DNA from: a virus | Lineage: Duplodnaviria > Heunggongvirae > Uroviricota > Caudoviricetes | DNA: 64,000 bases | Strand: one strand, 5' to 3' | Virus record (IMG/VR): IMGVR_UViG_3300046499_000850 | Part shown: positions 1 to 64,000 of the stretch, piece after piece | Numbering within the stretch: position 1 is the first letter of the stretch | How the letters are laid out: each line of letters opens with the position of its first letter | Notes under the pieces: model-generated | What the model was told of the DNA's origin: nothing | Databases searched by the model: none | What the model saw: only the letters and a program-made list of their open reading frames with translations | Program-made: the position numbers and the translations under genes

Positions 1-95
1 TTTTGTGCAATACTCGCAGTTACTACCTCGGTGATCTTTTTAAGGTTGAGATTGGTAACTGCGAGTATTTCTTTCTAAAGGCTGATTTATCATCA

Positions 96-881
96 ATGCC
101 TAAAAAATTGATGAATCGTTACTATACCGTTAAGACGCCTAGTAACGGAGCTTATGTTTTACAATCATGCAAAACAGGCCATGTTTATTTTGGTAGCGCA
201 GAAAACGTTTACGATCGAATAACAAAACACAAGTGGATGTTATCCACCAGAATGCATAGCAACCGTGCTTTAACAAAATTAATCGAAGAAGAAGATTTGT
301 TTGTTAGTGATTTTAACTTAATCGTTATTTTTACTGAAACACGAGATCAGGCTTTTGATCTTGAACAATATTTCCTAGATCGATTTAAAGGTAATGATTT
401 ACTTTTAAATTCTGGTTTAGATGTTAGAGTGGCAATGCTAGGACGCCCTTTAACGGAAGAGCATAAACAAAAGATCGCCGAAGCAAACCTCGGACGAAAG
501 TTTTCAGAAGAATCTTTGAAGCGTATGTCGGACGCACGTAGGACTAGCGATAAAGCAAAAGAACAACTTAGCCAGATCCAAAGCGAACGACAAAAGAAAA
601 TTAACTTAAACGGCGTTTTGTACCAGAGTGTTACAGAAGCTATTAAAGTTACAGGAATTCCAGAATCAGTCTTATTTAAACAAATCAGGAAAGCTGGCAA
701 ACATATCGTCGACGACGCGTATGTTGTGAGCTATACCAAGCCCAAGCCGAGGAAGGTAATGATCGACAATGTGATTTATGAAAGTATCCGCGATGCTGCC
801 GATAAGCTTTCTTTAGATCCTGTCGTTATCAAAAATCGTATCCGTTACGGTAAGGTCGTTTATTACGAAAGTGAAGAATGA
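96..881 (+). CDS. GIY-YIG homing endonuclease with NUMOD3/NUMOD1-like DNA-binding repeats
   Basis: Has the GAY-x10-YFG variant of the GIY-YIG motif (GAYVLQSCKTGHVYFGSA), plus the conserved R (YDRITKH), E (DLEQYFL) and N (LLNSG). NUMOD3-like segment LTEEHKQKIAEANLGRKFSEESLKRMS and two NUMOD1-like segments (YQSVTEA, YESIRDAA). AT-rich relative to neighbours. Start is uncertain: the frame is open from the window edge and there are ATGs at 96 and 111. Confidence 0.85.
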   Translation: MPKKLMNRYYTVKTPSNGAYVLQSCKTGHVYFGSAENVYDRITKHKWMLSTRMHSNRALTKLIEEEDLFVSDFNLIVIFTETRDQAFDLEQYFLDRFKGNDLLLNSGLDVRVAMLGRPLTEEHKQKIAEANLGRKFSEESLKRMSDARRTSDKAKEQLSQIQSERQKKINLNGVLYQSVTEAIKVTGIPESVLFKQIRKAGKHIVDDAYVVSYTKPKPRKVMIDNVIYESIRDAADKLSLDPVVIKNRIRYGKVVYYESEE

Positions 882-891
882 AAAATTAATC

Positions 892-1692
892 ATGTTCGCC
901 AATCCGAATTCTGTCATCTTTGCCTGTACCTCGCTGACTGGTGTCAACAAGGTGGGCAATCTGAAGAAGACGCCCGAGGGCTACTACCCAATGGTGGTGG
1001 GGGCTCTGAACGTCTTTAACTCCGGTGGTCAATTTTACCCCATCAACAACGAAGTGAAGGCGCTGTTCGAAGAGTCTAGTTCCTTCATGCGTCGCGTCCA
1101 ACGGGGCGCCCTGCGCGGTGAGATGGGTCACCCGAAGCCGGGTCCACGCAGCCTCAACCCGCAAGAGCAGCGCGTCCGCGATCAAGAGTTCGTACGCCGT
1201 AACCTCTCGATCTACGAAGAACGTGTGTGCTGCCACCACATGAGGATCTGGCTCGACTTCGACTCCGTCAAGGACAAGGATGGCAAGCCGGTGATTTCGA
1301 TCATGTCGCTGGTCAAACCCAGTGGCGAACTCGGCCATGTGCTGGAAAAGCAACTGGAGAATCCGCACGAAAACGTGTGCTTCTCGATCCGCTCATTCAC
1401 CGACAACAAAACCCGCTTCGGCATCGAAGAGCGTACGCTCAAAGAGATCGTCACGTTTGACTACGTGAACGAACCGGGGATTGCGACCGCTGAACGCTGG
1501 AAGTCGCCGTCGCTGGAATCTGGCTTCGAGATGGAGATGTCCCGTGGCCTGCTCGATAGTGCGATTCTGATGAACCGCCCGTCGAACGTGTCGCACGAGT
1601 CAGTCATCGTCACGCCGGATGCGCTGTACAATTCGATGGGGTGGAACCTGCCGAATCAATCTGCACGCCGTCTCCCCTCACGGGGTTGGTAA
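892..1692 (+). CDS. Prohead (head maturation) protease, phiKZ gp175-like
   Basis: His motif GEMGHP, Ser motif FSIRS and TFDYVNEPG are typical of T4 gp21/phiKZ gp175 proteases. C-terminal SLE/SHE are possible self-cleavage sites. ATG 892 is preferred over GTG 871. Confidence 0.85.
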   Translation: MFANPNSVIFACTSLTGVNKVGNLKKTPEGYYPMVVGALNVFNSGGQFYPINNEVKALFEESSSFMRRVQRGALRGEMGHPKPGPRSLNPQEQRVRDQEFVRRNLSIYEERVCCHHMRIWLDFDSVKDKDGKPVISIMSLVKPSGELGHVLEKQLENPHENVCFSIRSFTDNKTRFGIEERTLKEIVTFDYVNEPGIATAERWKSPSLESGFEMEMSRGLLDSAILMNRPSNVSHESVIVTPDALYNSMGWNLPNQSARRLPSRGW

Positions 1693-1699
1693 GCTAATG

Positions 1700-1734
1700 C
1701 CCTCCATCCCTCGGGGTGGAGGGTGTTATGCCGT
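1700..1734 (+). terminator. GC hairpin followed by TATGCCGT
   Basis: ccctccatccc-tc-ggggtggaggg, then TATGCCGT at 1727-1734, right after the protease stop. Confidence 0.7.
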
Positions 1735-1741
1735 ATGGCGC

Positions 1742-1775
1742 TAAACTCTTTTGACACTATATCACTTAACTGAAC
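1742..1775 (+). promoter_or_regulatory. Putative early (virion RNAP) promoter TATATCAC
   Basis: TATATCAC at 1758-1765 with an upstream A/T tract and downstream TGAA. The motif recurs 6-7 times and resembles the phiKZ early promoter TATATTAC. Confidence 0.7.
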
Positions 1776-1876
1776 TCGCAATGAGAAAGTTAACACATTG
1801 CAAAAAAGTGATATTAAAATAGTCGTCGTTCTCTTGGTATAGAGAGCATTACCCAAACAAACCTGAGGAAACTGAA

Positions 1877-2551
1877 TTGAAGATCAAAGGTAGCGGCCCG
1901 CTCAAAGACTGTGTGCTGGAATTCAATGGCCATGACCACAAAATCTCTCTCGTTCAAAGCAAAGCGACTGCTGAGAGAATCGAAGTAAAACTCGCTGAGA
2001 TTGATCTGGCGGGCTCGCTGGGAATCCGTCCTATGAATCATGACGCAGATCAAGAGGACGCCATCCTCATCAAGCACCATGGCAAGTTCCAGATTCTGTT
2101 GGGTCGTGATTCGGTCATCGATGGTTTCTCATCATTGCCGGTGGTGGCGATTAAAGCTCGTCTGATTTCATCGGTCGCCCTGAAAGCGGCACGGGTCGTG
2201 AAGGAACAACCGGCTCCGCCTGCCGCAGCGCCATTCAACCCGCCACGGTTCACGGACAACCGTGCACCGGGCGCAGCAAACCGTTACCCACCCCGCTACG
2301 GCGACCGTTCCACGGCGCCACGTGACAGCGATTACGGTAACCGGCCGCGTGAATCAACCAGCGGTCGCGACGCGTGGAACCGTCCGTATAACAGCAACCC
2401 GCGTTATGGCTCGGCCAACGCTGGCCCGGCGCCAGAACGCACGCGCACCTACGACCATATCCGCAACGACGCTGCGCGCTCAGCCGCGAGCTACCCGCCC
2501 AGCGGCAACCGCCAGACGTACGGCAAACCGCATAAAAAGACTTATCCGTAA
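1877..2551 (+). CDS. Hypothetical protein with R/P/G/Y-rich low-complexity C-terminal tail
   Basis: GAGGA SD before the TTG start; 224 aa ORF with phage-like codon usage. Confidence 0.75.
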   Translation: MKIKGSGPLKDCVLEFNGHDHKISLVQSKATAERIEVKLAEIDLAGSLGIRPMNHDADQEDAILIKHHGKFQILLGRDSVIDGFSSLPVVAIKARLISSVALKAARVVKEQPAPPAAAPFNPPRFTDNRAPGAANRYPPRYGDRSTAPRDSDYGNRPRESTSGRDAWNRPYNSNPRYGSANAGPAPERTRTYDHIRNDAARSAASYPPSGNRQTYGKPHKKTYP

Positions 2552-2619
2552 CACCGCAGTAACTACCACCTTGTAATCTGTTTAACCCTGTCGTACATAC
2601 CACCAAAAAGGAACGCAAC

Positions 2620-3129
2620 ATGAGCACCGAAAAATCCACCGACATCAAACTGAATCCGGCCGTCGACGAAATGTCGAGCAAGATCTACGAAGCCATCTCG
2701 GTCGCCAAGACCGGTGACGTCGAAGGTACCGACAACGTCTACGAGAGCACACTGCCCGTCGACCTGCCGGCCGAGATCGTCAAGCGCGTCAACGCCCACA
2801 ACGAACTGTTCATGGCTGCCGCCTACAACGCCACCGGCGACGCTGCGCGCGCTGCTGCCAAGGACAACCCCGGCCTGAAGCAAGTGAACGCCACGTTCGG
2901 CATGCTGGGTCGCAACAAGCTGGACGTCCAGTGGGACCGCGAAGTCGAGCGCAATGCCGGCATCGCCGAAAAGGGCCAGGTCGCCCCGAAGAAAACCGTG
3001 TACGGCGCCATGTCCGGCAAGCTGACCGTCGCCGGCACCGACACCGGTTCGGGTGAACTGAAGAAGGTCGCAATGCGCCAGAAGCAAGCCGCCTTCGACA
3101 TGTTCTCGCCAGCCACCACCGCAGCCTAA
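2620..3129 (+). CDS. Hypothetical protein (strongly biased codons, probably highly expressed)
   Basis: AAGGAA SD, ATG start, 169 aa with strong C-ending codon bias. Confidence 0.85.
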   Translation: MSTEKSTDIKLNPAVDEMSSKIYEAISVAKTGDVEGTDNVYESTLPVDLPAEIVKRVNAHNELFMAAAYNATGDAARAAAKDNPGLKQVNATFGMLGRNKLDVQWDREVERNAGIAEKGQVAPKKTVYGAMSGKLTVAGTDTGSGELKKVAMRQKQAAFDMFSPATTAA

Positions 3130-3925
3130 GCAACGCCGGCCTGGGTCGACGAGGGAATGGGTAGAGCTCACCAGGCACGCCTACATTTCCTATCGGCCTC
3201 ACCGCCAAAAGAAATCAACCGAGGGAACAGGGTTGTACGTTATCTTCGCGGTTAGCGTATAGCCCGGCCTTGGTTGGGGACGTGGCACCGTCCTGTGAGC
3301 CGCTGTTGCGGTAAGTGTCACATCAGTAGTACCTGCCAGTAGTACCTGCGAAGTCGGAAAGGTAGCTGCAACCTAAGCGTCGGCGCGCCACGTGTGGCAG
3401 CGCTCATGCGAATGACAGTTTTGAAACTAAGGGAACCGACCCCTATTGCAGCATCAGCAGTAACCCAGAGTTCCGGCTATGATCTATAATTCACATGTGG
3501 TATCGCGATTATAGAGATACGGCTAGGATGGCTAGGTCAATTCTGTATTCCGTCTAGATCACACTTCTGTATTGCGTAAAGGTGCAATGCGGGGTGTGGT
3601 GGTCGGATGCAGTACACGACTCTGGGTAGCAGTAAACCCGTTGCGGGACTAACCCGCAGCCGGGCGTAGCAAACTTCTAGCCGGTGGAGCGGTGCCCAAA
3701 TTGGTAAACGGACGAGGTAAAGTAGTTGTCGGGTATTGAAGGGCTTTGGCCTGCAAAACAATACTTGTGCTTTACGCTTACGGTCGAAAGACTTACGGGT
3801 TCGAGTCCCGTCCCTTTATCGGCTAGTTGTAAAGGAGTCCATGTTCTTCTTCCCCTCGCAAGAGAAAAGACCTCTGGTCGAACATGGTTTGTGGATACCC
3901 GCGCTGGTCTTCGGACTGGCGCGGG
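3130..3925 (+). ncRNA. Candidate large structured non-coding RNA region
   Basis: About 800 nt with no credible ORF. Nested G-U-rich helices (3216-3224/3268-3276, 3230-3242/3253-3265, 3463-3471/3619-3627). Contains a tRNA-like domain and ends in a UUCG hairpin. Confidence 0.55.
3677..3826 (+). ncRNA. tRNA-like element (Leu/Ser-type scaffold) with extended anticodon arm and extended acceptor helix
   Basis: D-arm TG-CCC-AAATTGGTAAAC-GGA, variable arm GGTC-GAAA-GACT, T-arm ACGGG-TTCGAGT-CCCGT. Closing helix ctagccggtggag/ctttatcggctag. No 7-nt anticodon loop and no CCA. Confidence 0.65.
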
Positions 3926-3948
3926 CGTCTATGCTGTTTATTTTTTCT
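3898..3948 (+). terminator. Hairpin (UUCG loop) + TATGCTGT + T-tract
   Basis: cccgcgctggtc-ttcg-gactggcgcggg, then TATGCTGT at 3930-3937 and a T run. Confidence 0.75.
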
Positions 3949-4031
3949 TCCCTAGGAGACACACCCTCAGCCAGCACGCTATCGTTGTCACGAACTGAAA
4001 CCTTTATTGTTGTACAATTTTGGAGAACAGT

Positions 4032-4529
4032 ATGTCCGACGACACTTTTATGCGCATCAGCAAGATCAAAGGCGGTTCCACCGATCACGAACACAAGGAC
4101 TGGATTAATGCGTGGGATCTCAGAATGGGGTTCTCGCAACCACGGTCCCCGGTCGCATCTACCGCTGGTGGCATGACAACGAGCAAAACCGTGCATAGGC
4201 CCTTGATCATCTCCAAGGGACTCGATCTCGCTTCGGCACAACTGATGCAGAACTGCTGCTCGGGCGAAACGATGGAAGAGATTATCATTGAGCGTTTCCG
4301 GGCGAACGGCGAGAAACGCGTCAAGTACATGGAGGTACGGATCTACAACGCCATCGTGAACAACATCGATCCATACTCCATCGACAACTACATGGCAGAA
4401 CAGATCGCTTTCGTCTACAGCAAGATCGGCTGGCGGCAAACCATCATGAGCGACGAAGGCCGTGAGCTCGGCAATACCTCGGGTGGCTGGGATTTGGGCA
4501 CCAACCGACCCTTTACCTTTGCGAGGTGA
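4032..4529 (+). CDS. hcp: Hcp/TssD family type VI secretion tube protein
   Basis: Matches the Hcp1 family pattern along its length: IKGGSTDHEHKDWI, FSQP, ASTAGG, IISKGLDLASAQLMQNCCSGE, FRANGEKRVKYMEV, EQIAFVYSKIGW, GNTSGGWDL. 165 aa; GGAGA SD before ATG 4032. Confidence 0.93.
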   Translation: MSDDTFMRISKIKGGSTDHEHKDWINAWDLRMGFSQPRSPVASTAGGMTTSKTVHRPLIISKGLDLASAQLMQNCCSGETMEEIIIERFRANGEKRVKYMEVRIYNAIVNNIDPYSIDNYMAEQIAFVYSKIGWRQTIMSDEGRELGNTSGGWDLGTNRPFTFAR

Positions 4530-4531
4530 GT

Positions 4532-4900
4532 ATGAAACGGTTGATTGCGATTGCTTTGCTGTTGCCTTGGGTGATGCTCAAAGCTGGCCCGCTATCCGAG
4601 AGCGTGACGGTCGAATCATTTCTCCAGGACTTTCGACCAACGCCTGAAGCTAACGAGCGCCCCCGCACACCAGAAGAATTTGTGCGCTATCAAAAAGCGC
4701 AAGGATTCGTGGATGGGGTCAAAGATGTGACGGAAAAGATCACGTGGTGCGCTGAGCCTACGGTGAAAGTCGTTGAGCTCGACAGCGAGATTTACCACGG
4801 ACTTCAGAAACTCACTGGTCCCCAGAAAAAGCAACGAGCAGGACCAGCCATCAAAAAGCAACTTCAACACCTTTACCCGTGTAAGGAGAAACATCCATGA
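4532..4900 (+). CDS. Rap1a/Tai-family periplasmic T6SS amidase immunity protein
   Basis: Signal-peptide-like N-terminus (MKRLIAIALLLPWVMLKA). GFVDGVKD...WC...LQHLYPC pattern with two Cys, typical of Rap1a. Lies directly upstream of a Tae4-like gene. Confidence 0.8.
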   Translation: MKRLIAIALLLPWVMLKAGPLSESVTVESFLQDFRPTPEANERPRTPEEFVRYQKAQGFVDGVKDVTEKITWCAEPTVKVVELDSEIYHGLQKLTGPQKKQRAGPAIKKQLQHLYPCKEKHP

Positions 4901-5373
4901 GTCGACCCAGTTACTTGCGGATGTACTCCAACTACCCACGCACCAGTCTTACCCACGATGATCTATTTGCTAGTCTGGGATGGCAGAGCATCATGCGCCA
5001 GCCGGAATACCACAACACCTGTGCGATCCGCATGTCTGTTGCATGTCTGACGGTGGGTGTGCGGTTTCCTCGGGGTGGTTTGGTGATTCAGTCTGGGGTA
5101 TTCAAAGGTCTGCGGTTGGAGCCCAGCCAAGCCAAGTTGTCCCACATGCTGGCTGAGATGTGGGGGGAACCGGAGAAATTTGACAGCCATGATTTTACTG
5201 AGGCCAAGTTTGGCAAACGGCACGGGGTGGCGTCATTCTTCAAGATCGATGGCGTGCACAACCAAGGTCATATCGACTTGATTGAACCGTTGGGTAATAC
5301 CTACCACTCATGCATCATGTCGGTAGGGTGCTATTTCGCTTCGTCCAGTATCTGGTTCTGGGAATTGCCATAA
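4897..5373 (+). CDS. tae4: Tae4/Ssp1-family T6SS peptidoglycan amidase effector
   Basis: Catalytic Cys motif NTCAIRMS, catalytic His motif GHIDL, and a C-terminal CYF...IWFWEL. No signal peptide. ATGA overlap couples it to the immunity gene. Confidence 0.9.
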   Translation: MSRPSYLRMYSNYPRTSLTHDDLFASLGWQSIMRQPEYHNTCAIRMSVACLTVGVRFPRGGLVIQSGVFKGLRLEPSQAKLSHMLAEMWGEPEKFDSHDFTEAKFGKRHGVASFFKIDGVHNQGHIDLIEPLGNTYHSCIMSVGCYFASSSIWFWELP

Positions 5374-5380
5374 TCACCAA

Positions 5381-5430
5381 CCCTCTTCCCGTGAAGGGAA
5401 GAGGGAGTATGACATCTATTTTTTTTTTGT
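5381..5430 (+). terminator. Terminator of the hcp-immunity-tae4 operon
   Basis: ccctcttccc-gtgaa-gggaagaggg, TATGACAT at 5408-5415, then a long T run. Confidence 0.8.
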
Positions 5431-5524
5431 TGTTAGGAACGTTTTAAGGCGTTTATTTCCTAAGTGCACAAGAATCTACTCAGCGGTATAAATAACGTCT
5501 CCTAGGGGCCTTAGAATCGCTTAC

Positions 5525-5576
5525 ACGGCATAATACCCATCCATCCCACGCCGGGGATGGATGGGATATATGACGT
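5525..5576. terminator. Hairpin flanked by ACGGCATA and TATGACGT (bidirectional), ending the tail tube gene
   Basis: cccatccatccc...gggatggatggg at 5536-5565 with the motif on both sides. Confidence 0.7.
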
Positions 5577-5579
5577 CAG

Positions 5580-6464
5580 TTAGACGTTGGTCTGACGTTG
5601 CGCCACAGCCTGCACGCTGGCGTCGAAACCGGTCAGGTTCGCAGCCTTCACGTCGGCACTGATCTGGTTGATCATTGCCTGCTTCATGAGCGGGTTGGCA
5701 CCCACGTAGTTGATGGTGTTCAGGATCTGCTGAGCGAACGCATCGACGCCGGCACCGACTTGTTGCAGGGCGGTGAACGACAGGTCAACGGTTTGGGTCT
5801 GCATGTCTTGGGTCTTGTCGGCCGAACCGACGATGTCGCCGGTACCTTCCGGGAACATGTTGAAGCACAGCCAAGCCTGCTGCACCTTGCGGCCGAACGC
5901 ATCTGGTTCGATGTACAGCACGGTCATGGTGGTTTGGTCGGCCAACAGGTCCGGGGCTTGACCGCCGAGCGACTGGAAAGCCGGCAGGGTGGTGACCATC
6001 GGGAACTTGGTGTCCGGGTCCATACCAGCGTAGGTCATCCAGGTCTCGATCAGGCGCTGGATCGGGCGACCGTAACGCTCGATGTACGAGTGCTTCGGCT
6101 GCGATTCAGCACGCTTGATGTTGGTCAGGTCACGCTGGGTTTGACCGGAACCACCGAACGCGTTTTCAGCGAACGAAGCGGTCAGGCCGCGGTTCAGACC
6201 TTCGACGTTCAGCCACTGGGTTTCGATCAGGGCACGCAGCGCCGAGATGTACTTGTCCGAGTTCGGGAAATACTTGAACAGGGCCGGGGCTTCGATGAGG
6301 ATCGGGATGAGGTGACGACGGACGTACGCTTGGTTGTTGACAAACGCCGCGTAGTCGGGAGCCCAGCCCATCTGACCGCCATAGGTCAGGTCAGCCATGG
6401 GAGCATTTGCACCCAGACCGTAAGCTGTGCCCGACTGCAAAATGGCACCATTTTGACGGGTCAT
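5580..6464 (-). CDS. Tail tube protein (phiKZ gp30-like)
   Basis: 294 aa, directly downstream of the sheath gene. LYIEPD...AWLCFNMFP motif seen in phiKZ-like tube proteins. Confidence 0.8.
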   Translation of the reverse strand: MTRQNGAILQSGTAYGLGANAPMADLTYGGQMGWAPDYAAFVNNQAYVRRHLIPILIEAPALFKYFPNSDKYISALRALIETQWLNVEGLNRGLTASFAENAFGGSGQTQRDLTNIKRAESQPKHSYIERYGRPIQRLIETWMTYAGMDPDTKFPMVTTLPAFQSLGGQAPDLLADQTTMTVLYIEPDAFGRKVQQAWLCFNMFPEGTGDIVGSADKTQDMQTQTVDLSFTALQQVGAGVDAFAQQILNTINYVGANPLMKQAMINQISADVKAANLTGFDASVQAVAQRQTNV

Positions 6465-6536
6465 GTTTCTATACCTTTTTAGATAAAGAGATCTAGGCGG
6501 CTTTCACCGCCTAGATCTGATTTAGGTGAACCGGGA

Positions 6537-8624
6537 TTAAGCGGTGGCCTGGAGGTCCGCTGCGCGGTACGATTCCACCGTCAGCGACTGGACCGTGGTC
6601 ATGTTCGCGGCGCCCAGCTTGATCACGGTAGTCCAGCTGTAACCACGCAGATTGTCGTCTGCCGTGAACTGGGTTTCCGGGATGATGATGAAGCGGTTGT
6701 CGAACTTGCCCTCGACCGCTTTCAAGATCGCCTCGTTGACGCGATCCACGATCTGGTCTTTGGTCAGGTCGCTACGGCCGGTCAGGTCACGGTGGACTTT
6801 CTCGCCGATACGCACGAGCTGGGCGCACGCGAAGGCGGTGATCGCACTGTTCAGCACCGAGGTGTCGTCTGGGTAGACGGTCTGGTGTTGCGGGAAGTAC
6901 GCCATGTCCATCGAGTACGGCTCCGGCCACACCATGCCAGCGTCCCAGTCCTTGTAACGGGCGGTCGCCGGGCGGAACGGGACGTTGAGATCCCGCAGCA
7001 TGGTGACGCAGTTGTTCGGATTGACGTCCGGCTTGTAGTTCGGTACCCACTTGCCATTCGAGGCGCCCATGTACAGCGACCACTTTTCAGCACGGTCGAT
7101 CGAGATCGGCAGAGCTTTGGTGTAGTTGCTGTTGAGCAGGTAGCCCGAGCCGGCGATGATGGAGGCCCGCACAGTCGGAGTAGCGTAGTACTCCGATTCC
7201 GGGTAGTTCTGCAGCGAGGCCAGCAGCGAGATCGCTACCGAGCGCTCTTGCTCATCGGTCAGGTCGGCACCGCCGACGACGTGGGTCGACGCCATCACGA
7301 AGGTATCCTTGCGGTTCGAGATGAAGTTGCCCAGGACTTGCTTGACCTTCAGAGGCAGACCCGAATCCCAGAACATGTTTTCCGGGTTGTTGACCGAATC
7401 TTGACGCTGGCTGTTCTTGTCACCGTATTCCAGCAGCTTGGCCAGCACCAGGTCCGCGAACACGTCGTCGGTCATGGTGCCGTCGCTGCCGCCTTGGGCG
7501 AACATCACGCCGGTCTCGCTCAGACGCACGCTGTTCGGGGCGCCGGTCACGAGCTGGAAGGTGTGGTACGGAGCGCCGTAGGACGACACCGCGGTGAACG
7601 GGTTGATGCGGTACATCTCGTCGTCGGAACCGTCGATGTCGCTGAACATGTCAGCTTCCGGCAGTTCGGCTGCGTAGATCTTCGACAGCACCGTGGTGAC
7701 GTTGTTGTCGTACAGCTTGAAGCGGTCGAAGTCGGCGATCGTCGGCGAGAAGCCCGGGGTCGCGGTATCTTGGTACGCCTTGACGAAGACGTCGCCCAGG
7801 TACAGCTGTTGCGAGGTGTTGCGATCGCGCAGGCCAGGCTTCAGCGAGAAGGTGATTGCCGGCGTGCCCGACAGGGTAGTCACCGTGCTCGGGGTGGTCA
7901 GGCGATCCGGACGCGACTTGACAGCCAGCTGGAATGGATAGGCTTTCTGATCGGTGATCAGACGGGTGTCGACGGGGGTGTTCGTCATCTGGGTCAGAGC
8001 CCACAGAGCGATACCTTTATCGTTACCCCATTCGCCTTCGGAGCTGACCATGAAGTCCATGACCGGGTAGCGATCCGATTGGGTCGCGGAGCCGGAGTCG
8101 ACTTGGTCGCCCGGACCGATGGTGCCGATACCGAAGGCGCGGGCGCCGTCGGCAGTCGGGATCGGTTCGACCACCCACTTGCCCAGATAACCAGCCACTT
8201 TGCCAGCGGTCGGCACTTTCTGGCCGCCGGCGTCGATCTTGTACGAGCCATCGGCATTACGCTCGAAATCTTGAACTTGGGTTTCCAGCAGGTCGAGCGA
8301 CAGACGGAAAGCCGCCGGCGGTGCGATGTCTTGCGGGACGACGCGTTCGACCATGGCGGCGTTGCCGGCCTTCGAGAACACGTTGGCGTATGCGGTCGCG
8401 TGGTTGAAATACTTGCCCAGTTCGTCGAAAGTCTCGGGGCCGAAGATGGCGTCGCGGCTGGCACCGACTACGAGATAGCTGCGGCCAGGTTTGCCCTTAC
8501 GTGCGGGGATAAACACTTTGGGCAGGTGGGACGGTTGATCGAGCGGTTGGGGTGCCAACAGCCGACCAGACACATCGTGGATGCCGCGGTTATACGACAT
8601 CGGTGTTGCGTTGATGATGTTCAT
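6537..8624 (-). CDS. Contractile tail sheath protein (phiKZ gp29-like)
   Basis: 695 aa. N-terminal INATP...GIHDVS...HLPK...ARKG...IFGPETFD, GGSDGT, and C-terminal TVYPDDTSVLNS. Gene order matches tube and terminase. Confidence 0.88.
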   Translation of the reverse strand: MNIINATPMSYNRGIHDVSGRLLAPQPLDQPSHLPKVFIPARKGKPGRSYLVVGASRDAIFGPETFDELGKYFNHATAYANVFSKAGNAAMVERVVPQDIAPPAAFRLSLDLLETQVQDFERNADGSYKIDAGGQKVPTAGKVAGYLGKWVVEPIPTADGARAFGIGTIGPGDQVDSGSATQSDRYPVMDFMVSSEGEWGNDKGIALWALTQMTNTPVDTRLITDQKAYPFQLAVKSRPDRLTTPSTVTTLSGTPAITFSLKPGLRDRNTSQQLYLGDVFVKAYQDTATPGFSPTIADFDRFKLYDNNVTTVLSKIYAAELPEADMFSDIDGSDDEMYRINPFTAVSSYGAPYHTFQLVTGAPNSVRLSETGVMFAQGGSDGTMTDDVFADLVLAKLLEYGDKNSQRQDSVNNPENMFWDSGLPLKVKQVLGNFISNRKDTFVMASTHVVGGADLTDEQERSVAISLLASLQNYPESEYYATPTVRASIIAGSGYLLNSNYTKALPISIDRAEKWSLYMGASNGKWVPNYKPDVNPNNCVTMLRDLNVPFRPATARYKDWDAGMVWPEPYSMDMAYFPQHQTVYPDDTSVLNSAITAFACAQLVRIGEKVHRDLTGRSDLTKDQIVDRVNEAILKAVEGKFDNRFIIIPETQFTADDNLRGYSWTTVIKLGAANMTTVQSLTVESYRAADLQATA

Positions 8625-8858
8625 TATGTCAAGGTCCTGTCGCTAATAATGAATGGTATGGTTTCGGTATTGTTTCGAAGTCGATGCCCAGCATCATAGT
8701 AATCGTAAAAAAATACTGGCAGGATCGGCGAAAACTCCTACCCGTAATGTTAAAACAACCTGAGCGGACTCGACATTGGTTTAACATAGAATGTCGGGCG
8801 TATAGGGAAGAGTAATATTTTTTATCTTTCTGTTCGCAGAAATTAAGGATGAGTCAAA

Positions 8859-9830
8859 ATGACAATTCACCATACCGCCTACGAGACGACGGCTTGTGCG
8901 GGGTTCCGCATGGCGTCTATTGTGGATGCGATCCTCGAAGCCCAAGTGCGTGACCATTTGACGACCGCAGACAGCGTGGCGTATGTGGATGCGTCCACCG
9001 GTGCCTCGGGTCAGATCAAAGCCTTCAAACACGCCGTGTATATCCACAAGGCGACCAACCCGCGTGACTGGGGCGGCGCCCGGGCCGATAACCAAGATCC
9101 CATCCTCGCCATGGACGTGCGTGCCTGCGGCCGCTTCGACGCCAAGACGGGGCGTTTCAAGATCACCAACTCGACCATGTACAAGAACCTGGTCTATCGG
9201 GCGGCCCTGTCGTCGGTGTGGTTGACCAACGGAGCGAGTGCCTTCCGTAACATCACCCCGATGGCAACCAGCGTGTTTGCCTCGTGGTTGGCCGAAGCCA
9301 TCGGTTTCCGATACAACCTCGATCCGAAGTCGAAGATCGACCTGATGATTGTGGCCGGGATCTTCTACCAATCCAATCACGTTGAAGGCATCGAGTTCGA
9401 CAAGGGCAACGAACAGCGTTATCTGTCGGCGATCGCCAACAGCATCCGGGTGCCGGTCAGTGACGTGGCGCGGGTGTACCAACAAACCCAAGCCATCAAC
9501 TCGATCGAAGAGTTCTGCTCGAAAGCCAAGACCGTGCTCGGCAACGTGCGTCTGGAAAACCTGAACGCCGGTGTGTTGATCGCCCTGATGGGGTCGACCT
9601 GGGCCGGTGACAATGCCCCCGAGCTGACCGCCGTCGCACTCGAACACCCGCCGACCTGGATTTCGCTGGTCTACGAAGCTGCCACCAACATGGCGCTGAA
9701 GAAAGTCGGCCTGTCCAAGATCGTCGAACGCCGACAGTACGTTGAAGGCATCGATCGTCTGGCGCAGATGCTCAGGACCTTGGCCCCGGACTCGACCGCT
9801 CTGATCGAGAACATTCCGCAGCTGTACTGA
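8859..9830 (+). CDS. Virion structural protein (phiKZ gp28-like)
   Basis: 323 aa, divergent from the sheath gene, ALEHPPTW motif; called from gene order. Confidence 0.65.
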   Translation: MTIHHTAYETTACAGFRMASIVDAILEAQVRDHLTTADSVAYVDASTGASGQIKAFKHAVYIHKATNPRDWGGARADNQDPILAMDVRACGRFDAKTGRFKITNSTMYKNLVYRAALSSVWLTNGASAFRNITPMATSVFASWLAEAIGFRYNLDPKSKIDLMIVAGIFYQSNHVEGIEFDKGNEQRYLSAIANSIRVPVSDVARVYQQTQAINSIEEFCSKAKTVLGNVRLENLNAGVLIALMGSTWAGDNAPELTAVALEHPPTWISLVYEAATNMALKKVGLSKIVERRQYVEGIDRLAQMLRTLAPDSTALIENIPQLY

Positions 9831-9910
9831 CCGTCACGCTAACTGCCATCTGGATCGAGCAATCGGTCTGGGTGGCGGTGTCTTTTATTTCTTTTCTTTT
9901 AAGGACAACC

Positions 9911-12478
9911 ATGGCTGACTATCTTGTCAAACAAGCCATTCAGAATGTCTGGTGCACCCCGGAGCAAGATCAGCAGTCCATTATCAAGTTGGGCAAGATC
10001 ACGCGGTACGGTGGCGTCTACTCCAAAGTGGATGTCATGTGGCGGCAGTATGCATTGCCAGTGGCAGGCGTGTTGTTCCACTGCTACCAGATCGGCAACC
10101 TCTCGCCCCACCACCTCGGTCTCACGACGCCAGCGGCGCACGGTGTGTGGATACGGATGGATGCGGCGTGTGAGAAAGAAGAAACGATCATCGACCTGTA
10201 CACGGTCAGTGGCCGTCAATCGCCCCGCATTCTGGCTTGGTACACAGTGACACAAGACAACGACTTGGTCGTGGCGGTGCAAAAGCACAACCGAGTGGCT
10301 GTCGACTACGACAACGAAGCACTCTACATGCGGGTGTACCACAACGCCTACTTCGGCTCGATCCGGCGTGATGTGACCCGTGACTACATCGAGGTACGTG
10401 GGGCATTGCCCCGTAACACCGATGACATTCTGGCGATCCAAGCTGGCTACAACTCGGCACGCGAAAAGGGTTACACCTACGCTTTTGTCAACGGTTATCT
10501 GGTCGACCGCATCGATCTGCTGACGGTGGTGTCGGGTGACGTCGTGGAGTATGTGTACGACGGCTCGATTTACGCAGTGGAAGATCTGGTGATCGGGAAT
10601 CTGCCGGTGTTCGATAGCACCCTGGACGCCAAGCGAAAATACTTGGTGCACGCCACCCAAGCGCTCAAGACCAACATCACTTACCACGATGACGTGGATG
10701 TGTTCCTGTTCAAGAAGTCCCCGCAAGGACGCTTCAATGGCTTGTACTTCCATCGCAACCAACGCGACGCGGTGCGCCAAGTCACCCATGCTGACTTCTC
10801 GATTGCGATCCCGTATCTGGATTCGTTCTTGAATACACTGGAAGATTGGACGGACTTGAATGACCTGACCATCCGTCTGCAGATGCGCAACTCGGGATAT
10901 AGTCGGCCACTGGTCAACGAAGCGAACCGCATCAAAGAACTCTACAAACTGCCGGATGTGGATTTGGTCAACGCCATGATCGGGGTCGATGCAACGGTGC
11001 CGGAATGGACTGCTGCCCATCTGGAAGCGTCCAGTTATACCGCCATCATGCGTGCCTCCACGGCCGCGATTACTCCGGCGCTTGCGCAAGACGCGTTCGG
11101 TTACAACGCCATGAGTCAGATCTTGGCACCCACGCCCCAGTTTGTGAAGAACGTCTCGGGTTTGGGCTTGGTCGACATCCCGCCGAACTTGCAATACCGC
11201 AGCACGGTGTTCGAGTTCGACTTCGACGGCTACCTGTTGGGTTGGTATAACCATGCCCTCGGGTCGCAATGGACCACCCGCAATCCTGGTACCCGTCTGG
11301 TGCAGATCTTATCGGGCTATGGAGTCAAGGGTCTGGATGAGAAGTATGGCCAGCAAGGCGCGACGATCGACGCGAATCTCGATTACCGCATGTACAATTG
11401 CACCATCGTCAACGGCACCCCCGATAACCTCTGGCGTGATGTGACCGACACCAACCTTTACGCCATCAGTGGCAACGGGTTGAGTTGGCTGACTTCGGCC
11501 AGTACCACGTACACGATGGTCCGCAGTAACTTGGACTTCCTGTGTTACGACCTCGATCTGCCGATGCAAGGTGGTCTGCTGGAATTCACCTTGACGTCCA
11601 GCCAAGACCGCGGTACGGGGCCGAAGAACACGGTCATGCAAGTACAAATGGGTGAACTCGATCTGTGGCTGAACCGGCGTGCGCTGGTGGAAGGTATCGA
11701 TTACATCGTCAACTTCCCGAAGATTGTCATCATCAACAAAAAGTACATTGACAACACCAAAACCAACCAAAAGATCACCGTACGTTTCTGTGGTCACGCC
11801 AAAGCGGACTTGAGCCGGGCGGTGTTGGGTGACCGTGGATTTGTCAGCCATGGCGTGCTGTCGAACAACGACAAGTTCGATATCCGCGATGACAAGGTGT
11901 TGCATATCGCCGTGGCCGGCGGCGTGTACGACCGCAGTGAACTGATGTTCGCTGAAGAGCATAGCGGTGTGAACGTGGAAGGGGTGCCGAATGGTTCGCC
12001 GTACGTGGTACGTGATGTCGTGGTGCCGATGCGTGGTACGACCAATGCAAAAACGTATGAGCTGCGCGACAAGGCATTGGTGACCGATCAGCATGTGTCG
12101 GATTACCTGACCATGAAACTGCCACCACCCGCTTACACGGAACCGAACGCCATCGAAGAACGTTATCCGGTTTACAGCCCGTTTGTGTCGGCACTGATTG
12201 ACGACTTGCATAGCAAGGTCTTTAGTGACCCACGGATCTTTGACCACTACAACGACGATGTGTTGCGGGACATGTGCCGCTACTACGAACCGTTGCTGGA
12301 CTTTGAACCGACGCGTGAACCTAACAAAGCAGATGAGCGCTTCGTGAGTGTGCAAGCGTATTACCGGGACACCGTAACGAACCTCGGGTTATTTGAATAC
12401 CGTTTCCTGTCGCGTGCCGTTTCACTTTACTTAAACAACGCTGTCGTCTTGTCGCAATTTGTGACCGTCACGGCGTAA
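9911..12478 (+). CDS. Virion structural protein (phiKZ gp27-like, probably baseplate)
   Basis: AAGGA SD before ATG 9911; N-terminal YLVKQAIQNVWCTPEQD; size and gene order fit. Confidence 0.7.
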   Translation: MADYLVKQAIQNVWCTPEQDQQSIIKLGKITRYGGVYSKVDVMWRQYALPVAGVLFHCYQIGNLSPHHLGLTTPAAHGVWIRMDAACEKEETIIDLYTVSGRQSPRILAWYTVTQDNDLVVAVQKHNRVAVDYDNEALYMRVYHNAYFGSIRRDVTRDYIEVRGALPRNTDDILAIQAGYNSAREKGYTYAFVNGYLVDRIDLLTVVSGDVVEYVYDGSIYAVEDLVIGNLPVFDSTLDAKRKYLVHATQALKTNITYHDDVDVFLFKKSPQGRFNGLYFHRNQRDAVRQVTHADFSIAIPYLDSFLNTLEDWTDLNDLTIRLQMRNSGYSRPLVNEANRIKELYKLPDVDLVNAMIGVDATVPEWTAAHLEASSYTAIMRASTAAITPALAQDAFGYNAMSQILAPTPQFVKNVSGLGLVDIPPNLQYRSTVFEFDFDGYLLGWYNHALGSQWTTRNPGTRLVQILSGYGVKGLDEKYGQQGATIDANLDYRMYNCTIVNGTPDNLWRDVTDTNLYAISGNGLSWLTSASTTYTMVRSNLDFLCYDLDLPMQGGLLEFTLTSSQDRGTGPKNTVMQVQMGELDLWLNRRALVEGIDYIVNFPKIVIINKKYIDNTKTNQKITVRFCGHAKADLSRAVLGDRGFVSHGVLSNNDKFDIRDDKVLHIAVAGGVYDRSELMFAEEHSGVNVEGVPNGSPYVVRDVVVPMRGTTNAKTYELRDKALVTDQHVSDYLTMKLPPPAYTEPNAIEERYPVYSPFVSALIDDLHSKVFSDPRIFDHYNDDVLRDMCRYYEPLLDFEPTREPNKADERFVSVQAYYRDTVTNLGLFEYRFLSRAVSLYLNNAVVLSQFVTVTA

Positions 12479-12488
12479 TGGAGAAAAC

Positions 12489-14177
12489 ATGGGAACATCT
12501 GTTAACATTAGCACCATCGGTATCGTCGGTACCGACGGTGCAGTGCCCGTGTACGATCCCGATGCACGCTGGACGACCTGGGCGCTGCATGAGATCTACA
12601 CCGGCCAAGAGGGCGCCAATCGCTACGTGCCGAAAGTGGATGACTGGGTGGTAGATGTGCCGGCGGCCAAGTTCTACCGAGTCACTGAAATTGATGTGAC
12701 AACCCTCATCCCGCGCATGACGCCGATCAAGCCGTTGGTACAAGACCAATCGTTCGACAACGCCGATCTGATTCTGGGTGTGGGTCCGGGCGGGATCTCG
12801 GACACGTTCCGGGCTTACCTGAACAAGAACGTGCTACCGTACACCCTGACCATCGACGCGCGTTTGCACACGTACTCGTCGGAAGCCGAGAGCTTCACGG
12901 TGTTCCGTGGCACGGATATCGAAGGCACAGCCAAACCGATCAGTCAGATGTACAACCAGTCCAACCAACTGATCGGCACTGCCGTACCGTTGACGCTGGC
13001 GGCCATCGATGGTGACAATCGCACGGTGAAATCGTTCCCGGTGTGCTACACCACCGAAGACATGCCTGACGGGGAAAAGATCGTCTTGATCACGTACTCG
13101 GACGCGGGTCATCAAGTCTCGAAGGTGGAACTGTTGGTGGAGAACACCCAGTTCGTGCCGTCGGCCGATGGTTCGGTGAAGTACATCACCAACATCAGCC
13201 TAGAGTCGCCGTTCATTTCGCCGTCCGACCCGAATGTGTTGTCGTTCCCACTGAACGTGATGCGTAACGGTCTGTCGCTGATGGGTGTGGTGCACTACAG
13301 CGACGGTAGCAAGACCCGTCTGCCGGTCAACGACACACGGTTCTCGCTGCGCGGGTTGGACAACTTCGTCTCGACCTACGCCGGTCAGAAGTTCGACCTG
13401 ATACTCGACTACAAACTGGCGCCAGAAGAAGTCACGATGGGACTGCAAACCAGTGCAGCGCGTTCAATCCCTCGCAAGTACACCGGCGTCACCACCGACT
13501 ACGAAGGCATGTACTCGCCCAAGCTGTACGGTTTCCCGGTGTGGATCAATTCGGTCACGGGGTATCGCATCGAATGGTGGTTGTACGACATGGAGCGCCG
13601 CATGGCGCAACTCGTCACACCGTACGTTAAGATCAACACCAACTCGCGTCCGTTCGATCCGGTTGGATATGGCTTCAAGCAGTCGCTTGGTGTCACGATC
13701 AACCTGAAGGATGTCAACCCGAGCGGCTTGGCGCTGAATCACGTGCAGACCATCGACTTCGTGCTGCGTCAACCGGGTACGGCCCGCAGCACCAACTGGG
13801 CCATCGGTTTCGTACCGAACCAAGAGGTGCTGTTTGGCGAAGGCAACTACGCCAAGATGATCATCCTCAACCAGAACCAGATGACGCTGGACGTGACCTG
13901 TGGTGAGACGGTGCAAGCGAACTGGCTGGAACGCCTGTACCGCTTGGTCAAGCCGTTGTCGGACATCGGCCGTGAAGTCCAAGCCCCGAACCCGACTCAC
14001 TTCTCGATCTGCACGCCGGAATGGGAAGTGGCGTACCCGATCGGCCAATGGAACCGTAAGCTGACGCTGGGTTACACCGTACCCAATAACAGCACGGTGT
14101 TCATCAAGTTCTTCATCCGCATCGCGGACACGGATATCCAACTCGCGATCGCGGGCATGCCGGTCTACGCGCAGTAA
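12489..14177 (+). CDS. Virion structural protein (phiKZ gp26-like)
   Basis: 562 aa beta-rich protein between the gp27-like gene and terminase; GGAGA SD. Confidence 0.7.
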   Translation: MGTSVNISTIGIVGTDGAVPVYDPDARWTTWALHEIYTGQEGANRYVPKVDDWVVDVPAAKFYRVTEIDVTTLIPRMTPIKPLVQDQSFDNADLILGVGPGGISDTFRAYLNKNVLPYTLTIDARLHTYSSEAESFTVFRGTDIEGTAKPISQMYNQSNQLIGTAVPLTLAAIDGDNRTVKSFPVCYTTEDMPDGEKIVLITYSDAGHQVSKVELLVENTQFVPSADGSVKYITNISLESPFISPSDPNVLSFPLNVMRNGLSLMGVVHYSDGSKTRLPVNDTRFSLRGLDNFVSTYAGQKFDLILDYKLAPEEVTMGLQTSAARSIPRKYTGVTTDYEGMYSPKLYGFPVWINSVTGYRIEWWLYDMERRMAQLVTPYVKINTNSRPFDPVGYGFKQSLGVTINLKDVNPSGLALNHVQTIDFVLRQPGTARSTNWAIGFVPNQEVLFGEGNYAKMIILNQNQMTLDVTCGETVQANWLERLYRLVKPLSDIGREVQAPNPTHFSICTPEWEVAYPIGQWNRKLTLGYTVPNNSTVFIKFFIRIADTDIQLAIAGMPVYAQ

Positions 14178-14244
14178 TCCTTACCTCCCTCTGCCTCACG
14201 GTGGAGGGAGTACTTAGGACTATGCCCTTTTTCGAAAGAACATC

Positions 14245-16446
14245 ATGATTTTGTTTTTAGAAGATTGGTTGAAGTACCCGACAGCGATTCCGCACCTGAC
14301 TACCCGCAACGAGTCATGGTACTACATGGCCAAAGTCTACAAGACCATGGGTATTCAAAACCACATGTTCTTGTTGGCGTTGATCAACCCGCTCCTCGAA
14401 TACGTGGACCCGCATTCGCCGCACCTCACGCAAGAAGAAAAGGACATGGTGGTGGCCGAGTGCAAGGTCAATCCATGGTACTACTTCCGTGAAGTGGCGC
14501 GCATTCCGGCGGGGGTGGGTTTGCCGTCCGAACGGGTAAAAGCGAACCGGGGCAATATCGCTGCCTGGTGGTGTTTCTTCAACCACGTCACGATGACGAT
14601 GATTCAACCTCGTCAGACAGGTAAATCGTACACGATCTACGAACTGGACGTGTACCTCATGACGGTGCTGTGCCAAGGCACCAACATGAACCTGTTTACC
14701 AAAGATGAAAAGCTGCGAAAAGACGCGGTCGACATCATCAAGAAAGTCTTCGATACGTTGCCGGACTATCTGGACCTGCGCAACAAACGCACGGACGCCA
14801 ACAACACGGAAGAGATCACCGTTAATCTGTTGGAAAACAAACTGCGTACCTTCGTGCCACGGGCGTCGGAGAAAGACGCAAACAACGTGGGTCGTGGTTT
14901 CGGTTCGCCAATCAATCACGTTGACGAGGGGCCGTTCTGCCCGAATGCACATATCTCGATGCCGGCCCTGTTCTCGGCAGGTAACGCCAAGCGCGATATG
15001 GCCAAACGAGCGGGTGCTCCGTACTGCAACATCGTCACGACAACCGCTGGTAAGCTGGACACACCGGAAGGCAAGTTCGTGTACGAAAACTACATTCTGG
15101 CGGCAATGCCGTGGACCGAGCATGTGTTCGATCAACAAAACGAAGAAGCCTTGCAGGAATTCGTGAAGCGCAATGCTGGGGGTAACTTCCAGATCGCGAT
15201 CATCATGAGTCACCGCCAGCTCGGTTACGATGACGAGTGGTTGTGGGAAAAGATGCGTGAAACGAAAACCTTCGGCGATGCAGCAGACCGCGACTACTTC
15301 AACGTCTGGACCTCGGGTACTGAAACCCATCCGTTGTCGCCGGCGTTGTTGAAACGAATCGTGGCTTCGCAAAACGATGTGTTCTACGACCAGTACTTCC
15401 CGCAACAGAAGTACTTCATCCGTTGGAATGTGGACCAGGCTAATCTGGAAAGCTACATGGCGCGCTCGAAGGTGATTCTCGGTTGCGACCCGTCGTCTGC
15501 TAACAACAACGACGATATCGCACTCGTGTGGCTGGATGCGGCAACGCTCGACGTGGTGGGCACGGCAGCGATCAATGAAACCAACATCCTCATGTTCGGT
15601 AACTGGTTAGCGGTGCATCTGGTTGAGAACAAGAACGTGACGTTAGTGATTGAGAGCAAATCCACGGGTGAAGCGTTGCGTGACATGATGCTCAGCATTC
15701 TGCCTTCGTTCGGGGAAGATCCGTTCAAGCGAATATTCAACACCATTGTGCAAGACAAGGACGACTTCCCGGACCGTTACGAAGTGGCGAAGTTACCGGT
15801 ATCGCGTCGTGACAACACCATGTACACACTTAACAAATCGGCGTTTGGTTTCTGCACTGCTGCGAGCGGTCGCTTTGCCCGTAGCAACTTGTATGGTAAC
15901 GTGTTACAGAACGCAGCCAAGCGCGGTGGTGACAAAGTGTACGACAAACGGTTGATCCAGCAGATTACGGGATTGGTGAAGAAAAACGACCGAGTCGACC
16001 ACCAGCACGGTAGCCATGACGACATGGTGGTGGCGTGGTTGCTTTGCCATTGGTTCTTGTCCGAAGGTAAACACATGACGATCTACGGCATCAACGATGT
16101 CATGACCCAAGTGGGGGATGAGAAAGAACTCTCCTACGACGAACAGCTCGCGTTGGAACATCAACGCAATCTGCGGGCGGATATCAATGAGCTGAGTAAG
16201 CAATTGGAGGAAGCGGTAGACCCGTACTTGGCGAATAACTTGGAGCACCGTCTCCGGTTCTTGGCCCAAGGACTCGTGTATCAACAGGGTGACCTCAGTA
16301 GCATCGACCAGATGCTCGCTGACATCAAGGAGCGCAAGAAGAAACGTAGTCAGCTGGCAGCGGTTCGTCGTGACGACGACGCCGTCAACGATCATGACTT
16401 CTATCGCAAAATGATGGGTTATAACACCAGCAACTTTTACCGTTAA
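14245..16446 (+). CDS. terL: Terminase large subunit (phiKZ gp25-like)
   Basis: Walker A QPRQTGKS, Walker B NHVDE, coupling motif TTTAG, nuclease motifs LGCDPS and HDDMVVAW. Confidence 0.92.
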   Translation: MILFLEDWLKYPTAIPHLTTRNESWYYMAKVYKTMGIQNHMFLLALINPLLEYVDPHSPHLTQEEKDMVVAECKVNPWYYFREVARIPAGVGLPSERVKANRGNIAAWWCFFNHVTMTMIQPRQTGKSYTIYELDVYLMTVLCQGTNMNLFTKDEKLRKDAVDIIKKVFDTLPDYLDLRNKRTDANNTEEITVNLLENKLRTFVPRASEKDANNVGRGFGSPINHVDEGPFCPNAHISMPALFSAGNAKRDMAKRAGAPYCNIVTTTAGKLDTPEGKFVYENYILAAMPWTEHVFDQQNEEALQEFVKRNAGGNFQIAIIMSHRQLGYDDEWLWEKMRETKTFGDAADRDYFNVWTSGTETHPLSPALLKRIVASQNDVFYDQYFPQQKYFIRWNVDQANLESYMARSKVILGCDPSSANNNDDIALVWLDAATLDVVGTAAINETNILMFGNWLAVHLVENKNVTLVIESKSTGEALRDMMLSILPSFGEDPFKRIFNTIVQDKDDFPDRYEVAKLPVSRRDNTMYTLNKSAFGFCTAASGRFARSNLYGNVLQNAAKRGGDKVYDKRLIQQITGLVKKNDRVDHQHGSHDDMVVAWLLCHWFLSEGKHMTIYGINDVMTQVGDEKELSYDEQLALEHQRNLRADINELSKQLEEAVDPYLANNLEHRLRFLAQGLVYQQGDLSSIDQMLADIKERKKKRSQLAAVRRDDDAVNDHDFYRKMMGYNTSNFYR

Positions 16447-16492
16447 CGGCATAGACTCTCGTTCCCGCTTCTGCGGGAACGAGGGTGCTATG
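16446..16492. terminator. Hairpin between convergent genes with minus-strand TATGCCGT
   Basis: ACGGCATA at 16446-16453, then ctctcgttcccgc-ttct-gcgggaacgaggg. Confidence 0.7.
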
Positions 16493-16496
16493 GGTT

Positions 16497-16898
16497 TTAG
16501 TTTTTGCGGTTTGCACACATGCGACTTTCCAACAAATCCAAATACGCCAAGACTTGATGGCGTCTGATATCGTTATCGAAACTCCAGTTGTGAACCAAGG
16601 CTGGCAATTCGATTTCGAGCTCACACGCTTTTCGCAGTGCCGCTGGAGCGTTGTTACTGACCACCGAAAAGACACTGTACGTCACCACTCTGCGGTTCGG
16701 CACATACCAGCGCGCATATTGGATCTGGTATTCTTTTCGATGACAATAGATTGCAATTTCATAACCGCGCACCGTGAAGCCGTTGAGACTTCCCAGCGCG
16801 TTTTCCGGTCGCTTGATTTCAATCACCGTCTTGGGGCCGCGTAAGCATTGAAATAACATCAAAACGCCACCAACGATAAATTTCATGGCTTTCAACAT
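16497..16898 (-). CDS. Hypothetical protein
   Basis: 133 aa ORF following the 16927-18195 gene on the same strand and ending at a hairpin. Confidence 0.55.
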   Translation of the reverse strand: MLKAMKFIVGGVLMLFQCLRGPKTVIEIKRPENALGSLNGFTVRGYEIAIYCHRKEYQIQYARWYVPNRRVVTYSVFSVVSNNAPAALRKACELEIELPALVHNWSFDNDIRRHQVLAYLDLLESRMCANRKN

Positions 16899-16926
16899 AA
16901 CGCATCCCTAGGGATAGGCAACTTCG

Positions 16927-18195
16927 TCAAGTGTCAGCGTAATGTCGTTTGGCGAGACTACGCAACACAATGTACAGAAGTACACCTGTACGGATTGGCG
17001 GCAACAGACTCACGTTGCGGGTGCCGGTCGCTTCCTTCACCAGATTTTCGGTACGCTGACGGATATCCATCAGGATCGGATCTGTCGAACGCGCTGCCGT
17101 GTAGACACCACGCAGTCGCGCGAGTAAACCAGGTAAGTCGTGCGGGTTTTGAAGTGAGTCTGTGTTGTGGGACAGATAATCAAAGCAATGCACCATGATC
17201 TCTTTGGTCAGGTCCTGCAGCTTGTGGGCCTGATGTCCCTGAAAGTTTTCCGATAACCATTCCAAAGTACCCCGGAACAGCGAAGGCGGCATGGTCTGGA
17301 CCATCCCTTCCACCACAGTCAAAAGTTCTTCCCGCAAGAAGCTTGACTTGTCTGGAATGATGGACTGCAAATAGCGGGTGTAGTTGGCGAGGCTCTTGGT
17401 TTTATCCTTGAGGATTTCTTTGCCATCGTGCTCCACCGTTTGCGATACAGCGACAATCCGTTTGCCGGACGCATTGATTTGATAGTGCATGCCGGCGATC
17501 AACCGCAAGGTTTTACGCAGGCGGGTTTGGATGTCGTTGACGATCTTTTCGATCTCACGATCATCACCCATTTTTTCGAACTGTTTGTAACGGGGTGCTT
17601 TCTCGTCCAAGATGTCTTCTGCGCGCTTATGCAAGTACGCGCCCCAGCTACCCGCTTGTTTTAAGTCGAATTTCATCGACAGTGAAGCATAGGTGGCTTC
17701 CGCCACGGATTTGTCAGCAGGGTAAATGAAGTGGCGGTACAGACGGCTGGTGAGAAACTTGTACTGCATCACCAACATTACTGAGAGCATCGCGTCGCGT
17801 TTCAACCCTTCCGGGATGTTGTGCGCATTGGCGAGCAGGTGGGTCAACCAGATGCATGACAGGTTCATGGCATCGGAGGCGACCTGGTGATCCCGGTGCA
17901 CGGTCGGGAGTTTGTACAGCGCGTCTTGGAGCGTTTGCTCGTCAACGTGCAAAATCTCATCGAACCACACCAATCGGTCAGAGTCAGTGAAGCGCACGAC
18001 TTGCACACCAGTTAGGTGGCCGCCAAAGAATTTGACGTGTTCGTCATTCTTGTTAACGAACGCCACCTGATATTGAACAATCTTTTTGGCGAGAATAGAA
18101 TCAACGATGACATCCTTGCACTGTTGTTCAAAGACGTTACGGATTAACAAAGATGCACCATGGTGCACCATGGCCTCATGGGCAAGAACGTACAT
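16927..18195 (-). CDS. Conserved phiKZ-like protein, probably virion structural (gp32-like)
   Basis: AAAGGA SD before ATG 18195; C-terminal RTGVLLYIVLR; position near terminase. Confidence 0.6.
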   Translation of the reverse strand: MYVLAHEAMVHHGASLLIRNVFEQQCKDVIVDSILAKKIVQYQVAFVNKNDEHVKFFGGHLTGVQVVRFTDSDRLVWFDEILHVDEQTLQDALYKLPTVHRDHQVASDAMNLSCIWLTHLLANAHNIPEGLKRDAMLSVMLVMQYKFLTSRLYRHFIYPADKSVAEATYASLSMKFDLKQAGSWGAYLHKRAEDILDEKAPRYKQFEKMGDDREIEKIVNDIQTRLRKTLRLIAGMHYQINASGKRIVAVSQTVEHDGKEILKDKTKSLANYTRYLQSIIPDKSSFLREELLTVVEGMVQTMPPSLFRGTLEWLSENFQGHQAHKLQDLTKEIMVHCFDYLSHNTDSLQNPHDLPGLLARLRGVYTAARSTDPILMDIRQRTENLVKEATGTRNVSLLPPIRTGVLLYIVLRSLAKRHYADT

Positions 18196-18248
18196 GGAGG
18201 ATTTCCTTTGGGGACAAGGTTCACAAGATGAGAGACCTCGACTAATTG

Positions 18249-18290
18249 ACGGCATACAGCTCTGCCGAGCGAACCCGGCAGAGCTGATAG
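18249..18290 (-). terminator. Hairpin + minus-strand TATGCCGT
   Basis: ACGGCATA at 18249-18256; cagctctgccg...cggcagagctg. Confidence 0.7.
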
Positions 18291-18306
18291 CGACAGGAGC
18301 TGGGAA

Positions 18307-19017
18307 TTACTTAGCCGAACGCTGGGCGCGGGCGGTCACGTAGTCTTTGAAGCTGTGGACGACTTTGCCGCCCAGGGCGACGACCATCGATTCCATGGCG
18401 ATTGCCAGTTCCGGGCTGTTGGACACCACGGTCGGGCTTTCCGAATCCAGGACTTGGTCCGGCACCACGTCGTCGATCAGGACGGTGACGTTTTCTGGGT
18501 GTTCGGCTTCGGCCAGGATCTCGGTCACGTCCTTGACGGTTTCCGGGGTCACTTGGGTTTCGTCGATGGCGTACAGGGTTTCGTAGCCAGCGTTGTCTTG
18601 CGGGGCTTCATCAGCGATCGAGTTGGCCAGGCTGGACGCCACAGCGGCGTCGATGGCTTGCGATTCGAGCACGATGTTGCCGACTTCGGACACGATGGCG
18701 GCTTCGACGGTTTCTTCGGTCTCGCCTTCGGCCGGCTTCAGGTTGCTGGTGTCGACTTCAGCTTTCGGCTCTTCACCGTCGACCGGCGCAGCAGCAGCTT
18801 CGCCTTCAGCCGGCGCGGCAGCGCCATCGGCAGCCGGGGCTTCTGGCGGGGCATTCTTGTCGAGAGTCTTCAGCAGGGCTTCCGAGTACACATCGGCGAG
18901 CGGACCTTTCATGACGACGGTGGTGTCTTCGGAGGCCGGGGTGGTGACGTTGGGGTCGAACTCCTCCATCGCCAGGTGGTGGCGGGAGCGGGTACCGAAC
19001 AGCTTACGCAGGGACAT
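18307..19017 (-). CDS. Acidic putative head/scaffold-type protein
   Basis: GAAGGA SD; very acidic and A/E-rich; AME-E, VLE-S and AME-S resemble prohead-protease cleavage sites. Confidence 0.6.
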   Translation of the reverse strand: MSLRKLFGTRSRHHLAMEEFDPNVTTPASEDTTVVMKGPLADVYSEALLKTLDKNAPPEAPAADGAAAPAEGEAAAAPVDGEEPKAEVDTSNLKPAEGETEETVEAAIVSEVGNIVLESQAIDAAVASSLANSIADEAPQDNAGYETLYAIDETQVTPETVKDVTEILAEAEHPENVTVLIDDVVPDQVLDSESPTVVSNSPELAIAMESMVVALGGKVVHSFKDYVTARAQRSAK

Positions 19018-19539
19018 GATGTTTCCTTCACTTGGGTAAAAAGATCTGTGACAACACACTCCAGGTCGAGAGTTTGTGTTTCACAGTATGGTTGCACAGA
19101 ATGGGGGTGAAAATAGCGTAGTTGTCAAAATGACAACGCGCCCCTTAGAAACATTTACAACAAGTTTCCTGACGCTGCGCTTTAGGGTAGTTTGTTTCCA
19201 AACTATACCCCTTTCTTTGTTTCATCAAAAAATCTTAAAAGGTTAGTAAGCGCCTTTGAGGGCGCGTTTCCTTTAGTACCTTTAAGAAATATTTCCTACG
19301 GTAAAAAATTATTCTGCATACGGGTATTATGCATCGAAGTGAGCAGAGCGAACGGGCAGTTGGTACCAAAACGAAGCGGGAGCGGAGTTGAAGGTAGGTA
19401 GAAAAGTGCTATGTAATGGGGGAGTGGGGGGCACTCATCCTAGGACCCGCGTAGCGGGGACTCTATCTAACCAGCGAAATATTTGGGGGGTCGGGATTTA
19501 TTCCCGACTGGTGTTCTCAGCAGTTAAAATAGCTAAAAA

Positions 19540-20031
19540 ATGAAGATTGATATTATCTCTACCGAACCTTTTACATTCGTTCAAATCAACCACAAAGGCA
19601 ACGCCTATTGGGCGATTGAATTTGCCCGTCAGGTTACCGAACGCCTGCCGGTATTTAGCCGCTACGTGATCTGCGCACCGATCTTCACCGTCGACCAGTT
19701 GCTGTTCATCCAACGTCAAGCGATCGAGCGCGGTGAATCGGAAGACATCCGTCACTGGATCTACCAAGCACTCGAAGAACGACAACGCTTTGTCCGGGAA
19801 AACCGGATGAGGTTCTTCTGGGCCAAGGAAGGTGGTCTCGAAGTCATCAGCTACCCGGACATTGAAGATGACAAAGAAGCCAAGCGCATTACCGCGGAGA
19901 ACTGCACCTTGGCTGAACTGGGTGAACTGACCGGCATCGCCATCCAACAGGGTGAAGACGAATTGATGATCGATTTTCTGCGTCAGGTCGCCGCCCAATA
20001 CGTCGAAAGTTATCATCGCCCCACGTTCTAA
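19540..20031 (+). CDS. Hypothetical protein
   Basis: 163 aa ORF followed by a hairpin + TATGCCGT. Confidence 0.75.
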   Translation: MKIDIISTEPFTFVQINHKGNAYWAIEFARQVTERLPVFSRYVICAPIFTVDQLLFIQRQAIERGESEDIRHWIYQALEERQRFVRENRMRFFWAKEGGLEVISYPDIEDDKEAKRITAENCTLAELGELTGIAIQQGEDELMIDFLRQVAAQYVESYHRPTF

Positions 20032-20032
20032 T

Positions 20033-20065
20033 AGAGTCCCACCTTCGGGTGGGGCTTTATGCCGT
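20033..20065 (+). terminator. Hairpin (UUCG) + TATGCCGT
   Basis: agagtcccacc-ttcg-ggtggggcttt, TATGCCGT at 20058-20065. Confidence 0.75.
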
Positions 20066-20082
20066 CGAAACGTCTAGTAATA

Positions 20083-20114
20083 GAAAATTTCAGCTCTATA
20101 TCACTACGACGAAC
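20083..20114 (+). promoter_or_regulatory. Putative early promoter TATATCAC
   Basis: aaaattt...TATATCAC at 20097-20104. Confidence 0.7.
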
Positions 20115-20161
20115 ACCCAACCAGATCCACTTAACAATCAACAACATCAAGGAGTATCACC

Positions 20162-20767
20162 ATGAATGTCGAACCGAACTTCCAAGGACTGCATGATTTG
20201 CTAGCACCCTTAACCGACCAAGCACTGCGTCTCGATTACAACAATCACAAATCAAGTTACAGCGACTTTAAAGAAGATTTGTCTTTCAACTCACGCTTTT
20301 ACGATTACGCCATCTGGGTGAGCGCAACAGCTCGTGATGAAGCTATTGCTAAGGATGAGATATGGGAACTGTGCCTGGACAAAAAGAAAGATAGCGATTT
20401 CAAGAAGTATATCGCCCCGACCCATACTGCGCTGATCGGTTACTTTACCGATGACGCTGGCATCTTAGCGGCGATCGATAAAATCCATACCCTGTTCAAG
20501 GAATTGTTGACGGGTAAATACTCTTCGGCACATTTGGAGTTTAACGGTCAGCTTGTCAACTACGAGTCACTTCAAGAAGCAATCGAGTTGAAAGACGATT
20601 GCATCGACCGTGAAGACTGGGTGTCCGACGCCGAGTATGAAAAAGCGTTGGCGACCAACACCATGTGGTCGTTGCAGTGGTATCCCCGTACGCCTATCGG
20701 CTTTATCAAAATCCAAGCTTCTTCACTGGAAGCACTCGTCAACCACTTTCAAGAATCAACAACATAA
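20162..20767 (+). CDS. Hypothetical protein with two internal repeats
   Basis: AAGGAG SD; two similar halves (L-x-L-[DE]-[YF]-N...Y...WVS...A[IL]A...W-x-L). Confidence 0.85.
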   Translation: MNVEPNFQGLHDLLAPLTDQALRLDYNNHKSSYSDFKEDLSFNSRFYDYAIWVSATARDEAIAKDEIWELCLDKKKDSDFKKYIAPTHTALIGYFTDDAGILAAIDKIHTLFKELLTGKYSSAHLEFNGQLVNYESLQEAIELKDDCIDREDWVSDAEYEKALATNTMWSLQWYPRTPIGFIKIQASSLEALVNHFQESTT

Positions 20768-20778
20768 CGGAGATTACT

Positions 20779-21231
20779 GTGCACTTACGGGCAGATGAAA
20801 CACATATCGAGATGTTAGAGCGTTATGTCAAGGGCGAGAAGATCAAAACGCTTACGAGAGATTACAAAATGGCTGCCCCGACTTTGACCAAACGGATCTT
20901 GAATCTCGCCAATCGTTATCTGAATGCGGCGCATCTCGAAGGCACCCCTGAAACCTTCTATCCTGGTGAAGACAAAATGTCTTCTGAAAAGGTATACATT
21001 TCCCTTTACGATACCAATTACGCGGACATTTCATTACGAGGTACACGTGGCGCCGCCCGCGCTTGGGTAAAGAAGCAAGTACCGCACGATGTCGCCCAAA
21101 CGCATTACGAACCCTACATCGGGCTGTTGCAGGAACTGCGTGATCAAGCAGATTACTGGATACACCAGATGCAATTGCTGCGCCATGAACTTAAGAAACC
21201 TGTACTGGTCTATCAACAAACCGACAATTAA
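20779..21231 (+). CDS. Hypothetical protein (possible N-terminal HTH)
   Basis: GGAG SD before GTG 20779; MLERYVKGEKIKTLTRDYKMAAPTLTKRI looks like a helix-turn-helix. Confidence 0.65.
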   Translation: MHLRADETHIEMLERYVKGEKIKTLTRDYKMAAPTLTKRILNLANRYLNAAHLEGTPETFYPGEDKMSSEKVYISLYDTNYADISLRGTRGAARAWVKKQVPHDVAQTHYEPYIGLLQELRDQADYWIHQMQLLRHELKKPVLVYQQTDN

Positions 21232-21245
21232 CTAGGAGATTTACC

Positions 21246-21803
21246 ATGAATAAGAAAGTCTTCGCATACAAACTGCGCGCCATGGCGGACGTAATCGATA
21301 CCGCCCAGCTTGCGCGGGGCGCGGTGAATCTGTTCACGTTTCACAAGCCCCAACCGAAAACCTTGGAAGGCTTGTACAAGCTCCGGCCTGGGAACGTCAT
21401 CGATGCGATGGAACTTATCCAGGTCATCAACGGCGAAGGGAAGAGCGAAGTCGATATGCGTGTGTTCGAAGTCATGGCCTTCTTCCCCGACGTGATGCAC
21501 CGGGGTACTGTCTACCATCTGCTGCTGAAGGACATGCAGCTGCTCGGTGAAGGCATCCAGGAAGAAGAGAAACAATCTGGTCCAGGTTTGAATGCTTACT
21601 CGGGTTGGAAACTGTCCGAAGTGCCGCTCGAAAAAATACAGATCGGCACGCAAGTCATTGCTGCTGATGGCAAAGAAGGCAAGATCGCTATCATCGAAAC
21701 CCCTCGCCCCGGCAGTATCTTTTACACGGTGACGATCCGACGGGATGAAGGTGGTTCAGTTGTCAGCTCGCAAAACCTGCTTGGCGATATCAGGGTGATG
21801 TGA
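21246..21803 (+). CDS. Hypothetical protein
   Basis: AGGAG SD; 185 aa. Confidence 0.8.
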   Translation: MNKKVFAYKLRAMADVIDTAQLARGAVNLFTFHKPQPKTLEGLYKLRPGNVIDAMELIQVINGEGKSEVDMRVFEVMAFFPDVMHRGTVYHLLLKDMQLLGEGIQEEEKQSGPGLNAYSGWKLSEVPLEKIQIGTQVIAADGKEGKIAIIETPRPGSIFYTVTIRRDEGGSVVSSQNLLGDIRVM

Positions 21804-22165
21804 TGAATTTTAAATTCGCAATCGATACGTTGTTTATGGGTGCGGTGGCTTTCAATACCAAACCAGGTACAGGGTTTCGTGCCGTTCAGCTACACGGTGA
21901 AGATCAGGTTCGTATTTACCCGATCGGCAACAATGGGATTTATGCATCATCCGATCCGCTGCCTACCACGGGACGGTTTGTGGCTGCTGCTGTTGATCCT
22001 GAATTACAGAAGTTGGCACTGGCCTTCGGTGCTTTTCCGGAAGACGGTGGAGAAAGTCAATATTCGTCCGCGTTAGCGTACAATGAAAATGAGTATCTGA
22101 AAGGATCTCATCACGTTATCGACTTTCTTAATGACGGCATTGTGCCCATCGCGGACGGTGAATGA
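21800..22165 (+). CDS. Hypothetical protein
   Basis: Overlaps both neighbours by 4 nt, suggesting translational coupling. Confidence 0.7.
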   Translation: MMNFKFAIDTLFMGAVAFNTKPGTGFRAVQLHGEDQVRIYPIGNNGIYASSDPLPTTGRFVAAAVDPELQKLALAFGAFPEDGGESQYSSALAYNENEYLKGSHHVIDFLNDGIVPIADGE

Positions 22166-22755
22166 TGGCCATCGCGATCATCGGCACAGCGGGTCGGGAT
22201 AAATCCAAACCCATGACGCTGGAACTCTGGAAGTGGATGTTGCGCGATGCATATAGTCGCGTACCGAAAGGCGCCCATGTGGTATCGGGCGGTGCTGCTT
22301 GGGCGGACCATCTCGCGGTGTCGATGTTCTTGTTCGGTCACGCAGGTGAGATCTCGCTGTTCTTACCTGCGCCGTTCGTGTTCTCGACGGGCGAGTATGT
22401 CAAAGGGGCTGACCATTTTGAAGAAGATGGTTGGAAGAGTGCAGGCGGGATTGCGAATTACTACCACCGACGTTTTAGCGATGTTATCAAGCGTGACACT
22501 CTGCACCAGATCGGGGACGTGGTCAGGCAATACTGGACAGTGGAAAACAGCCCGGTACGTATTGAGCAAGAACCATCCTCACCAGGTGCGGGTGGCATGT
22601 TTGCCCGTAACAAGAAAGTCGCCCAAGCGGACGAGATGCTAGCCTACACGTTCGGTATCGGTGATGAACCGGATGATGGCGGCACGCGGGATACGTGGAA
22701 CAAATGCCAAGGGAAGAAGACGCATATCACTCTCCCATTATCGCAATATCTTTAA
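22162..22755 (+). CDS. SLOG-superfamily (DprA/YspA-like Rossmann fold) protein
   Basis: IAIIGTAGR, VVSGGAAWADHLA, MFARNKKVA and GGTRDTW match SLOG motifs (G-x-R, SGGAxGAD, RN, GGT). Confidence 0.75.
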   Translation: MMAIAIIGTAGRDKSKPMTLELWKWMLRDAYSRVPKGAHVVSGGAAWADHLAVSMFLFGHAGEISLFLPAPFVFSTGEYVKGADHFEEDGWKSAGGIANYYHRRFSDVIKRDTLHQIGDVVRQYWTVENSPVRIEQEPSSPGAGGMFARNKKVAQADEMLAYTFGIGDEPDDGGTRDTWNKCQGKKTHITLPLSQYL

Positions 22756-22764
22756 GGGGATATC

Positions 22765-23040
22765 ATGAATCATGAAGAAGCATTGGTTAATATGGTTGCC
22801 AGTATCGTTGCGGACTACGGTTCAGAAGGCGCAACGCTTGGTCAAATTGAAGGCAAGCTTCCTGTCCAAGCTATCAGTAAAGCGCGCGAAGAACTTTCAC
22901 TCGAAGCTTATTCGACGAATTCGTCCGTTCTTAGCCTGATCATTGGAAAGCTCATAAGGGAGTTTGTTATCACCATCAAGCAAACAATGAGTTATCAAAA
23001 CACTTATGTGCTGGTAACGCAGTCGCAAAAAATTAGGTAA
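22765..23040 (+). CDS. Hypothetical protein
   Basis: AAGGGG SD; 91 aa; followed by a hairpin. Confidence 0.7.
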   Translation: MNHEEALVNMVASIVADYGSEGATLGQIEGKLPVQAISKAREELSLEAYSTNSSVLSLIIGKLIREFVITIKQTMSYQNTYVLVTQSQKIR

Positions 23041-23044
23041 TCAT

Positions 23045-23079
23045 ACACAGGGGCTTGACGCCCCTGTGTTTTATGCCGT
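23045..23079 (+). terminator. Hairpin + TATGCCGT
   Basis: acacaggggc-ttgac-gcccctgtgt, TATGCCGT at 23072-23079. Confidence 0.75.
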
Positions 23080-23183
23080 AAGAATATGGAGATAGAATTT
23101 TTCGAAACCATATAACAGAGGTGAATTGGAAACGGAATCAACATTCGAGACCGTTCTTAACTAACATTACACTGGAGATTATC

Positions 23184-23540
23184 ATGGAATTCATCAAATC
23201 GATCTGGAATCGTATCACCTCGTTCTTTGGTAACCTCTTCGGTGCCAAGAAAGAAGCTGCCAAAGTCGAAGCTGCTACCGTCAAGACCGAAGCTGCACAA
23301 GCTGCACAAACCGTGGTGGCTTCGGAAGAAGCTGCTGCCAAAGCTGCCCGCATGGAAAAGCTGGCTGAAGTGTTTAACCGCATTGCTCAAATCGCATCGT
23401 TCCGTAACTATTCGCTGGAAGAAGCCAAAGCCGCTTACCTGGCTGATGACATGGCGACCTTGGCGCGTATCGAACGTGAAATGAACGCCAAGAAGTACAA
23501 AGCCCCGAAGAAAGTCAAGCCTGCTAAGAAAGCAGCTTAA
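23184..23540 (+). CDS. Small protein with N-terminal amphipathic helix and Lys/Ala-rich tail (array member 1)
   Basis: GGAG SD; begins MEFIKSIWNRITSFFGNLF. Confidence 0.85.
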   Translation: MEFIKSIWNRITSFFGNLFGAKKEAAKVEAATVKTEAAQAAQTVVASEEAAAKAARMEKLAEVFNRIAQIASFRNYSLEEAKAAYLADDMATLARIEREMNAKKYKAPKKVKPAKKAA

Positions 23541-23588
23541 TTCTTCATCCTCCGTATTCCCATAATCAACAACACAAAGGAAACGATC

Positions 23589-23978
23589 ATGTTTGCATTT
23601 CTGAAAAAACTGTATCTGAAGCTGCGTAACTTCGTGGCCATTAACATCACCAAAGCCATGCGCTTCGCTGAGAAGACCATCGCCGCTGGTCGCGATGAAG
23701 GCCGCTTCCTGAAGCGTCTGGGTGGTTACACCATGCTGGTCGGCACCATCGTGGTCGCTTACCTGACCGCGGTATTCTTCGGCACGCTGCTGCTGATTGG
23801 TTTGATCTCGCTGATGGGTTCGATCGGCATGATCATCGGTTGCGCTATGCTGGGTTTCTTCTCCAGCGATGTGACCACCGCTGTTCTGAATTTCCGTGAA
23901 GGCGCTGAACTGGCTAGCGAAGACAACGAAGAAGAAGACTACTTCGTCGTGCTGGACGCTGTTGCTGCTGCAATCTAA
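23589..23978 (+). CDS. Membrane protein (array member 2)
   Basis: AAAGGA SD; begins MFAFLKKLYLKLRN; long hydrophobic segment. Confidence 0.85.
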   Translation: MFAFLKKLYLKLRNFVAINITKAMRFAEKTIAAGRDEGRFLKRLGGYTMLVGTIVVAYLTAVFFGTLLLIGLISLMGSIGMIIGCAMLGFFSSDVTTAVLNFREGAELASEDNEEEDYFVVLDAVAAAI

Positions 23979-24006
23979 TTAACAATTAACAACAAAGGAA
24001 ACAGTC

Positions 24007-24399
24007 ATGTGGAACTTCATCAAAAACCTGTACTTCAAGCTGCGTAACAGCATCGCCATCACCTACGTGAAAGCGATCGACTACAGCATGGAACTGGCCA
24101 ACAAAGCCCGCGCCATCGCTCACGCTGCCGGCGGCTCCACCTTCAAGAGTGTCATGCTCTACGTCGCCAGCTTCGCCGTGTTCTGCGTGTCGTACCTGGT
24201 CTTCAAGATCATGGTTGGTCTGATCTTCACCGGTATGGCCGCGTTGCTGGCGCTGGCGCTGGGTGAGACCCTGGCCATCCTGGTATCGTTCGTGCTGCTG
24301 GTGGTGTTCGTGGTCGACCTGATCGAAACCATCGAATTTCTGGCCCGCATCAGCCGTACCCTGCGTCACGCGTTCGGCGGTACCACCGTCTACGCATAA
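24007..24399 (+). CDS. Membrane protein (array member 3, paralog of 23589-23978)
   Basis: MWNFIKNLYFKLRNSIAITYVKA aligns with MFAFLKKLYLKLRNFVAINITKA; similar upstream leader. Confidence 0.85.
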   Translation: MWNFIKNLYFKLRNSIAITYVKAIDYSMELANKARAIAHAAGGSTFKSVMLYVASFAVFCVSYLVFKIMVGLIFTGMAALLALALGETLAILVSFVLLVVFVVDLIETIEFLARISRTLRHAFGGTTVYA

Positions 24400-24451
24400 C
24401 CCTGAGGGAGAGTTTCCTCTCCCTGTTTATAATTAACAACAAGGTAACATC

Positions 24452-24844
24452 ATGAACTTCCTGAAGAAATGGTTTAACAAAGTGATCAGCTGGATGGCGC
24501 ATCCGATCGCCATGATCTGCGACAAAGCGACTGCTCTGCTGGGTCCGGCCATCACCTACGTCAACACCGATCACAACCTCAAGTGGTCGTTCAAGACCAT
24601 CGCCAAAGTTGTGGCAGGTGCACTGTTGGTGGTCTTCCTGGGTCTGACCATCGGCGCCCTGATGGTCGCTAGCATCGCCGGTTTCACCCTGTTGTTCGCG
24701 CTGGTCCTGCCGTCGCTGCTCGCCAACCTGATCGCAGTGCTGGGCGTGGGTTACATCGCGTACCAAGTTTTCCAAAAGGTCGACCACTATCGTGCCGATG
24801 AGATCGTCATCGAAATCGAAGTCGAGACCGAACCACAAGCTTAA
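24452..24844 (+). CDS. Membrane protein (array member 4)
   Basis: Begins MNFLKKWFNKVISWM; long hydrophobic segment. Confidence 0.85.
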   Translation: MNFLKKWFNKVISWMAHPIAMICDKATALLGPAITYVNTDHNLKWSFKTIAKVVAGALLVVFLGLTIGALMVASIAGFTLLFALVLPSLLANLIAVLGVGYIAYQVFQKVDHYRADEIVIEIEVETEPQA

Positions 24845-24886
24845 CTCCCCTTTTTCGCTGTACCTTTTTTCACAAGGAGCATTACC

Positions 24887-25252
24887 ATGGAAACCATCAA
24901 AAACTTCTTCAAAGGCGTCGCCAAGTTCGCCTACGACTTCTTCATCGGCCCGATCGTCGAGCTGCGTAATTTCTTCACCATGTCGAACACGGTGAAAGCC
25001 CTGTCGATCATCAACGCCGCCAGCCGCGTGATCGTCATCGCTTCGTGGTTCTTCGCTGTGCCGGCCGTTCTGGTCACCCTGGCTTGGGTCTGGATCTGGA
25101 CCACGGTCGCCGTCGCGGTGCTGTATATCGTGTTCTCGATGGGTAGCCTCGCTGCCGCCGGTGCTTTCGGTGCTGACCTGGCTGCCAAGCTGCACGCTGC
25201 CAACGACGGCGCAGCTGAGCAAGCTGCTGCGACTGAACCGGCTGCCGCCTAA
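24887..25252 (+). CDS. Membrane protein (array member 5)
   Basis: AAGGAG SD; begins METIKNFFKGVAKFAYDFF; hydrophobic core. Confidence 0.85.
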   Translation: METIKNFFKGVAKFAYDFFIGPIVELRNFFTMSNTVKALSIINAASRVIVIASWFFAVPAVLVTLAWVWIWTTVAVAVLYIVFSMGSLAAAGAFGADLAAKLHAANDGAAEQAAATEPAAA

Positions 25253-25257
25253 CAACC

Positions 25258-25554
25258 ATGTGGCGTTTTATCAAAACGCTCTTCCAATCTCTCTACCGGC
25301 ACACGGTAGGGGGGTTGGTGAGGCTGGTACGCCATACGGCTCAGGCCACTGTGGACCGGGAAGACAAGCAATTCGTGGCCCGCGCGATGCGGTATTTCAC
25401 GTTGGCTGTCGTGTTCTGGTTCTTCCCGGTTCTGACCGGGCTGCTGCTCGCCCTGCGTATCATGGCGCTCTCCGATGTGTTTAGCATCGTGAGCAACGTG
25501 TACGAAGATGTCGTGACAGCGTTTGGCGTCCACAACGTGACTACCCCTGCCTGA
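25258..25554 (+). CDS. Membrane protein (array member 6)
   Basis: Begins MWRFIKTLFQSLY; hydrophobic segment. Confidence 0.75.
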   Translation: MWRFIKTLFQSLYRHTVGGLVRLVRHTAQATVDREDKQFVARAMRYFTLAVVFWFFPVLTGLLLALRIMALSDVFSIVSNVYEDVVTAFGVHNVTTPA

Positions 25555-25594
25555 TCTTCAGGTAGTGGGTACGATTCCCACACCTGGAGGTAAC

Positions 25595-25894
25595 ATGGGT
25601 AAGTTTGTCAGCTTTATCAAAAGCCTTTTCTTTGCAGTGAAGGTAATCGCTACCGCAATCGCGGCACCGGTGACCCAGTTGGTGAGAACTACTTGGGAAA
25701 AGAGGCCGATCAGTGTCGGCCAATTGCTGTTTGCTATCTGGCGTTTGTTCGTCTGGGCGTTCTTCGTCCTGTGCGTCACGGCGTCGGTTGGTGTGCCAGC
25801 GGTGATCGCGTATTTGTTCCTCGTCGATCTTGCGATCGTCGGGGTGCAGATCGTGTCGGTGGCAGCCATTAACGTGAAGGAGAAATTAGCATGA
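25595..25894 (+). CDS. Membrane protein (array member 7)
   Basis: GGAGG SD; begins MGKFVSFIKSLFF. Confidence 0.8.
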   Translation: MGKFVSFIKSLFFAVKVIATAIAAPVTQLVRTTWEKRPISVGQLLFAIWRLFVWAFFVLCVTASVGVPAVIAYLFLVDLAIVGVQIVSVAAINVKEKLA

Positions 25895-26256
25895 AACAGT
25901 TTTTCGACACCCTTGCGGTGTTTGTCGGCAACCTCTTGGAGCTCACGCCGAAGTCCTGGCTGGAATCCAAGCGCCAAGCGCAGAAAATGCGTGACGCCAT
26001 CAAGACCTGGGTCGCTACCCCGCCGATCATTGACAAAGACGGCAAGGAAACGGAAGTGGCTGCGCCAGAATCGCCTTACGGTTATCTGGCCCGCACGACC
26101 CTGCTGGCGCTCGGCTTCATAGGTCTGGCGTGGGTCATCTCGCAAGTCGTGATGGCCTTCGTCTACGTGTTGCCGGTCCTGGCTGGTCTGGCTGTCGTGG
26201 CCCTGATCGTCAGCTTGTACGGTCCCAAGAAGGCTGAACAACCAGCCGCTGCGTGA
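25891..26256 (+). CDS. Membrane protein (array member 8)
   Basis: AAGGAG SD and ATGA overlap; two C-terminal hydrophobic helices. Confidence 0.8.
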   Translation: MKQFFDTLAVFVGNLLELTPKSWLESKRQAQKMRDAIKTWVATPPIIDKDGKETEVAAPESPYGYLARTTLLALGFIGLAWVISQVVMAFVYVLPVLAGLAVVALIVSLYGPKKAEQPAAA

Positions 26257-26324
26257 ACCGTACCGTAAGAAACATCCTGCTTTACAATCTCGTGATACAT
26301 CAATTTAAACCAAGGAGAAAGATC

Positions 26325-27050
26325 ATGTCGAACAATCAACCGAAACACATCATCCACGCCACTGGCGTCATCAAAACCCGTATCGAAGAGCTGCGCAAGC
26401 TGGTCGCATCCACCCCGGACGGCGAAGAACGTGAAGCCCACAAGAAGGAACTGAGCGAACTGCTGGCCTCGATTGGCCTCGACGGCATCGGCATCGAAAT
26501 CACCCCGGCTGACAACGGTGAAGGCGTCGCCGCCAAGATCCTGGGCAGCGTGAACGCAGCAACCGAGCAACTCGGTAAAGTGGCCGGCGCCCCGGTCGAC
26601 GAAGTGAAGAAGGTCGAAGTCAAGGTCGAAGGCGCCAACGGTGAGAAGGTCACCTCGACCACCACCGTCAACGTCGAAAAGCCGGGCCTGTGGACCCGCT
26701 TTAAGGCATGGTGCGCTGAAAACAAGAAGAAGGTGATCGCGGGTGGTCTGGCCCTCGTGGCCGGCGCAGCTGGGCTGTGGTACTGGCTCAATGGTAAAAA
26801 TACCAGCGTCGCTGTATCTTCTGTGGCCGATGCCGAAGTGACCATCGATACCACCACCGTCGAACCCTCCACCCCGGCTGAAGCCGATCCGTCGATCTTC
26901 ACCCGCATCGGGGAATGGGTCGTCAACGCTGCTGCCACCGTCAAGGGCTGGACAGTGTCGGCCTGGACCTGGGTGAAGGGCCTGTTTACCCGCAACACCA
27001 CCTCGGAGACCACCGTTGATACCACGGCCGAAACCCCAGTTGCCGCGTAA
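26325..27050 (+). CDS. Membrane-anchored protein with Trp-rich amphipathic helices (array member 9)
   Basis: AAGGAG SD; LWTRFKAWCAENKKK followed by a transmembrane segment; IFTRIGEWVV...AWTWVKGLF. Confidence 0.85.
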   Translation: MSNNQPKHIIHATGVIKTRIEELRKLVASTPDGEEREAHKKELSELLASIGLDGIGIEITPADNGEGVAAKILGSVNAATEQLGKVAGAPVDEVKKVEVKVEGANGEKVTSTTTVNVEKPGLWTRFKAWCAENKKKVIAGGLALVAGAAGLWYWLNGKNTSVAVSSVADAEVTIDTTTVEPSTPAEADPSIFTRIGEWVVNAAATVKGWTVSAWTWVKGLFTRNTTSETTVDTTAETPVAA

Positions 27051-27160
27051 TTCGCGTTGGCATCCCACCCCGCTTCAAGTGGTGGGTTCTGCTCTCTTGG
27101 CGATTGCCCTGTTTGTCGGGGCTAATATCCTGGCGGGCAACTACCACTAGAAGCATCGTT

Positions 27161-27214
27161 CACGAGGAGCTCGGGGCAACCCGGCTCCTCGTGGATGTAT
27201 GCTTTTTTCTTTTA
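27161..27214 (+). terminator. Hairpin + TATGC + T-tract ending the membrane-protein array
   Basis: cacgaggagc...gctcctcgtg, then gtatgcttttttc. Confidence 0.7.
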
Positions 27215-27271
27215 AACCTGGTGTTAGAGATAAGTAAATGGGATTTATCTCTAACACTAAAAGGAGGATGT

Positions 27272-27556
27272 ATGATTCCCGTCATTGTAACCGGATTGCT
27301 ATTGCTGTTGGCAGTTCGTCAGGGTGAGGCCAGTCCCGCCCCGATAGTGGAGGCCCCGCCCCCCATCAAACAGAAGATGACCAAACCGCCGGTCCCACCT
27401 CGTCCCGTGCATCCGACCATGGCTGCACGTAAAGCGCCGGAAGCACGTAAGCCGATCGACGTGCATACATACCAACGCGATTTCGCGACACCACCGACAC
27501 CGTTCAAGGTGGTGCTGACCGGCTACCAGATTCCCGAACGAAGTCCGCAGTATTAA
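27272..27556 (+). CDS. Small Pro-rich protein with N-terminal signal/anchor
   Basis: AGGAGG SD; MIPVIVTGLLLLLAV, then a Pro-rich segment. Confidence 0.7.
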   Translation: MIPVIVTGLLLLLAVRQGEASPAPIVEAPPPIKQKMTKPPVPPRPVHPTMAARKAPEARKPIDVHTYQRDFATPPTPFKVVLTGYQIPERSPQY

Positions 27557-27629
27557 AAAAGTATTGCACGTTAGCAATAGCATGGCTTGTAGTGCCCGTC
27601 GATAAATCCATTATTAAAAAGGAACCGTC

Positions 27630-28520
27630 ATGAAACCCATGAGTCTCATCCTCGCCGCTACACCCTCGCCCGCCGAGGTGCAAGTCATCAACCGTTTCTA
27701 CCACGCATTCCAGTCGGCTGAAACCACCATCGCGTGCCGGCCGTTCTTCATGCAGCGCGTCAACCCGAGGACAGACATCGCTCGCCAAACGCCGCAAGGG
27801 GGCGTGAAGCAGTTGCCGCACGATGATCTGAGCTTCATGCCGATCGTCGATCATCCGGAAGGTCGTGTGGTGCTCAAGCCCGGCCAAGTGGCAAAGATCC
27901 ACGCCAAAGACCCGATCGAATCGAAGCAACACCTGAACAACATCATCCTGATCCTGGGTACGCCTTACGGGGTGGTGGTGTTGCATGGCCGCGAGAAGGA
28001 GTACCGTGTCAATGGTAAGGGTATTGTCGAAGGTCCGATCCCGCATCTGCATACCACCGGCCGTTTCACCCGCGCTGCCATGCGTTTCTTCAAGCGCAAG
28101 GGCATGCAGTTCCGTGGCGACTGGGACCTGAAGAACTGGATCTTCTCGGATTCGTTCGAGAAAGACCTGATCGAACAAGTCGAACTCGACCGCAAGGAAG
28201 AAACCGAAATGGCGATCAAGTATTTCGAGGCGACCGGTCAGCGTTTGTCCCATGCCGGACAACTCGTGGGCGACGGTTTGCTCAAGCGTATCCGTCAAGC
28301 CCACCCGGCAAACCAGATCAAACCGAAAGCTGGTAATACCCATGATGTGAAGCGTGAAATCGCCAGTAAGAAACTCGGCGATCACCCGCTCGACATCCTG
28401 CCGTGTCGTGCCAATGGTTTCAAAGGCACGCGCTACGCTGACCAGACCCCAGCCCAGAAAGCCGCCGGCCGCGCCATGCTGGCAAAGCCGGAAGAAGTCC
28501 TGGCCAGCGTACCGGCATAA
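27630..28520 (+). CDS. Hypothetical protein
   Basis: AAAGGA SD; 296 aa, basic. Confidence 0.85.
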   Translation: MKPMSLILAATPSPAEVQVINRFYHAFQSAETTIACRPFFMQRVNPRTDIARQTPQGGVKQLPHDDLSFMPIVDHPEGRVVLKPGQVAKIHAKDPIESKQHLNNIILILGTPYGVVVLHGREKEYRVNGKGIVEGPIPHLHTTGRFTRAAMRFFKRKGMQFRGDWDLKNWIFSDSFEKDLIEQVELDRKEETEMAIKYFEATGQRLSHAGQLVGDGLLKRIRQAHPANQIKPKAGNTHDVKREIASKKLGDHPLDILPCRANGFKGTRYADQTPAQKAAGRAMLAKPEEVLASVPA

Positions 28521-28539
28521 TCCTCACCTAGGAGGCATC

Positions 28540-28770
28540 ATGGCCAATCCAAGCAAGCAAGCGCAACTCAAAGCCAAGCAGGACACGATCGCAGAAGAAG
28601 TGAATCTGCTCCTGGCTGAAGGGAAACGCACTGACGCGATTAAGCACTACCAAAGCAAATGCGCCTGTTCCGCTGAACGTGCCGTGGCTTACGTGGATTC
28701 GCTACATCGTAACCGTCTGGATAAACGCAGAGATGAAATCATGAGTCGTATGCGTGGCCGTCGCTTCTAA
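28540..28770 (+). CDS. Small protein resembling the ribosomal L7/L12 C-terminal-domain-like family
   Basis: GGAGG SD; LLAEGKRTDAIKHYQSKCACSAERAVAYVDSL resembles the GxKIxAIKxxRxxxGxxLxEAKxxV pattern. Confidence 0.55.
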   Translation: MANPSKQAQLKAKQDTIAEEVNLLLAEGKRTDAIKHYQSKCACSAERAVAYVDSLHRNRLDKRRDEIMSRMRGRRF

Positions 28771-28835
28771 CAGCATAACCCCTCTCCTACCCTTCGGGGT
28801 AGGAGAGGGACGTATGCCGTCTATATTTTTTTCTT
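28770..28835. terminator. Bidirectional hairpin with ACAGCATA and TATGCCGT flanks
   Basis: ccctctcctaccc-ttcg-gggtaggagaggg, TATGCCGT at 28813-28820, between convergent genes. Confidence 0.8.
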
Positions 28836-29645
28836 TTATCGATTACCACCAGATAAGAGTGAGATGTAGCGGTGCATGGACTCTTGGTCGTTCATAAACG
28901 CGACCTTCGCCCACTTCTCGTTCAGGTGTTCTTGGTACATTTCTTCGGCGTCGGAATAACCTTCGACGATGTCCTTGAACTTGCCGACCTGCACACCACC
29001 ACGCAGTTCACCCATGTCGAGTTGGATGATGTACGAATTGTAGATGAACGACTTGACAGCCAGTTCCACCAGCTTGGCAAACACCAAATACGACCGCGCT
29101 TGGATGTTCGACAGGTTTTCCTCGTTCTCCAACGAACAACGCAAGAACAGGTTCTGTGGTAGGATCATCGAGTCCTGTACCATCACCACGTTTTCGCCAA
29201 TCAGTTCAACACGGGTGGTACCGACGTTCGGGGTCCGCAGCTGGGCTTCCATGACGGTGGCAGCCGCTTGCAGGACGGGACTCGACCGTCCGGCAGAATA
29301 GGCACCATAACCGGCTTGGGTGCGGTACATGTCACCGTAGGTTACGTCGAACACACTCAGGATTGAGCGGTTGTTGGTTTTAGTTTTGGGGATTTGAAAT
29401 ACGGTGGTGTAACCACCATCAACCGTTTCACTGGCCACGTCGCTCAGGTCAATGCGGGTTTCCACACCACTGACCAGATTGCAATCGACCAGCACACGCG
29501 GCACCAACACCATACAACGGATGCGCTCTTTGATATCAGAGGGCAAGTCACGGTATTGTTGATAGGGTTCTTGGAACACCACCTTCAAAATCTCACGAGG
29601 AATTCTAAACATTACCTCGTCAAGTGCTTTGGTTATGGGATTCAT
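28836..29645 (-). CDS. Conserved phiKZ-like protein (probably virion-associated)
   Basis: 269 aa beginning MNPITKALDEVMFRIPREIL; AGGA SD; function not determined. Confidence 0.6.
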   Translation of the reverse strand: MNPITKALDEVMFRIPREILKVVFQEPYQQYRDLPSDIKERIRCMVLVPRVLVDCNLVSGVETRIDLSDVASETVDGGYTTVFQIPKTKTNNRSILSVFDVTYGDMYRTQAGYGAYSAGRSSPVLQAAATVMEAQLRTPNVGTTRVELIGENVVMVQDSMILPQNLFLRCSLENEENLSNIQARSYLVFAKLVELAVKSFIYNSYIIQLDMGELRGGVQVGKFKDIVEGYSDAEEMYQEHLNEKWAKVAFMNDQESMHRYISLLSGGNR

Positions 29646-29656
29646 GAAGGTTCCTA

Positions 29657-29689
29657 GAATTTTACACGGCTATATTACTACCTTGAACA
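29657..29689 (+). promoter_or_regulatory. Putative early promoter TATATTAC
   Basis: gaatttt...TATATTAC (29671-29678)...TGAA, identical to the phiKZ early motif. Confidence 0.7.
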
Positions 29690-30032
29690 ACGTAGCACAT
29701 AGCATTTAGTTTTCCGCCATGAAACTCGCGAACAGTATACTGCTAGATGGTTAGAATTGCAAGAACGCATTTGTCGTGACGGCCATCCGGGTGACCAGTG
29801 GTTTGTGCTGACCAACCGGGAAACTGCCGGATTTTCATTATTCAAGCGGATATTTGCAGGACAGATCTCCACTTTATTATTTCAAAAGCTTGGAAGAAAT
29901 ATCCATATCGCGGCCGTTTCTCAAGAACGGGATACCGCGTACCGGGATCAGCAATGCCAATTGTTCCTCAGCAAATTTGAATTTGCTTTTAATTCGCTGT
30001 ATAATCAACAACCACAACAGAAGGATATCACC

Positions 30033-32078
30033 ATGAATCGTTTCGAACTCGCCCAGCTGCTCTCCCAAGCCAGCGCTCTCCTTACCCAGTCCAAAGAAAA
30101 CACCTCGATCCATGAGCACGAGGCTGTCTATAACGCCCTCGTTGAGGCGCGCGACAAGCCAGCGCTGCTGCAGTTCATCTCCGGCCCCAACACCCCCCAC
30201 GCAATCATCGAAGCCGTCGCTGCGCTGCATCCGAAGAACGATCTCAATGACGACGCTAAGGTGTTGATCGCTGGTCGGCTGGATATTGAAGCCGAAAGGC
30301 TGCGCAAGACCAGCACACTGGATGACGTGATCGGCAAATCGGCGCCGGTGGAAGACTCCAAAGCTACGCCGGCACCAAACAATCCCATGATCAAGACTAT
30401 TGACGCCGTGATCGATTACATCTGCAACGGCGCCGAAGCCTCGGCAACGGATCTGCGTAACGGCCTCGAAATCGTCAAGGGATTCCTGATGAGTCATTCG
30501 GCTGTTCTGTCGGCCTCGGCGGCACCACAGGAAACCGAGAACACGAAGGTCGGCATCGAAACCAGCGACCTGTTCACGCGACTGGCGATCGCCGTCCGCG
30601 ACCCGGCCCATTTCAACGAGGAAGAAAAGACGAAAATGATCGACGACCTGCGCGTCGCTGATCAGCACCTCGGTCAGACCAAACGTGACTGCGAACTAAA
30701 GGATTATCTCGACGACGCGTTCCAAGGCTTGGCCAGCATCATGCAGGGCGGCATGCATCACATCGATAAACTGCTGACCCAGATGAATCAACTGCGCCGC
30801 GATTTCGATATGGGTAAATTCCAAACGCAGGATGATTCCCATCCGGGCTTCGGTACCTGGAAGATGCCGCTCCCGAATGGTGTCAAACTCGAAGACTTCA
30901 CCGGTTTGGTGATGTTACACTACGCGGGTCCCCGTCATGAGCAAATCGCTAAGTACGCAGAAAAGGCGCTGAAGATATTGATGCCTCGGGCAACGATAAC
31001 GGTTATTCCGTACTCCATCAATTCGGCTTCGGATGGTACGGTGAATACTGTTTTCAAGAATCTGGCTTGGCGTGATTCCCCTACCAGCATCCATTTCGTG
31101 ATGGCGTACGCTAGTTCGACCGGATCGGATGTCCTTACCTCGGATGACCGGGTCGGTAAGACGGTGTTCGAAGCGCTGGCTGGTGCAGGTTGCCGGGTTG
31201 GTTCGATCCTCAGTGGCGAGGCCGTCCATGTGGATCTGGTGAGAGTGAAGGTGCAACAGCTTCTTAACATGTCGCCGTACCAGTTCAACGGCATGCGGCG
31301 CTCTCGTTACCTGAGCGACGCATTCTCGAAACTCGGTAAGACGAGTTTTGGTGCTCCGCAAATGCCGCCGATTGGCGGGATGTCTGGAGTAGCGGACCCT
31401 GGTTTGACCGACTTCCAGAGACATTCGCTTAACGAACAACCGTTCCCGGGCGCTGACCTGCCGTTCCGTGGCGGGATCGGTAACACCCGGGGCTGGAACA
31501 ACGGTTGGCCGTCGGTCAGTTCACCGTTTACCTATGGTTTGGGTAACCAACCGCTGGGTAGACCCATGTTTGGTTCTCAACCCAACCCGGAGTTCGATCG
31601 TCTCGCCAAATCGTACGGCCCTGGTGGATTCCAGCAGGGTGACGCCAACGATTCTGCCCCAACAGCAGAGCAGTACGATGGCGTGATCATGCTCCACATT
31701 CCGGACGCTGCGGTCGATTACGAAGTGGAGTGTCGTCAATCGATGTTCACGGAAGCGTATCCGAATGCCAAGTTCTATTTGGTGCGCTATCCGGAATACG
31801 GTAACCAGCCGGCGGAGCTGACCGTCGCTCAAGCCATTCAAAATGCTACTGTTCAATATGGCACCCTGAAGATCTTCCACTTCATTCTGGTGATGAATAA
31901 CTCACCGGTCGGTTATGGCGAAAACGTTGAACGCATCGTCGCCAGTCACCTCGGCAAATCGGTGAAGTTCAAAGTCGATCACTTGCAAAACGTGAATACG
32001 CTGCGCATCTACACCGGTTCGCAGGTGTACGAGTATGCTTCGGCCAACGCGCTCGCCAAGGGTGCTAATCGCGGTTAA
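30033..32078 (+). CDS. Large hypothetical multidomain protein
   Basis: AAGGA SD before ATG 30033. Helical N-terminal part, a G/P/F-rich linker, and two similar alpha/beta segments (GLVMLH...P.A.I.VIPY...HFVMAY and GVIMLH...PNAKFYLVRY...HFILVM). Confidence 0.8.
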   Translation: MNRFELAQLLSQASALLTQSKENTSIHEHEAVYNALVEARDKPALLQFISGPNTPHAIIEAVAALHPKNDLNDDAKVLIAGRLDIEAERLRKTSTLDDVIGKSAPVEDSKATPAPNNPMIKTIDAVIDYICNGAEASATDLRNGLEIVKGFLMSHSAVLSASAAPQETENTKVGIETSDLFTRLAIAVRDPAHFNEEEKTKMIDDLRVADQHLGQTKRDCELKDYLDDAFQGLASIMQGGMHHIDKLLTQMNQLRRDFDMGKFQTQDDSHPGFGTWKMPLPNGVKLEDFTGLVMLHYAGPRHEQIAKYAEKALKILMPRATITVIPYSINSASDGTVNTVFKNLAWRDSPTSIHFVMAYASSTGSDVLTSDDRVGKTVFEALAGAGCRVGSILSGEAVHVDLVRVKVQQLLNMSPYQFNGMRRSRYLSDAFSKLGKTSFGAPQMPPIGGMSGVADPGLTDFQRHSLNEQPFPGADLPFRGGIGNTRGWNNGWPSVSSPFTYGLGNQPLGRPMFGSQPNPEFDRLAKSYGPGGFQQGDANDSAPTAEQYDGVIMLHIPDAAVDYEVECRQSMFTEAYPNAKFYLVRYPEYGNQPAELTVAQAIQNATVQYGTLKIFHFILVMNNSPVGYGENVERIVASHLGKSVKFKVDHLQNVNTLRIYTGSQVYEYASANALAKGANRG

Positions 32079-32204
32079 GTGTTTCTCCGTTACACCCAAC
32101 CAGTCTAACTCTAGCTGGTTGGGTGTTTTTTTATAGAGTTGCTTCTATTCAATGTCCAGAAAGACGTTGAAGTTTTTTCATCATAATTAATAAAAGGATT
32201 CGTC

Positions 32205-33266
32205 ATGACTGACACCACCAAAAACGCAATCAAAGAAGCATTCCCCAAAGGCCGTGTCCGTGTTTATGCCTGCGGCGGCGCCTCGATTAACATCATGGCT
32301 GACCTGGGTGCGCTGGAAATCAACCCGGACCTGATGGCTGACTTCCACGTTGTCCAGCTGGATACCAGCAAATCGAACATGCACGCGCGCGCCAGCAATT
32401 ACGAGCAGTACCTGCTGCCGAAGATGGCCAACACCGACTCGGTCGACGGTGGCGGTAAAGATCGCGCTGAAAACAAAGCTCTGATCGAACAACACGCCGA
32501 CCCGATCCTGAAGATGTACCCGCCGCTCGAAGCGAACATCGTGATCTCGACAGGCTCGGGCAGCTCGGGTTCGGTGCTCGCGCCGGAACTGGTCAACAAG
32601 CTGCTGGCCCGCGGGGAAGCTGTGGTCGTGCTGCTGATCGGCACCACCGGTTCGCGTATCGAGGCGCTGAACTCGATCGGCACCATGACCAACTACGAGC
32701 AGATCGCCAAGGCCCGTCAGATGCCGGTCATCATGAGCTACCTGCAAAACTCGCCGGACATGCCGCGCGAAAAGGTCAACGTCCACATGCTGTCGACGAT
32801 CTCGTACCTGGGTATGCTGTTCTCGCGGCGCAACAACGGCATGGATACCAAGGACACCAGTAACTGGCTGAACTTCACCAAGCCGGGGCTGACCAAGGGC
32901 CTGCTGCCGCAGCTGTACAGCCTGACCATCTTGCTGCGCAGCTTCACCGCGAACGGCGAGGAAGAGTTCGCGGACAACCTCGACAAACTCGGCAACATCC
33001 TGTCGGTAGCCACCCTGACCCGCGCCGGCACGCCGCCGGAACTGCCGCCCGAGTACATGCCGGAATATCACACGGAAGGCTTCGTGCCCGATCTGCGTGA
33101 CAGCAAAGTCTTCGACGGTCAATCGGCCAACTTCATCATCAGCGACGGCCTGGTCAACAGCTTCATGGCCAGCCTGAAGTCGTTCTCCAAGCGTCAGCGT
33201 CCGAACGTCGTTCAGTTCGCCGCGTCGCAGGACGAAGACGACGAACCAACCGTCAGCTTCAGCTAA
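32205..33266 (+). CDS. phuZ: PhuZ/TubZ tubulin-like spindle protein
   Basis: VYACGGASINI (T1), LDTSKSN, GGGKDR, STGSGSSGS (T4-loop variant), NNGMDTKD (T7), acidic tail. Confidence 0.9.
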   Translation: MTDTTKNAIKEAFPKGRVRVYACGGASINIMADLGALEINPDLMADFHVVQLDTSKSNMHARASNYEQYLLPKMANTDSVDGGGKDRAENKALIEQHADPILKMYPPLEANIVISTGSGSSGSVLAPELVNKLLARGEAVVVLLIGTTGSRIEALNSIGTMTNYEQIAKARQMPVIMSYLQNSPDMPREKVNVHMLSTISYLGMLFSRRNNGMDTKDTSNWLNFTKPGLTKGLLPQLYSLTILLRSFTANGEEEFADNLDKLGNILSVATLTRAGTPPELPPEYMPEYHTEGFVPDLRDSKVFDGQSANFIISDGLVNSFMASLKSFSKRQRPNVVQFAASQDEDDEPTVSFS

Positions 33267-33616
33267 TGGAGCGCCGCATCCTCGTCCTTGGCGGTGGATG
33301 CTTGGGGGCCGCGATAAGCGCCTTGCTGGGATCAGCCGCCGTGGTTATCCCAGCGCACATGGTAGCCGTAATCGAACCGTGGAGTAACTTCCTCGACAAT
33401 TTCGATTACGACACCTTTGTGTTTAGCTTAACGTGGTGGTTTATGGTCGGCCTGACGTTCGCGCGCTGGCCCGGCATCTTATCTTTCACAGCCCAAGGCG
33501 GGCACTGGCACACGGAAAAGGACCGTGTTAGCCATGTCCATCTTCCTGACTCTGTGAGAATTAATGAAAACCATAGACCTCCGGACTTTGTGTGCACACA
33601 TTCGAGGGATGTGTAA
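33266..33616 (+). CDS. Possible small membrane protein
   Basis: TAATG overlap with phuZ and hydrophobic segments, but atypical codon usage. Confidence 0.4.
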   Translation: MERRILVLGGGCLGAAISALLGSAAVVIPAHMVAVIEPWSNFLDNFDYDTFVFSLTWWFMVGLTFARWPGILSFTAQGGHWHTEKDRVSHVHLPDSVRINENHRPPDFVCTHSRDV

Positions 33617-33951
33617 GCTCACTTTACCCAACAAGGGAAAGTCCTGAAAGATTAACCGCATGACGTAGTACCCCGGTTAATCCTCAAACACCCCAATTGC
33701 CATCCGCTGCGTGCGGTATTAGGTGCCTATTCGGTACTTGTCGGAGTCTGCGAACCCTGTGCTTGACCCAGCAATTTTCATCAATAATGATGAAAGGACC
33801 TGTAAAGTTGACATAAGAGCGAGATCATCAGACGTTAAACGAAGTAAACTTGGGGGCGGGGTAGCCGAAGCTATGCTGGAAGTTGCCATATAGACGTGTG
33901 TGGATGAAACTCCTTCCTGGAAGCATTAGAATCCCCTTCCCCCCATTTCAC

Positions 33952-34015
33952 CCTCTTACCTAACTGTTCTCTTCGGAGAGTGTTTAGGTAAGAGGATTAC
34001 CTTTCTTTATGCCGT
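33952..34015 (+). terminator. Long hairpin (UUCG) + TATGCCGT
   Basis: cctcttacctaa...ctcttcggagag...ttaggtaagagg, TATGCCGT at 34008-34015. Confidence 0.7.
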
Positions 34016-34096
34016 CAAAACTCAGCAGAAACGTTTCTGAGCGTTATTTTACCCGTAGGGCGTATGGTATACGTACCTGCTGTCAAAAGGATCTCC

Positions 34097-34549
34097 ATGG
34101 CCCGTTCTAAGACGAATCTCAAAAGGTTTGTGTGGGTACTCGACATCAATGATTTCCTGCTTTACCTTGAAGATTGCCTGTATCGCATTTCGCCGCAGTT
34201 CCCATGGTTACTTGAAACACAACCCATCAACCGTAACTATCCGTGGACGGAAACCGATCGTTTCCATAAAGACAAAACCCAACGCGATTACTTGGTCGAT
34301 TGGATTCTCTGTTTTATTCTGAAGGACTTTTACTATTTCGATAGCCGGCGGGACGAGCGCTATCCGGAGTTCCAGGCGATTTACAATGCCTTGGAAAATG
34401 ATTTCGATCTCCACAAGAACATTCGCGCCTACACCGACTTCCCCCGCCTGTACGGGTTAGGTGTAGAAATCGTCACCCATCAAATTTTGCGGCAATCGTG
34501 TTGGCTCTACATCGAAGCCAGTTACGATCCGTCTCAACAGCCACGCTAA
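34097..34549 (+). CDS. Hypothetical protein
   Basis: AAGGA SD before ATG 34097; first gene of a tightly packed operon. Confidence 0.75.
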   Translation: MARSKTNLKRFVWVLDINDFLLYLEDCLYRISPQFPWLLETQPINRNYPWTETDRFHKDKTQRDYLVDWILCFILKDFYYFDSRRDERYPEFQAIYNALENDFDLHKNIRAYTDFPRLYGLGVEIVTHQILRQSCWLYIEASYDPSQQPR

Positions 34550-34551
34550 CC

Positions 34552-35547
34552 ATGCCATATCCACCGCTTTCACGTCAGCTTGAAGTCCACCACACGTACA
34601 TCTCGGATGTGTACGATGTGGCCCACTACATTCACAACACTTTGGAACCGGTTGCCCACCCGCTTGACGCGGGGTTGTATCTGCCCGGTCAACTCGATCC
34701 AGTGTTGCGGGCTGATCGCGAGTATTGGTATCAAGAACCCGTCGCTGTCAACCAGGCGCATCAGTCGGTTGCCGTGCGGGACAACGACGCCTACAATCCG
34801 ACCCCATGGTACCACGGCGACGCCACCCGTTCGCATAACCAGCCATGGCAGTACTACCGTTACAACTACATCCGTGTGCAGAACTTGGAGCAGGCGCTCA
34901 GCACCCCGTGGGATGTAGTCGAGATGCCACACAACTTCATCCCGCCGTACTTCAACAAGAACGATGCGTTCCCAGGTTCGGATGAACAACCACGTCGGGT
35001 GGTGTTGCCAGCACATCTCGCCCACCAAGCCACCTTGAAACCGACCTTGCCGGTAATGGGGCTCAAATTGGCCAAGGCGATGATCGAAAACGAAATCACC
35101 TCGTCGCGTAGCTTTAACCAGTTGCCAGCCAAAACGATCGAGGAATTGGTGTTACCGTTTATCGATGAACAGTTCTTGCCGAATCACCCGACCCGCGTGG
35201 ACAGTGTGCAGACGTTGTCATTAGAATACCTGCGCAATGACCCGTGGTTCCAGCGGCAGTTGAACGGCATCTACGACAGTATGCAGTTGGTGTTGGAGCC
35301 GGTGCGTCACATGCTGCGCGCCAATCCGTTCTTGATGTTCACGGTGAACTACCAAGATGGTTTCAACATCCGCATTGACCAACTTGGTGACTACCGCATC
35401 CACGAATGGGAGCGCTTGGTCAACGACCCAGAGTACCAGCGTTGGCAGCGGGCGCGGGCTGATGGTAGTTGGGATCGGTTTACGGGGGAGCAGGATGAAA
35501 ATAAATCCCGTGCTTATACTTACGAGCCCCACCACTATCCCCGTTAG
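34552..35547 (+). CDS. Hypothetical protein (conserved block between phuZ and DNA polymerase)
   Basis: ATG 2 nt after the previous stop; C-terminal LGDYRIHEW motif. Confidence 0.75.
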   Translation: MPYPPLSRQLEVHHTYISDVYDVAHYIHNTLEPVAHPLDAGLYLPGQLDPVLRADREYWYQEPVAVNQAHQSVAVRDNDAYNPTPWYHGDATRSHNQPWQYYRYNYIRVQNLEQALSTPWDVVEMPHNFIPPYFNKNDAFPGSDEQPRRVVLPAHLAHQATLKPTLPVMGLKLAKAMIENEITSSRSFNQLPAKTIEELVLPFIDEQFLPNHPTRVDSVQTLSLEYLRNDPWFQRQLNGIYDSMQLVLEPVRHMLRANPFLMFTVNYQDGFNIRIDQLGDYRIHEWERLVNDPEYQRWQRARADGSWDRFTGEQDENKSRAYTYEPHHYPR

Positions 35548-35549
35548 TC

Positions 35550-35918
35550 ATGAAAATAGCGCAGATGTTGTATAAGCTGCCGTTCGAGCCAGTCATGCAA
35601 GCTGTTGAGGTAGGCATCACGCCGTTGCCGTTACAGGCACAGTACGCGATTGTTATTCGTGAGTTCATCGGGTACTTACTCGAAGAACTGTCCACCAAGA
35701 TTTGGGACCGTGAAGCCACCTCAGCCGTGCATCTGGCGGTCGCTTATTTAAAGAAGAACCACGTCGACGAAGAGTACGCCGAACACTTTAGCCACCATGT
35801 GCTCGACGCCTTGATGTCTACCGTGATCGGTTATTTCCCTTCGATCTCGTTTCACGAACTCGCAGCAGCGCGGTATGTACTCGACCAGGACAATACCACA
35901 CTGCTGGTTTACATGTGA
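35550..35918 (+). CDS. Hypothetical protein
   Basis: Tightly packed operon gene, 122 aa. Confidence 0.75.
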   Translation: MKIAQMLYKLPFEPVMQAVEVGITPLPLQAQYAIVIREFIGYLLEELSTKIWDREATSAVHLAVAYLKKNHVDEEYAEHFSHHVLDALMSTVIGYFPSISFHELAAARYVLDQDNTTLLVYM

Positions 35919-35924
35919 CCAACC

Positions 35925-36317
35925 ATGAATCAAATTCTCATTGATGCCGTGGGAGTCCTCGATCAATTCCCGACTGTCGAACACATGTTTGACTTTTACC
36001 CGCACGGGTTTAAGGGGTTGATCGCGGACTTGTTGAAGTACCACTTCACCCACCCCGATGGCGGCGATGAATGCGATCAGATCCTGTTGGACGATATCAT
36101 GGACAAGTACCATGCGTCGGCGCAATACCAAGCCATGCTTCGCGACCCCGAGGGACCTGCCAGGGAACAATACTTGGTGATCGCGATTTACATGGTGCAC
36201 CGCACGACTTGGGAATTCGTCCGCTACCATCGCGCTATTCTCGCCGCCTGCAAGCTCAAACCCGATTCCATTCAGTTGGGGTCGGCGTTCGAGTACGTTT
36301 TACTAGAACACGTTTAG
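35925..36317 (+). CDS. Hypothetical protein
   Basis: Tightly packed operon gene, 130 aa. Confidence 0.75.
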   Translation: MNQILIDAVGVLDQFPTVEHMFDFYPHGFKGLIADLLKYHFTHPDGGDECDQILLDDIMDKYHASAQYQAMLRDPEGPAREQYLVIAIYMVHRTTWEFVRYHRAILAACKLKPDSIQLGSAFEYVLLEHV

Positions 36318-36325
36318 GAGGCCAC

Positions 36326-36739
36326 GTGGCTGTTGGTAATCACTACATCGTTAATTTCGAGGAAGCCGTGATTACGTTTCAGCGTAAGATGGCCCGCGAA
36401 GATCTGCCCACTATTGACTGCGACCAGGTAAAGTGGAAAATACTGGAGATATTCGAACACATCGAACCGCTCATCCATCTGAAACACCTAGTAGATGAAA
36501 TGGTGCGGCACGATTGGTTGTATTCGAATGTCGAGTTTGTACACACGACTTTTGAAGATGCTCTGCGCCAGCGTATCGAGTTAAATCAATATTTGCATGC
36601 ATGTATTATGGAACTGGGTCTTAGCATGCACGCCAAGTTGGTGGAGCTTGGTATGTTAAGGAAAGGCACAGAACGCTACAAAGTCACCAACCGGCCACTC
36701 GACAATGAAACTTACACCTTACGACAGACTCGTGACTAG
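36326..36739 (+). CDS. Hypothetical protein (paralog family member)
   Basis: AGGAGG SD before GTG 36326; C-terminal LGLSMHAKLVELGML. Confidence 0.75.
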   Translation: MAVGNHYIVNFEEAVITFQRKMAREDLPTIDCDQVKWKILEIFEHIEPLIHLKHLVDEMVRHDWLYSNVEFVHTTFEDALRQRIELNQYLHACIMELGLSMHAKLVELGMLRKGTERYKVTNRPLDNETYTLRQTRD

Positions 36740-36743
36740 CGAC

Positions 36744-37364
36744 ATGCCTAGTTACACCCCACCTGGGTATGTCGCGCCGCCACCTGCACCGGCGCCAGCG
36801 TATCCGGATCTGTACATCCTCAAAGTCGACGACTTGGTCGAAGGCTTTATTTTTGAATGGGACCGCATCATCACCAACGAAATCATGACGACCCCGGTTC
36901 CCATGGAATCCGAGGTGGTGTTCCCCGAAGTCTACACCATCGCCCCAGATGGCAGTCTGCACAAGAGTGTCTATCTGGCGCAACATGTATCAGAACGCGC
37001 AGCGCCATGGCATCCAGACATCAGCATGGTGGTCTGCGCGGCCTTGGAGAGCATCAAGGCGAAGCGGGATATCGAACAGGACCCAAGCTTGACTTTGGGC
37101 ACACTCTGGGTCGATGTGGTACAAATGGCCGACATCCAAATCCGTTCCAATATCTGCGAAAGTGTGGTGCCCGCGGCGATTTCCAGTGCCCGGCAACATA
37201 TCGCACGGTTGGCGATGTCGTTTGGTAAACAACTTTATCAACGGTTGGTGGAATATGGGCTCTATAAAAATGGCACCTTCCCATACCACTACATCGGTTG
37301 GGAGGGCGATTGTGCCATCGTGGCACTCGATGATGACCCTCAGGTGGAGATATGTACGATGTAA
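36744..37364 (+). CDS. Hypothetical protein (paralog family member)
   Basis: C-terminal FGKQLYQRLVEYGLYKNGTFPY. Confidence 0.75.
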   Translation: MPSYTPPGYVAPPPAPAPAYPDLYILKVDDLVEGFIFEWDRIITNEIMTTPVPMESEVVFPEVYTIAPDGSLHKSVYLAQHVSERAAPWHPDISMVVCAALESIKAKRDIEQDPSLTLGTLWVDVVQMADIQIRSNICESVVPAAISSARQHIARLAMSFGKQLYQRLVEYGLYKNGTFPYHYIGWEGDCAIVALDDDPQVEICTM

Positions 37365-37705
37365 CCATTCTCGACACGATGGAGATGGTGACTGGATTTG
37401 AGCACGCCTTGGGTTATTCGATCTCGCCCGAAGACAAGCTACAAGTTTTCCGTCAACTGTTCTATATCTTGGACGAGTGTACCCCGTTAGACATGTACGA
37501 TCGCAAGATTTTATCGTACGATGAACTTTTGTTTGCCAATCATCTGAATGTGGACCATGACGCTGTTGACAAGATTGCCTACCATTTACTGGTGCATTTG
37601 TGGCAATTGTTGCAAGATCGTGGTCTCTATAGTGACGGTCGGTTGATGTACATTCCTTACAGCATTCAAGGCTGGGATCTGTGCGTTCACCGCTGTAAGA
37701 ACTAA
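37352..37705 (+). CDS. Hypothetical protein (paralog family member)
   Basis: GGAG SD; C-terminal LWQLLQDRGLYSDGRLMY. Confidence 0.75.
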   Translation: MYDVTILDTMEMVTGFEHALGYSISPEDKLQVFRQLFYILDECTPLDMYDRKILSYDELLFANHLNVDHDAVDKIAYHLLVHLWQLLQDRGLYSDGRLMYIPYSIQGWDLCVHRCKN

Positions 37706-37723
37706 CTCAGATGGAGTCTTTAC

Positions 37724-38143
37724 ATGAACGTAGAAGTCGGTGGCACCTACTCGTTTAGTGTGTATCCCGTAGCGGTACTGGGTACCGCTTTCAAGAACGT
37801 CCTGATCATGGACAACCTCAGCGCGGAGACCGCCATCGCGCTGGGGGAGGATATTTACGCTCGCCACGCGTTGATCGCGCCGTCGTTGCCGGATACTACC
37901 CAGAAGAAAGATCCGACCAAGTACCGGTATCTGAAAATCAAGCTGCCGTCGGGTAAGACCCAGATCATCGCGCTGGAGTGGGTTAACCTCAGCACCGTGG
38001 AACTGGTGAACCTCGGTCGCTTTAGCATTACCATCGACAACGAGTCGAGTACCAGCCAAGCCAAGCTGCTGGAATGCTTGGCCGCCAACGGATTTAAAAT
38101 CAGCGCAATCGACTTCCAATCGATTGCTACAGTGCCGGTATAA
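37724..38143 (+). CDS. Conserved small beta-rich protein preceding DNA polymerase (phiKZ gp49-like)
   Basis: GGAG SD; YSFSVYPVAVLG...DPTKYRYLKIK...ALEWV; called from gene order. Confidence 0.65.
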   Translation: MNVEVGGTYSFSVYPVAVLGTAFKNVLIMDNLSAETAIALGEDIYARHALIAPSLPDTTQKKDPTKYRYLKIKLPSGKTQIIALEWVNLSTVELVNLGRFSITIDNESSTSQAKLLECLAANGFKISAIDFQSIATVPV

Positions 38144-38509
38144 TCGTTTTTTATCCGCGATCCGTATAAAGTGCAGTAGAGGGCTTCACACATCCTCGAA
38201 GGCGGTTGCAGGGACCTGGCCCAGCGACCGACTCACACTCTGTTTGCGACGGAGTGGTGTGGTGAGCGGTGTTATTGTGAAACAAGGATGTGTAGCGTAA
38301 GGTGGCGCGAAGTGGCGAAAGCTGGTGCGTTTGCTAAATTGTCGATCTGCCTTTAATCCTTTTTGTGCATTGATCCGATGGACGTGGCGTAGTTGCTTGT
38401 CACTTCACATCCCTGAGATCGATAACACCGCTCATTCTTTTTTCATGCTTGTTCAGCATGAAGAACTGGTTTTGTTTTGAAGTCGTGATACCCTAAGCAG
38501 GGATTTATC

Positions 38510-38560
38510 GCCAAGGTGCCTTCGGGTGCCTTGGCGGCTTTTTATGACGTCTTTTTTTTG
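38510..38560 (+). terminator. Hairpin (UUCG) + TATGACGT + T-tract
   Basis: gccaaggtgcc-ttcg-ggtgccttggc, TATGACGT at 38543-38550. Confidence 0.7.
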
Positions 38561-38616
38561 GTCTTTTTTATTACATGTTCTCATGATGTAGCACGTAGCC
38601 AAACCAGGATGTTAAC

Positions 38617-40761
38617 ATGTCACGCGATAGCCCATTCATTTCCAAAGCAGAAGAATACCAGCGGGATATCAATCCGCTCCGCGATGCTGTCCACCAACAC
38701 GCCAATCACTTGGCGATCATGGCAGGTATTCCTTACGATCAAGCGCGTCAATTCGTTAAGCAACAACTCTCGGAAGGTGGTGACTTCCCGCTGCAAGAAC
38801 CAAACGCGGTATTTCTGGAACGAGATTTCGATACCGGTGACCGAGAAGAGGGCGTCATGTCGATGTCGCAGTACATCGGTGAGATCTTACAACAAGAACA
38901 AATCTTTGCCCCAACCTTTACCACCTATCACAACCCGAGGGTGCGTTTGTCGCCATTGTCGAAGTTCCAAGACGACAACGTGAAAAGTCGGGGCAAGGCC
39001 AAGAAGGCCATGTTCGTCGCTGAACAGGACGAAGGGGAAGAGAGCTTTAACTACAAGTTCTTTAAGGGCTCGCAGACCACTGAGAAGCTGGCGAACAACG
39101 CTGTATCCGGTGCCATGGTGAGTGAACACAACCCGATCACCAACAAGACCGGCCACTCGTCGCTGACCTCGTCGTGCCGCCAAACCTCAGCGTACGGTAA
39201 CGCCAACAACGAACGGTTCTTGGCCAGCAACCGCCATTACTGGTCGTATGACGTCACCCGTTACAACATTATTTCCATCATCTCGCACACCGACTTGAAA
39301 GCAGTCGAGCAAGTGATGGAAAAGTATCAACTGCATTATCCCACCGCAGAAGAAACCTTCGAAGTCGTTTACCGTTCGGCCAAATTGTATTGGAACTCGA
39401 AGCCCGGTTACAACCGGATTCGTGATCTCATCAACCGATTAACCCCGGTACAACGCGCAGCGTATGTGTACACTGGCGACATGTACCAATTGAAGGAGTT
39501 CAATGATGATTTTGTACGCGCTTTTATGGGACGCCTTATTCAACGGGTGGATGTACCTGTGGCCGATCCCGCCAGCGTCATCAAAAAATGGCCAGAAGAC
39601 TTCCTCAACCTAGCCAAGCAACTCCAGCCTGAAGTCACCAAAGGCAAGTCGCTGAAAGATATCCAGACCAACGACCCACACGGCTATGGGTTGGTGGCAG
39701 CGCAAACCGAACGGATCGCGATCACGCTCTGGCATTACGCCGACTTGATCCGCACCTTCTGGGCCACCGACAATCTGCCAGCGTCGATTGCGATGTTGCC
39801 GAGCAGCCTGCGCCGTGTGGTGTTGGTGTCCGATACCGACTCGACCATCTTCACCACCCAAGACTGGATCATCTGGTATTGCAAGCAAGTCAAGTTTGAC
39901 GCGACCTACGACGCGATCTGCGCGACTATGATCTTCTTGGCCTCGCAGTCGATTGTGCACATCCTGGCCAAGATGTCGGCCAACGTGGGTATCGGCCGCG
40001 ACCACGCCTTTACGATTGAGATGAAGAACGAATTCAAGTTCGACGTCTTTGCCTTGACGCAGCTGGGTAAGCATTACTACGCCCAGATCAGCTGCCAAGA
40101 AGGCAATATCATGAAGAAGCTGAAGAAGGAAATCAAGGGCGTGCACTTGAAATCCTCGAACGCTCCGAAAGCGCTGGTCAAGCAAAACGAGAACATGATG
40201 CTCGCCATCATGGACGACATCATGACCACGGGTAAAATTAGTGCCCTGAAGTATGTGAAGGAAGTGGCTGACCTGGAGCGCAGTATCGTGGAGTCGATCC
40301 GCAAAGGAGAATTCAAATTCCTCAAACTCAGCACGGTCAAAGACCCGGCCGCTTACAAAAACGGCGCTGAAACCTCCACTTACAAACAGTACGGCATGTG
40401 GAACGACGTGTTCGGGCAGAAGTATGGCAAGATCGCCCCGCCTCCGTACAAAGCGATTTACGTGAGTCTGGAGTTGGACAGCAAGACCAAGACCAACAAC
40501 TGGCTGGAAAAGATGCCGGACCAAACCATCGCGGCGGCGATGCGGAACTGGTTGGAAGAAAACAACCGGGATAAGATCACGTCCTTGCAGTTACCACTCC
40601 CCATTGTTTCGTCCAAGGGTATTCCGGATGAGATCATGAATGCGGTGGATGTACGTAAGATCGTGCAAAAAGCAACTGCCATGTTTTACTTGGTATTGGA
40701 AACGATTGGATTCTACTTTAACCACGATGACTTGAGCCAATTGGCCATGGACTATTATTAA
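38617..40761 (+). CDS. Family B DNA polymerase, polymerase-domain subunit (phiKZ gp50-like)
   Basis: Motif B-like Q..EKLANNAVSG, motif C SDTDST, KHYY, EIKGVHLKSS. No 3'-5' exonuclease domain is visible, consistent with the split polymerase of phiKZ-like phages. Confidence 0.9.
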   Translation: MSRDSPFISKAEEYQRDINPLRDAVHQHANHLAIMAGIPYDQARQFVKQQLSEGGDFPLQEPNAVFLERDFDTGDREEGVMSMSQYIGEILQQEQIFAPTFTTYHNPRVRLSPLSKFQDDNVKSRGKAKKAMFVAEQDEGEESFNYKFFKGSQTTEKLANNAVSGAMVSEHNPITNKTGHSSLTSSCRQTSAYGNANNERFLASNRHYWSYDVTRYNIISIISHTDLKAVEQVMEKYQLHYPTAEETFEVVYRSAKLYWNSKPGYNRIRDLINRLTPVQRAAYVYTGDMYQLKEFNDDFVRAFMGRLIQRVDVPVADPASVIKKWPEDFLNLAKQLQPEVTKGKSLKDIQTNDPHGYGLVAAQTERIAITLWHYADLIRTFWATDNLPASIAMLPSSLRRVVLVSDTDSTIFTTQDWIIWYCKQVKFDATYDAICATMIFLASQSIVHILAKMSANVGIGRDHAFTIEMKNEFKFDVFALTQLGKHYYAQISCQEGNIMKKLKKEIKGVHLKSSNAPKALVKQNENMMLAIMDDIMTTGKISALKYVKEVADLERSIVESIRKGEFKFLKLSTVKDPAAYKNGAETSTYKQYGMWNDVFGQKYGKIAPPPYKAIYVSLELDSKTKTNNWLEKMPDQTIAAAMRNWLEENNRDKITSLQLPLPIVSSKGIPDEIMNAVDVRKIVQKATAMFYLVLETIGFYFNHDDLSQLAMDYY

Positions 40762-40806
40762 CGGCATACCTCTCTCCTACCCGTGGGTAGGAGAGAGGAT
40801 GTCATC
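40761..40806. terminator. Hairpin between convergent genes with minus-strand TATGCCGT
   Basis: ACGGCATA at 40761-40768, then cctctctcctaccc-gt-gggtaggagagagg. Confidence 0.8.
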
Positions 40807-40816
40807 GTGAGATGAG

Positions 40817-42124
40817 TTAGGCAGCAGCCGGTTCTTGGAAATTGTTGGTAACCATTTCCGACAGCGACAACCAGAACTTGTTGTGACGTGCCGCCACGTC
40901 CAGCAGCTTGGCGGCCGGTTGGGTTGCCCAGTTGGCGTACGCACTGGTGAGTGGCATCAGACGCTTGGCGGTGGTCATGCCTTCTTTGTTGTCTTCCTTG
41001 ACACGTTCCAGCATCTTGCTGCACGCTTGCTCGACCTTCTGAACCGCCTCTTCGAGTTGCTTGAAGTGGGCGTCTTTGTGGGCGATCAGCTGGTTGATGA
41101 AGTTGAGCTTATGCTGAACGTCAGCCTTCACCATGTCCGGGGTCGTATCGTTCCTGTACGACACCACGCCGGCGGCAGCGAAGCTGGTATGCTGGTCGAC
41201 TTTGAAGCGGATCTTGCACAGGTAGGCGAGTTTGGTCTCGAACGAGTTGGCTTGGTTCTCGATGGTATCGGAGAAACCTTCCGCTTCGACCTTCATCTGG
41301 GCCACGTTGAACGTGTACTTGTCTTTGTCCTTGCCGTCACCCTTCGACAGGCCGAGCTTCTTGCAGTACTCGCCCATCTTGCGGCTCATGAAGTCGACCA
41401 TGTCGCCGAGTTCGGACACGTTGATACCGTCGAACTTGTCGTAACCTTCCGCGATGGCGTGGCCGAGGTTTACCATGAGGCTACCTTGGGTGTCGGTGGC
41501 GCCGACGACGAAGTCTTCGAAGCGTTTATCGCGACCGGCGATGCCGCCGAACAGTTCGCTCAGGTTCAGGCCGGCGATGATGTTGGCGTAGTTGAAGATG
41601 TCCTTGATCTCGATCTTGTCGTTCTTGATGTTCGGCACGTAACCTTTCATGCCGTTCAGCCGCTCGATCAGTTTCTCGGCGTGTTTCTTGTTCTGCTCCA
41701 GGGTCGAGAAGTAGGTAGTCAGCCAGTGCTTCAGGCCGACCCACATGTTCTTGATCGCGGTCACGATCGCGTCCCAGATCGACTTCAGCGTGCTGACGAT
41801 ACCCTCAACACTCACGTCTTGACCGTCGGTCACCGGCAGACTGATGACTTCTTCCGGGTCGGCATCGGTACCAGCCACGGCCATGTCACCCACGGCACCG
41901 ACCAGGTCTTGTTCGACTTGACCGACTTCCGGGGTCTCGTCGACCACCAACACAGCGTCTTGCGCTACTTCAGCCACTTCGGTGATACGGTCGGCTTCAG
42001 CAGTTGCCGCATCGACCGCGATCGAGGCTTCGTTGTGTTCGTCCTGGAGGATGGCTTCCTCTTCGACGGAAAGGGTCGGGACCGGAACCGGTTGCGGTGT
42101 CGGTTTTTCCAAATGACGTTTCAT
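40817..42124 (-). CDS. Internal head (ejection) protein with acidic propeptide
   Basis: Acidic N-terminus with SVE-E and SVE-G cleavage-like sites, then an amphipathic helix (GIVSTLKSIWDAIVTAIKNMW) typical of phiKZ-like inner head proteins. Confidence 0.7.
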   Translation of the reverse strand: MKRHLEKPTPQPVPVPTLSVEEEAILQDEHNEASIAVDAATAEADRITEVAEVAQDAVLVVDETPEVGQVEQDLVGAVGDMAVAGTDADPEEVISLPVTDGQDVSVEGIVSTLKSIWDAIVTAIKNMWVGLKHWLTTYFSTLEQNKKHAEKLIERLNGMKGYVPNIKNDKIEIKDIFNYANIIAGLNLSELFGGIAGRDKRFEDFVVGATDTQGSLMVNLGHAIAEGYDKFDGINVSELGDMVDFMSRKMGEYCKKLGLSKGDGKDKDKYTFNVAQMKVEAEGFSDTIENQANSFETKLAYLCKIRFKVDQHTSFAAAGVVSYRNDTTPDMVKADVQHKLNFINQLIAHKDAHFKQLEEAVQKVEQACSKMLERVKEDNKEGMTTAKRLMPLTSAYANWATQPAAKLLDVAARHNKFWLSLSEMVTNNFQEPAAA

Positions 42125-42145
42125 GGTTTTACCTTCTATTAAAAG

Positions 42146-43249
42146 TTACAATGATACCAAGATCTCATCGATCATGGCCATTGCGGATTGGTGCAGCTCT
42201 TTGGGGAGTGTGGAATCCAACACACGTTGTTTCTTCAACCGGGTCAGGGTGATCATGATGTCAGCCAACCCGGTTTGGTTTTGAACCCGCTCCACTTTCT
42301 TGGAAACTTGGATCAAGAATAACAACATGGGAAGGCGTGCTAATATCACCGACCATAGAATTTGTCGGGTCGGTGCAACGTCGGGCACAAACATCACTGC
42401 ACGCATGTCCGGCTGGGTCGCTGCAGGTACGGCAGCCAATAGGGCAGGGGCGCTATAACTAGAACCCTTGAGGATTTCCATCAGCCGAACATACACGTTG
42501 TCAACTTGACGATGGTACGTCGGCATATGGACCGCTTCACGGGCCGGTGCGTTGTTCAGTGGTCGGTCTAACCACAACGCGTTGACCCGGTTGAACAAAG
42601 CATAGTCCAGATAACTCTCCAGCATATTCGGTAGCACGTACATATGCATGAACTGTTGGATGTTGCGCTGGGTATAATCGGGATTGGCGACTTGTTTACG
42701 CTGCTCCGCATTGCGAAACGCCCGGTACTGCACCGCCAGCAAACTCACGTTCACGGCCACCACAGCGAGTCCTGCTTCTTGGCTAACAAACCGCCCATTC
42801 GGCACTTGCAGATTCAGGTTGGTAAACGGATGGCGTAGCACACGCACTGGGGTAGCGTCTTCCCAACGCGCTTCGACTTTCTCCATGTTGAAGGCTTCAT
42901 CAAAACCGATGATGACTTCTTGGACGGTCTTGTTAAAGAACACCCCACGGAAGATCTTGCCACTGCCAAACGGGGTGGTGAATTGGAAACTATTCGCCAC
43001 CGGCAAGGCATTGATACTGATGTTACTGTAATACCGTTCGCTGTTGAGCGACAACGGGACATTGATGGACTGAAGCAGTTGCACTAACAGGTGATCGGGC
43101 GCCACACTGTAACTGGCATGTCGGTAGTGAAACAACATGGCAACCAGGTTTCTCTTGAGTCCATCTTGTACGGCTTTCCATTCAGGAAGCTTTACGACGC
43201 CGTACTCTTTTTTAGGGTCGACATCAACGAGACTGTACATGGATGACAT
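42146..43249 (-). CDS. Conserved phiKZ-like hypothetical protein (gp52-like position)
   Basis: 367 aa on the minus strand between DNA polymerase and chimallin. Confidence 0.6.
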   Translation of the reverse strand: MSSMYSLVDVDPKKEYGVVKLPEWKAVQDGLKRNLVAMLFHYRHASYSVAPDHLLVQLLQSINVPLSLNSERYYSNISINALPVANSFQFTTPFGSGKIFRGVFFNKTVQEVIIGFDEAFNMEKVEARWEDATPVRVLRHPFTNLNLQVPNGRFVSQEAGLAVVAVNVSLLAVQYRAFRNAEQRKQVANPDYTQRNIQQFMHMYVLPNMLESYLDYALFNRVNALWLDRPLNNAPAREAVHMPTYHRQVDNVYVRLMEILKGSSYSAPALLAAVPAATQPDMRAVMFVPDVAPTRQILWSVILARLPMLLFLIQVSKKVERVQNQTGLADIMITLTRLKKQRVLDSTLPKELHQSAMAMIDEILVSL

Positions 43250-43501
43250 TCACCACAGAAGAGGGAAGAAGGGTTGACATACGATTGCAGTCACCCATCT
43301 CTTAGCTAGAAAAATACCCATACTAACTATCTGTTAGAGGTGTTGGTTAGCGAGAGATTACAGGAAGGGAAGAAGATGCAAAAGTAAAAAAATACACTCT
43401 CACCCCCATGTTATAGTGGAAGCGATGACAGCTTCACACGTTGATTGTGGTATGCTCTGTCTTCGTCAATAATTGCCATTTAGCAAAACGGATCTGGTGC
43501 T

Positions 43502-43535
43502 AAATCTTTTTAGCACTATATCACTAAACTGACCT
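43502..43535 (+). promoter_or_regulatory. Putative early promoter of chimallin
   Basis: aaatcttttt...TATATCAC (43517-43524)...TGAC. Confidence 0.75.
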
Positions 43536-43611
43536 AGCTAGAGATAGCCGCGGTTACAAGTTTGTTTGCGCAAACAAATTAACAAAATCTTTACGACAAA
43601 AAGGAAACAGC

Positions 43612-45636
43612 ATGAAAACTGGTACCCAGAACCCGGCCCCGAACACCAACACCGGTGGCCAACAGAATGACCAGATGGCACAAGCCTACACCCAAGCCGC
43701 CGGTCAAGCCGGCCAGGGTCAAGCCAACTATCAGCAGCCGCCGCAAGGTGGCGCTCCCGTCGGCGGCGCCCGTCCGGGTGGCATCAGCGCTCTGCTGAGC
43801 CGTGGTCGCATCGGCGGCATGCCGCAGAACGGTGGCCGCGATGTCGCCGAACTGGCGAAGAAACTGCAAGATTACTACGAGACCCAGAAGACCACCGACC
43901 TGAACGGTATCAACGTCCGCATCGTCCCGGCAACCCGCGGTTCGATCATCGGCGCCGAGAACAACAGCAACGCGATCGGCCTGATCATGGTCATCGTCGA
44001 AGGCTCGGACAACCGCGTCGCCTACCACACCCTGCTGATCGCGTCCGACATGTCGATGACCGCACCGACCCGCACCAACGAACTGTACGGTCAGTACGCA
44101 CAAGAGCAGATCACCGCTCCGCGTACCCCGGCAACCCTGGCCGACGAAGCCCTGGCCAAGGTCATCCGTTTCCGCGTCGCGCAGATCGTCCCGCAGAGCA
44201 ACCTGATCAACGCCGACTGGACCACGGTGCCGACCAGCTTCAAGATCAACGATCCGGTCGCTGTCGCCACCCTGTTCCTGAACGCACTGCGCGCCTGCTG
44301 GACCGAACTGGAAACCAAGACCCCGGGTTTCCGTTACGACAGCCTGTCGAGCGTCGCCGGCGACGGCATCCTGGTCAACTCGGTGCACTTCAACCAAGAC
44401 CAGGTCAACCCCCCGGTGGAAGCATTCGACCCGGCCGGCAATCCGATCCGTGGCGAAGTCGTCGCAGCCTTCCGTTCGGAGCAGCCGCGTCAGACCAACC
44501 GCGCCGACCAGACCGAAAACACCGCAGGCGTGATGGACCTGGGCACCACCCTGGCCTCGATCACCCTGAATATCGATCCGGTCCCGGCACGTGCCAACCG
44601 TTACATGGGCATGCCGGCGCAGCAAGGCAACGAAGCCACCCAGGAATACAGCGCTGAAGTGACCATGACCGGTTTCGACATGCGCCTGACCCCGGACCTC
44701 GGCAATGTCCTGCTGCAGCTGTCGACGATCTTCGCGGTGCTGAACTCGCAAGAGCGTCCGTGGCTGCGCAACTTCCTGCCGCGTCACCTGCAAATGAACG
44801 GCGCGTCGCCGACCCGTCACGACAACTTCCGTCCGCGTGACCTGGGCGCCCTGAACTTCGACTACGGCCTGAAAACCATGGTCGACGGCCAGATGGTCGT
44901 GGCACCGTTCCCGACCAACAACCAGAACGAGTTCGGCATCGAGAATTACTACGCGCTGGTCAACGCAATCATCCAGCCGGCGCCGGCGCTGTCGATCGAC
45001 TGCGGTATCGCTGGTGCGGAAACCTGGTTCACCCGTATCTTCGCTGAAGCTAGCGATGTGCCGGAAGCCTACCAGGCGATCGTGTCGGCGATGGACGCCC
45101 TGACGGACAACCGTTTCAGCCAGCTGTTCTTCACCCCGCAGTCGAGCCGCCTGATCGTCCTGCCGCGCGCCGAGCGCGTGCTGAATGGTTTCTACATCGA
45201 CGGCGACGGTCGTCCGCAAGACCTGCGCAACGTGGACCTGCTGTTCGTCATGAACGCCAAGGGTCACGAAGATCCGGAAATCGGCCGCCGCTGGGCCGCT
45301 ACCTTCGGTGGCAGCAACGATGCTCAACTGGCCGCCCGTGCCAAGATCATCGAGCAGGTCGTACACAACGTGACCTACACCGGCATCTCGATCCACAAGA
45401 CCTTCCACCCGGACTTCATCCGTGCGGCAGACCAGTCGATCGAGCAAACCGGTTTGCGTCCGCGTATCGAAATCGCCCAGCAGGACAACCGCATGGCAAT
45501 GCGTACGCCGTACGGTCTGGCGCAAGCAGGTGCGCTCAACGCCGGCTTCGTGCCGACGATGTTCCAGAACGGCCCGGCCTACGGCGGCGGCGCGCAGGCT
45601 GGCTACCGCAGCATGGCGCACACCCGCACGTACTAA
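43612..45636 (+). CDS. chmA: Chimallin, major phage nucleus shell protein (phiKZ gp54-like)
   Basis: 674 aa with a disordered Q/G N-terminus and very strong codon bias. Early promoter upstream, terminator downstream, and directly before nvRNAP beta'-N. GNPIRGEV, RPRDLGALN and GFYIDGDGRPQDLRNVDLL resemble ChmA segments. Confidence 0.85.
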   Translation: MKTGTQNPAPNTNTGGQQNDQMAQAYTQAAGQAGQGQANYQQPPQGGAPVGGARPGGISALLSRGRIGGMPQNGGRDVAELAKKLQDYYETQKTTDLNGINVRIVPATRGSIIGAENNSNAIGLIMVIVEGSDNRVAYHTLLIASDMSMTAPTRTNELYGQYAQEQITAPRTPATLADEALAKVIRFRVAQIVPQSNLINADWTTVPTSFKINDPVAVATLFLNALRACWTELETKTPGFRYDSLSSVAGDGILVNSVHFNQDQVNPPVEAFDPAGNPIRGEVVAAFRSEQPRQTNRADQTENTAGVMDLGTTLASITLNIDPVPARANRYMGMPAQQGNEATQEYSAEVTMTGFDMRLTPDLGNVLLQLSTIFAVLNSQERPWLRNFLPRHLQMNGASPTRHDNFRPRDLGALNFDYGLKTMVDGQMVVAPFPTNNQNEFGIENYYALVNAIIQPAPALSIDCGIAGAETWFTRIFAEASDVPEAYQAIVSAMDALTDNRFSQLFFTPQSSRLIVLPRAERVLNGFYIDGDGRPQDLRNVDLLFVMNAKGHEDPEIGRRWAATFGGSNDAQLAARAKIIEQVVHNVTYTGISIHKTFHPDFIRAADQSIEQTGLRPRIEIAQQDNRMAMRTPYGLAQAGALNAGFVPTMFQNGPAYGGGAQAGYRSMAHTRTY

Positions 45637-45662
45637 TCTGGTCGCAGTAACTCGTTAAGAGG

Positions 45663-45700
45663 AAAAGTGGAACCCTCGCGGGTTCCACTTTTTTTTCTTT
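45663..45700 (+). terminator. Intrinsic terminator after chmA
   Basis: aaaagtggaaccc-tcgc-gggttccactttt followed by a T-tract. Confidence 0.85.
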
Positions 45701-45755
45701 ACGGGGAGAACAAAAAGCAATAATAGTTATTTATTTCCTGCCAGAGGAGTGTATC

Positions 45756-47093
45756 ATCGGTACTTACCTGCGTATTGTAAGTCACGACGACTTGTGGGCT
45801 TCCCAGTCGCGTACTGACCCGATCATTATCAACGATTTCCAGGAATGCTCGGACAGCGCGCTCAAAGCGTTCAAAGAGAAGATCTTCACGCGGTACCAGC
45901 CCAATGACGTTCTAACCAACACCCCGCGCTGCCATTGCCCAACCGGCGAAGGTTTGCAAGGTCGCCGATTCCTCGGGGTGGTGTGCAACAACTGCAACAA
46001 ACCCGTGATGAACGTCCGGGAGCAAAAGCTGGAATCCCTCGTGTGGTTGAAGCAGCCGAAAGATGTCGCGAAGCTGATCAACCCAACCATCTGGACGATT
46101 CTGTCGAACCACTTCAAGAAAGGGCGGTTTAACGTCATCCACTGGTTGTGCGACACCAAGTATCCGGTGCCGGACAAACCCCCCAAGATCTTTGCGCAGT
46201 TGCAAACGATGGGGCTGGAACGCGAGCGGGGTTACAACAAGTTCGTTCAAAACTTCTTCCACACCGTTGATGACAAGACGGGTGAGATCATCGGCCCAGG
46301 GATCATTGAGAAGCTGCTGACCATCAGTGACTTCCGGAAGAAGAAGCAAGACAATCCGAACGAGGTCCATCACATTCTGAAGTTGTTGCAGATGAACCGT
46401 GAGAAGATCTTCTCGGAACGACTCGCCCTACCTAACAAAACCTTGTTGGTGGTCGAGGATACGGACATGGCGGTGTATGTCGACTCGAACGTACCGATTG
46501 CGATTGATGCGATCGAATCGTTGATCGGTCTCGACGACCCACTGAACAACTACAGTTCAACCATGCGCCAAAACCGGGTGGTGCGGGCTATCGCAAATCT
46601 GGCCACGTATTACCAAGAGTTCAACAAGAAGTCGTTCTCATCGAAGGAGGGCATTTCACGTAAACACCTAGCGGCAACCCGCTGCGACTGGTCGTTCCGT
46701 GCAGTGATTACTTCGCTGACGGCGGACCACTACCACCGCGAACTCCACATCCCGTGGGGCGTAGCCATGGGCTTACTGCGTTTACACCTAGCGAAGAAGC
46801 TCAAAGAACGTGGTTGGTTGCCCAACGAAGTGTGGCGGTTCTTGAACCGTTATGCGACGGAATTCAACCCATTGATTAACGAGTTGTTCATCGAACTGAT
46901 CAATGAATCGAAATGGGAAGTGGCACCAGACTCCGGTGTCAAGGGTCTGCCCACGATCTTCCAGCGTAACCCGAGTCTCGGCTTGGGCTCGATGCAGTTG
47001 TTCTACATCAGCAAGGTCAAGACTGATGCCGCCGACCAAACAGTATCACTCAGCATCTTAACAGTCAGAGGGTTCAATGCTGATTTCGACGGT
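45756..47093 (+). CDS. Non-virion RNA polymerase beta' N-terminal subunit (phiKZ gp55-like), exon 1
   Basis: Zn finger CHC...CNNC; RKHLAATRCDWSFRAVI; FQRNPSL; GFNADFDG at the exon end. Start inferred at ATC 45756 after a GAGGAG SD; the ORF caller starts at TTG 45792. Confidence 0.88.
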
Positions 47094-48611
47094 AAATACT
47101 CATCGCTGTCGTTAAACTTTCCTAACCGCGGGAAGTCCCTTAGAGTCTTTTCTACCAACCTGATCCAGAAATGTATCAGCGGCCGATGTAATGATCTCGG
47201 GTATGGTAACAACGAAAAGAATTGGGTAATCCGCCTCAAAGCTTCTAGAGCAGAAGTGCGATCAACGACCATCGAAACCGCCTAGCAATAGGACAAGGGA
47301 GTAGAGTAGGCTTACAAGTAGACGACTGTTCAATCGTCTATCCCAAGCGGGGGCCGAAACGGAAAGCATTCGAAAGAATGAAGATATGGTCTAGCCCGGC
47401 ATGAAAGTGTCGGTAATCATTGACTGGACATCAATGGTGCTGGTGTAGCGAACCAGTAGTTTCTATCGTTTTCGTATTGTAATAAACACAGAAAGGAAAC
47501 CCATGGAGATAAAACCTATTCCAGGAACACTCGGGTTTCTGGCAGATTCGGAAGGCGGCATCTACGACCAAGACATGGTCAAAAGAAACACCTACGCTAA
47601 TGGCGATAAATACGTTACCGTTAATTTAGAAGTTATTGAATTTGGTTTGAAGAAACAGATTACCGCCGGCGTTCATCGTCTGATTGCTTTCGCCTTTCAT
47701 GGTGAGCCCGTGGGAGAAAAAAATTACGTTAATCACCGAGACTTGAATCCTGCCAATAATCGAGCAGATAATGTCGAATGGGTTACTCCTTTGCAGAATA
47801 ACATCCACCTAAAAGTGATGAAGAAAGACAATCATCGCTTCTGCGTTGTAGGTGAGCGAATTAATCGCGATGCAAATACTCGACTAACTCAAGGTTTCAT
47901 GAGTGTGTGGGATGCAGAAGAGAAGACCGGTGTACCGCACTTGATGGTTTGGGATTCGATTAAAGACGAGAAACCTGTCGAAGGCTGGCGCTTTTCGTTT
48001 AAGAAGTACTCGGGTAGTATTCCGAAGGAACTTCAAAAAGAAAAGATCAAAGAACGTAAAGTAGATGACGGCAAAGTACCTATCAGAGGTGTGAAGTTCC
48101 GCAATATCGATACCGGTGAAGTGTTGGAGTTTGAATCATTCATCGCTGCCGGTAAACACTTCGATACGTATCCTAGTCATATCCACCAAGCGATCCCGTA
48201 TCGCGATGTGGTAAGGATTTTCAAAAAGCAATACCAAGTAGCTTACCTCGATCACGACTTCCAAGACATTACGGAAGCCGACATCGAGAAAGCGCGCGGG
48301 CATGGTAAGAAGCAAGTAGCGGCATGGCATCATAGCCGTGAGCAACTTTACCTGTACGAAAGTGCTGCGGAGTTTATTGCACACAGCAAACTTACCAGGC
48401 CAGTTGTGTTTTACGCTTTAGGTAAAAACAATCTTCGTCGTTTAGGGGATTGGACAGTAGTGTATTACGAAGAGCAGAACGTCAGTAAAATGTTAGATCA
48501 TGTCAAGGGGTCCAGCCCGGATGTGGTTTGAATACAACAACGATAGAAACGATAAAAGTTAACTGAAAATTTATCCGTTCAGTTAATACAATGAGTCCGT
48601 AAGGGCTCGCA
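47094..48611 (+). mobile_element. Group I intron inserted in the RNAP catalytic NADFDG|D motif
   Basis: P1: exon GACGGU pairs with GCUGUC (47105-47110), with a U-G at the splice site. P10: CUCAUC (47099-47104) pairs with exon 2 GAUGAG. P/Q: ccgcgggaa and aatccgc. P7: GACCA (47267-47271) with UGGUC (47387-47391) inside AAGAUAUGGUC. Splicing restores DFDGDEMN. Confidence 0.9.
47503..48531 (+). CDS. Intron-encoded HNH homing endonuclease (I-HmuI-like HNH plus NUMOD1-like repeats)
   Basis: VHRLIAFAF...VNHRDLNPANNRADNVEWVTPLQNNIH; AAAGGA SD; AT-rich; looped out by the stem gtttctatcgtt/aacgatagaaac. Confidence 0.9.
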   Translation: MEIKPIPGTLGFLADSEGGIYDQDMVKRNTYANGDKYVTVNLEVIEFGLKKQITAGVHRLIAFAFHGEPVGEKNYVNHRDLNPANNRADNVEWVTPLQNNIHLKVMKKDNHRFCVVGERINRDANTRLTQGFMSVWDAEEKTGVPHLMVWDSIKDEKPVEGWRFSFKKYSGSIPKELQKEKIKERKVDDGKVPIRGVKFRNIDTGEVLEFESFIAAGKHFDTYPSHIHQAIPYRDVVRIFKKQYQVAYLDHDFQDITEADIEKARGHGKKQVAAWHHSREQLYLYESAAEFIAHSKLTRPVVFYALGKNNLRRLGDWTVVYYEEQNVSKMLDHVKGSSPDVV

Positions 48612-48845
48612 GATGAGATGAACGGCACGCTGTTGATCGACGATTACATGGCCGAGCGTTTCGAAGCCATGGCGCCGTACCGCAGCGCGATGAGTACGTC
48701 AACCCCGCGTCAGTTGTCGGGTAACTTCTCGAAGACCAAACCGTGGACATCTACTGCAGCAAACTTCATCGAGGCGGCACCGAACTTACCGCCTGACCCA
48801 GTAATTCTGGAACGGATGAAGACGTTGTACATGGCGGCGGCGTAG
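48612..48845 (+). CDS. nvRNAP beta' N-terminal subunit, exon 2 (phiKZ gp56.1-like)
   Basis: GAT GAG ATG AAC... reads DEMNGTLLIDD in frame, completing NADFDGD. Confidence 0.85.
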   Translation, partial: DEMNGTLLIDDYMAERFEAMAPYRSAMSTSTPRQLSGNFSKTKPWTSTAANFIEAAPNLPPDPVILERMKTLYMAAA

Positions 48846-48875
48846 CGGTTGCAGTTTTACAAAAAGGAGAGCATT

Positions 48876-49115
48876 ATGGTAGCAATGGCATACGAAAGCG
48901 ATCGAAACGGCGATCCGTTTGACGGTATTCTGAAGCCGGAAGAATTCCAGCTCGGCGCAGATATCCGTACCGAGCACGTCTTTGACCCGCTCGTGACTGA
49001 AGACGGGTTGGTGAAAAGCGATTCACCCCCTCCAGGGTTCAAGCTCACCGATGTCTATGGTGGTTGCGGGGTCATCTGTAAAATCCATCCGGACGAAGAC
49101 AAGAAGGAGTCGTAA
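48876..49115 (+). CDS. Small acidic hypothetical protein
   Basis: AAGGAG SD before ATG 48876. Confidence 0.7.
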   Translation: MVAMAYESDRNGDPFDGILKPEEFQLGADIRTEHVFDPLVTEDGLVKSDSPPPGFKLTDVYGGCGVICKIHPDEDKKES

Positions 49116-49742
49116 ATGGCAACCGCGTTTTACGGTGGTGAGGCAGAGCTCAACCTCTTCACCGCAGGTGAGCCTCATCCGTCCATGTTGCAATATGTAC
49201 GTGAGCAAGCCCAAGTTATCGGTGGTTACATCCAGCGCACTGGTCACCAGTTCGCCCAGGGTGTGGTCGATGCGTATCAATCCTTTTACAGTGACGAAGC
49301 GATTCACCGTGCCCGCGTCGGGATCTCGCGTGTGAAGAGCTACTTCCAGGAGGACCGTATCGTCCAGCTGACGTCGATCTACGACATCCAGCAAGCCGCC
49401 CCGGTGATGCAGCGGTACATCATGGCTGAACCAAGTTTGGCCAAGATGTACGACCAAGGACGCTGCGAAGGCTATGGTTATACAAACCCGTTCCCGAACC
49501 AGTACGGGGACGACAACTATAACTACCGCCGCGTGATGAACGGCATGGTGCAGATGGTGCCTGGGGATGAAGATACACCGCATGGTTGGAAAGCGGAGAT
49601 CTACATCGAAGAACTCATGGAAGGTGATCGTGAACTGATTCTGCCAGAACAGGTTGCGGTCACGAATACGTGGAAGGCAGTGCGCTACGCATTGGCCCAC
49701 TCCATGAGTGATCCAACTTCCAAATCTGGCGAGATGCTATAA
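49116..49742 (+). CDS. Conserved Chimalliviridae protein (phiKZ gp59/Imp3-like position)
   Basis: AAGGAG SD; IQQAAPVMQRYIMAEP...EGY...NYRRVMNG...DPTS; function inferred from gene order only. Confidence 0.55.
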   Translation: MATAFYGGEAELNLFTAGEPHPSMLQYVREQAQVIGGYIQRTGHQFAQGVVDAYQSFYSDEAIHRARVGISRVKSYFQEDRIVQLTSIYDIQQAAPVMQRYIMAEPSLAKMYDQGRCEGYGYTNPFPNQYGDDNYNYRRVMNGMVQMVPGDEDTPHGWKAEIYIEELMEGDRELILPEQVAVTNTWKAVRYALAHSMSDPTSKSGEML

Positions 49743-49826
49743 AACGGCGCCCACTGCCCCTTTTCGGGGCGGTGGGCAGCTGTGATGGTATGTATCTTTT
49801 TTCTTTTGTCCTTGCCAGGAGTCTGT

Positions 49827-50249
49827 ATGAACCCCGTGAAACCCATTGGTACCCTCTCCGCCAAAGGCTATGTGCATTCGATCGTGGAGAAGACGGACCG
49901 CGTGATCGCTCACTTCTTCGCGTCCGATGCGCACCAAGATTACATCTACGAAGGTCAGATCGCCAACTGCGCGATTCTGCTGCAAGAATGCGGTAACAAC
50001 ATCCTGCAATTCCGTGAGCGCTTGCGCTCGGTGCTGGAGCGTTATCTGGAAAACCTGTATGACAGCGCCACCGTTCAAGTGTGGGACGATTCGGACACCA
50101 ACCTCTCGGACCGCGTTAATGTCAGCTTTGCGGTGCAAGTCACGCAAGGCGGCGAACGCTACGATGTGGCGAATTTGCTCACGCTCATCAACGGCAAATT
50201 TGAAAAAATTACGAAGCTTAATAATACAGGAAGTGCCGCTTATCTCTAA
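49827..50249 (+). CDS. Conserved hypothetical protein
   Basis: AGGAG SD before ATG 49827; begins PIGTLSAKGYV. Confidence 0.7.
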   Translation: MNPVKPIGTLSAKGYVHSIVEKTDRVIAHFFASDAHQDYIYEGQIANCAILLQECGNNILQFRERLRSVLERYLENLYDSATVQVWDDSDTNLSDRVNVSFAVQVTQGGERYDVANLLTLINGKFEKITKLNNTGSAAYL

Positions 50250-50262
50250 AAGGAAACATTGA

Positions 50263-50853
50263 ATGTCCCAGCAACCGATGGACCCGCTCACCGAGCGTTT
50301 GAACGATTTGATTCTGGATGTCGAAGCCCAGTTCACTACCGATGCCTCGAACCAAGCCGTGGTATCGGAAGTCTTGTTTGTAAATGTGTTCTTGCCGATG
50401 TTCGCTAGCGATGAGAACCCGCACCATAAGGCCACACCGGAAATGTGGATGAACTTGGCCCACGGCCCGTTCAACGAAGTCACGGTGTGCGATCAAGAAC
50501 ATCGCGTGTTGTTCCATGTTCCGCCTTTGGCCAGCCAAGACGCGATCAAGCCGCTTGACGGCACGGGTCCATCAGCCCGGATGCAAACCGTGACCGACAT
50601 GGTGCAAACCGCCCGCCTGTACGCGAATCGCGGACCGAACGTGCTGGAGCATTTCATCTTGCAAGAGATGGATCGCCGTTCCTTCATGTTCAACGAGAAA
50701 ACGATGAGCGCTGACCACATCCGCCGCTGGAATGAAATTTTCACCCGCTATAACCGCCCACTGTTGCCGGTTGCAGCGACGGCCGAACAAACCACTTCTA
50801 CCAATGCCACTAACCTCGCCCGAGACAGTACCGAGTTCGACGATCTTGGCTGA
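50263..50853 (+). CDS. Conserved hypothetical protein
   Basis: AAGGA SD; EVLFVNVFLPMF...GPFNEV...LFHVPPL...WNEIFTRY. Confidence 0.8.
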   Translation: MSQQPMDPLTERLNDLILDVEAQFTTDASNQAVVSEVLFVNVFLPMFASDENPHHKATPEMWMNLAHGPFNEVTVCDQEHRVLFHVPPLASQDAIKPLDGTGPSARMQTVTDMVQTARLYANRGPNVLEHFILQEMDRRSFMFNEKTMSADHIRRWNEIFTRYNRPLLPVAATAEQTTSTNATNLARDSTEFDDLG

Positions 50854-52057
50854 ATTCCCAGTTGCTGCATCCAGCCCACTCGTCTTGTCCCGTTTCAAGA
50901 CGGGTGGTTTTTACTACGCTGTCATCAGCGACATCCATCTCGGTCATAACCGTAACCCAGCTGCCAGGATCGTTGAAAACCTGTTTGCTGCGTTTCCTGA
51001 TAACCCTGACACCGCCAGCTTGGACGTGATCTTTATCGCTGGCGACGTGTTTGACAACATTCTGATGTTCAACGATGAAGACATTGATGCGATCAAGCAT
51101 TGGGTGAACGCATTGCTGCGTCTGTGTAAGAAACACAGCATCAAGCTACGTGTGTTGGAAGGTACGCCGCTGCATGACCGCGGCCAATCCAACTACTTCC
51201 CGATGGAAAACGAGATCGGTCTGGTTGGTGCAGATCTGAAGTACATCGAGAAAATCGATATCGAATACATAGCGGATCTGGATGTCCATGTGCTATATAT
51301 CCCCGATGAGCCACCTGGTGGTTCGGGACCAGCGTTACAAGAAGTCAAAGACCTGTTGCGTTCACGCGGGATCGAACAAGTAGATATCGCGATCATGCAC
51401 GGTTTGTTCCGGTTCCAGATCGATTTTGTGGATAGCTCGATTACCCACGATGAACAAGAGTACCTGAAACTCGTCAAGCACAACATCTCGATTGGGCACG
51501 ATCACACCCACAAGAGCTTCATGCAAGACGGCCACGGTATCTATGCGCAAGGATCGTTTGACCGTTTGGGGCACGGTTACGAGACGCCCAAAGGCCACAT
51601 GCGCTTTAAGTGGCAACCGGACGGGACGTGGGACATTCGCTTCGTCGAGAACGTCAACGCGATGAAGTTCGTTACCCTGAACTGCACCGGCAAAACACTC
51701 GAAGACACCTTTACTTATGTGGGACAAGAAACGGCGAAACTGCCGGACGGTTCCCATGTCCGCATTCTGGCGGAGAGTAACCACCCGGTCTTTTCTGGTA
51801 TGGAAGCCTTGATCCGGCTGGCACCACTCATGCACTGGAAGAAAGAACCAGTGCGTGACAAAGAGAAAGCCCTCGCCCCATTGGCCGAAGTCGATGCCAA
51901 ATACATCCCGATCAACATCACGCCTGAAAACATTGCTGGGTTGATTTTGAACCGCATTGCGAGTGATGGCGCCTCCGGAGAAGTCATCGACGCAGCCCAA
52001 GAAATCCTCGAAGAGTTATTTCCTTGGAAAGCAGCCATTAAAGAGGAGACTTACTAA
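50804..52057 (+). CDS. SbcD/Mre11-like metallophosphoesterase nuclease
   Basis: SDIHLGH, AGDVFD, LEGTPLHD, MHG, GHDH and QGSFDR motifs. Start is uncertain (ATG 50732 or 50804), overlapping the upstream gene. Confidence 0.85.
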   Translation: MPLTSPETVPSSTILAEFPVAASSPLVLSRFKTGGFYYAVISDIHLGHNRNPAARIVENLFAAFPDNPDTASLDVIFIAGDVFDNILMFNDEDIDAIKHWVNALLRLCKKHSIKLRVLEGTPLHDRGQSNYFPMENEIGLVGADLKYIEKIDIEYIADLDVHVLYIPDEPPGGSGPALQEVKDLLRSRGIEQVDIAIMHGLFRFQIDFVDSSITHDEQEYLKLVKHNISIGHDHTHKSFMQDGHGIYAQGSFDRLGHGYETPKGHMRFKWQPDGTWDIRFVENVNAMKFVTLNCTGKTLEDTFTYVGQETAKLPDGSHVRILAESNHPVFSGMEALIRLAPLMHWKKEPVRDKEKALAPLAEVDAKYIPINITPENIAGLILNRIASDGASGEVIDAAQEILEELFPWKAAIKEETY

Positions 52058-52923
52058 TGTCAGCCGAATATGAAGTACGGTATTCAAACACTGCGGATTC
52101 CCGCGCACTAGGATATTTCCAACTCTCAGTGGCCACGAGCCTCGCTATCGAATCGGCAGTCGGGATACATCCCGACTTGCCACGACCTACCACTATGCCC
52201 ATACGCCAATTTAAAGGTGTGTGGATCAACATGCGCACGCTCTACCGGAACATCGTGGGCGCTATGTCGAAAGACATCGCAGCGCAGATCTCGGCCGTGG
52301 AAATCGCCCAGATTCTGGACGAAGAAATGCATGTCATTCCGGACATGTTGCGCGAGTATGCTGGTTATCCTGTACCAGTAACGTATTACTTTAATAACAT
52401 GAATAAGTTGGAGCGCAAGTACCCGGAAGCGGAACTGCGCAAAGACAGCACCGACAAGCAGAAGCAATACAGCGACAAGCTGGGTGACGTCATGAAAGTC
52501 ATGTTGGCAGAGCGACGTGATCGGTTCAAGTTGTTTGATGATCAGTTGCCTGGTGAAGCGGTGAAAACACTGGTCATCACGCACATTGCGTATGATCTGC
52601 TGTCGTACAAGAACTTTGGGGAATTGGTGTTGCTGGAGTCTCATACCGGCAAGATCAAGAACCGAACACTTTGGTATTCGAAATACTACCAAGGTCGTGA
52701 CCTCGCGATGATACCTTTTACCGAGGAACTCTTGCAGGTCTTTGGCGATACCGAAACCTTCCATCCACTGGATAAGAAGTTACGGGAAGCTATTATTGAT
52801 GTAGCAACAAAACGCCACTGGCACTCATCCACGTCGCGTGACCGAATTGTGGACGGGATCAAGGAATTACCGAACCCCGCCCACGTACTCAAGATGAAGA
52901 AAATCTTCGGATTCCTCATCTAA
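52057..52923 (+). CDS. Conserved hypothetical protein (phiKZ gp66-like position)
   Basis: GAGGAG SD; INMRTLYRN, THIAYDLL, LLESHTGKIK, LLQVFGD; possibly nuclease-like. Confidence 0.65.
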   Translation: MSAEYEVRYSNTADSRALGYFQLSVATSLAIESAVGIHPDLPRPTTMPIRQFKGVWINMRTLYRNIVGAMSKDIAAQISAVEIAQILDEEMHVIPDMLREYAGYPVPVTYYFNNMNKLERKYPEAELRKDSTDKQKQYSDKLGDVMKVMLAERRDRFKLFDDQLPGEAVKTLVITHIAYDLLSYKNFGELVLLESHTGKIKNRTLWYSKYYQGRDLAMIPFTEELLQVFGDTETFHPLDKKLREAIIDVATKRHWHSSTSRDRIVDGIKELPNPAHVLKMKKIFGFLI

Positions 52924-52989
52924 CAGTGGAAAAATATCCAGTACCATTATTGGATGTAGACCGCAACCATTTCAATTTGGGAAAACAAA

Positions 52990-53799
52990 ATGGCATACAA
53001 CAACCAGGAAAAAGACAAACGCCCGAAGGCTCCCTTCGACCTCTTCCAGCTGACCCTGTGGGCGCCTTCGACGGCTCCTGGCAAATCGGCCATGTTCCTC
53101 GTCGACGTCGGTATCGACGGCAAAGTCAGCTTCACCGTGCGTACGGGCGACCCGGCCGACAAAGAGAAGGCCAAGGACGGCGACGTGATCCGCATGCGCA
53201 TGAGCCTGCTGGACTACGAGAAGTTCGTCCACCTGTTCGGTGACGTGCTGCGCGCCAAAGGTCCGATCAAGCGTGCCGCAGTCGAGCAAGTGTACTACAA
53301 GTTCAACAAGGACACCAAGCAGCGCGAGCGCATGGACACCCCGCGCGACGGCAACAAGCTGTTCATCAACAAGGACGCTGACGGCACCGTGTCGATCTCG
53401 CTGGTGCAGTACAACCGTACCAACATCGAGTTCGGCTTCCTGCCGCGCAACCCGGAAATCCTGTTCGCCAACGAAGACGGCCAGAAGTGGAGCGACGGTG
53501 AGATGTCGCTGTCGAACGCCCGCGCCTACCAGAAGATCCTGGCTGAACTGTTCACCCGCGTGATGGCCTCGACCACCCGCCAGCACCAAGTCCCAGACCT
53601 GTACCAACCGCCGTACGTCCCGCCCGCACAAGGTTCCGGTAGCGGTGGTGGTTACGGCAACAAGTCCGGCGGTGGCGGCAACAGCTACGGTAACAACCAG
53701 AACCGCAACAACGGTGGCGGCGGCGGCAACAGCAATGGCGGTGGCAACCGTGCGCCGATCCAGGCTGAAGACGATATGGAAGACGACATCCCGTATTAA
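52990..53799 (+). CDS. ChmC-like nucleic-acid-binding protein (phiKZ gp67 position) with G/N/S-rich tail
   Basis: Directly upstream of the gp68-like gene; strong codon bias; G/N/S-rich disordered C-terminus ending EDDMEDDIPY. Confidence 0.65.
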   Translation: MAYNNQEKDKRPKAPFDLFQLTLWAPSTAPGKSAMFLVDVGIDGKVSFTVRTGDPADKEKAKDGDVIRMRMSLLDYEKFVHLFGDVLRAKGPIKRAAVEQVYYKFNKDTKQRERMDTPRDGNKLFINKDADGTVSISLVQYNRTNIEFGFLPRNPEILFANEDGQKWSDGEMSLSNARAYQKILAELFTRVMASTTRQHQVPDLYQPPYVPPAQGSGSGGGYGNKSGGGGNSYGNNQNRNNGGGGGNSNGGGNRAPIQAEDDMEDDIPY

Positions 53800-53892
53800 T
53801 CAGCCAACCCATCGGGTGAAGTAGACTAAATAGCACCGCGCGGCTTTCGGGCCGCGTGGTCTATGCCTTCGAAACGACGATAATGCGGTGTT

Positions 53893-53925
53893 AAAATATT
53901 TCGGGCATATATCACTACGATGAGC
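53893..53925 (+). promoter_or_regulatory. Putative early promoter TATATCAC
   Basis: aaaatattt...TATATCAC (53908-53915)...TGAG, preceded by a hairpin + TATGCCTT (53835-53869). Confidence 0.7.
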
Positions 53926-53963
53926 AGTAAAACGTAGTACCTAATCAACAAAAAGGAGAGAAC

Positions 53964-55655
53964 GTGAGATTTAGGAAAGTGTCTGCAGCTTCCGACAAAA
54001 ATTCGAACGTTGTGATTGAACACGCCGGCCAGGAACTGACGTGGGATGTAAAGATTTTGGAGCGTGGTAACAAAAACGCCAACCGCAACAAAGACCCGTT
54101 GGGCGAAGAGAATCCGTACGTCGATCCCTTCGAACAACTCAACCAGTATTTCTATCAACTGCCAGTCCAGAAGCAAAACGAGCTGTTCGACATCTACAGC
54201 CAAATCCACCACATCCTGCAACCGCACGGGCACAATGACATCCAGGATCTGCGCAAACGAATTCCACCTCTCGTCAAGCGCATTTTCATGATCTGCCCGC
54301 CGGACAATGTGGCAAACTGGGTGCATGGTACGCCGAGCATTGTGTTCCCCGCCAACATCCGGGTCTACAAGACCCACGAAGAGTCGGCCCAACGTGGTGA
54401 GAACTTCGGTCTGCGCAATCGCCCTGCCGAAGCCACCTATCTGGAAAAGGATTACTGGGGTCTGATCGTTCTGGTGATGCTGTCGCGGATGCTGACGCCG
54501 ATTTGGGGTCGCTTCCTGGGCAACATCGATTCCACTGTCAACAACCATTACAAGGAGATCTATGCGCTGCGCCTCGCGACCAAGACTGCCTTGGTGGAAA
54601 CCGACGGCTGGAAGCGCTTGGAAAACTACATCAACATTTACCTGACGCCGGACAAGTTCAAGAACTCGGCCATGGAAGGTAGCGTCCCCAAGGAAGACGC
54701 GCAAATCCAAACCATGGCAATTCTGCTGGTACGGCGTTTGGCATGGGTCGATATCTCGGGCCGTGATCCGAACTTCTCGCTCGTGGGTCGGGTATACTCG
54801 TTCATCGAGCAGCATCTCGAAGGTGCTGACCGGGCGTACAACGAACGGGTCAAGCCGAAGATTCCGGACAACGGTGTGTCGGGCAATGACCAAGAAAATC
54901 GGGCATCGGTGTCGGAACTGATCAAGATCCGGGAGCCGTTTGCTGCTGGTGACTTGACGCTGCTGGAAGCCAGTGCCAGGTCTCCCGAGATGTTCATCGA
55001 GCGCATGCATCCGGAAATGCAGCCGGAAAGCTGGCTCGACCTCGGCATGAAAGCAGTTGAACCGCTGCGCCGCAACCCGCCGAAGCAATTCCAGTTCACG
55101 ATCCTGCAAAATGTGCTGGGTGCTGAATGCCGGCAACGCGATGGTGCGTGGGAAATCGATCCGCGTTTCCAAGATCGTTGGGATGCTATCTTCCCGCCAC
55201 GTGGTATCGATGAGATGAACCTCATCGAAGACCTGAACATGATGGCAGTTGGCGCAGCGTTGCTGTGCTACCGTGACTTCTACGACATCGCGGCCCTGAT
55301 GACAGCGTCACCGATGACCGACCGGGATGGCAATTCGACCGGCGGTAGCCCAGCCCCCATCGCTCTGACCGATGAGAACAAGAAGGCGTTAGACCAACAC
55401 TGGCCTTACGCCCAACGGCCCGCAGGTAAACTGCGTAACGATAACCCCAAAACGATCAAGCTGGTCAATCCCGCCAGCGCCCTGATCGATTCGATTTCCA
55501 ACAGTTTGGTGCATTACCAGTGGCTGCTCAACATCCCGACACCTTGGGTTAAAATGTTGGGTGACCACGAAGGCGGCCGTCGCTACACCGTCAAACCAAA
55601 TTTCCGTAACCGTTTTGCTGAACTCGCAATCAGCATTGCTACCAGGAGCTTTTAA
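53964..55655 (+). CDS. nvRNAP promoter-specificity subunit (phiKZ gp68-like)
   Basis: AAGGAG SD, GTG start, 563 aa. PFEQLNQYF...LFDIY and TYLEKDYWGL...PIWGRFL segments; position in the nvRNAP block. Confidence 0.7.
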   Translation: MRFRKVSAASDKNSNVVIEHAGQELTWDVKILERGNKNANRNKDPLGEENPYVDPFEQLNQYFYQLPVQKQNELFDIYSQIHHILQPHGHNDIQDLRKRIPPLVKRIFMICPPDNVANWVHGTPSIVFPANIRVYKTHEESAQRGENFGLRNRPAEATYLEKDYWGLIVLVMLSRMLTPIWGRFLGNIDSTVNNHYKEIYALRLATKTALVETDGWKRLENYINIYLTPDKFKNSAMEGSVPKEDAQIQTMAILLVRRLAWVDISGRDPNFSLVGRVYSFIEQHLEGADRAYNERVKPKIPDNGVSGNDQENRASVSELIKIREPFAAGDLTLLEASARSPEMFIERMHPEMQPESWLDLGMKAVEPLRRNPPKQFQFTILQNVLGAECRQRDGAWEIDPRFQDRWDAIFPPRGIDEMNLIEDLNMMAVGAALLCYRDFYDIAALMTASPMTDRDGNSTGGSPAPIALTDENKKALDQHWPYAQRPAGKLRNDNPKTIKLVNPASALIDSISNSLVHYQWLLNIPTPWVKMLGDHEGGRRYTVKPNFRNRFAELAISIATRSF

Positions 55656-55657
55656 TC

Positions 55658-57310
55658 ATGCAAGACCCTTACACCAACCAGCCCTTCAACTCGTACGATC
55701 AGTACAACCAGGCTGGCGAGTACCGTGAACCGCCGCGATTCCCGCACCACTCGTCCCAGATCACGGTCGAGAGTCTGGTGTTCGTGCCGACCGGTACCTA
55801 CCAAGACCAGTATCGTCGCCCCTGGGTGACCGAAGTCAACCAAGACAACATCAATCAGGTGTACGAAACGGTGAGCCATGCCTACCGCGACTACCAGGCC
55901 AAGGTGGCGTCGGGTGCGGCTGCGCCAGATAGCAGCTACATGATCAACCCGCTCGATCTGTCGAACGTCTCGTCATCGTTCATCCGTCCAGCTGCGGCGG
56001 CCGAAGCCAAGGCCCGGGTGCGCCTCGAACACGGCCTGGGTTACCAGACCGCGCGTTTCATCATGGTGATCAGCGTGATGCGCCACGGCGCCGTGGAACC
56101 GAATCGTTACGTCATCAATGGTTACACGAACCACCTGGGTCTGCACCAGAAACACGGTCGTGCCGGCCAAAACAACAGCGACTTCGCGGTTGACCAGCAG
56201 ATGGAAATGACGGTGAACTCCATCATGGAAGTCCGCAATGTCTACCGCAACTACGGTTTCGGTGAACAGATGTCGACCGAAATGGTGTCGGTGAACCAGG
56301 TGTTGATCGACACCCAGTTCGAAACCGTCGACAATGCGGAAGTCATCCGTCTGCGCCCATACGAAGTCTCGGCGGCGCTGGCGCGCATGCATGATCCGCA
56401 AGTCAACCGTACCGGCGTGACCACCAACGACACGCGTTACGTGCAGACCGGCACGCCGGAGCTGTCGGATGTACACCACACCAACCCGAACGACTACATG
56501 GCCCGCATCATCTCGGGCTTGGCCAACGGGCGGGATCTGGCGGTGCGTACCGGCCAATCTGGCTTCGTCGATCCGTACAACAACGCCATGCGGGAACTGC
56601 GGGATGCATCGTCGCGCAACGACCCGTTCCTGAAGGCGATCGCCAATTTCGGGGATGGCATTGTCTCGGCCACGTTCACGTTCCGTGATCTGTTGCATGT
56701 CGATCCGAATGCAGAAGCCGATGGCATCTGTTTCATCAACATGCGTGACTACGGTTCGATGGCCAACGTGCGTGGCCAGAACATGGCGATCGGTAACTCG
56801 ACCTCGGAATGGCATGGTCAGGATCTGCCGACCCAGTGGGCTGCGCAGCTGGCGAACATGCTGTCGCCGATGATGATGGACATGGCCATGCGTAAAGTGG
56901 ACATCATCGCGACCAACAGCTTCGGTGAAGTATTCTGCAAAGCCACCAACGCACTGCCGTTCGTCAAAGGGGTGAACCTGACCCCGCAGCTGCAAGCGCT
57001 GGACCGGTTGTTCTACCAGCAGTTTGTGGCGCCGATGTCGATTGATAACCAGATGCGTTACGATATCGATGTCAATGCTGACTTGTTCGGTGAGATCACG
57101 ATCAAGATTTCGGTCGGCGGTAGCCCGCACTACGTGTACGTCTTCCCGGCGTTCATGTCGTCGGCAATGTCTCCGGTGTTGACCACGCGTCCCGATACGC
57201 TGGATCACATTGCCACCTCGTTCAAGCAGCTGCAGCAAGAAGTCATGCCGGCAGTTCGTCCGCTGGTGACCGAACTGGGTAGCACACCACCATCGGGTAA
57301 TCGTTATTAA
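55658..57310 (+). CDS. PicA/Imp1-like phage-nucleus import factor (phiKZ gp69 position)
   Basis: AGGAG SD; 550 aa; TGTYQDQYRRPW, YVINGYT, RLRPYEV; called mainly from gene order. Confidence 0.6.
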   Translation: MQDPYTNQPFNSYDQYNQAGEYREPPRFPHHSSQITVESLVFVPTGTYQDQYRRPWVTEVNQDNINQVYETVSHAYRDYQAKVASGAAAPDSSYMINPLDLSNVSSSFIRPAAAAEAKARVRLEHGLGYQTARFIMVISVMRHGAVEPNRYVINGYTNHLGLHQKHGRAGQNNSDFAVDQQMEMTVNSIMEVRNVYRNYGFGEQMSTEMVSVNQVLIDTQFETVDNAEVIRLRPYEVSAALARMHDPQVNRTGVTTNDTRYVQTGTPELSDVHHTNPNDYMARIISGLANGRDLAVRTGQSGFVDPYNNAMRELRDASSRNDPFLKAIANFGDGIVSATFTFRDLLHVDPNAEADGICFINMRDYGSMANVRGQNMAIGNSTSEWHGQDLPTQWAAQLANMLSPMMMDMAMRKVDIIATNSFGEVFCKATNALPFVKGVNLTPQLQALDRLFYQQFVAPMSIDNQMRYDIDVNADLFGEITIKISVGGSPHYVYVFPAFMSSAMSPVLTTRPDTLDHIATSFKQLQQEVMPAVRPLVTELGSTPPSGNRY

Positions 57311-57361
57311 AAACAGTAGCCTCACCTACGGGTGGGGCTACGCTACAAAAAGGAAATTAGC

Positions 57362-58690
57362 ATGAGTACAATCGACATGTTCGATACTTACGAAAAACTG
57401 TTGGTCACGACCGGTATGGAAGTGACCAGCGAAGGGTTCGTTCGCATGAAGATCGACGACGACGAGTACATCCCGGTGACCGGCAAAGACCAGAAGGTAG
57501 TGTGCCTGCCGCTGACCGAGCGTCTGCGTGACAAGAAAGTCGGTGAGTACGAAATCTTCCACCTGCTGAAAGACGGCGGCGCCAAGGACACCGACCTGAT
57601 GTCGCGTTATCGCCACTGGCTGATCAACCGCCTGAACATCGTGATCGGTGGCCTGGGTGGCATTCTGCTCGACATCGCTGCAAGCCCGGCCGTGACCAAG
57701 CGTCTGTCGCCGGAACAGCAGATGTACCTTGGTATGGTGGCAGAAGCCGATGGCGGCAGCGCCGAAGGCTGGGACAAACTGGCTGACATGGCATCCAAAG
57801 CCAACCAGATCCAACGCGTGTTCCTGTCGGTGTATCTGCAACCGGCCGCAGTGCTCGACGTCAACGGCGAGAAGAAGAGCTTCAACCGGGTGGCACGCTT
57901 CAACTTCCCGATCTTCGACGAACTGAAGAACGTCATCGCCGCCGACGACGCCTACAAAGCAGCGCCGAAGACCAAAAAGCCGACCAAGCCGGACGGCAAA
58001 GTCTTCGATGCTGCTGTGCGGGTCAAGGACCGTGAAGTCTTCATCGGCCTGATGAAGTACCTGTTGCCGGAGCTGGACGTGCCGCACCACTACGACGTGG
58101 GTAGCAACTCGCGTATCTCCCCGGGTCTGGACGCCATGATGCGTGGTGTGTTGCCGATCGCAGCGCACCTGAATGCCATCATGGACCTATTCGTCGGTGT
58201 CGATCCGGCGGTGGACCGTTCGATCCGTGAAATGCGCATCCCGGTCGAGTGGGCAGAAGCCTTCGACAACCTGGACGTGCTGTGGCTGCAGATCCGTTCG
58301 GTGCCGACCCAAGCCACCGGTGTGATCGATGAACCGGCACCGGTCGACCTGCGTGAGCAAGCCAAAGGTCAAGTGCAGCCGCCGTACGGTACGCCGGCAC
58401 CGCCACCCCCGCCGTGGCAAGTGCAACAACCGACCCCGTATACTCCGCCGCAACACGCGCAGCCGTATGGTTCGGCGTATCCGGTACCCGCTCCAGCACC
58501 ATCGCGGCAGGGTGGCCATGGTGGTATGGGTGTCAGCGACATGATGGCCGCCCTCGGTGCCCGTCCGCAGCAGCAATACCCGCAGCAAGGGTATCCGCAG
58601 CAGCAAGGTGGTTATTACCAGCCGGCACCGCAAGGCTACCCGCAACAAGGTGGCTATGCTCCGCCCCCGGGGCCGCAGCGCCGTTATTAA
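57362..58690 (+). CDS. Conserved protein (phiKZ gp70 position) with P/Q/Y/G low-complexity tail
   Basis: AAGGA SD; C-terminal YPQQG repeats. Confidence 0.7.
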   Translation: MSTIDMFDTYEKLLVTTGMEVTSEGFVRMKIDDDEYIPVTGKDQKVVCLPLTERLRDKKVGEYEIFHLLKDGGAKDTDLMSRYRHWLINRLNIVIGGLGGILLDIAASPAVTKRLSPEQQMYLGMVAEADGGSAEGWDKLADMASKANQIQRVFLSVYLQPAAVLDVNGEKKSFNRVARFNFPIFDELKNVIAADDAYKAAPKTKKPTKPDGKVFDAAVRVKDREVFIGLMKYLLPELDVPHHYDVGSNSRISPGLDAMMRGVLPIAAHLNAIMDLFVGVDPAVDRSIREMRIPVEWAEAFDNLDVLWLQIRSVPTQATGVIDEPAPVDLREQAKGQVQPPYGTPAPPPPPWQVQQPTPYTPPQHAQPYGSAYPVPAPAPSRQGGHGGMGVSDMMAALGARPQQQYPQQGYPQQQGGYYQPAPQGYPQQGGYAPPPGPQRRY

Positions 58691-58698
58691 TCCGTAAA

Positions 58699-58750
58699 AC
58701 GGCATAAGGCCAACCTACCCCAGCTGAGGGGTAGGTTGGTTTTTCGTCTT
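58699..58750. terminator. Hairpin between convergent genes with minus-strand TATGCCGT
   Basis: ACGGCATA at 58699-58706; gccaacctacccc-agctga-ggggtaggttggt followed by a T run. Confidence 0.8.
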
Positions 58751-58800
58751 ATGGTTTAATTTTTTCTACTGTTTCTGTTAAAAAAGATCAGCAGGCCCTA

Positions 58801-59136
58801 TTAGCTGATGCGCGATAAACTGTTGTGGGATTGTGCAATCTTTTCCACAACAGTGTAGTCGGGGAACAGCATGACTTGGATATCTTCCGTGAACTGATTC
58901 GGGGAAGTATACTGGTTCAAGCGCATCACCAACCAGTGGTACTGCCGTGGTACACCTTTTTGGCTGAGCAAACCAAAGAAGTCGCCACGCCATTGGTAAG
59001 CTTCATCGGGCTGGAGCACCACCACCTGACAATAGTTTTCTCGCAGGTAGCTCATGTGGTCTTCGAGGACATTGCGAAACTCGGGATCGTAAAAAATATC
59101 TGGTCCAGGATCAACCATCAGATTAGTGAGCGCCAT
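58801..59136 (-). CDS. Small conserved protein, possibly LysM/tail-X-like
   Basis: GAGGTG SD; AYQWRGDFFGLL...HWLVMRLNQYTSP. Confidence 0.6.
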   Translation of the reverse strand: MALTNLMVDPGPDIFYDPEFRNVLEDHMSYLRENYCQVVVLQPDEAYQWRGDFFGLLSQKGVPRQYHWLVMRLNQYTSPNQFTEDIQVMLFPDYTVVEKIAQSHNSLSRIS

Positions 59137-59156
59137 TTATCACCTCAACAAGCGTT

Positions 59157-59190
59157 AGAAAATTGTAAGACTATATCACTAAAATAGAGT
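59157..59190 (+). promoter_or_regulatory. Putative early promoter TATATCAC
   Basis: gaaaatt...TATATCAC at 59172-59179. Confidence 0.7.
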
Positions 59191-59242
59191 CAAGGACTCC
59201 ATAAGTAATAACAAAAAGTCGTTCGTCTTATTTACAAAAAGG

Positions 59243-61504
59243 ATGTGTATGAGTCACAATGATCCAGCACGTGTCGACTTAGGTTACCCGACCACCTACC
59301 GGGAAATCAAACCGTCACTGCCTGTTCCCAATGAGCATTTTCCGCAAGGCGAAAGCATCATGGCGGTCAACGCGTTCAACGCCGCGATCTCCGCTTCGCG
59401 TAAGCAGATGTATGGTAACAACTTGGGACAGATCGTCGTGGTTGACGGTGTAACAGAACGGATTATCCAGACAGGCATGGACACCCTGCTGGTCGACACC
59501 ACGTTCTCGCAGCGCATGCCAGCAAAAGGCCAGATCATCGGCATTTACCACCGTTATGAACGTAAAGAAGGGGAGACTTCGTTCAAGACCAGCCCGCCGC
59601 AAACGGTGTTGGTGTTCCGTTCGTTTGACGCTAGCGCCGACTATGAGTACGGCATGGTAAGCTTGACGGACTACAGTACATTTCACCCCTACCTCGGCTT
59701 TAGCTATGTCGACAAAGGGATGGGGGTTCACATCGGTCAAACCATCGAGAAGGACCATGTGTTCCGTGATTCGCCAGGCGTTATCACCGATATGGACGAT
59801 CCGGACAAAGGCAGCGATTACGGCTTTAGCGTGACCATCAACGTCGCCATGATGGGCCTGCGTGATGTGGCTGAAGACGGGATTGTGATTTCCCGTGGCG
59901 CGCTGAAGAAGTTCGGGTTCAACACCTTCGAGCGTCGTACAGTGGAGTTCGGTCAGCACCAATTCCCGTTGAATCTGTACGGGAACCCGAACGACCCATC
60001 GGACTATAAGATCCACCCAGACATCGGCGAAAAGATCAACCCCGATGGGATCTTGATGGCGCTGCGCACGTACCGCCCAGACCTGGCAATCGCCGAGATG
60101 AGCGTGAATGCGTGCCGCCGTGTTGACTTCATGTTCGATGAAAAGATCGTCGCCGACGGCGAAGTGATCGACATCAAGGTGCACCACGACACCAACACGG
60201 GCATCGCCGGCACCCCAGCGGTCATGGAAGTGCAACCACTGAAGTACGACGCGGGTCGCCGGGAATTCCTGGCCGGGATTTTGCGTTGGTGGAATGACAT
60301 CCAGCGTCAAATGGGTCGGGCACCCGATCTGCAACCGCAGCTGCACAACCTGATCATCGAAGCGATCTCGGTCCTCACCCCGAATCAAGACAACAACACC
60401 GTCGTCAAGGTCCACAAGAAAACCCGGATCGACGATTACCGGATCGAGTTCACTATCAAGAACAAGATCATCCCGAACATGGGTAACAAGTTCACGGACT
60501 TGTTCGGTGGTAAAGGGGTGGTGGTCTCCATCTGGGAAGATGAAGACATGCCGGTGGATGCCGATGGCAACCGCGCTGAGATGATCTTCGACCAAGCAGC
60601 GGTGAATAACCGCATGATTCCTGGTCGTTTGTATGAACACATCATCAATGGTGCCGCACGCGATATGTACAAAGAAGTCGTGCGTATCCTCGGCGTACAA
60701 GACCGTCAGCGTCGTGGTCAAATGATGCAGCAACTGATCCGTGTGCAGAACGAGCGCCCGCAAGATCTGTCGCGTGCGTGGGAATACCTGCTGGGCTTCT
60801 ACGCTATTACGGTACCGAAGCAAGCTGCGATCTTCCGCAACGGCGAATATGGCTCCAGCCCGCTGTCGCACCTGTCATACATCCTGTCGAAGGGTCACGT
60901 GGTGCTGTACATGCGTTCGGACCATGAACTGATGCTGAAGAACATGGTGGCGGACATCCAACGTCTGTACCCGTCGACCTTCACCCCGGTTACGTACCGT
61001 GGCGCGTCGGGTAACATCGTGACCACCGAAGAACCAATCCGGATCGCCCCGCTGTCGATCATCATGCTAGAGAAGATCGCCGATAGTTGGTCGGCCGTGG
61101 CCTCGACTCGTCGTCAGCACGCTGGTGTGCTCGCTACGCTGTCGAATGCAGACAAGTATTCAGAGCGTATCCGTAATCAGCCGACCAAAGCGTACGGTGA
61201 ATCGGAAATTCGCATCGTGATCTCCTACTCGGGCACGTTGACGGCCGCAGAAATTCTCGACCGGAACAACAGCGTGGAAACCCACAAAGCCATGTGCTGG
61301 AGCATCTTCGAGGCGGAGTCGCCGACCCGGATCGCCCGGGCAGTGGATCGCAATGTCATCCCACTCGATGGTTCGCGTTCGCTGCAAACGGTCAACCACG
61401 TCTGGGCATGCTCGGGTATGGAAATGACCTGGGATGCGTATCGTCCGACCCACCCGGCTCACCGCGCCATGCCGAACCTGCACGAACTGCGTCGCGCCGC
61501 GTAA
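59243..61504 (+). CDS. nvRNAP beta C-terminal subunit (phiKZ gp71-73-like), uninterrupted
   Basis: SASRKQM; AEDGIVIS; MGNKFTDLFGGKGVV..I.EDEDMPVDADGNRAE...NRMIPGRLYE; YGESEIR. Confidence 0.92.
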   Translation: MCMSHNDPARVDLGYPTTYREIKPSLPVPNEHFPQGESIMAVNAFNAAISASRKQMYGNNLGQIVVVDGVTERIIQTGMDTLLVDTTFSQRMPAKGQIIGIYHRYERKEGETSFKTSPPQTVLVFRSFDASADYEYGMVSLTDYSTFHPYLGFSYVDKGMGVHIGQTIEKDHVFRDSPGVITDMDDPDKGSDYGFSVTINVAMMGLRDVAEDGIVISRGALKKFGFNTFERRTVEFGQHQFPLNLYGNPNDPSDYKIHPDIGEKINPDGILMALRTYRPDLAIAEMSVNACRRVDFMFDEKIVADGEVIDIKVHHDTNTGIAGTPAVMEVQPLKYDAGRREFLAGILRWWNDIQRQMGRAPDLQPQLHNLIIEAISVLTPNQDNNTVVKVHKKTRIDDYRIEFTIKNKIIPNMGNKFTDLFGGKGVVVSIWEDEDMPVDADGNRAEMIFDQAAVNNRMIPGRLYEHIINGAARDMYKEVVRILGVQDRQRRGQMMQQLIRVQNERPQDLSRAWEYLLGFYAITVPKQAAIFRNGEYGSSPLSHLSYILSKGHVVLYMRSDHELMLKNMVADIQRLYPSTFTPVTYRGASGNIVTTEEPIRIAPLSIIMLEKIADSWSAVASTRRQHAGVLATLSNADKYSERIRNQPTKAYGESEIRIVISYSGTLTAAEILDRNNSVETHKAMCWSIFEAESPTRIARAVDRNVIPLDGSRSLQTVNHVWACSGMEMTWDAYRPTHPAHRAMPNLHELRRAA

Positions 61505-61555
61505 CCACCATGAAGCCGCCCCGCCACCTTGGGGCGGTCTTTGAGGAAAGAAAGA

Positions 61556-63691
61556 ATGACCACGACTGAACCATTGCAACGCATTGCTGCTCGAACCCTG
61601 CTGCAGATTCCAGCAGCAGATCTGTGGAACTGGATCACCGGACCGTTTATTCTGGTGATGGATGACATGGAGGAGATTCCGACCAACCACGTTGAAACCT
61701 GTTACAGCAGTTACGCTTGGGACTTCCATCGCCGCTATCCCAACACACCGTTGTTGGCAGAACATCACATCCGTGGTATTCTGCGCTGGGATGGTAGCAC
61801 CGGTATCCCAGGCCGCTTGTCGATCAACGCTGACCTCGATCTGTTCGGCAATTGCATGATGGCGACTTACGATGCCTACCGCGATACGCCGGAGAAGATC
61901 AACCGCGTGACCTTGTGGAAACAGATGGCGGAGATGATGAATTTCCACTACTGCCACTTCATCAAGTACGCGGATCGCTACGTGGGCACGATCGACATCC
62001 TGCACTTCCATGAAGCGATGGATGACCCGGAGATCTACGCCGCCAACCAGGCTGTTCAGCGCGGTGAGATCCACATCCACGAGGTGTACGCGATCATCGA
62101 CCGGGTGTTCAAAAAGTCCAAGCGCTTGATGCACAACCCGCTGGTGCGCGAGTACCGCTCGAAGCTGCTCAAGCAAACCCAGGTGCACCAAAACATCGGC
62201 CCTCGTGGCCGGCCTACCGACATGAACTCGCGGATCTTCCAGCACACGATCCGTACCGGTTACGTCGAAGGTATCAACCCGATTGCCGATTCGGCAATTG
62301 AAACGCGTTCTGCTGCCCGCGCATCGTACTATGCGGCCGAATCGCTGCGCATGTCCGAGTACTTCTCGCGCAAGCTGCAGTTCGTGTCGCAGAACGTGCG
62401 CAACATCCACCAAGACTGCGATTGCGGTTCGACCCAGTATCTGGAATGGAAGATGCATGGTAGTAAGAAGGATGAAAACGGTGAGGAGGTGCGGGCCAGC
62501 GACTTGATTCTGCTCGACGGCAAGTACTATCTTAATGAGAGGACTGGTCAGCTCGAACCAATTCGGCGTGACTCGGTGCATTTGCTGGGTCAAACGGTGC
62601 GTCTGCGCACCACGCTGCATTGTGCCCACCCCGACCCGGTCGGCGTGTGTTCGACCTGTTTCGGCGAATTGGCGTTTAACGTGCCACCCGATGCCAACAT
62701 CGGTCAATGGTGCGCAACCACCATGGCAGAGCAAGCAACCCAAGCCCTGCTGTCGGCCAAACACTTGGAGAAATCCAGTGCGTTGGAACGGATCGTGATC
62801 GATCCACCGTACGATAAATACATCGCCGGTGGCCTGAACAATTCGTCGTATGTCCTTAGTAAGGAGATCGAAGACAAAGACGTAAGTATCATCTTGCTGC
62901 GCAGCCAGGTCGAAAGCCTGCACGACATCAAGAACGTCGAAGACATCGAAGAGCATCCGGAAGAGCACTACAGCGAACTGACCACCCTCAACATCAAGAT
63001 CGCCGAAGGACTGGACACACCCATGACCCCGACACCGGGTAGCAAGAACCAGGTGATCAGCAGCCACTTCACGGTGGCCGTGCCGGTGGGTGTGGTGGGC
63101 AGTCGGGAAGCCAGCTTGTCGTACGAGATGTTAAATTACATCCGTGAGCATGGTTACCGGACAGTCTCGGGTGCCGATGGACAGCAACGTGCCGGCCAGC
63201 GCAATGAAGATCGTTACGAGATCGACATGACCGACTGGAACTGGGACGATCCGATCCTCGTGATGCCCGCCAAGCACTTCAACAACTCCGATCACGTCGA
63301 CCAAGTCGCGCGTCGTCTGGAGTCACGTGTGGCGGAGATGCGCAAACGGGCGCGCATTGAAACTGCGGACAAGATGATTCTGGACCTGTTCAACTTCGTT
63401 AACATGAAGCTGAACGTAAACTTGTCGTGCTTGGAGGTCATTCTGTATGCGACCACCATCATCTCGGCAGAGCACAACGATTACGGCTTGCCCAAGCCAT
63501 GGACGACGTCACAACCGTCAGTGCTGTCCATGACCATGAAGGGCCGTAGTTTGTCGGTGTTGATGGCGTTTGAAAAGCAGTACGAAGCGCTCATCGATCC
63601 AGCCAGCTTCATCCACACGAACCGCTTGGACCACCTGTTCGATGGCATCTATACTCCAACACAAGTCTATGGCAATCCACAACTAGCATGA
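61556..63691 (+). CDS. nvRNAP beta' C-terminal subunit (phiKZ gp74-like)
   Basis: QNIGPRG, SEYFSRKLQ, DCGS, Zn site RTTLHC....VCSTCFG, NIG...TQALLSAKH. Confidence 0.92.
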   Translation: MTTTEPLQRIAARTLLQIPAADLWNWITGPFILVMDDMEEIPTNHVETCYSSYAWDFHRRYPNTPLLAEHHIRGILRWDGSTGIPGRLSINADLDLFGNCMMATYDAYRDTPEKINRVTLWKQMAEMMNFHYCHFIKYADRYVGTIDILHFHEAMDDPEIYAANQAVQRGEIHIHEVYAIIDRVFKKSKRLMHNPLVREYRSKLLKQTQVHQNIGPRGRPTDMNSRIFQHTIRTGYVEGINPIADSAIETRSAARASYYAAESLRMSEYFSRKLQFVSQNVRNIHQDCDCGSTQYLEWKMHGSKKDENGEEVRASDLILLDGKYYLNERTGQLEPIRRDSVHLLGQTVRLRTTLHCAHPDPVGVCSTCFGELAFNVPPDANIGQWCATTMAEQATQALLSAKHLEKSSALERIVIDPPYDKYIAGGLNNSSYVLSKEIEDKDVSIILLRSQVESLHDIKNVEDIEEHPEEHYSELTTLNIKIAEGLDTPMTPTPGSKNQVISSHFTVAVPVGVVGSREASLSYEMLNYIREHGYRTVSGADGQQRAGQRNEDRYEIDMTDWNWDDPILVMPAKHFNNSDHVDQVARRLESRVAEMRKRARIETADKMILDLFNFVNMKLNVNLSCLEVILYATTIISAEHNDYGLPKPWTTSQPSVLSMTMKGRSLSVLMAFEKQYEALIDPASFIHTNRLDHLFDGIYTPTQVYGNPQLA

Positions 63692-64000
63692 CATCTGCGA
63701 CCATCACGGTCGGATCACATCACTTCGTGATCACCCGTGCCGATGCACGCGTTCGGGCGGCCTGCCGCGAATTCTCTCGTCCACTCATCGTGTACAAGAA
63801 AGAGTTTGCCGGCTATGGTCGCCCGAAAATTACCGTGCCCGATCGTTGTTACGCGGCAGCCACAGCGTCGCGTAGCGAACACCGTTACCATATCAACCAT
63901 CTGGAGGACTTCAAGAAGTTGTTGTACCGCCATCAGTTGGATGGTGAAGGTATGATTGAGTGGAATACGATTGATTCGTACGAAGCCGACCCGATGGAAT
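63688..64000 (+). CDS. N-terminal part of a probable SF2 helicase (phiKZ gp75 position), truncated by the window end
   Basis: ATGA overlap with beta'-C; open frame MTSATITVGSHHFVIT... runs to the edge. Function inferred from gene order only; no helicase motifs are visible in the window. Confidence 0.5.
   Translation, partial: MTSATITVGSHHFVITRADARVRAACREFSRPLIVYKKEFAGYGRPKITVPDRCYAAATASRSEHRYHINHLEDFKKLLYRHQLDGEGMIEWNTIDSYEADPME

Follow-up and report, generated by a model that had tools for sequence, protein, structure and literature searches.

The closest described counterparts of the locus analyzed here are the hcp-tai-tae loci of Agrobacterium (AtTae and Tai4; PDB entry 6IJF) and the Ssp1-Rap1a pair of Serratia (PDB entries 4BI8 and 4BI3), which lie in the main type VI secretion system (T6SS) cluster of the bacterium (PMC7811202, for Agrobacterium). 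The roles of C47, C144, and C148 in AtTae have been described, AtTae expression elongates cells, and the Ssp1/AtTae subgroup consists of weak killers (PMC7811202). We examined a 64,000-nt stretch (the window) of a phage genome of ∼273 kb in which a comparable gene trio stands alone. The trio shares with both systems the Tae4 subgroup, the fold (TM score, 0.85 to 0.87), the catalytic and structural cysteines, and a Rap1a-type partner, and with the Agrobacterium loci the gene order hcp-immunity-effector, at ∼32 to 34% identity. A preliminary description, made from the sequence, had called this trio a T6SS cassette and proposed profile and structure searches, a model of the Tae4-immunity complex, a survey of phages, and a tree against bacterial orphan modules, the outcomes of which are given below.

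Gene content of the cassette

The three ORFs are intact and tightly coupled, as originally described, with a 2-nt gap between hcp and rap1a and an ATGA overlap between rap1a and tae4 (Table 1). Shine-Dalgarno-like words (GGAG, GAGGT, and AAGGAG) precede them. All three family assignments were upheld by the curated Pfam cutoffs: Hcp matches PF05638 (T6SS_HCP; E = 6e-30, 104.6 bits versus a cutoff of 23.5) and also passes TIGR03344 (69.7 versus 58.9), Rap1a matches PF18602 (E = 3.5e-8, 34.3 bits versus 27.7), and Tae4 matches PF14113 (E = 7.4e-11, 42.7 bits versus 27). The AF2 model of Hcp (pLDDT 88.7) has the Hcp beta-barrel (Foldseek TM score of 0.88 to 4W64), while that of Tae4 (pLDDT 93.5) resembles 6IJF (0.87), 4BI3 (0.85), and EcTae4 (0.76). 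Searches against the PDB matched Tae4 to 6IJF (E = 2e-25) and 4BI3 and matched Rap1a to Rap1a (4BI8) and Tai4 (6IJF). Of the 92 window ORFs scanned with Pfam (ORFs mostly overlapped by a scanned ORF were skipped), none matched a further T6SS family, in agreement with the first reading. Within this 64-kb portion of the genome, carrier, toxin, and immunity genes thus sit inside phage DNA without T6SS core genes.

Table 1. Position, strand, and basis of features in the window
Feature	Coordinates	Strand	Remarks
Upstream neighbor, conserved in jumbo phages, function unknown	2620..3129	+	PHROG 9746
tRNA-like element, extended anticodon arm, upstream of cassette	3685..3820	+	Relaxed ARAGORN; fold z -2.2
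Phage hairpin + TATG + T-run, upstream of hcp	3897..3950	+	1/15 window sites; fold -29.5 kcal/mol
hcp, T6SS tube/carrier protein, divergent jumbo-phage subclade	4032..4529	+	165 aa; PF05638, TIGR03344, AF2, Foldseek, tree
rap1a/tai4-type predicted periplasmic immunity protein	4532..4900	+	122 aa; PF18602; PDB 4BI8, 6IJF
tae4, Ssp1/AtTae-type peptidoglycan amidase effector (predicted)	4897..5373	+	158 aa; PF14113; PDB 6IJF, 4BI3
Phage hairpin + TATG + T10 run at cassette end	5380..5430	+	Probable terminator, non-canonical spacing
phiKZ-type tail tube gene, downstream flank, convergent with cassette	5580..6464	-	PF23806, E = 1e-97
PhuZ tubulin	32205..33266	+	PDB 3ZBP, PHROG 4733
Chimallin (nuclear shell protein)	43612..45636	+	Marks carrier as chimallin-encoding phage

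The catalytic Cys and His reported for Tae4 are indeed intact. C42 (NTCAIRMS), H125, and D127 (GHIDL) are invariant in 11/11 aligned homologues, and the nearly invariant C139 and C145 are also present; Tae4 is predicted to be an active amidase. All six SNPs that distinguish strains in tae4 are synonymous, versus 22% expected (P of ∼0.002 with the clustered ones counted as four events), a pattern that, at the level of sequence, shows purifying selection. With 33 of 37 conserved columns kept, Tae4 is the best-conserved member of the cassette. Between strains, hcp and rap1a differ by one SNP each, M32I and V80A, respectively, and both changes are non-synonymous.

The two cysteines reported for Rap1a, C73 and C117, are invariant in 28/28 sequences. 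Its proposed signal peptide held up as a hydrophobic N terminus, judged by hydropathy only (best Kyte-Doolittle 9-mer of 2.91, versus 0.03 and 0.72 for the other two proteins). By the same measure, Tae4 has no signal peptide, and the two properties together correspond to the T6SS arrangement. A model of a Rap1a dimer with Tae4 scored 0.87 (best control, 0.01), with an interface that takes in C42 and H125; the mark used for such models was reached by 116/157 solved and 2/215 mismatched pairs. Runs agreed in at least 91% of contacts, with partner pLDDT of at least 90. Because similar complexes are solved (4BI8 and 6IJF), this result speaks for likeness rather than binding, and the score may derive from those known structures.

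Hcp is the divergent member. It lies on a long branch in a quick, unrooted tree that warns of long-branch joins, in a clade with P0013 to P0016 (SH-aLRT, 91). It is 39 to 40% identical to five Massilia/Telluria main-cluster Hcps, compared with 64 to 78% for 13 orphan Hcps of those bacteria, and keeps 35 of the 55 conserved columns of the nearest bacterial subfamily (median, 54). The GES glutamate is lost (E15G), and further substitutions include G11K, E26N, and R52K. All five jumbo-clade Hcps differ at otherwise conserved columns (Q8, E15, P69, D92, a deletion of G94, G118, Y136, Q139, and G144), which suggests a changed interface. Q36, P37, S39, G46, and G47 are kept; matched by position, this region would be the L2,3 loop, on which ring stacking depends in Burkholderia pseudomallei Hcp1 (PMC4650826).

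The carrier phage and the setting of the cassette

The nucleus-forming identity proposed at the outset is borne out by three Chimalliviridae markers in the window: chimallin (PDB 8FNE, E = 1e-14; 7SQT; PHROG 4795; PF25677, E = 3.6e-25), PhuZ (E = 4e-25 to its PDB match), and a split multisubunit RNA polymerase. The window also shares with Chimalliviridae (phiKZ-like nucleus-forming phages) the S80 head protease, sheath, and tube, although the nearest cultured tail tube is only 43% identical. The carrier, known from genes in the 64-kb window rather than as an isolate, is predicted to be a nucleus-forming jumbo phage. phiKZ-like phages are regarded as lytic, and no integrase was found among the 92 ORFs scanned in this part of the ∼273-kb genome; we presume that the carrier is lytic. 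The virus would infect soil bacteria, probably of the rhizosphere. A search of 201 genomes of the putative donor's order found no Hcp more than 51% identical to P0014.

The cassette is phage DNA. Single contigs bridge both junctions in three sequencing runs (X1, X2, and X3), of which X3 comes from another strain, with a contig of 237,294 bp (run X4, which covers the stretch only in short pieces, was left out), and the cassette proteins also occur on 272- to 273-kb contigs from JGI and Logan. The claim that the cassette is integrated rather than contaminating is thereby supported. A chimera of bacterial DNA with a phage contig might be read from the GC content of the cassette (51 to 54%, versus 56 to 61% in adjoining core genes) and from codon usage, which fails to assign its genes to the phage or to a Massilia origin (hcp, -0.03; rap1a, -0.14; tae4, +0.02; ranges overlapping), but the independent assemblies rule this reading out for practical purposes.

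The cassette is also accessory. The syntenic site is empty in 3/3 related jumbo phages (L003, L004, and L005), and the complete relative among them has neither Hcp nor Tae4 anywhere in its genome. A diverged copy is probably present in a second jumbo species, given a matching contig size and common upstream DNA. Jumbo-clade homologues are still full length at 55 to 76% identity; for P0002, P0003, P0013 to P0016, and P0065, the comparison covered the proteins. P0015/P0065, P0003, P0218, and P0014 are encoded on contigs of 271,466, 189,638, 80,425, and 74,064 bp, respectively. Elsewhere, a cultured-phage DNA search with the cassette gave no match, and Tae4 had 0 matches in 50,697 phage records. 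Of the four Hcp matches in phage records, the one inspected, in the 328-kb "Acinetobacter phage MD-2021a," belongs to a complete bacterial T6SS cluster deposited as phage and is no precedent; the others are a record of similar name and two small contigs that lack annotation. IMG/VR scans with the window Tae4 and Hcp, jumbo-clade alignments, and P0015 yielded no confirmed locus, and a metagenome scan for relatives of the cassette yielded two distant loci only.

The hairpin and TATG signals described around the cassette were recovered at 3897-3933 and 5380-5411, among 15 such sites in the window (0 to 2 in five shuffles). TATG is the core of the phiKZ late promoter (PMC4666361), and G3933 is a candidate late transcription start in the upstream element, the DNA of which is read through in P0218. 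A similar hairpin element is present in the empty site of L003 to L005. At the site of the terminator proposed for the cassette, a hairpin and T10 run are present, but the arrangement is not canonical: the T-run begins ∼12 nt past the stem, and a scan for canonical sigma-70 promoters and terminators returned one promoter-like and zero terminator-like sites, a chance level. Likewise, the statement that core virion genes flank the cassette stands for the downstream side (tail tube) but not for the upstream side, where 902 non-coding bases with a tRNA-like element are followed by two genes of unknown function, the one listed in Table 1 being syntenic in L003, L004, and L005. ARAGORN called this element only at a relaxed threshold with introns; at default settings it found no tRNA in the window, and an Rfam search of positions 2500 to 6000 gave no match. 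In strain X3, positions 3463 to 3918, including the tRNA-like element, are swapped for 391 other bases.

Related modules and origin

Stand-alone modules of Massilia/Telluria (L007 to L012 and others) have the same genes, order, sizes, overlaps, and lone setting, although their proteins are only 35 to 47% identical to those of the phage; our literature search found no characterization of them. All three genes were present at 40 of 80 bacterial Tae4 loci, and no other T6SS family was near the 12 Massilia/Telluria-type loci examined. Five genomes of this type hold one to two tssC but 3 to 12 hcp matches, in keeping with a "bring your own Hcp" layout. The module was also found on 21 of the 50 IMG/VR contigs retrieved, several of which are temperate phages; it lies between integrase and endolysin in L094, L097, L125, and L134 and inside a tail operon in L107, and these temperate phages retain their own endolysins. 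Nine of the 50 carried rap1a-tae4 without hcp and none carried rap1a alone, in scans seeded with Hcp and Tae4 only. In a Tae4 tree (FastTree, unrooted, with a warning of long-branch joins), the nearest named neighbors of the phage protein are from Massilia/Telluria. The likely source of the module is the gene pool of Massilia/Telluria (Oxalobacteraceae), this donor being a best guess from sequence.

Possible roles and relation to known phage-borne clusters

The preliminary description named four mechanisms and preferred none of them: arming the host T6SS, protecting the infected cell, jamming T6SS assembly, and reusing Tae4 for wall remodeling or lysis. We favor arming because chromosomes of Oxalobacteraceae and temperate phages contain this three-gene plug-in too, and we retain jamming and protection because the Hcp is unusually divergent. 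We give about an even chance to a scheme in which the phage uses the T6SS of the cell it has infected as the outlet for Tae4. The phage RNA polymerase would transcribe the operon, starting at the hairpin-TATG site; the phage Hcp ring would bind and stabilize Tae4 and stack into the host Hcp tube, as presumed for chromosomal orphan Hcps; and the host sheath would fire Tae4 into touching cells. There, Tae4 would cut D-Glu-mDAP bonds, slowing or weakening non-immune cells, including uninfected kin, while Sec-exported Rap1a would shield the infected cell's periplasm from Tae4 returning from co-infected neighbors. The phage would gain from an infected cell that is fitter or lives longer and from the weakening of walls in its surroundings. 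Consistent with arming are the retained bacterial order and coupling of three genes above family cutoffs, the recurrence of the module, the distribution of export signals, the conservation and purifying selection of Tae4, the stacking-region residues kept by Hcp, and, as likeness only, the Rap1a-Tae4 model. Against it stand the low identity of the Hcp to main-cluster Hcps and its lost conserved columns, the non-synonymous SNPs in hcp and rap1a, the weak killing typical of the effector subgroup, and the close relatives that manage without the cassette. In addition, a lytic cycle leaves little time in which to benefit, and the host T6SS may cease to work once infection is under way.

The long branch of the Hcp, its distance from main-cluster Hcps, and the changes shared by the jumbo clade would suit a protein that poisons or down-regulates the host T6SS, through dominant-negative rings or accumulation feedback, with Rap1a guarding the infected cell against Tae4-type effectors and Tae4 persisting chiefly through linkage or a secondary function. 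T6SS genes are down-regulated when Hcp accumulates in the cell, according to a review (PMC11925235). We nonetheless consider this rather unlikely: a pure decoy would not need a Tae4 that is the best-conserved member and under purifying selection, the stacking-loop residues are kept, and the IMG/VR contigs include rap1a-tae4 without hcp but never rap1a alone. It is quite unlikely that Tae4 serves lysis or wall remodeling independently of a T6SS, with Rap1a timing or limiting it and Hcp acting only as a folding chaperone. The predicted activity of Tae4, the cell elongation seen with AtTae, the faster erosion of Hcp than of Tae4, and the frequent position of the module beside lysis genes in temperate phages fit such a role; yet those phages keep their own endolysins, no holin or spanin lies beside the cassette, Tae4 lacks an export signal, and the complete relative does without it. 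A decaying or unexpressed passenger, gained by recombination at the tRNA-like hot spot, for example from a co-resident temperate phage, would explain the empty sites in relatives, the unstable upstream spacer, and the residues lost from Hcp. We judge this decidedly unlikely in view of three intact frames, exclusively synonymous Tae4 SNPs, full-length jumbo-clade homologues, and the phage's own signals on both sides. Finally, as Hcp has a tail-tube fold and the cassette follows a TATG site of the late type next to the genes for tail tube and sheath, an Hcp ring could carry Tae4 in the particle and aid peptidoglycan crossing at infection. This is very improbable, since the cassette is convergent with the tube operon rather than part of it, relatives with 66 to 86% identical tubes lack it, and unrelated phages as well as chromosomes contain the module.

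Were the arming role true, a lytic phage would join bacterial contact warfare via the host secretion machine while replicating, and phage auxiliary genes would extend from metabolism and anti-defense to interbacterial killing. The three-gene cassette would then offer a compact way to ask whether the T6SS stays active, and matters, while a jumbo phage infects the cell and how much divergence still allows an Hcp to enter a host tube. A plug-in common to Massilia/Telluria chromosomes, temperate phages, and jumbo phages would also make phages a route of T6SS effector exchange in the rhizosphere. The full reading, to which we give somewhat less than an even chance, is that a lytic nucleus-forming jumbo lineage domesticated a T6SS effector module, with its own Hcp subfamily and phage late control, and takes over the host T6SS during infection, either firing the toxin at neighbors or jamming the needle.

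A literature search that covered papers outside subscription found no T6SS effector cluster in a lytic jumbo phage, so an earlier report is possible; PMC11512511 has no TATG passage, and PMC12035536 names T6SS only in a reference title. T6SS auxiliary clusters are known from temperate phages, namely, the vgrG aux clusters of Ralstonia (PMC11481896) and the PAAR2 cluster of B. gladioli phage AB4 (PMC13366799). As in the present cassette, the phage carries carrier, toxin, and immunity genes and depends on the host machine. In those clusters, however, the carriers are VgrG or PAAR, the setting is a prophage, and the lysogen benefits, whereas the cassette described here combines an Hcp carrier and a peptidoglycan target with a presumed-lytic, chimallin-encoding phage. 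What appears new is thus the presumed-lytic jumbo carrier and the Hcp-type module.

The hcp-rap1a-tae4 cassette and its carrier

The three ORFs of the preliminary description were recovered with the coordinates, shared orientation, and tight coupling reported there (a 2-nt gap between hcp and rap1a and an ATGA overlap between rap1a and tae4), each start being preceded by an SD-like word. Their family identities held, with all three proteins above the Pfam cutoff. The closest solved structures were the Hcps 7FCF and 4W64 for the window Hcp, Serratia Rap1a and Agrobacterium Tai4 for Rap1a, and Agrobacterium Tae4 and Serratia Ssp1 for Tae4. AlphaFold models of Hcp (pLDDT 88.7) and Tae4 (pLDDT 93.5) matched 4W64 and 6IJF with TM scores of 0.88 and 0.87, respectively. 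Tae4 retains C42, H125, D127, C139, and C145, including the catalytic Cys and His previously called intact. Rap1a keeps both Cys residues and alone among the three proteins has a hydrophobic N terminus, consistent with the signal-like stretch ascribed to it. As first read, no other type VI secretion system (T6SS) family was detected among 92 window ORFs searched with Pfam.

Coordinates of the cassette, other window features, and related phage modules
Feature	Source	Coordinates	Strand	Match or context
hcp	window	4032-4529	+	T6SS_HCP (Pfam), E 6e-30
rap1a	window	4532-4900	+	Rap1a (Pfam), E 3.5e-8
tae4	window	4897-5373	+	Tae4 (Pfam), E 7.4e-11
GIY-YIG/NUMOD homing endonuclease	window	3-881		38% GC; upstream of head protease
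Non-coding spacer	window	3130-4030		902 bases; upstream of cassette
tRNA-like cloverleaf	window	3685-3820
Short hydrophobic ORFs	window	23184-27050		co-oriented; about ten
RNA polymerase subunit ORF	window	45792-47285
HNH endonuclease ORF	window	47285-48531		45% GC
Full module	L094	7062-8477		between integrase and endolysin
Full module	L097	7167-8477		between integrase and endolysin
Full module	L125	8001-9326		between integrase and endolysin
Full module	L134			between integrase and endolysin
Full module	L107	7935-9342		inside tail operon
Full module	L128			beside terminase genes
Full module	L099			after integrase
Full module	L089			without virion gene
Retroelement phage	L098	2909-4659		temperate; rap1a-tae4

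The stretch is present in four public runs, all 2023 rhizosphere metagenomes, which possibly belong to one campaign and two of which are possibly the source. In each of three runs (X1, X2, and X3), one contig bridges both junctions, bearing out the view that the cassette is integrated rather than contaminating. One of these contigs comes from a different strain; an assembly chimera is exceedingly improbable. In this strain (X3, on a 237,294-bp contig), the cassette likewise adjoins the tube gene, but window positions 3463-3918 are replaced by a different 391-base stretch. Three related IMG/VR jumbo phages, with tail tubes 86, 66, and 80% identical to the window's, have the same flanks with no cassette between them. 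The one of these three that is complete (G003; 272,470 bp with direct terminal repeats) contains no match anywhere to Hcp, Rap1a, or Tae4. The cassette is real and accessory.

Genes for an S80 head protease, a phiKZ-type tail tube and sheath, PhuZ, split RNA polymerase subunits, and chimallin all lie in the window. By gene content, the carrier is therefore a Chimalliviridae-type phage, predicted to be of the nucleus-forming type first proposed. The closest tail tube from a cultured phage is 43% identical to that of the window, and window proteins occur on contigs of 273,341 and 272,297 bp. Elsewhere in the window, the GIY-YIG/NUMOD endonuclease is absent at the corresponding place in two relatives (L003 and L005), and the X3 contig diverges at 879. 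The short hydrophobic ORFs, without Pfam match, have similar basic N termini (MFAFLKKLY, MWNFIKNLY, MNFLKKWF, and MWRFIKTLF) and look like a paralogous membrane-protein array. One RNA polymerase subunit ORF is apparently shortened and followed by an HNH endonuclease ORF, suggesting that this gene may be intron-split.

A hairpin followed by TATG occurs at 15 sites in the window versus 0 to 2 in five shuffles. The sites, mostly TATGCCG, lie on both strands, frequently as back-to-back pairs where genes converge, and most follow gene ends. Two flank the cassette, one per side, as had been noted; the empty sites of relatives have one such hairpin-TATG-T-run element. The terminator attributed to the cassette is probably an element of this kind; a canonical scan found no terminators at the cassette. 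Most sites may simply be terminators, and the motif could be a terminator, late promoter, or processing site. Because TATG is the core of phiKZ late promoters, necessary but not sufficient and with G as the start (accessible text of PMC4666361), G3933 is a candidate transcription start. The loose end of the X3 contig suggests that this strain keeps a hairpin of different sequence before the same TATG. In the upstream spacer, the tRNA-like cloverleaf carries roughly 40-60 extra nt in its anticodon arm and was missed by default ARAGORN and by Rfam. By eye, the spacers of relatives L004 and L005 contain T-arm-like words, and several intron-type tRNAs are called near 162-163 kb in G003.

Relatives in temperate phages, bacteria, and probably a second jumbo phage

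The window proteins and their nearest homologue clusters (the putative jumbo clade) stand well above the bacterial ones, with five clusters for Hcp (the window's and P0013 to P0016, 55-62%), three for Tae4 (the window's, P0002, and P0003; 76 and 66%), and two for Rap1a (the window's and P0061, 55%). Among 1.84 billion representatives, the window-type Tae4 cluster scored 342 bits and the next 163, using a profile built from these sequences. In trees of the kind proposed earlier, the jumbo Hcps group together (quick tree; SH-aLRT, 91), as do the jumbo Tae4s (FastTree; support, 99); both trees are unrooted and carry a long-branch warning.

Hcp cluster P0015 and tail tube cluster P0224, the latter 87% identical to the window tube, each occur on five contigs (longest, 271,466 bp), and Tae4 cluster P0065 is also on a contig of 271,466 bp. 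With its start called further upstream, P0015 becomes P0218, which includes TRAGLRTGAGFYAVYF, a match to the window frame across the 3897 hairpin. From contig sizes and this one peptide, we infer that the P0015/P0065 cassette sits in a second jumbo phage. If so, the cassette would have stayed at one site while its proteins diverged more quickly than the tube, to 55% for Hcp and 67% for Tae4.

Orphan hcp-effector-immunity modules do exist in bacteria: among the best 80 of 127 bacterial Tae4 loci, mostly from Oxalobacteraceae, 40 have all three genes, 27 have rap1a and tae4, and 13 have tae4 only. No other T6SS families lie nearby in the 12 of 40 three-gene loci annotated (78 ORFs, filtered subset). 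Five Massilia/Telluria genomes (G004 to G008) have one or two tssC and 3 to 12 hcp matches each, some of them fragments. Of 20 hcp loci fetched from them (L146 to L165), 7 contain rap1a-tae4, and the remaining 13 may mark further Hcp-carried effectors.

Retrieval from IMG/VR gave 60 loci on 50 contigs, with all three genes on 21, rap1a-tae4 on 9, hcp only on 19, and none on 1; the hcp-only contigs may carry other effectors. Three-gene and rap1a-tae4 modules recur on small, mostly temperate phage contigs (L086 to L144). In the 13 of 60 loci annotated (131 of 170 listed ORFs), an integrase lies upstream in nine, with an endolysin downstream in seven of those nine, and eight hold full modules, half of them between integrase and endolysin. 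The temperate phage L098 also has a diversity-generating retroelement (Avd and reverse transcriptase). Tae4s of the IMG/VR phage modules interleave with Massilia chromosomal copies (FastTree). Given the Oxalobacteraceae loci, the temperate-phage contigs, and the interleaved Tae4s, the module is a mobile Oxalobacteraceae plug-in, carried by temperate phages too. The jumbo copy would most simply be an old capture from this pool, the trees being unrooted and carrying long-branch warnings.

Proposed roles of the cassette

The set combines an amidase that lacks an export signal, an inhibitor that is exported, and an Hcp of its own, which is how T6SS cargo carried by Hcp is arranged. The ring of a cognate Hcp holds small cargo effectors in its interior, and the cargo amidases include Ssp1 and Ssp2 (PMC4924876 and PMC11925235, in the portions available). 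We give about an even chance to the reading that the phage arms the host T6SS with Tae4, in which the phage Hcp would carry this predicted amidase as cargo into the host apparatus. The Rap1a dimer-Tae4 model scored 0.87 versus 0.01 for the best control (the mark is reached by 116/157 solved pairs and 2/215 mismatched pairs), with contact agreement between runs of at least 91%, partner pLDDT of at least 90, and an interface including C42 and H125. The envisaged immunity complex was thus modeled with the active site covered, but because like complexes are already solved, the model speaks for likeness only.

Divergence of the Hcp is the main evidence against arming. The window Hcp shares 39-40% identity with five main-cluster Hcps, while for 13 orphan Hcps the identity to the main-cluster Hcp of their own genome is 64-78%. 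Of 55 conserved columns, the window Hcp retains 35, versus a median of 54 in 92 non-jumbo rows, whose minimum of 22 comes from inclusion of other subfamilies. Among 201 sampled genomes of the order, no Hcp was >51% identical to jumbo-clade cluster P0014. The window Hcp retains Q36, P37, S39, G46, and G47, matched by position to the L2,3 loop, the Hcp stacking loop (excerpts of PMC4650826). Nine changes common to the whole jumbo clade would fit a private carrier that is co-evolving as well as they would a jammer; that the cassette serves to disarm and protect is, in our judgment, rather unlikely. AtTae is a weak killer that cleaves D-Glu-mDAP bonds, causes cells to elongate, and holds back competitors that are growing (PMC7811202, accessible text). 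A T6SS-independent wall enzyme is less probable again. The X3 strain differs at 8 positions within the cassette, 6 of them in tae4. All six are synonymous, compared with 22% among all possible changes (p 1e-4; 0.002 with three clustered SNPs as one event), which shows selection on Tae4. The remaining pair, M32I (hcp) and V80A (rap1a), lie in genes for which selection is not shown at this depth. For comparison, 12 of 13 tube gene SNPs are synonymous. A passenger cassette ranks slightly below the wall enzyme, and virion cargo is very improbable.

Comparison with known phage-borne T6SS clusters

Among 50,697 phage records, Tae4 had no match, Rap1a had one weak match (E 0.05), and Hcp had four. 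One Hcp match (L190; CAKLQH020000001.1, "Acinetobacter phage MD-2021a") contains a full T6SS cluster and was rejected as a probable bacterial chromosome filed as phage; the others are a record with the same name and two small unannotated contigs. A full-text search, with subscription literature and supplements outside its scope, retrieved no jumbo or lytic phage with an Hcp-Rap1a-Tae4 set or with any other T6SS effector module. The impression that the module is unfamiliar in nucleus-forming phages thus stands for the literature searched, but T6SS clusters of temperate phages are already known. The available text of PMC11481896 describes vgrG-type T6SS effector clusters in Ralstonia prophages, one of them a phage that was isolated in particle form, and that of PMC13366799 describes a temperate phage of B. 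gladioli with a PAAR2 T6SS cluster. What is new relative to these systems is the carrier, a chimallin-encoding jumbo phage, and its divergent Hcp.
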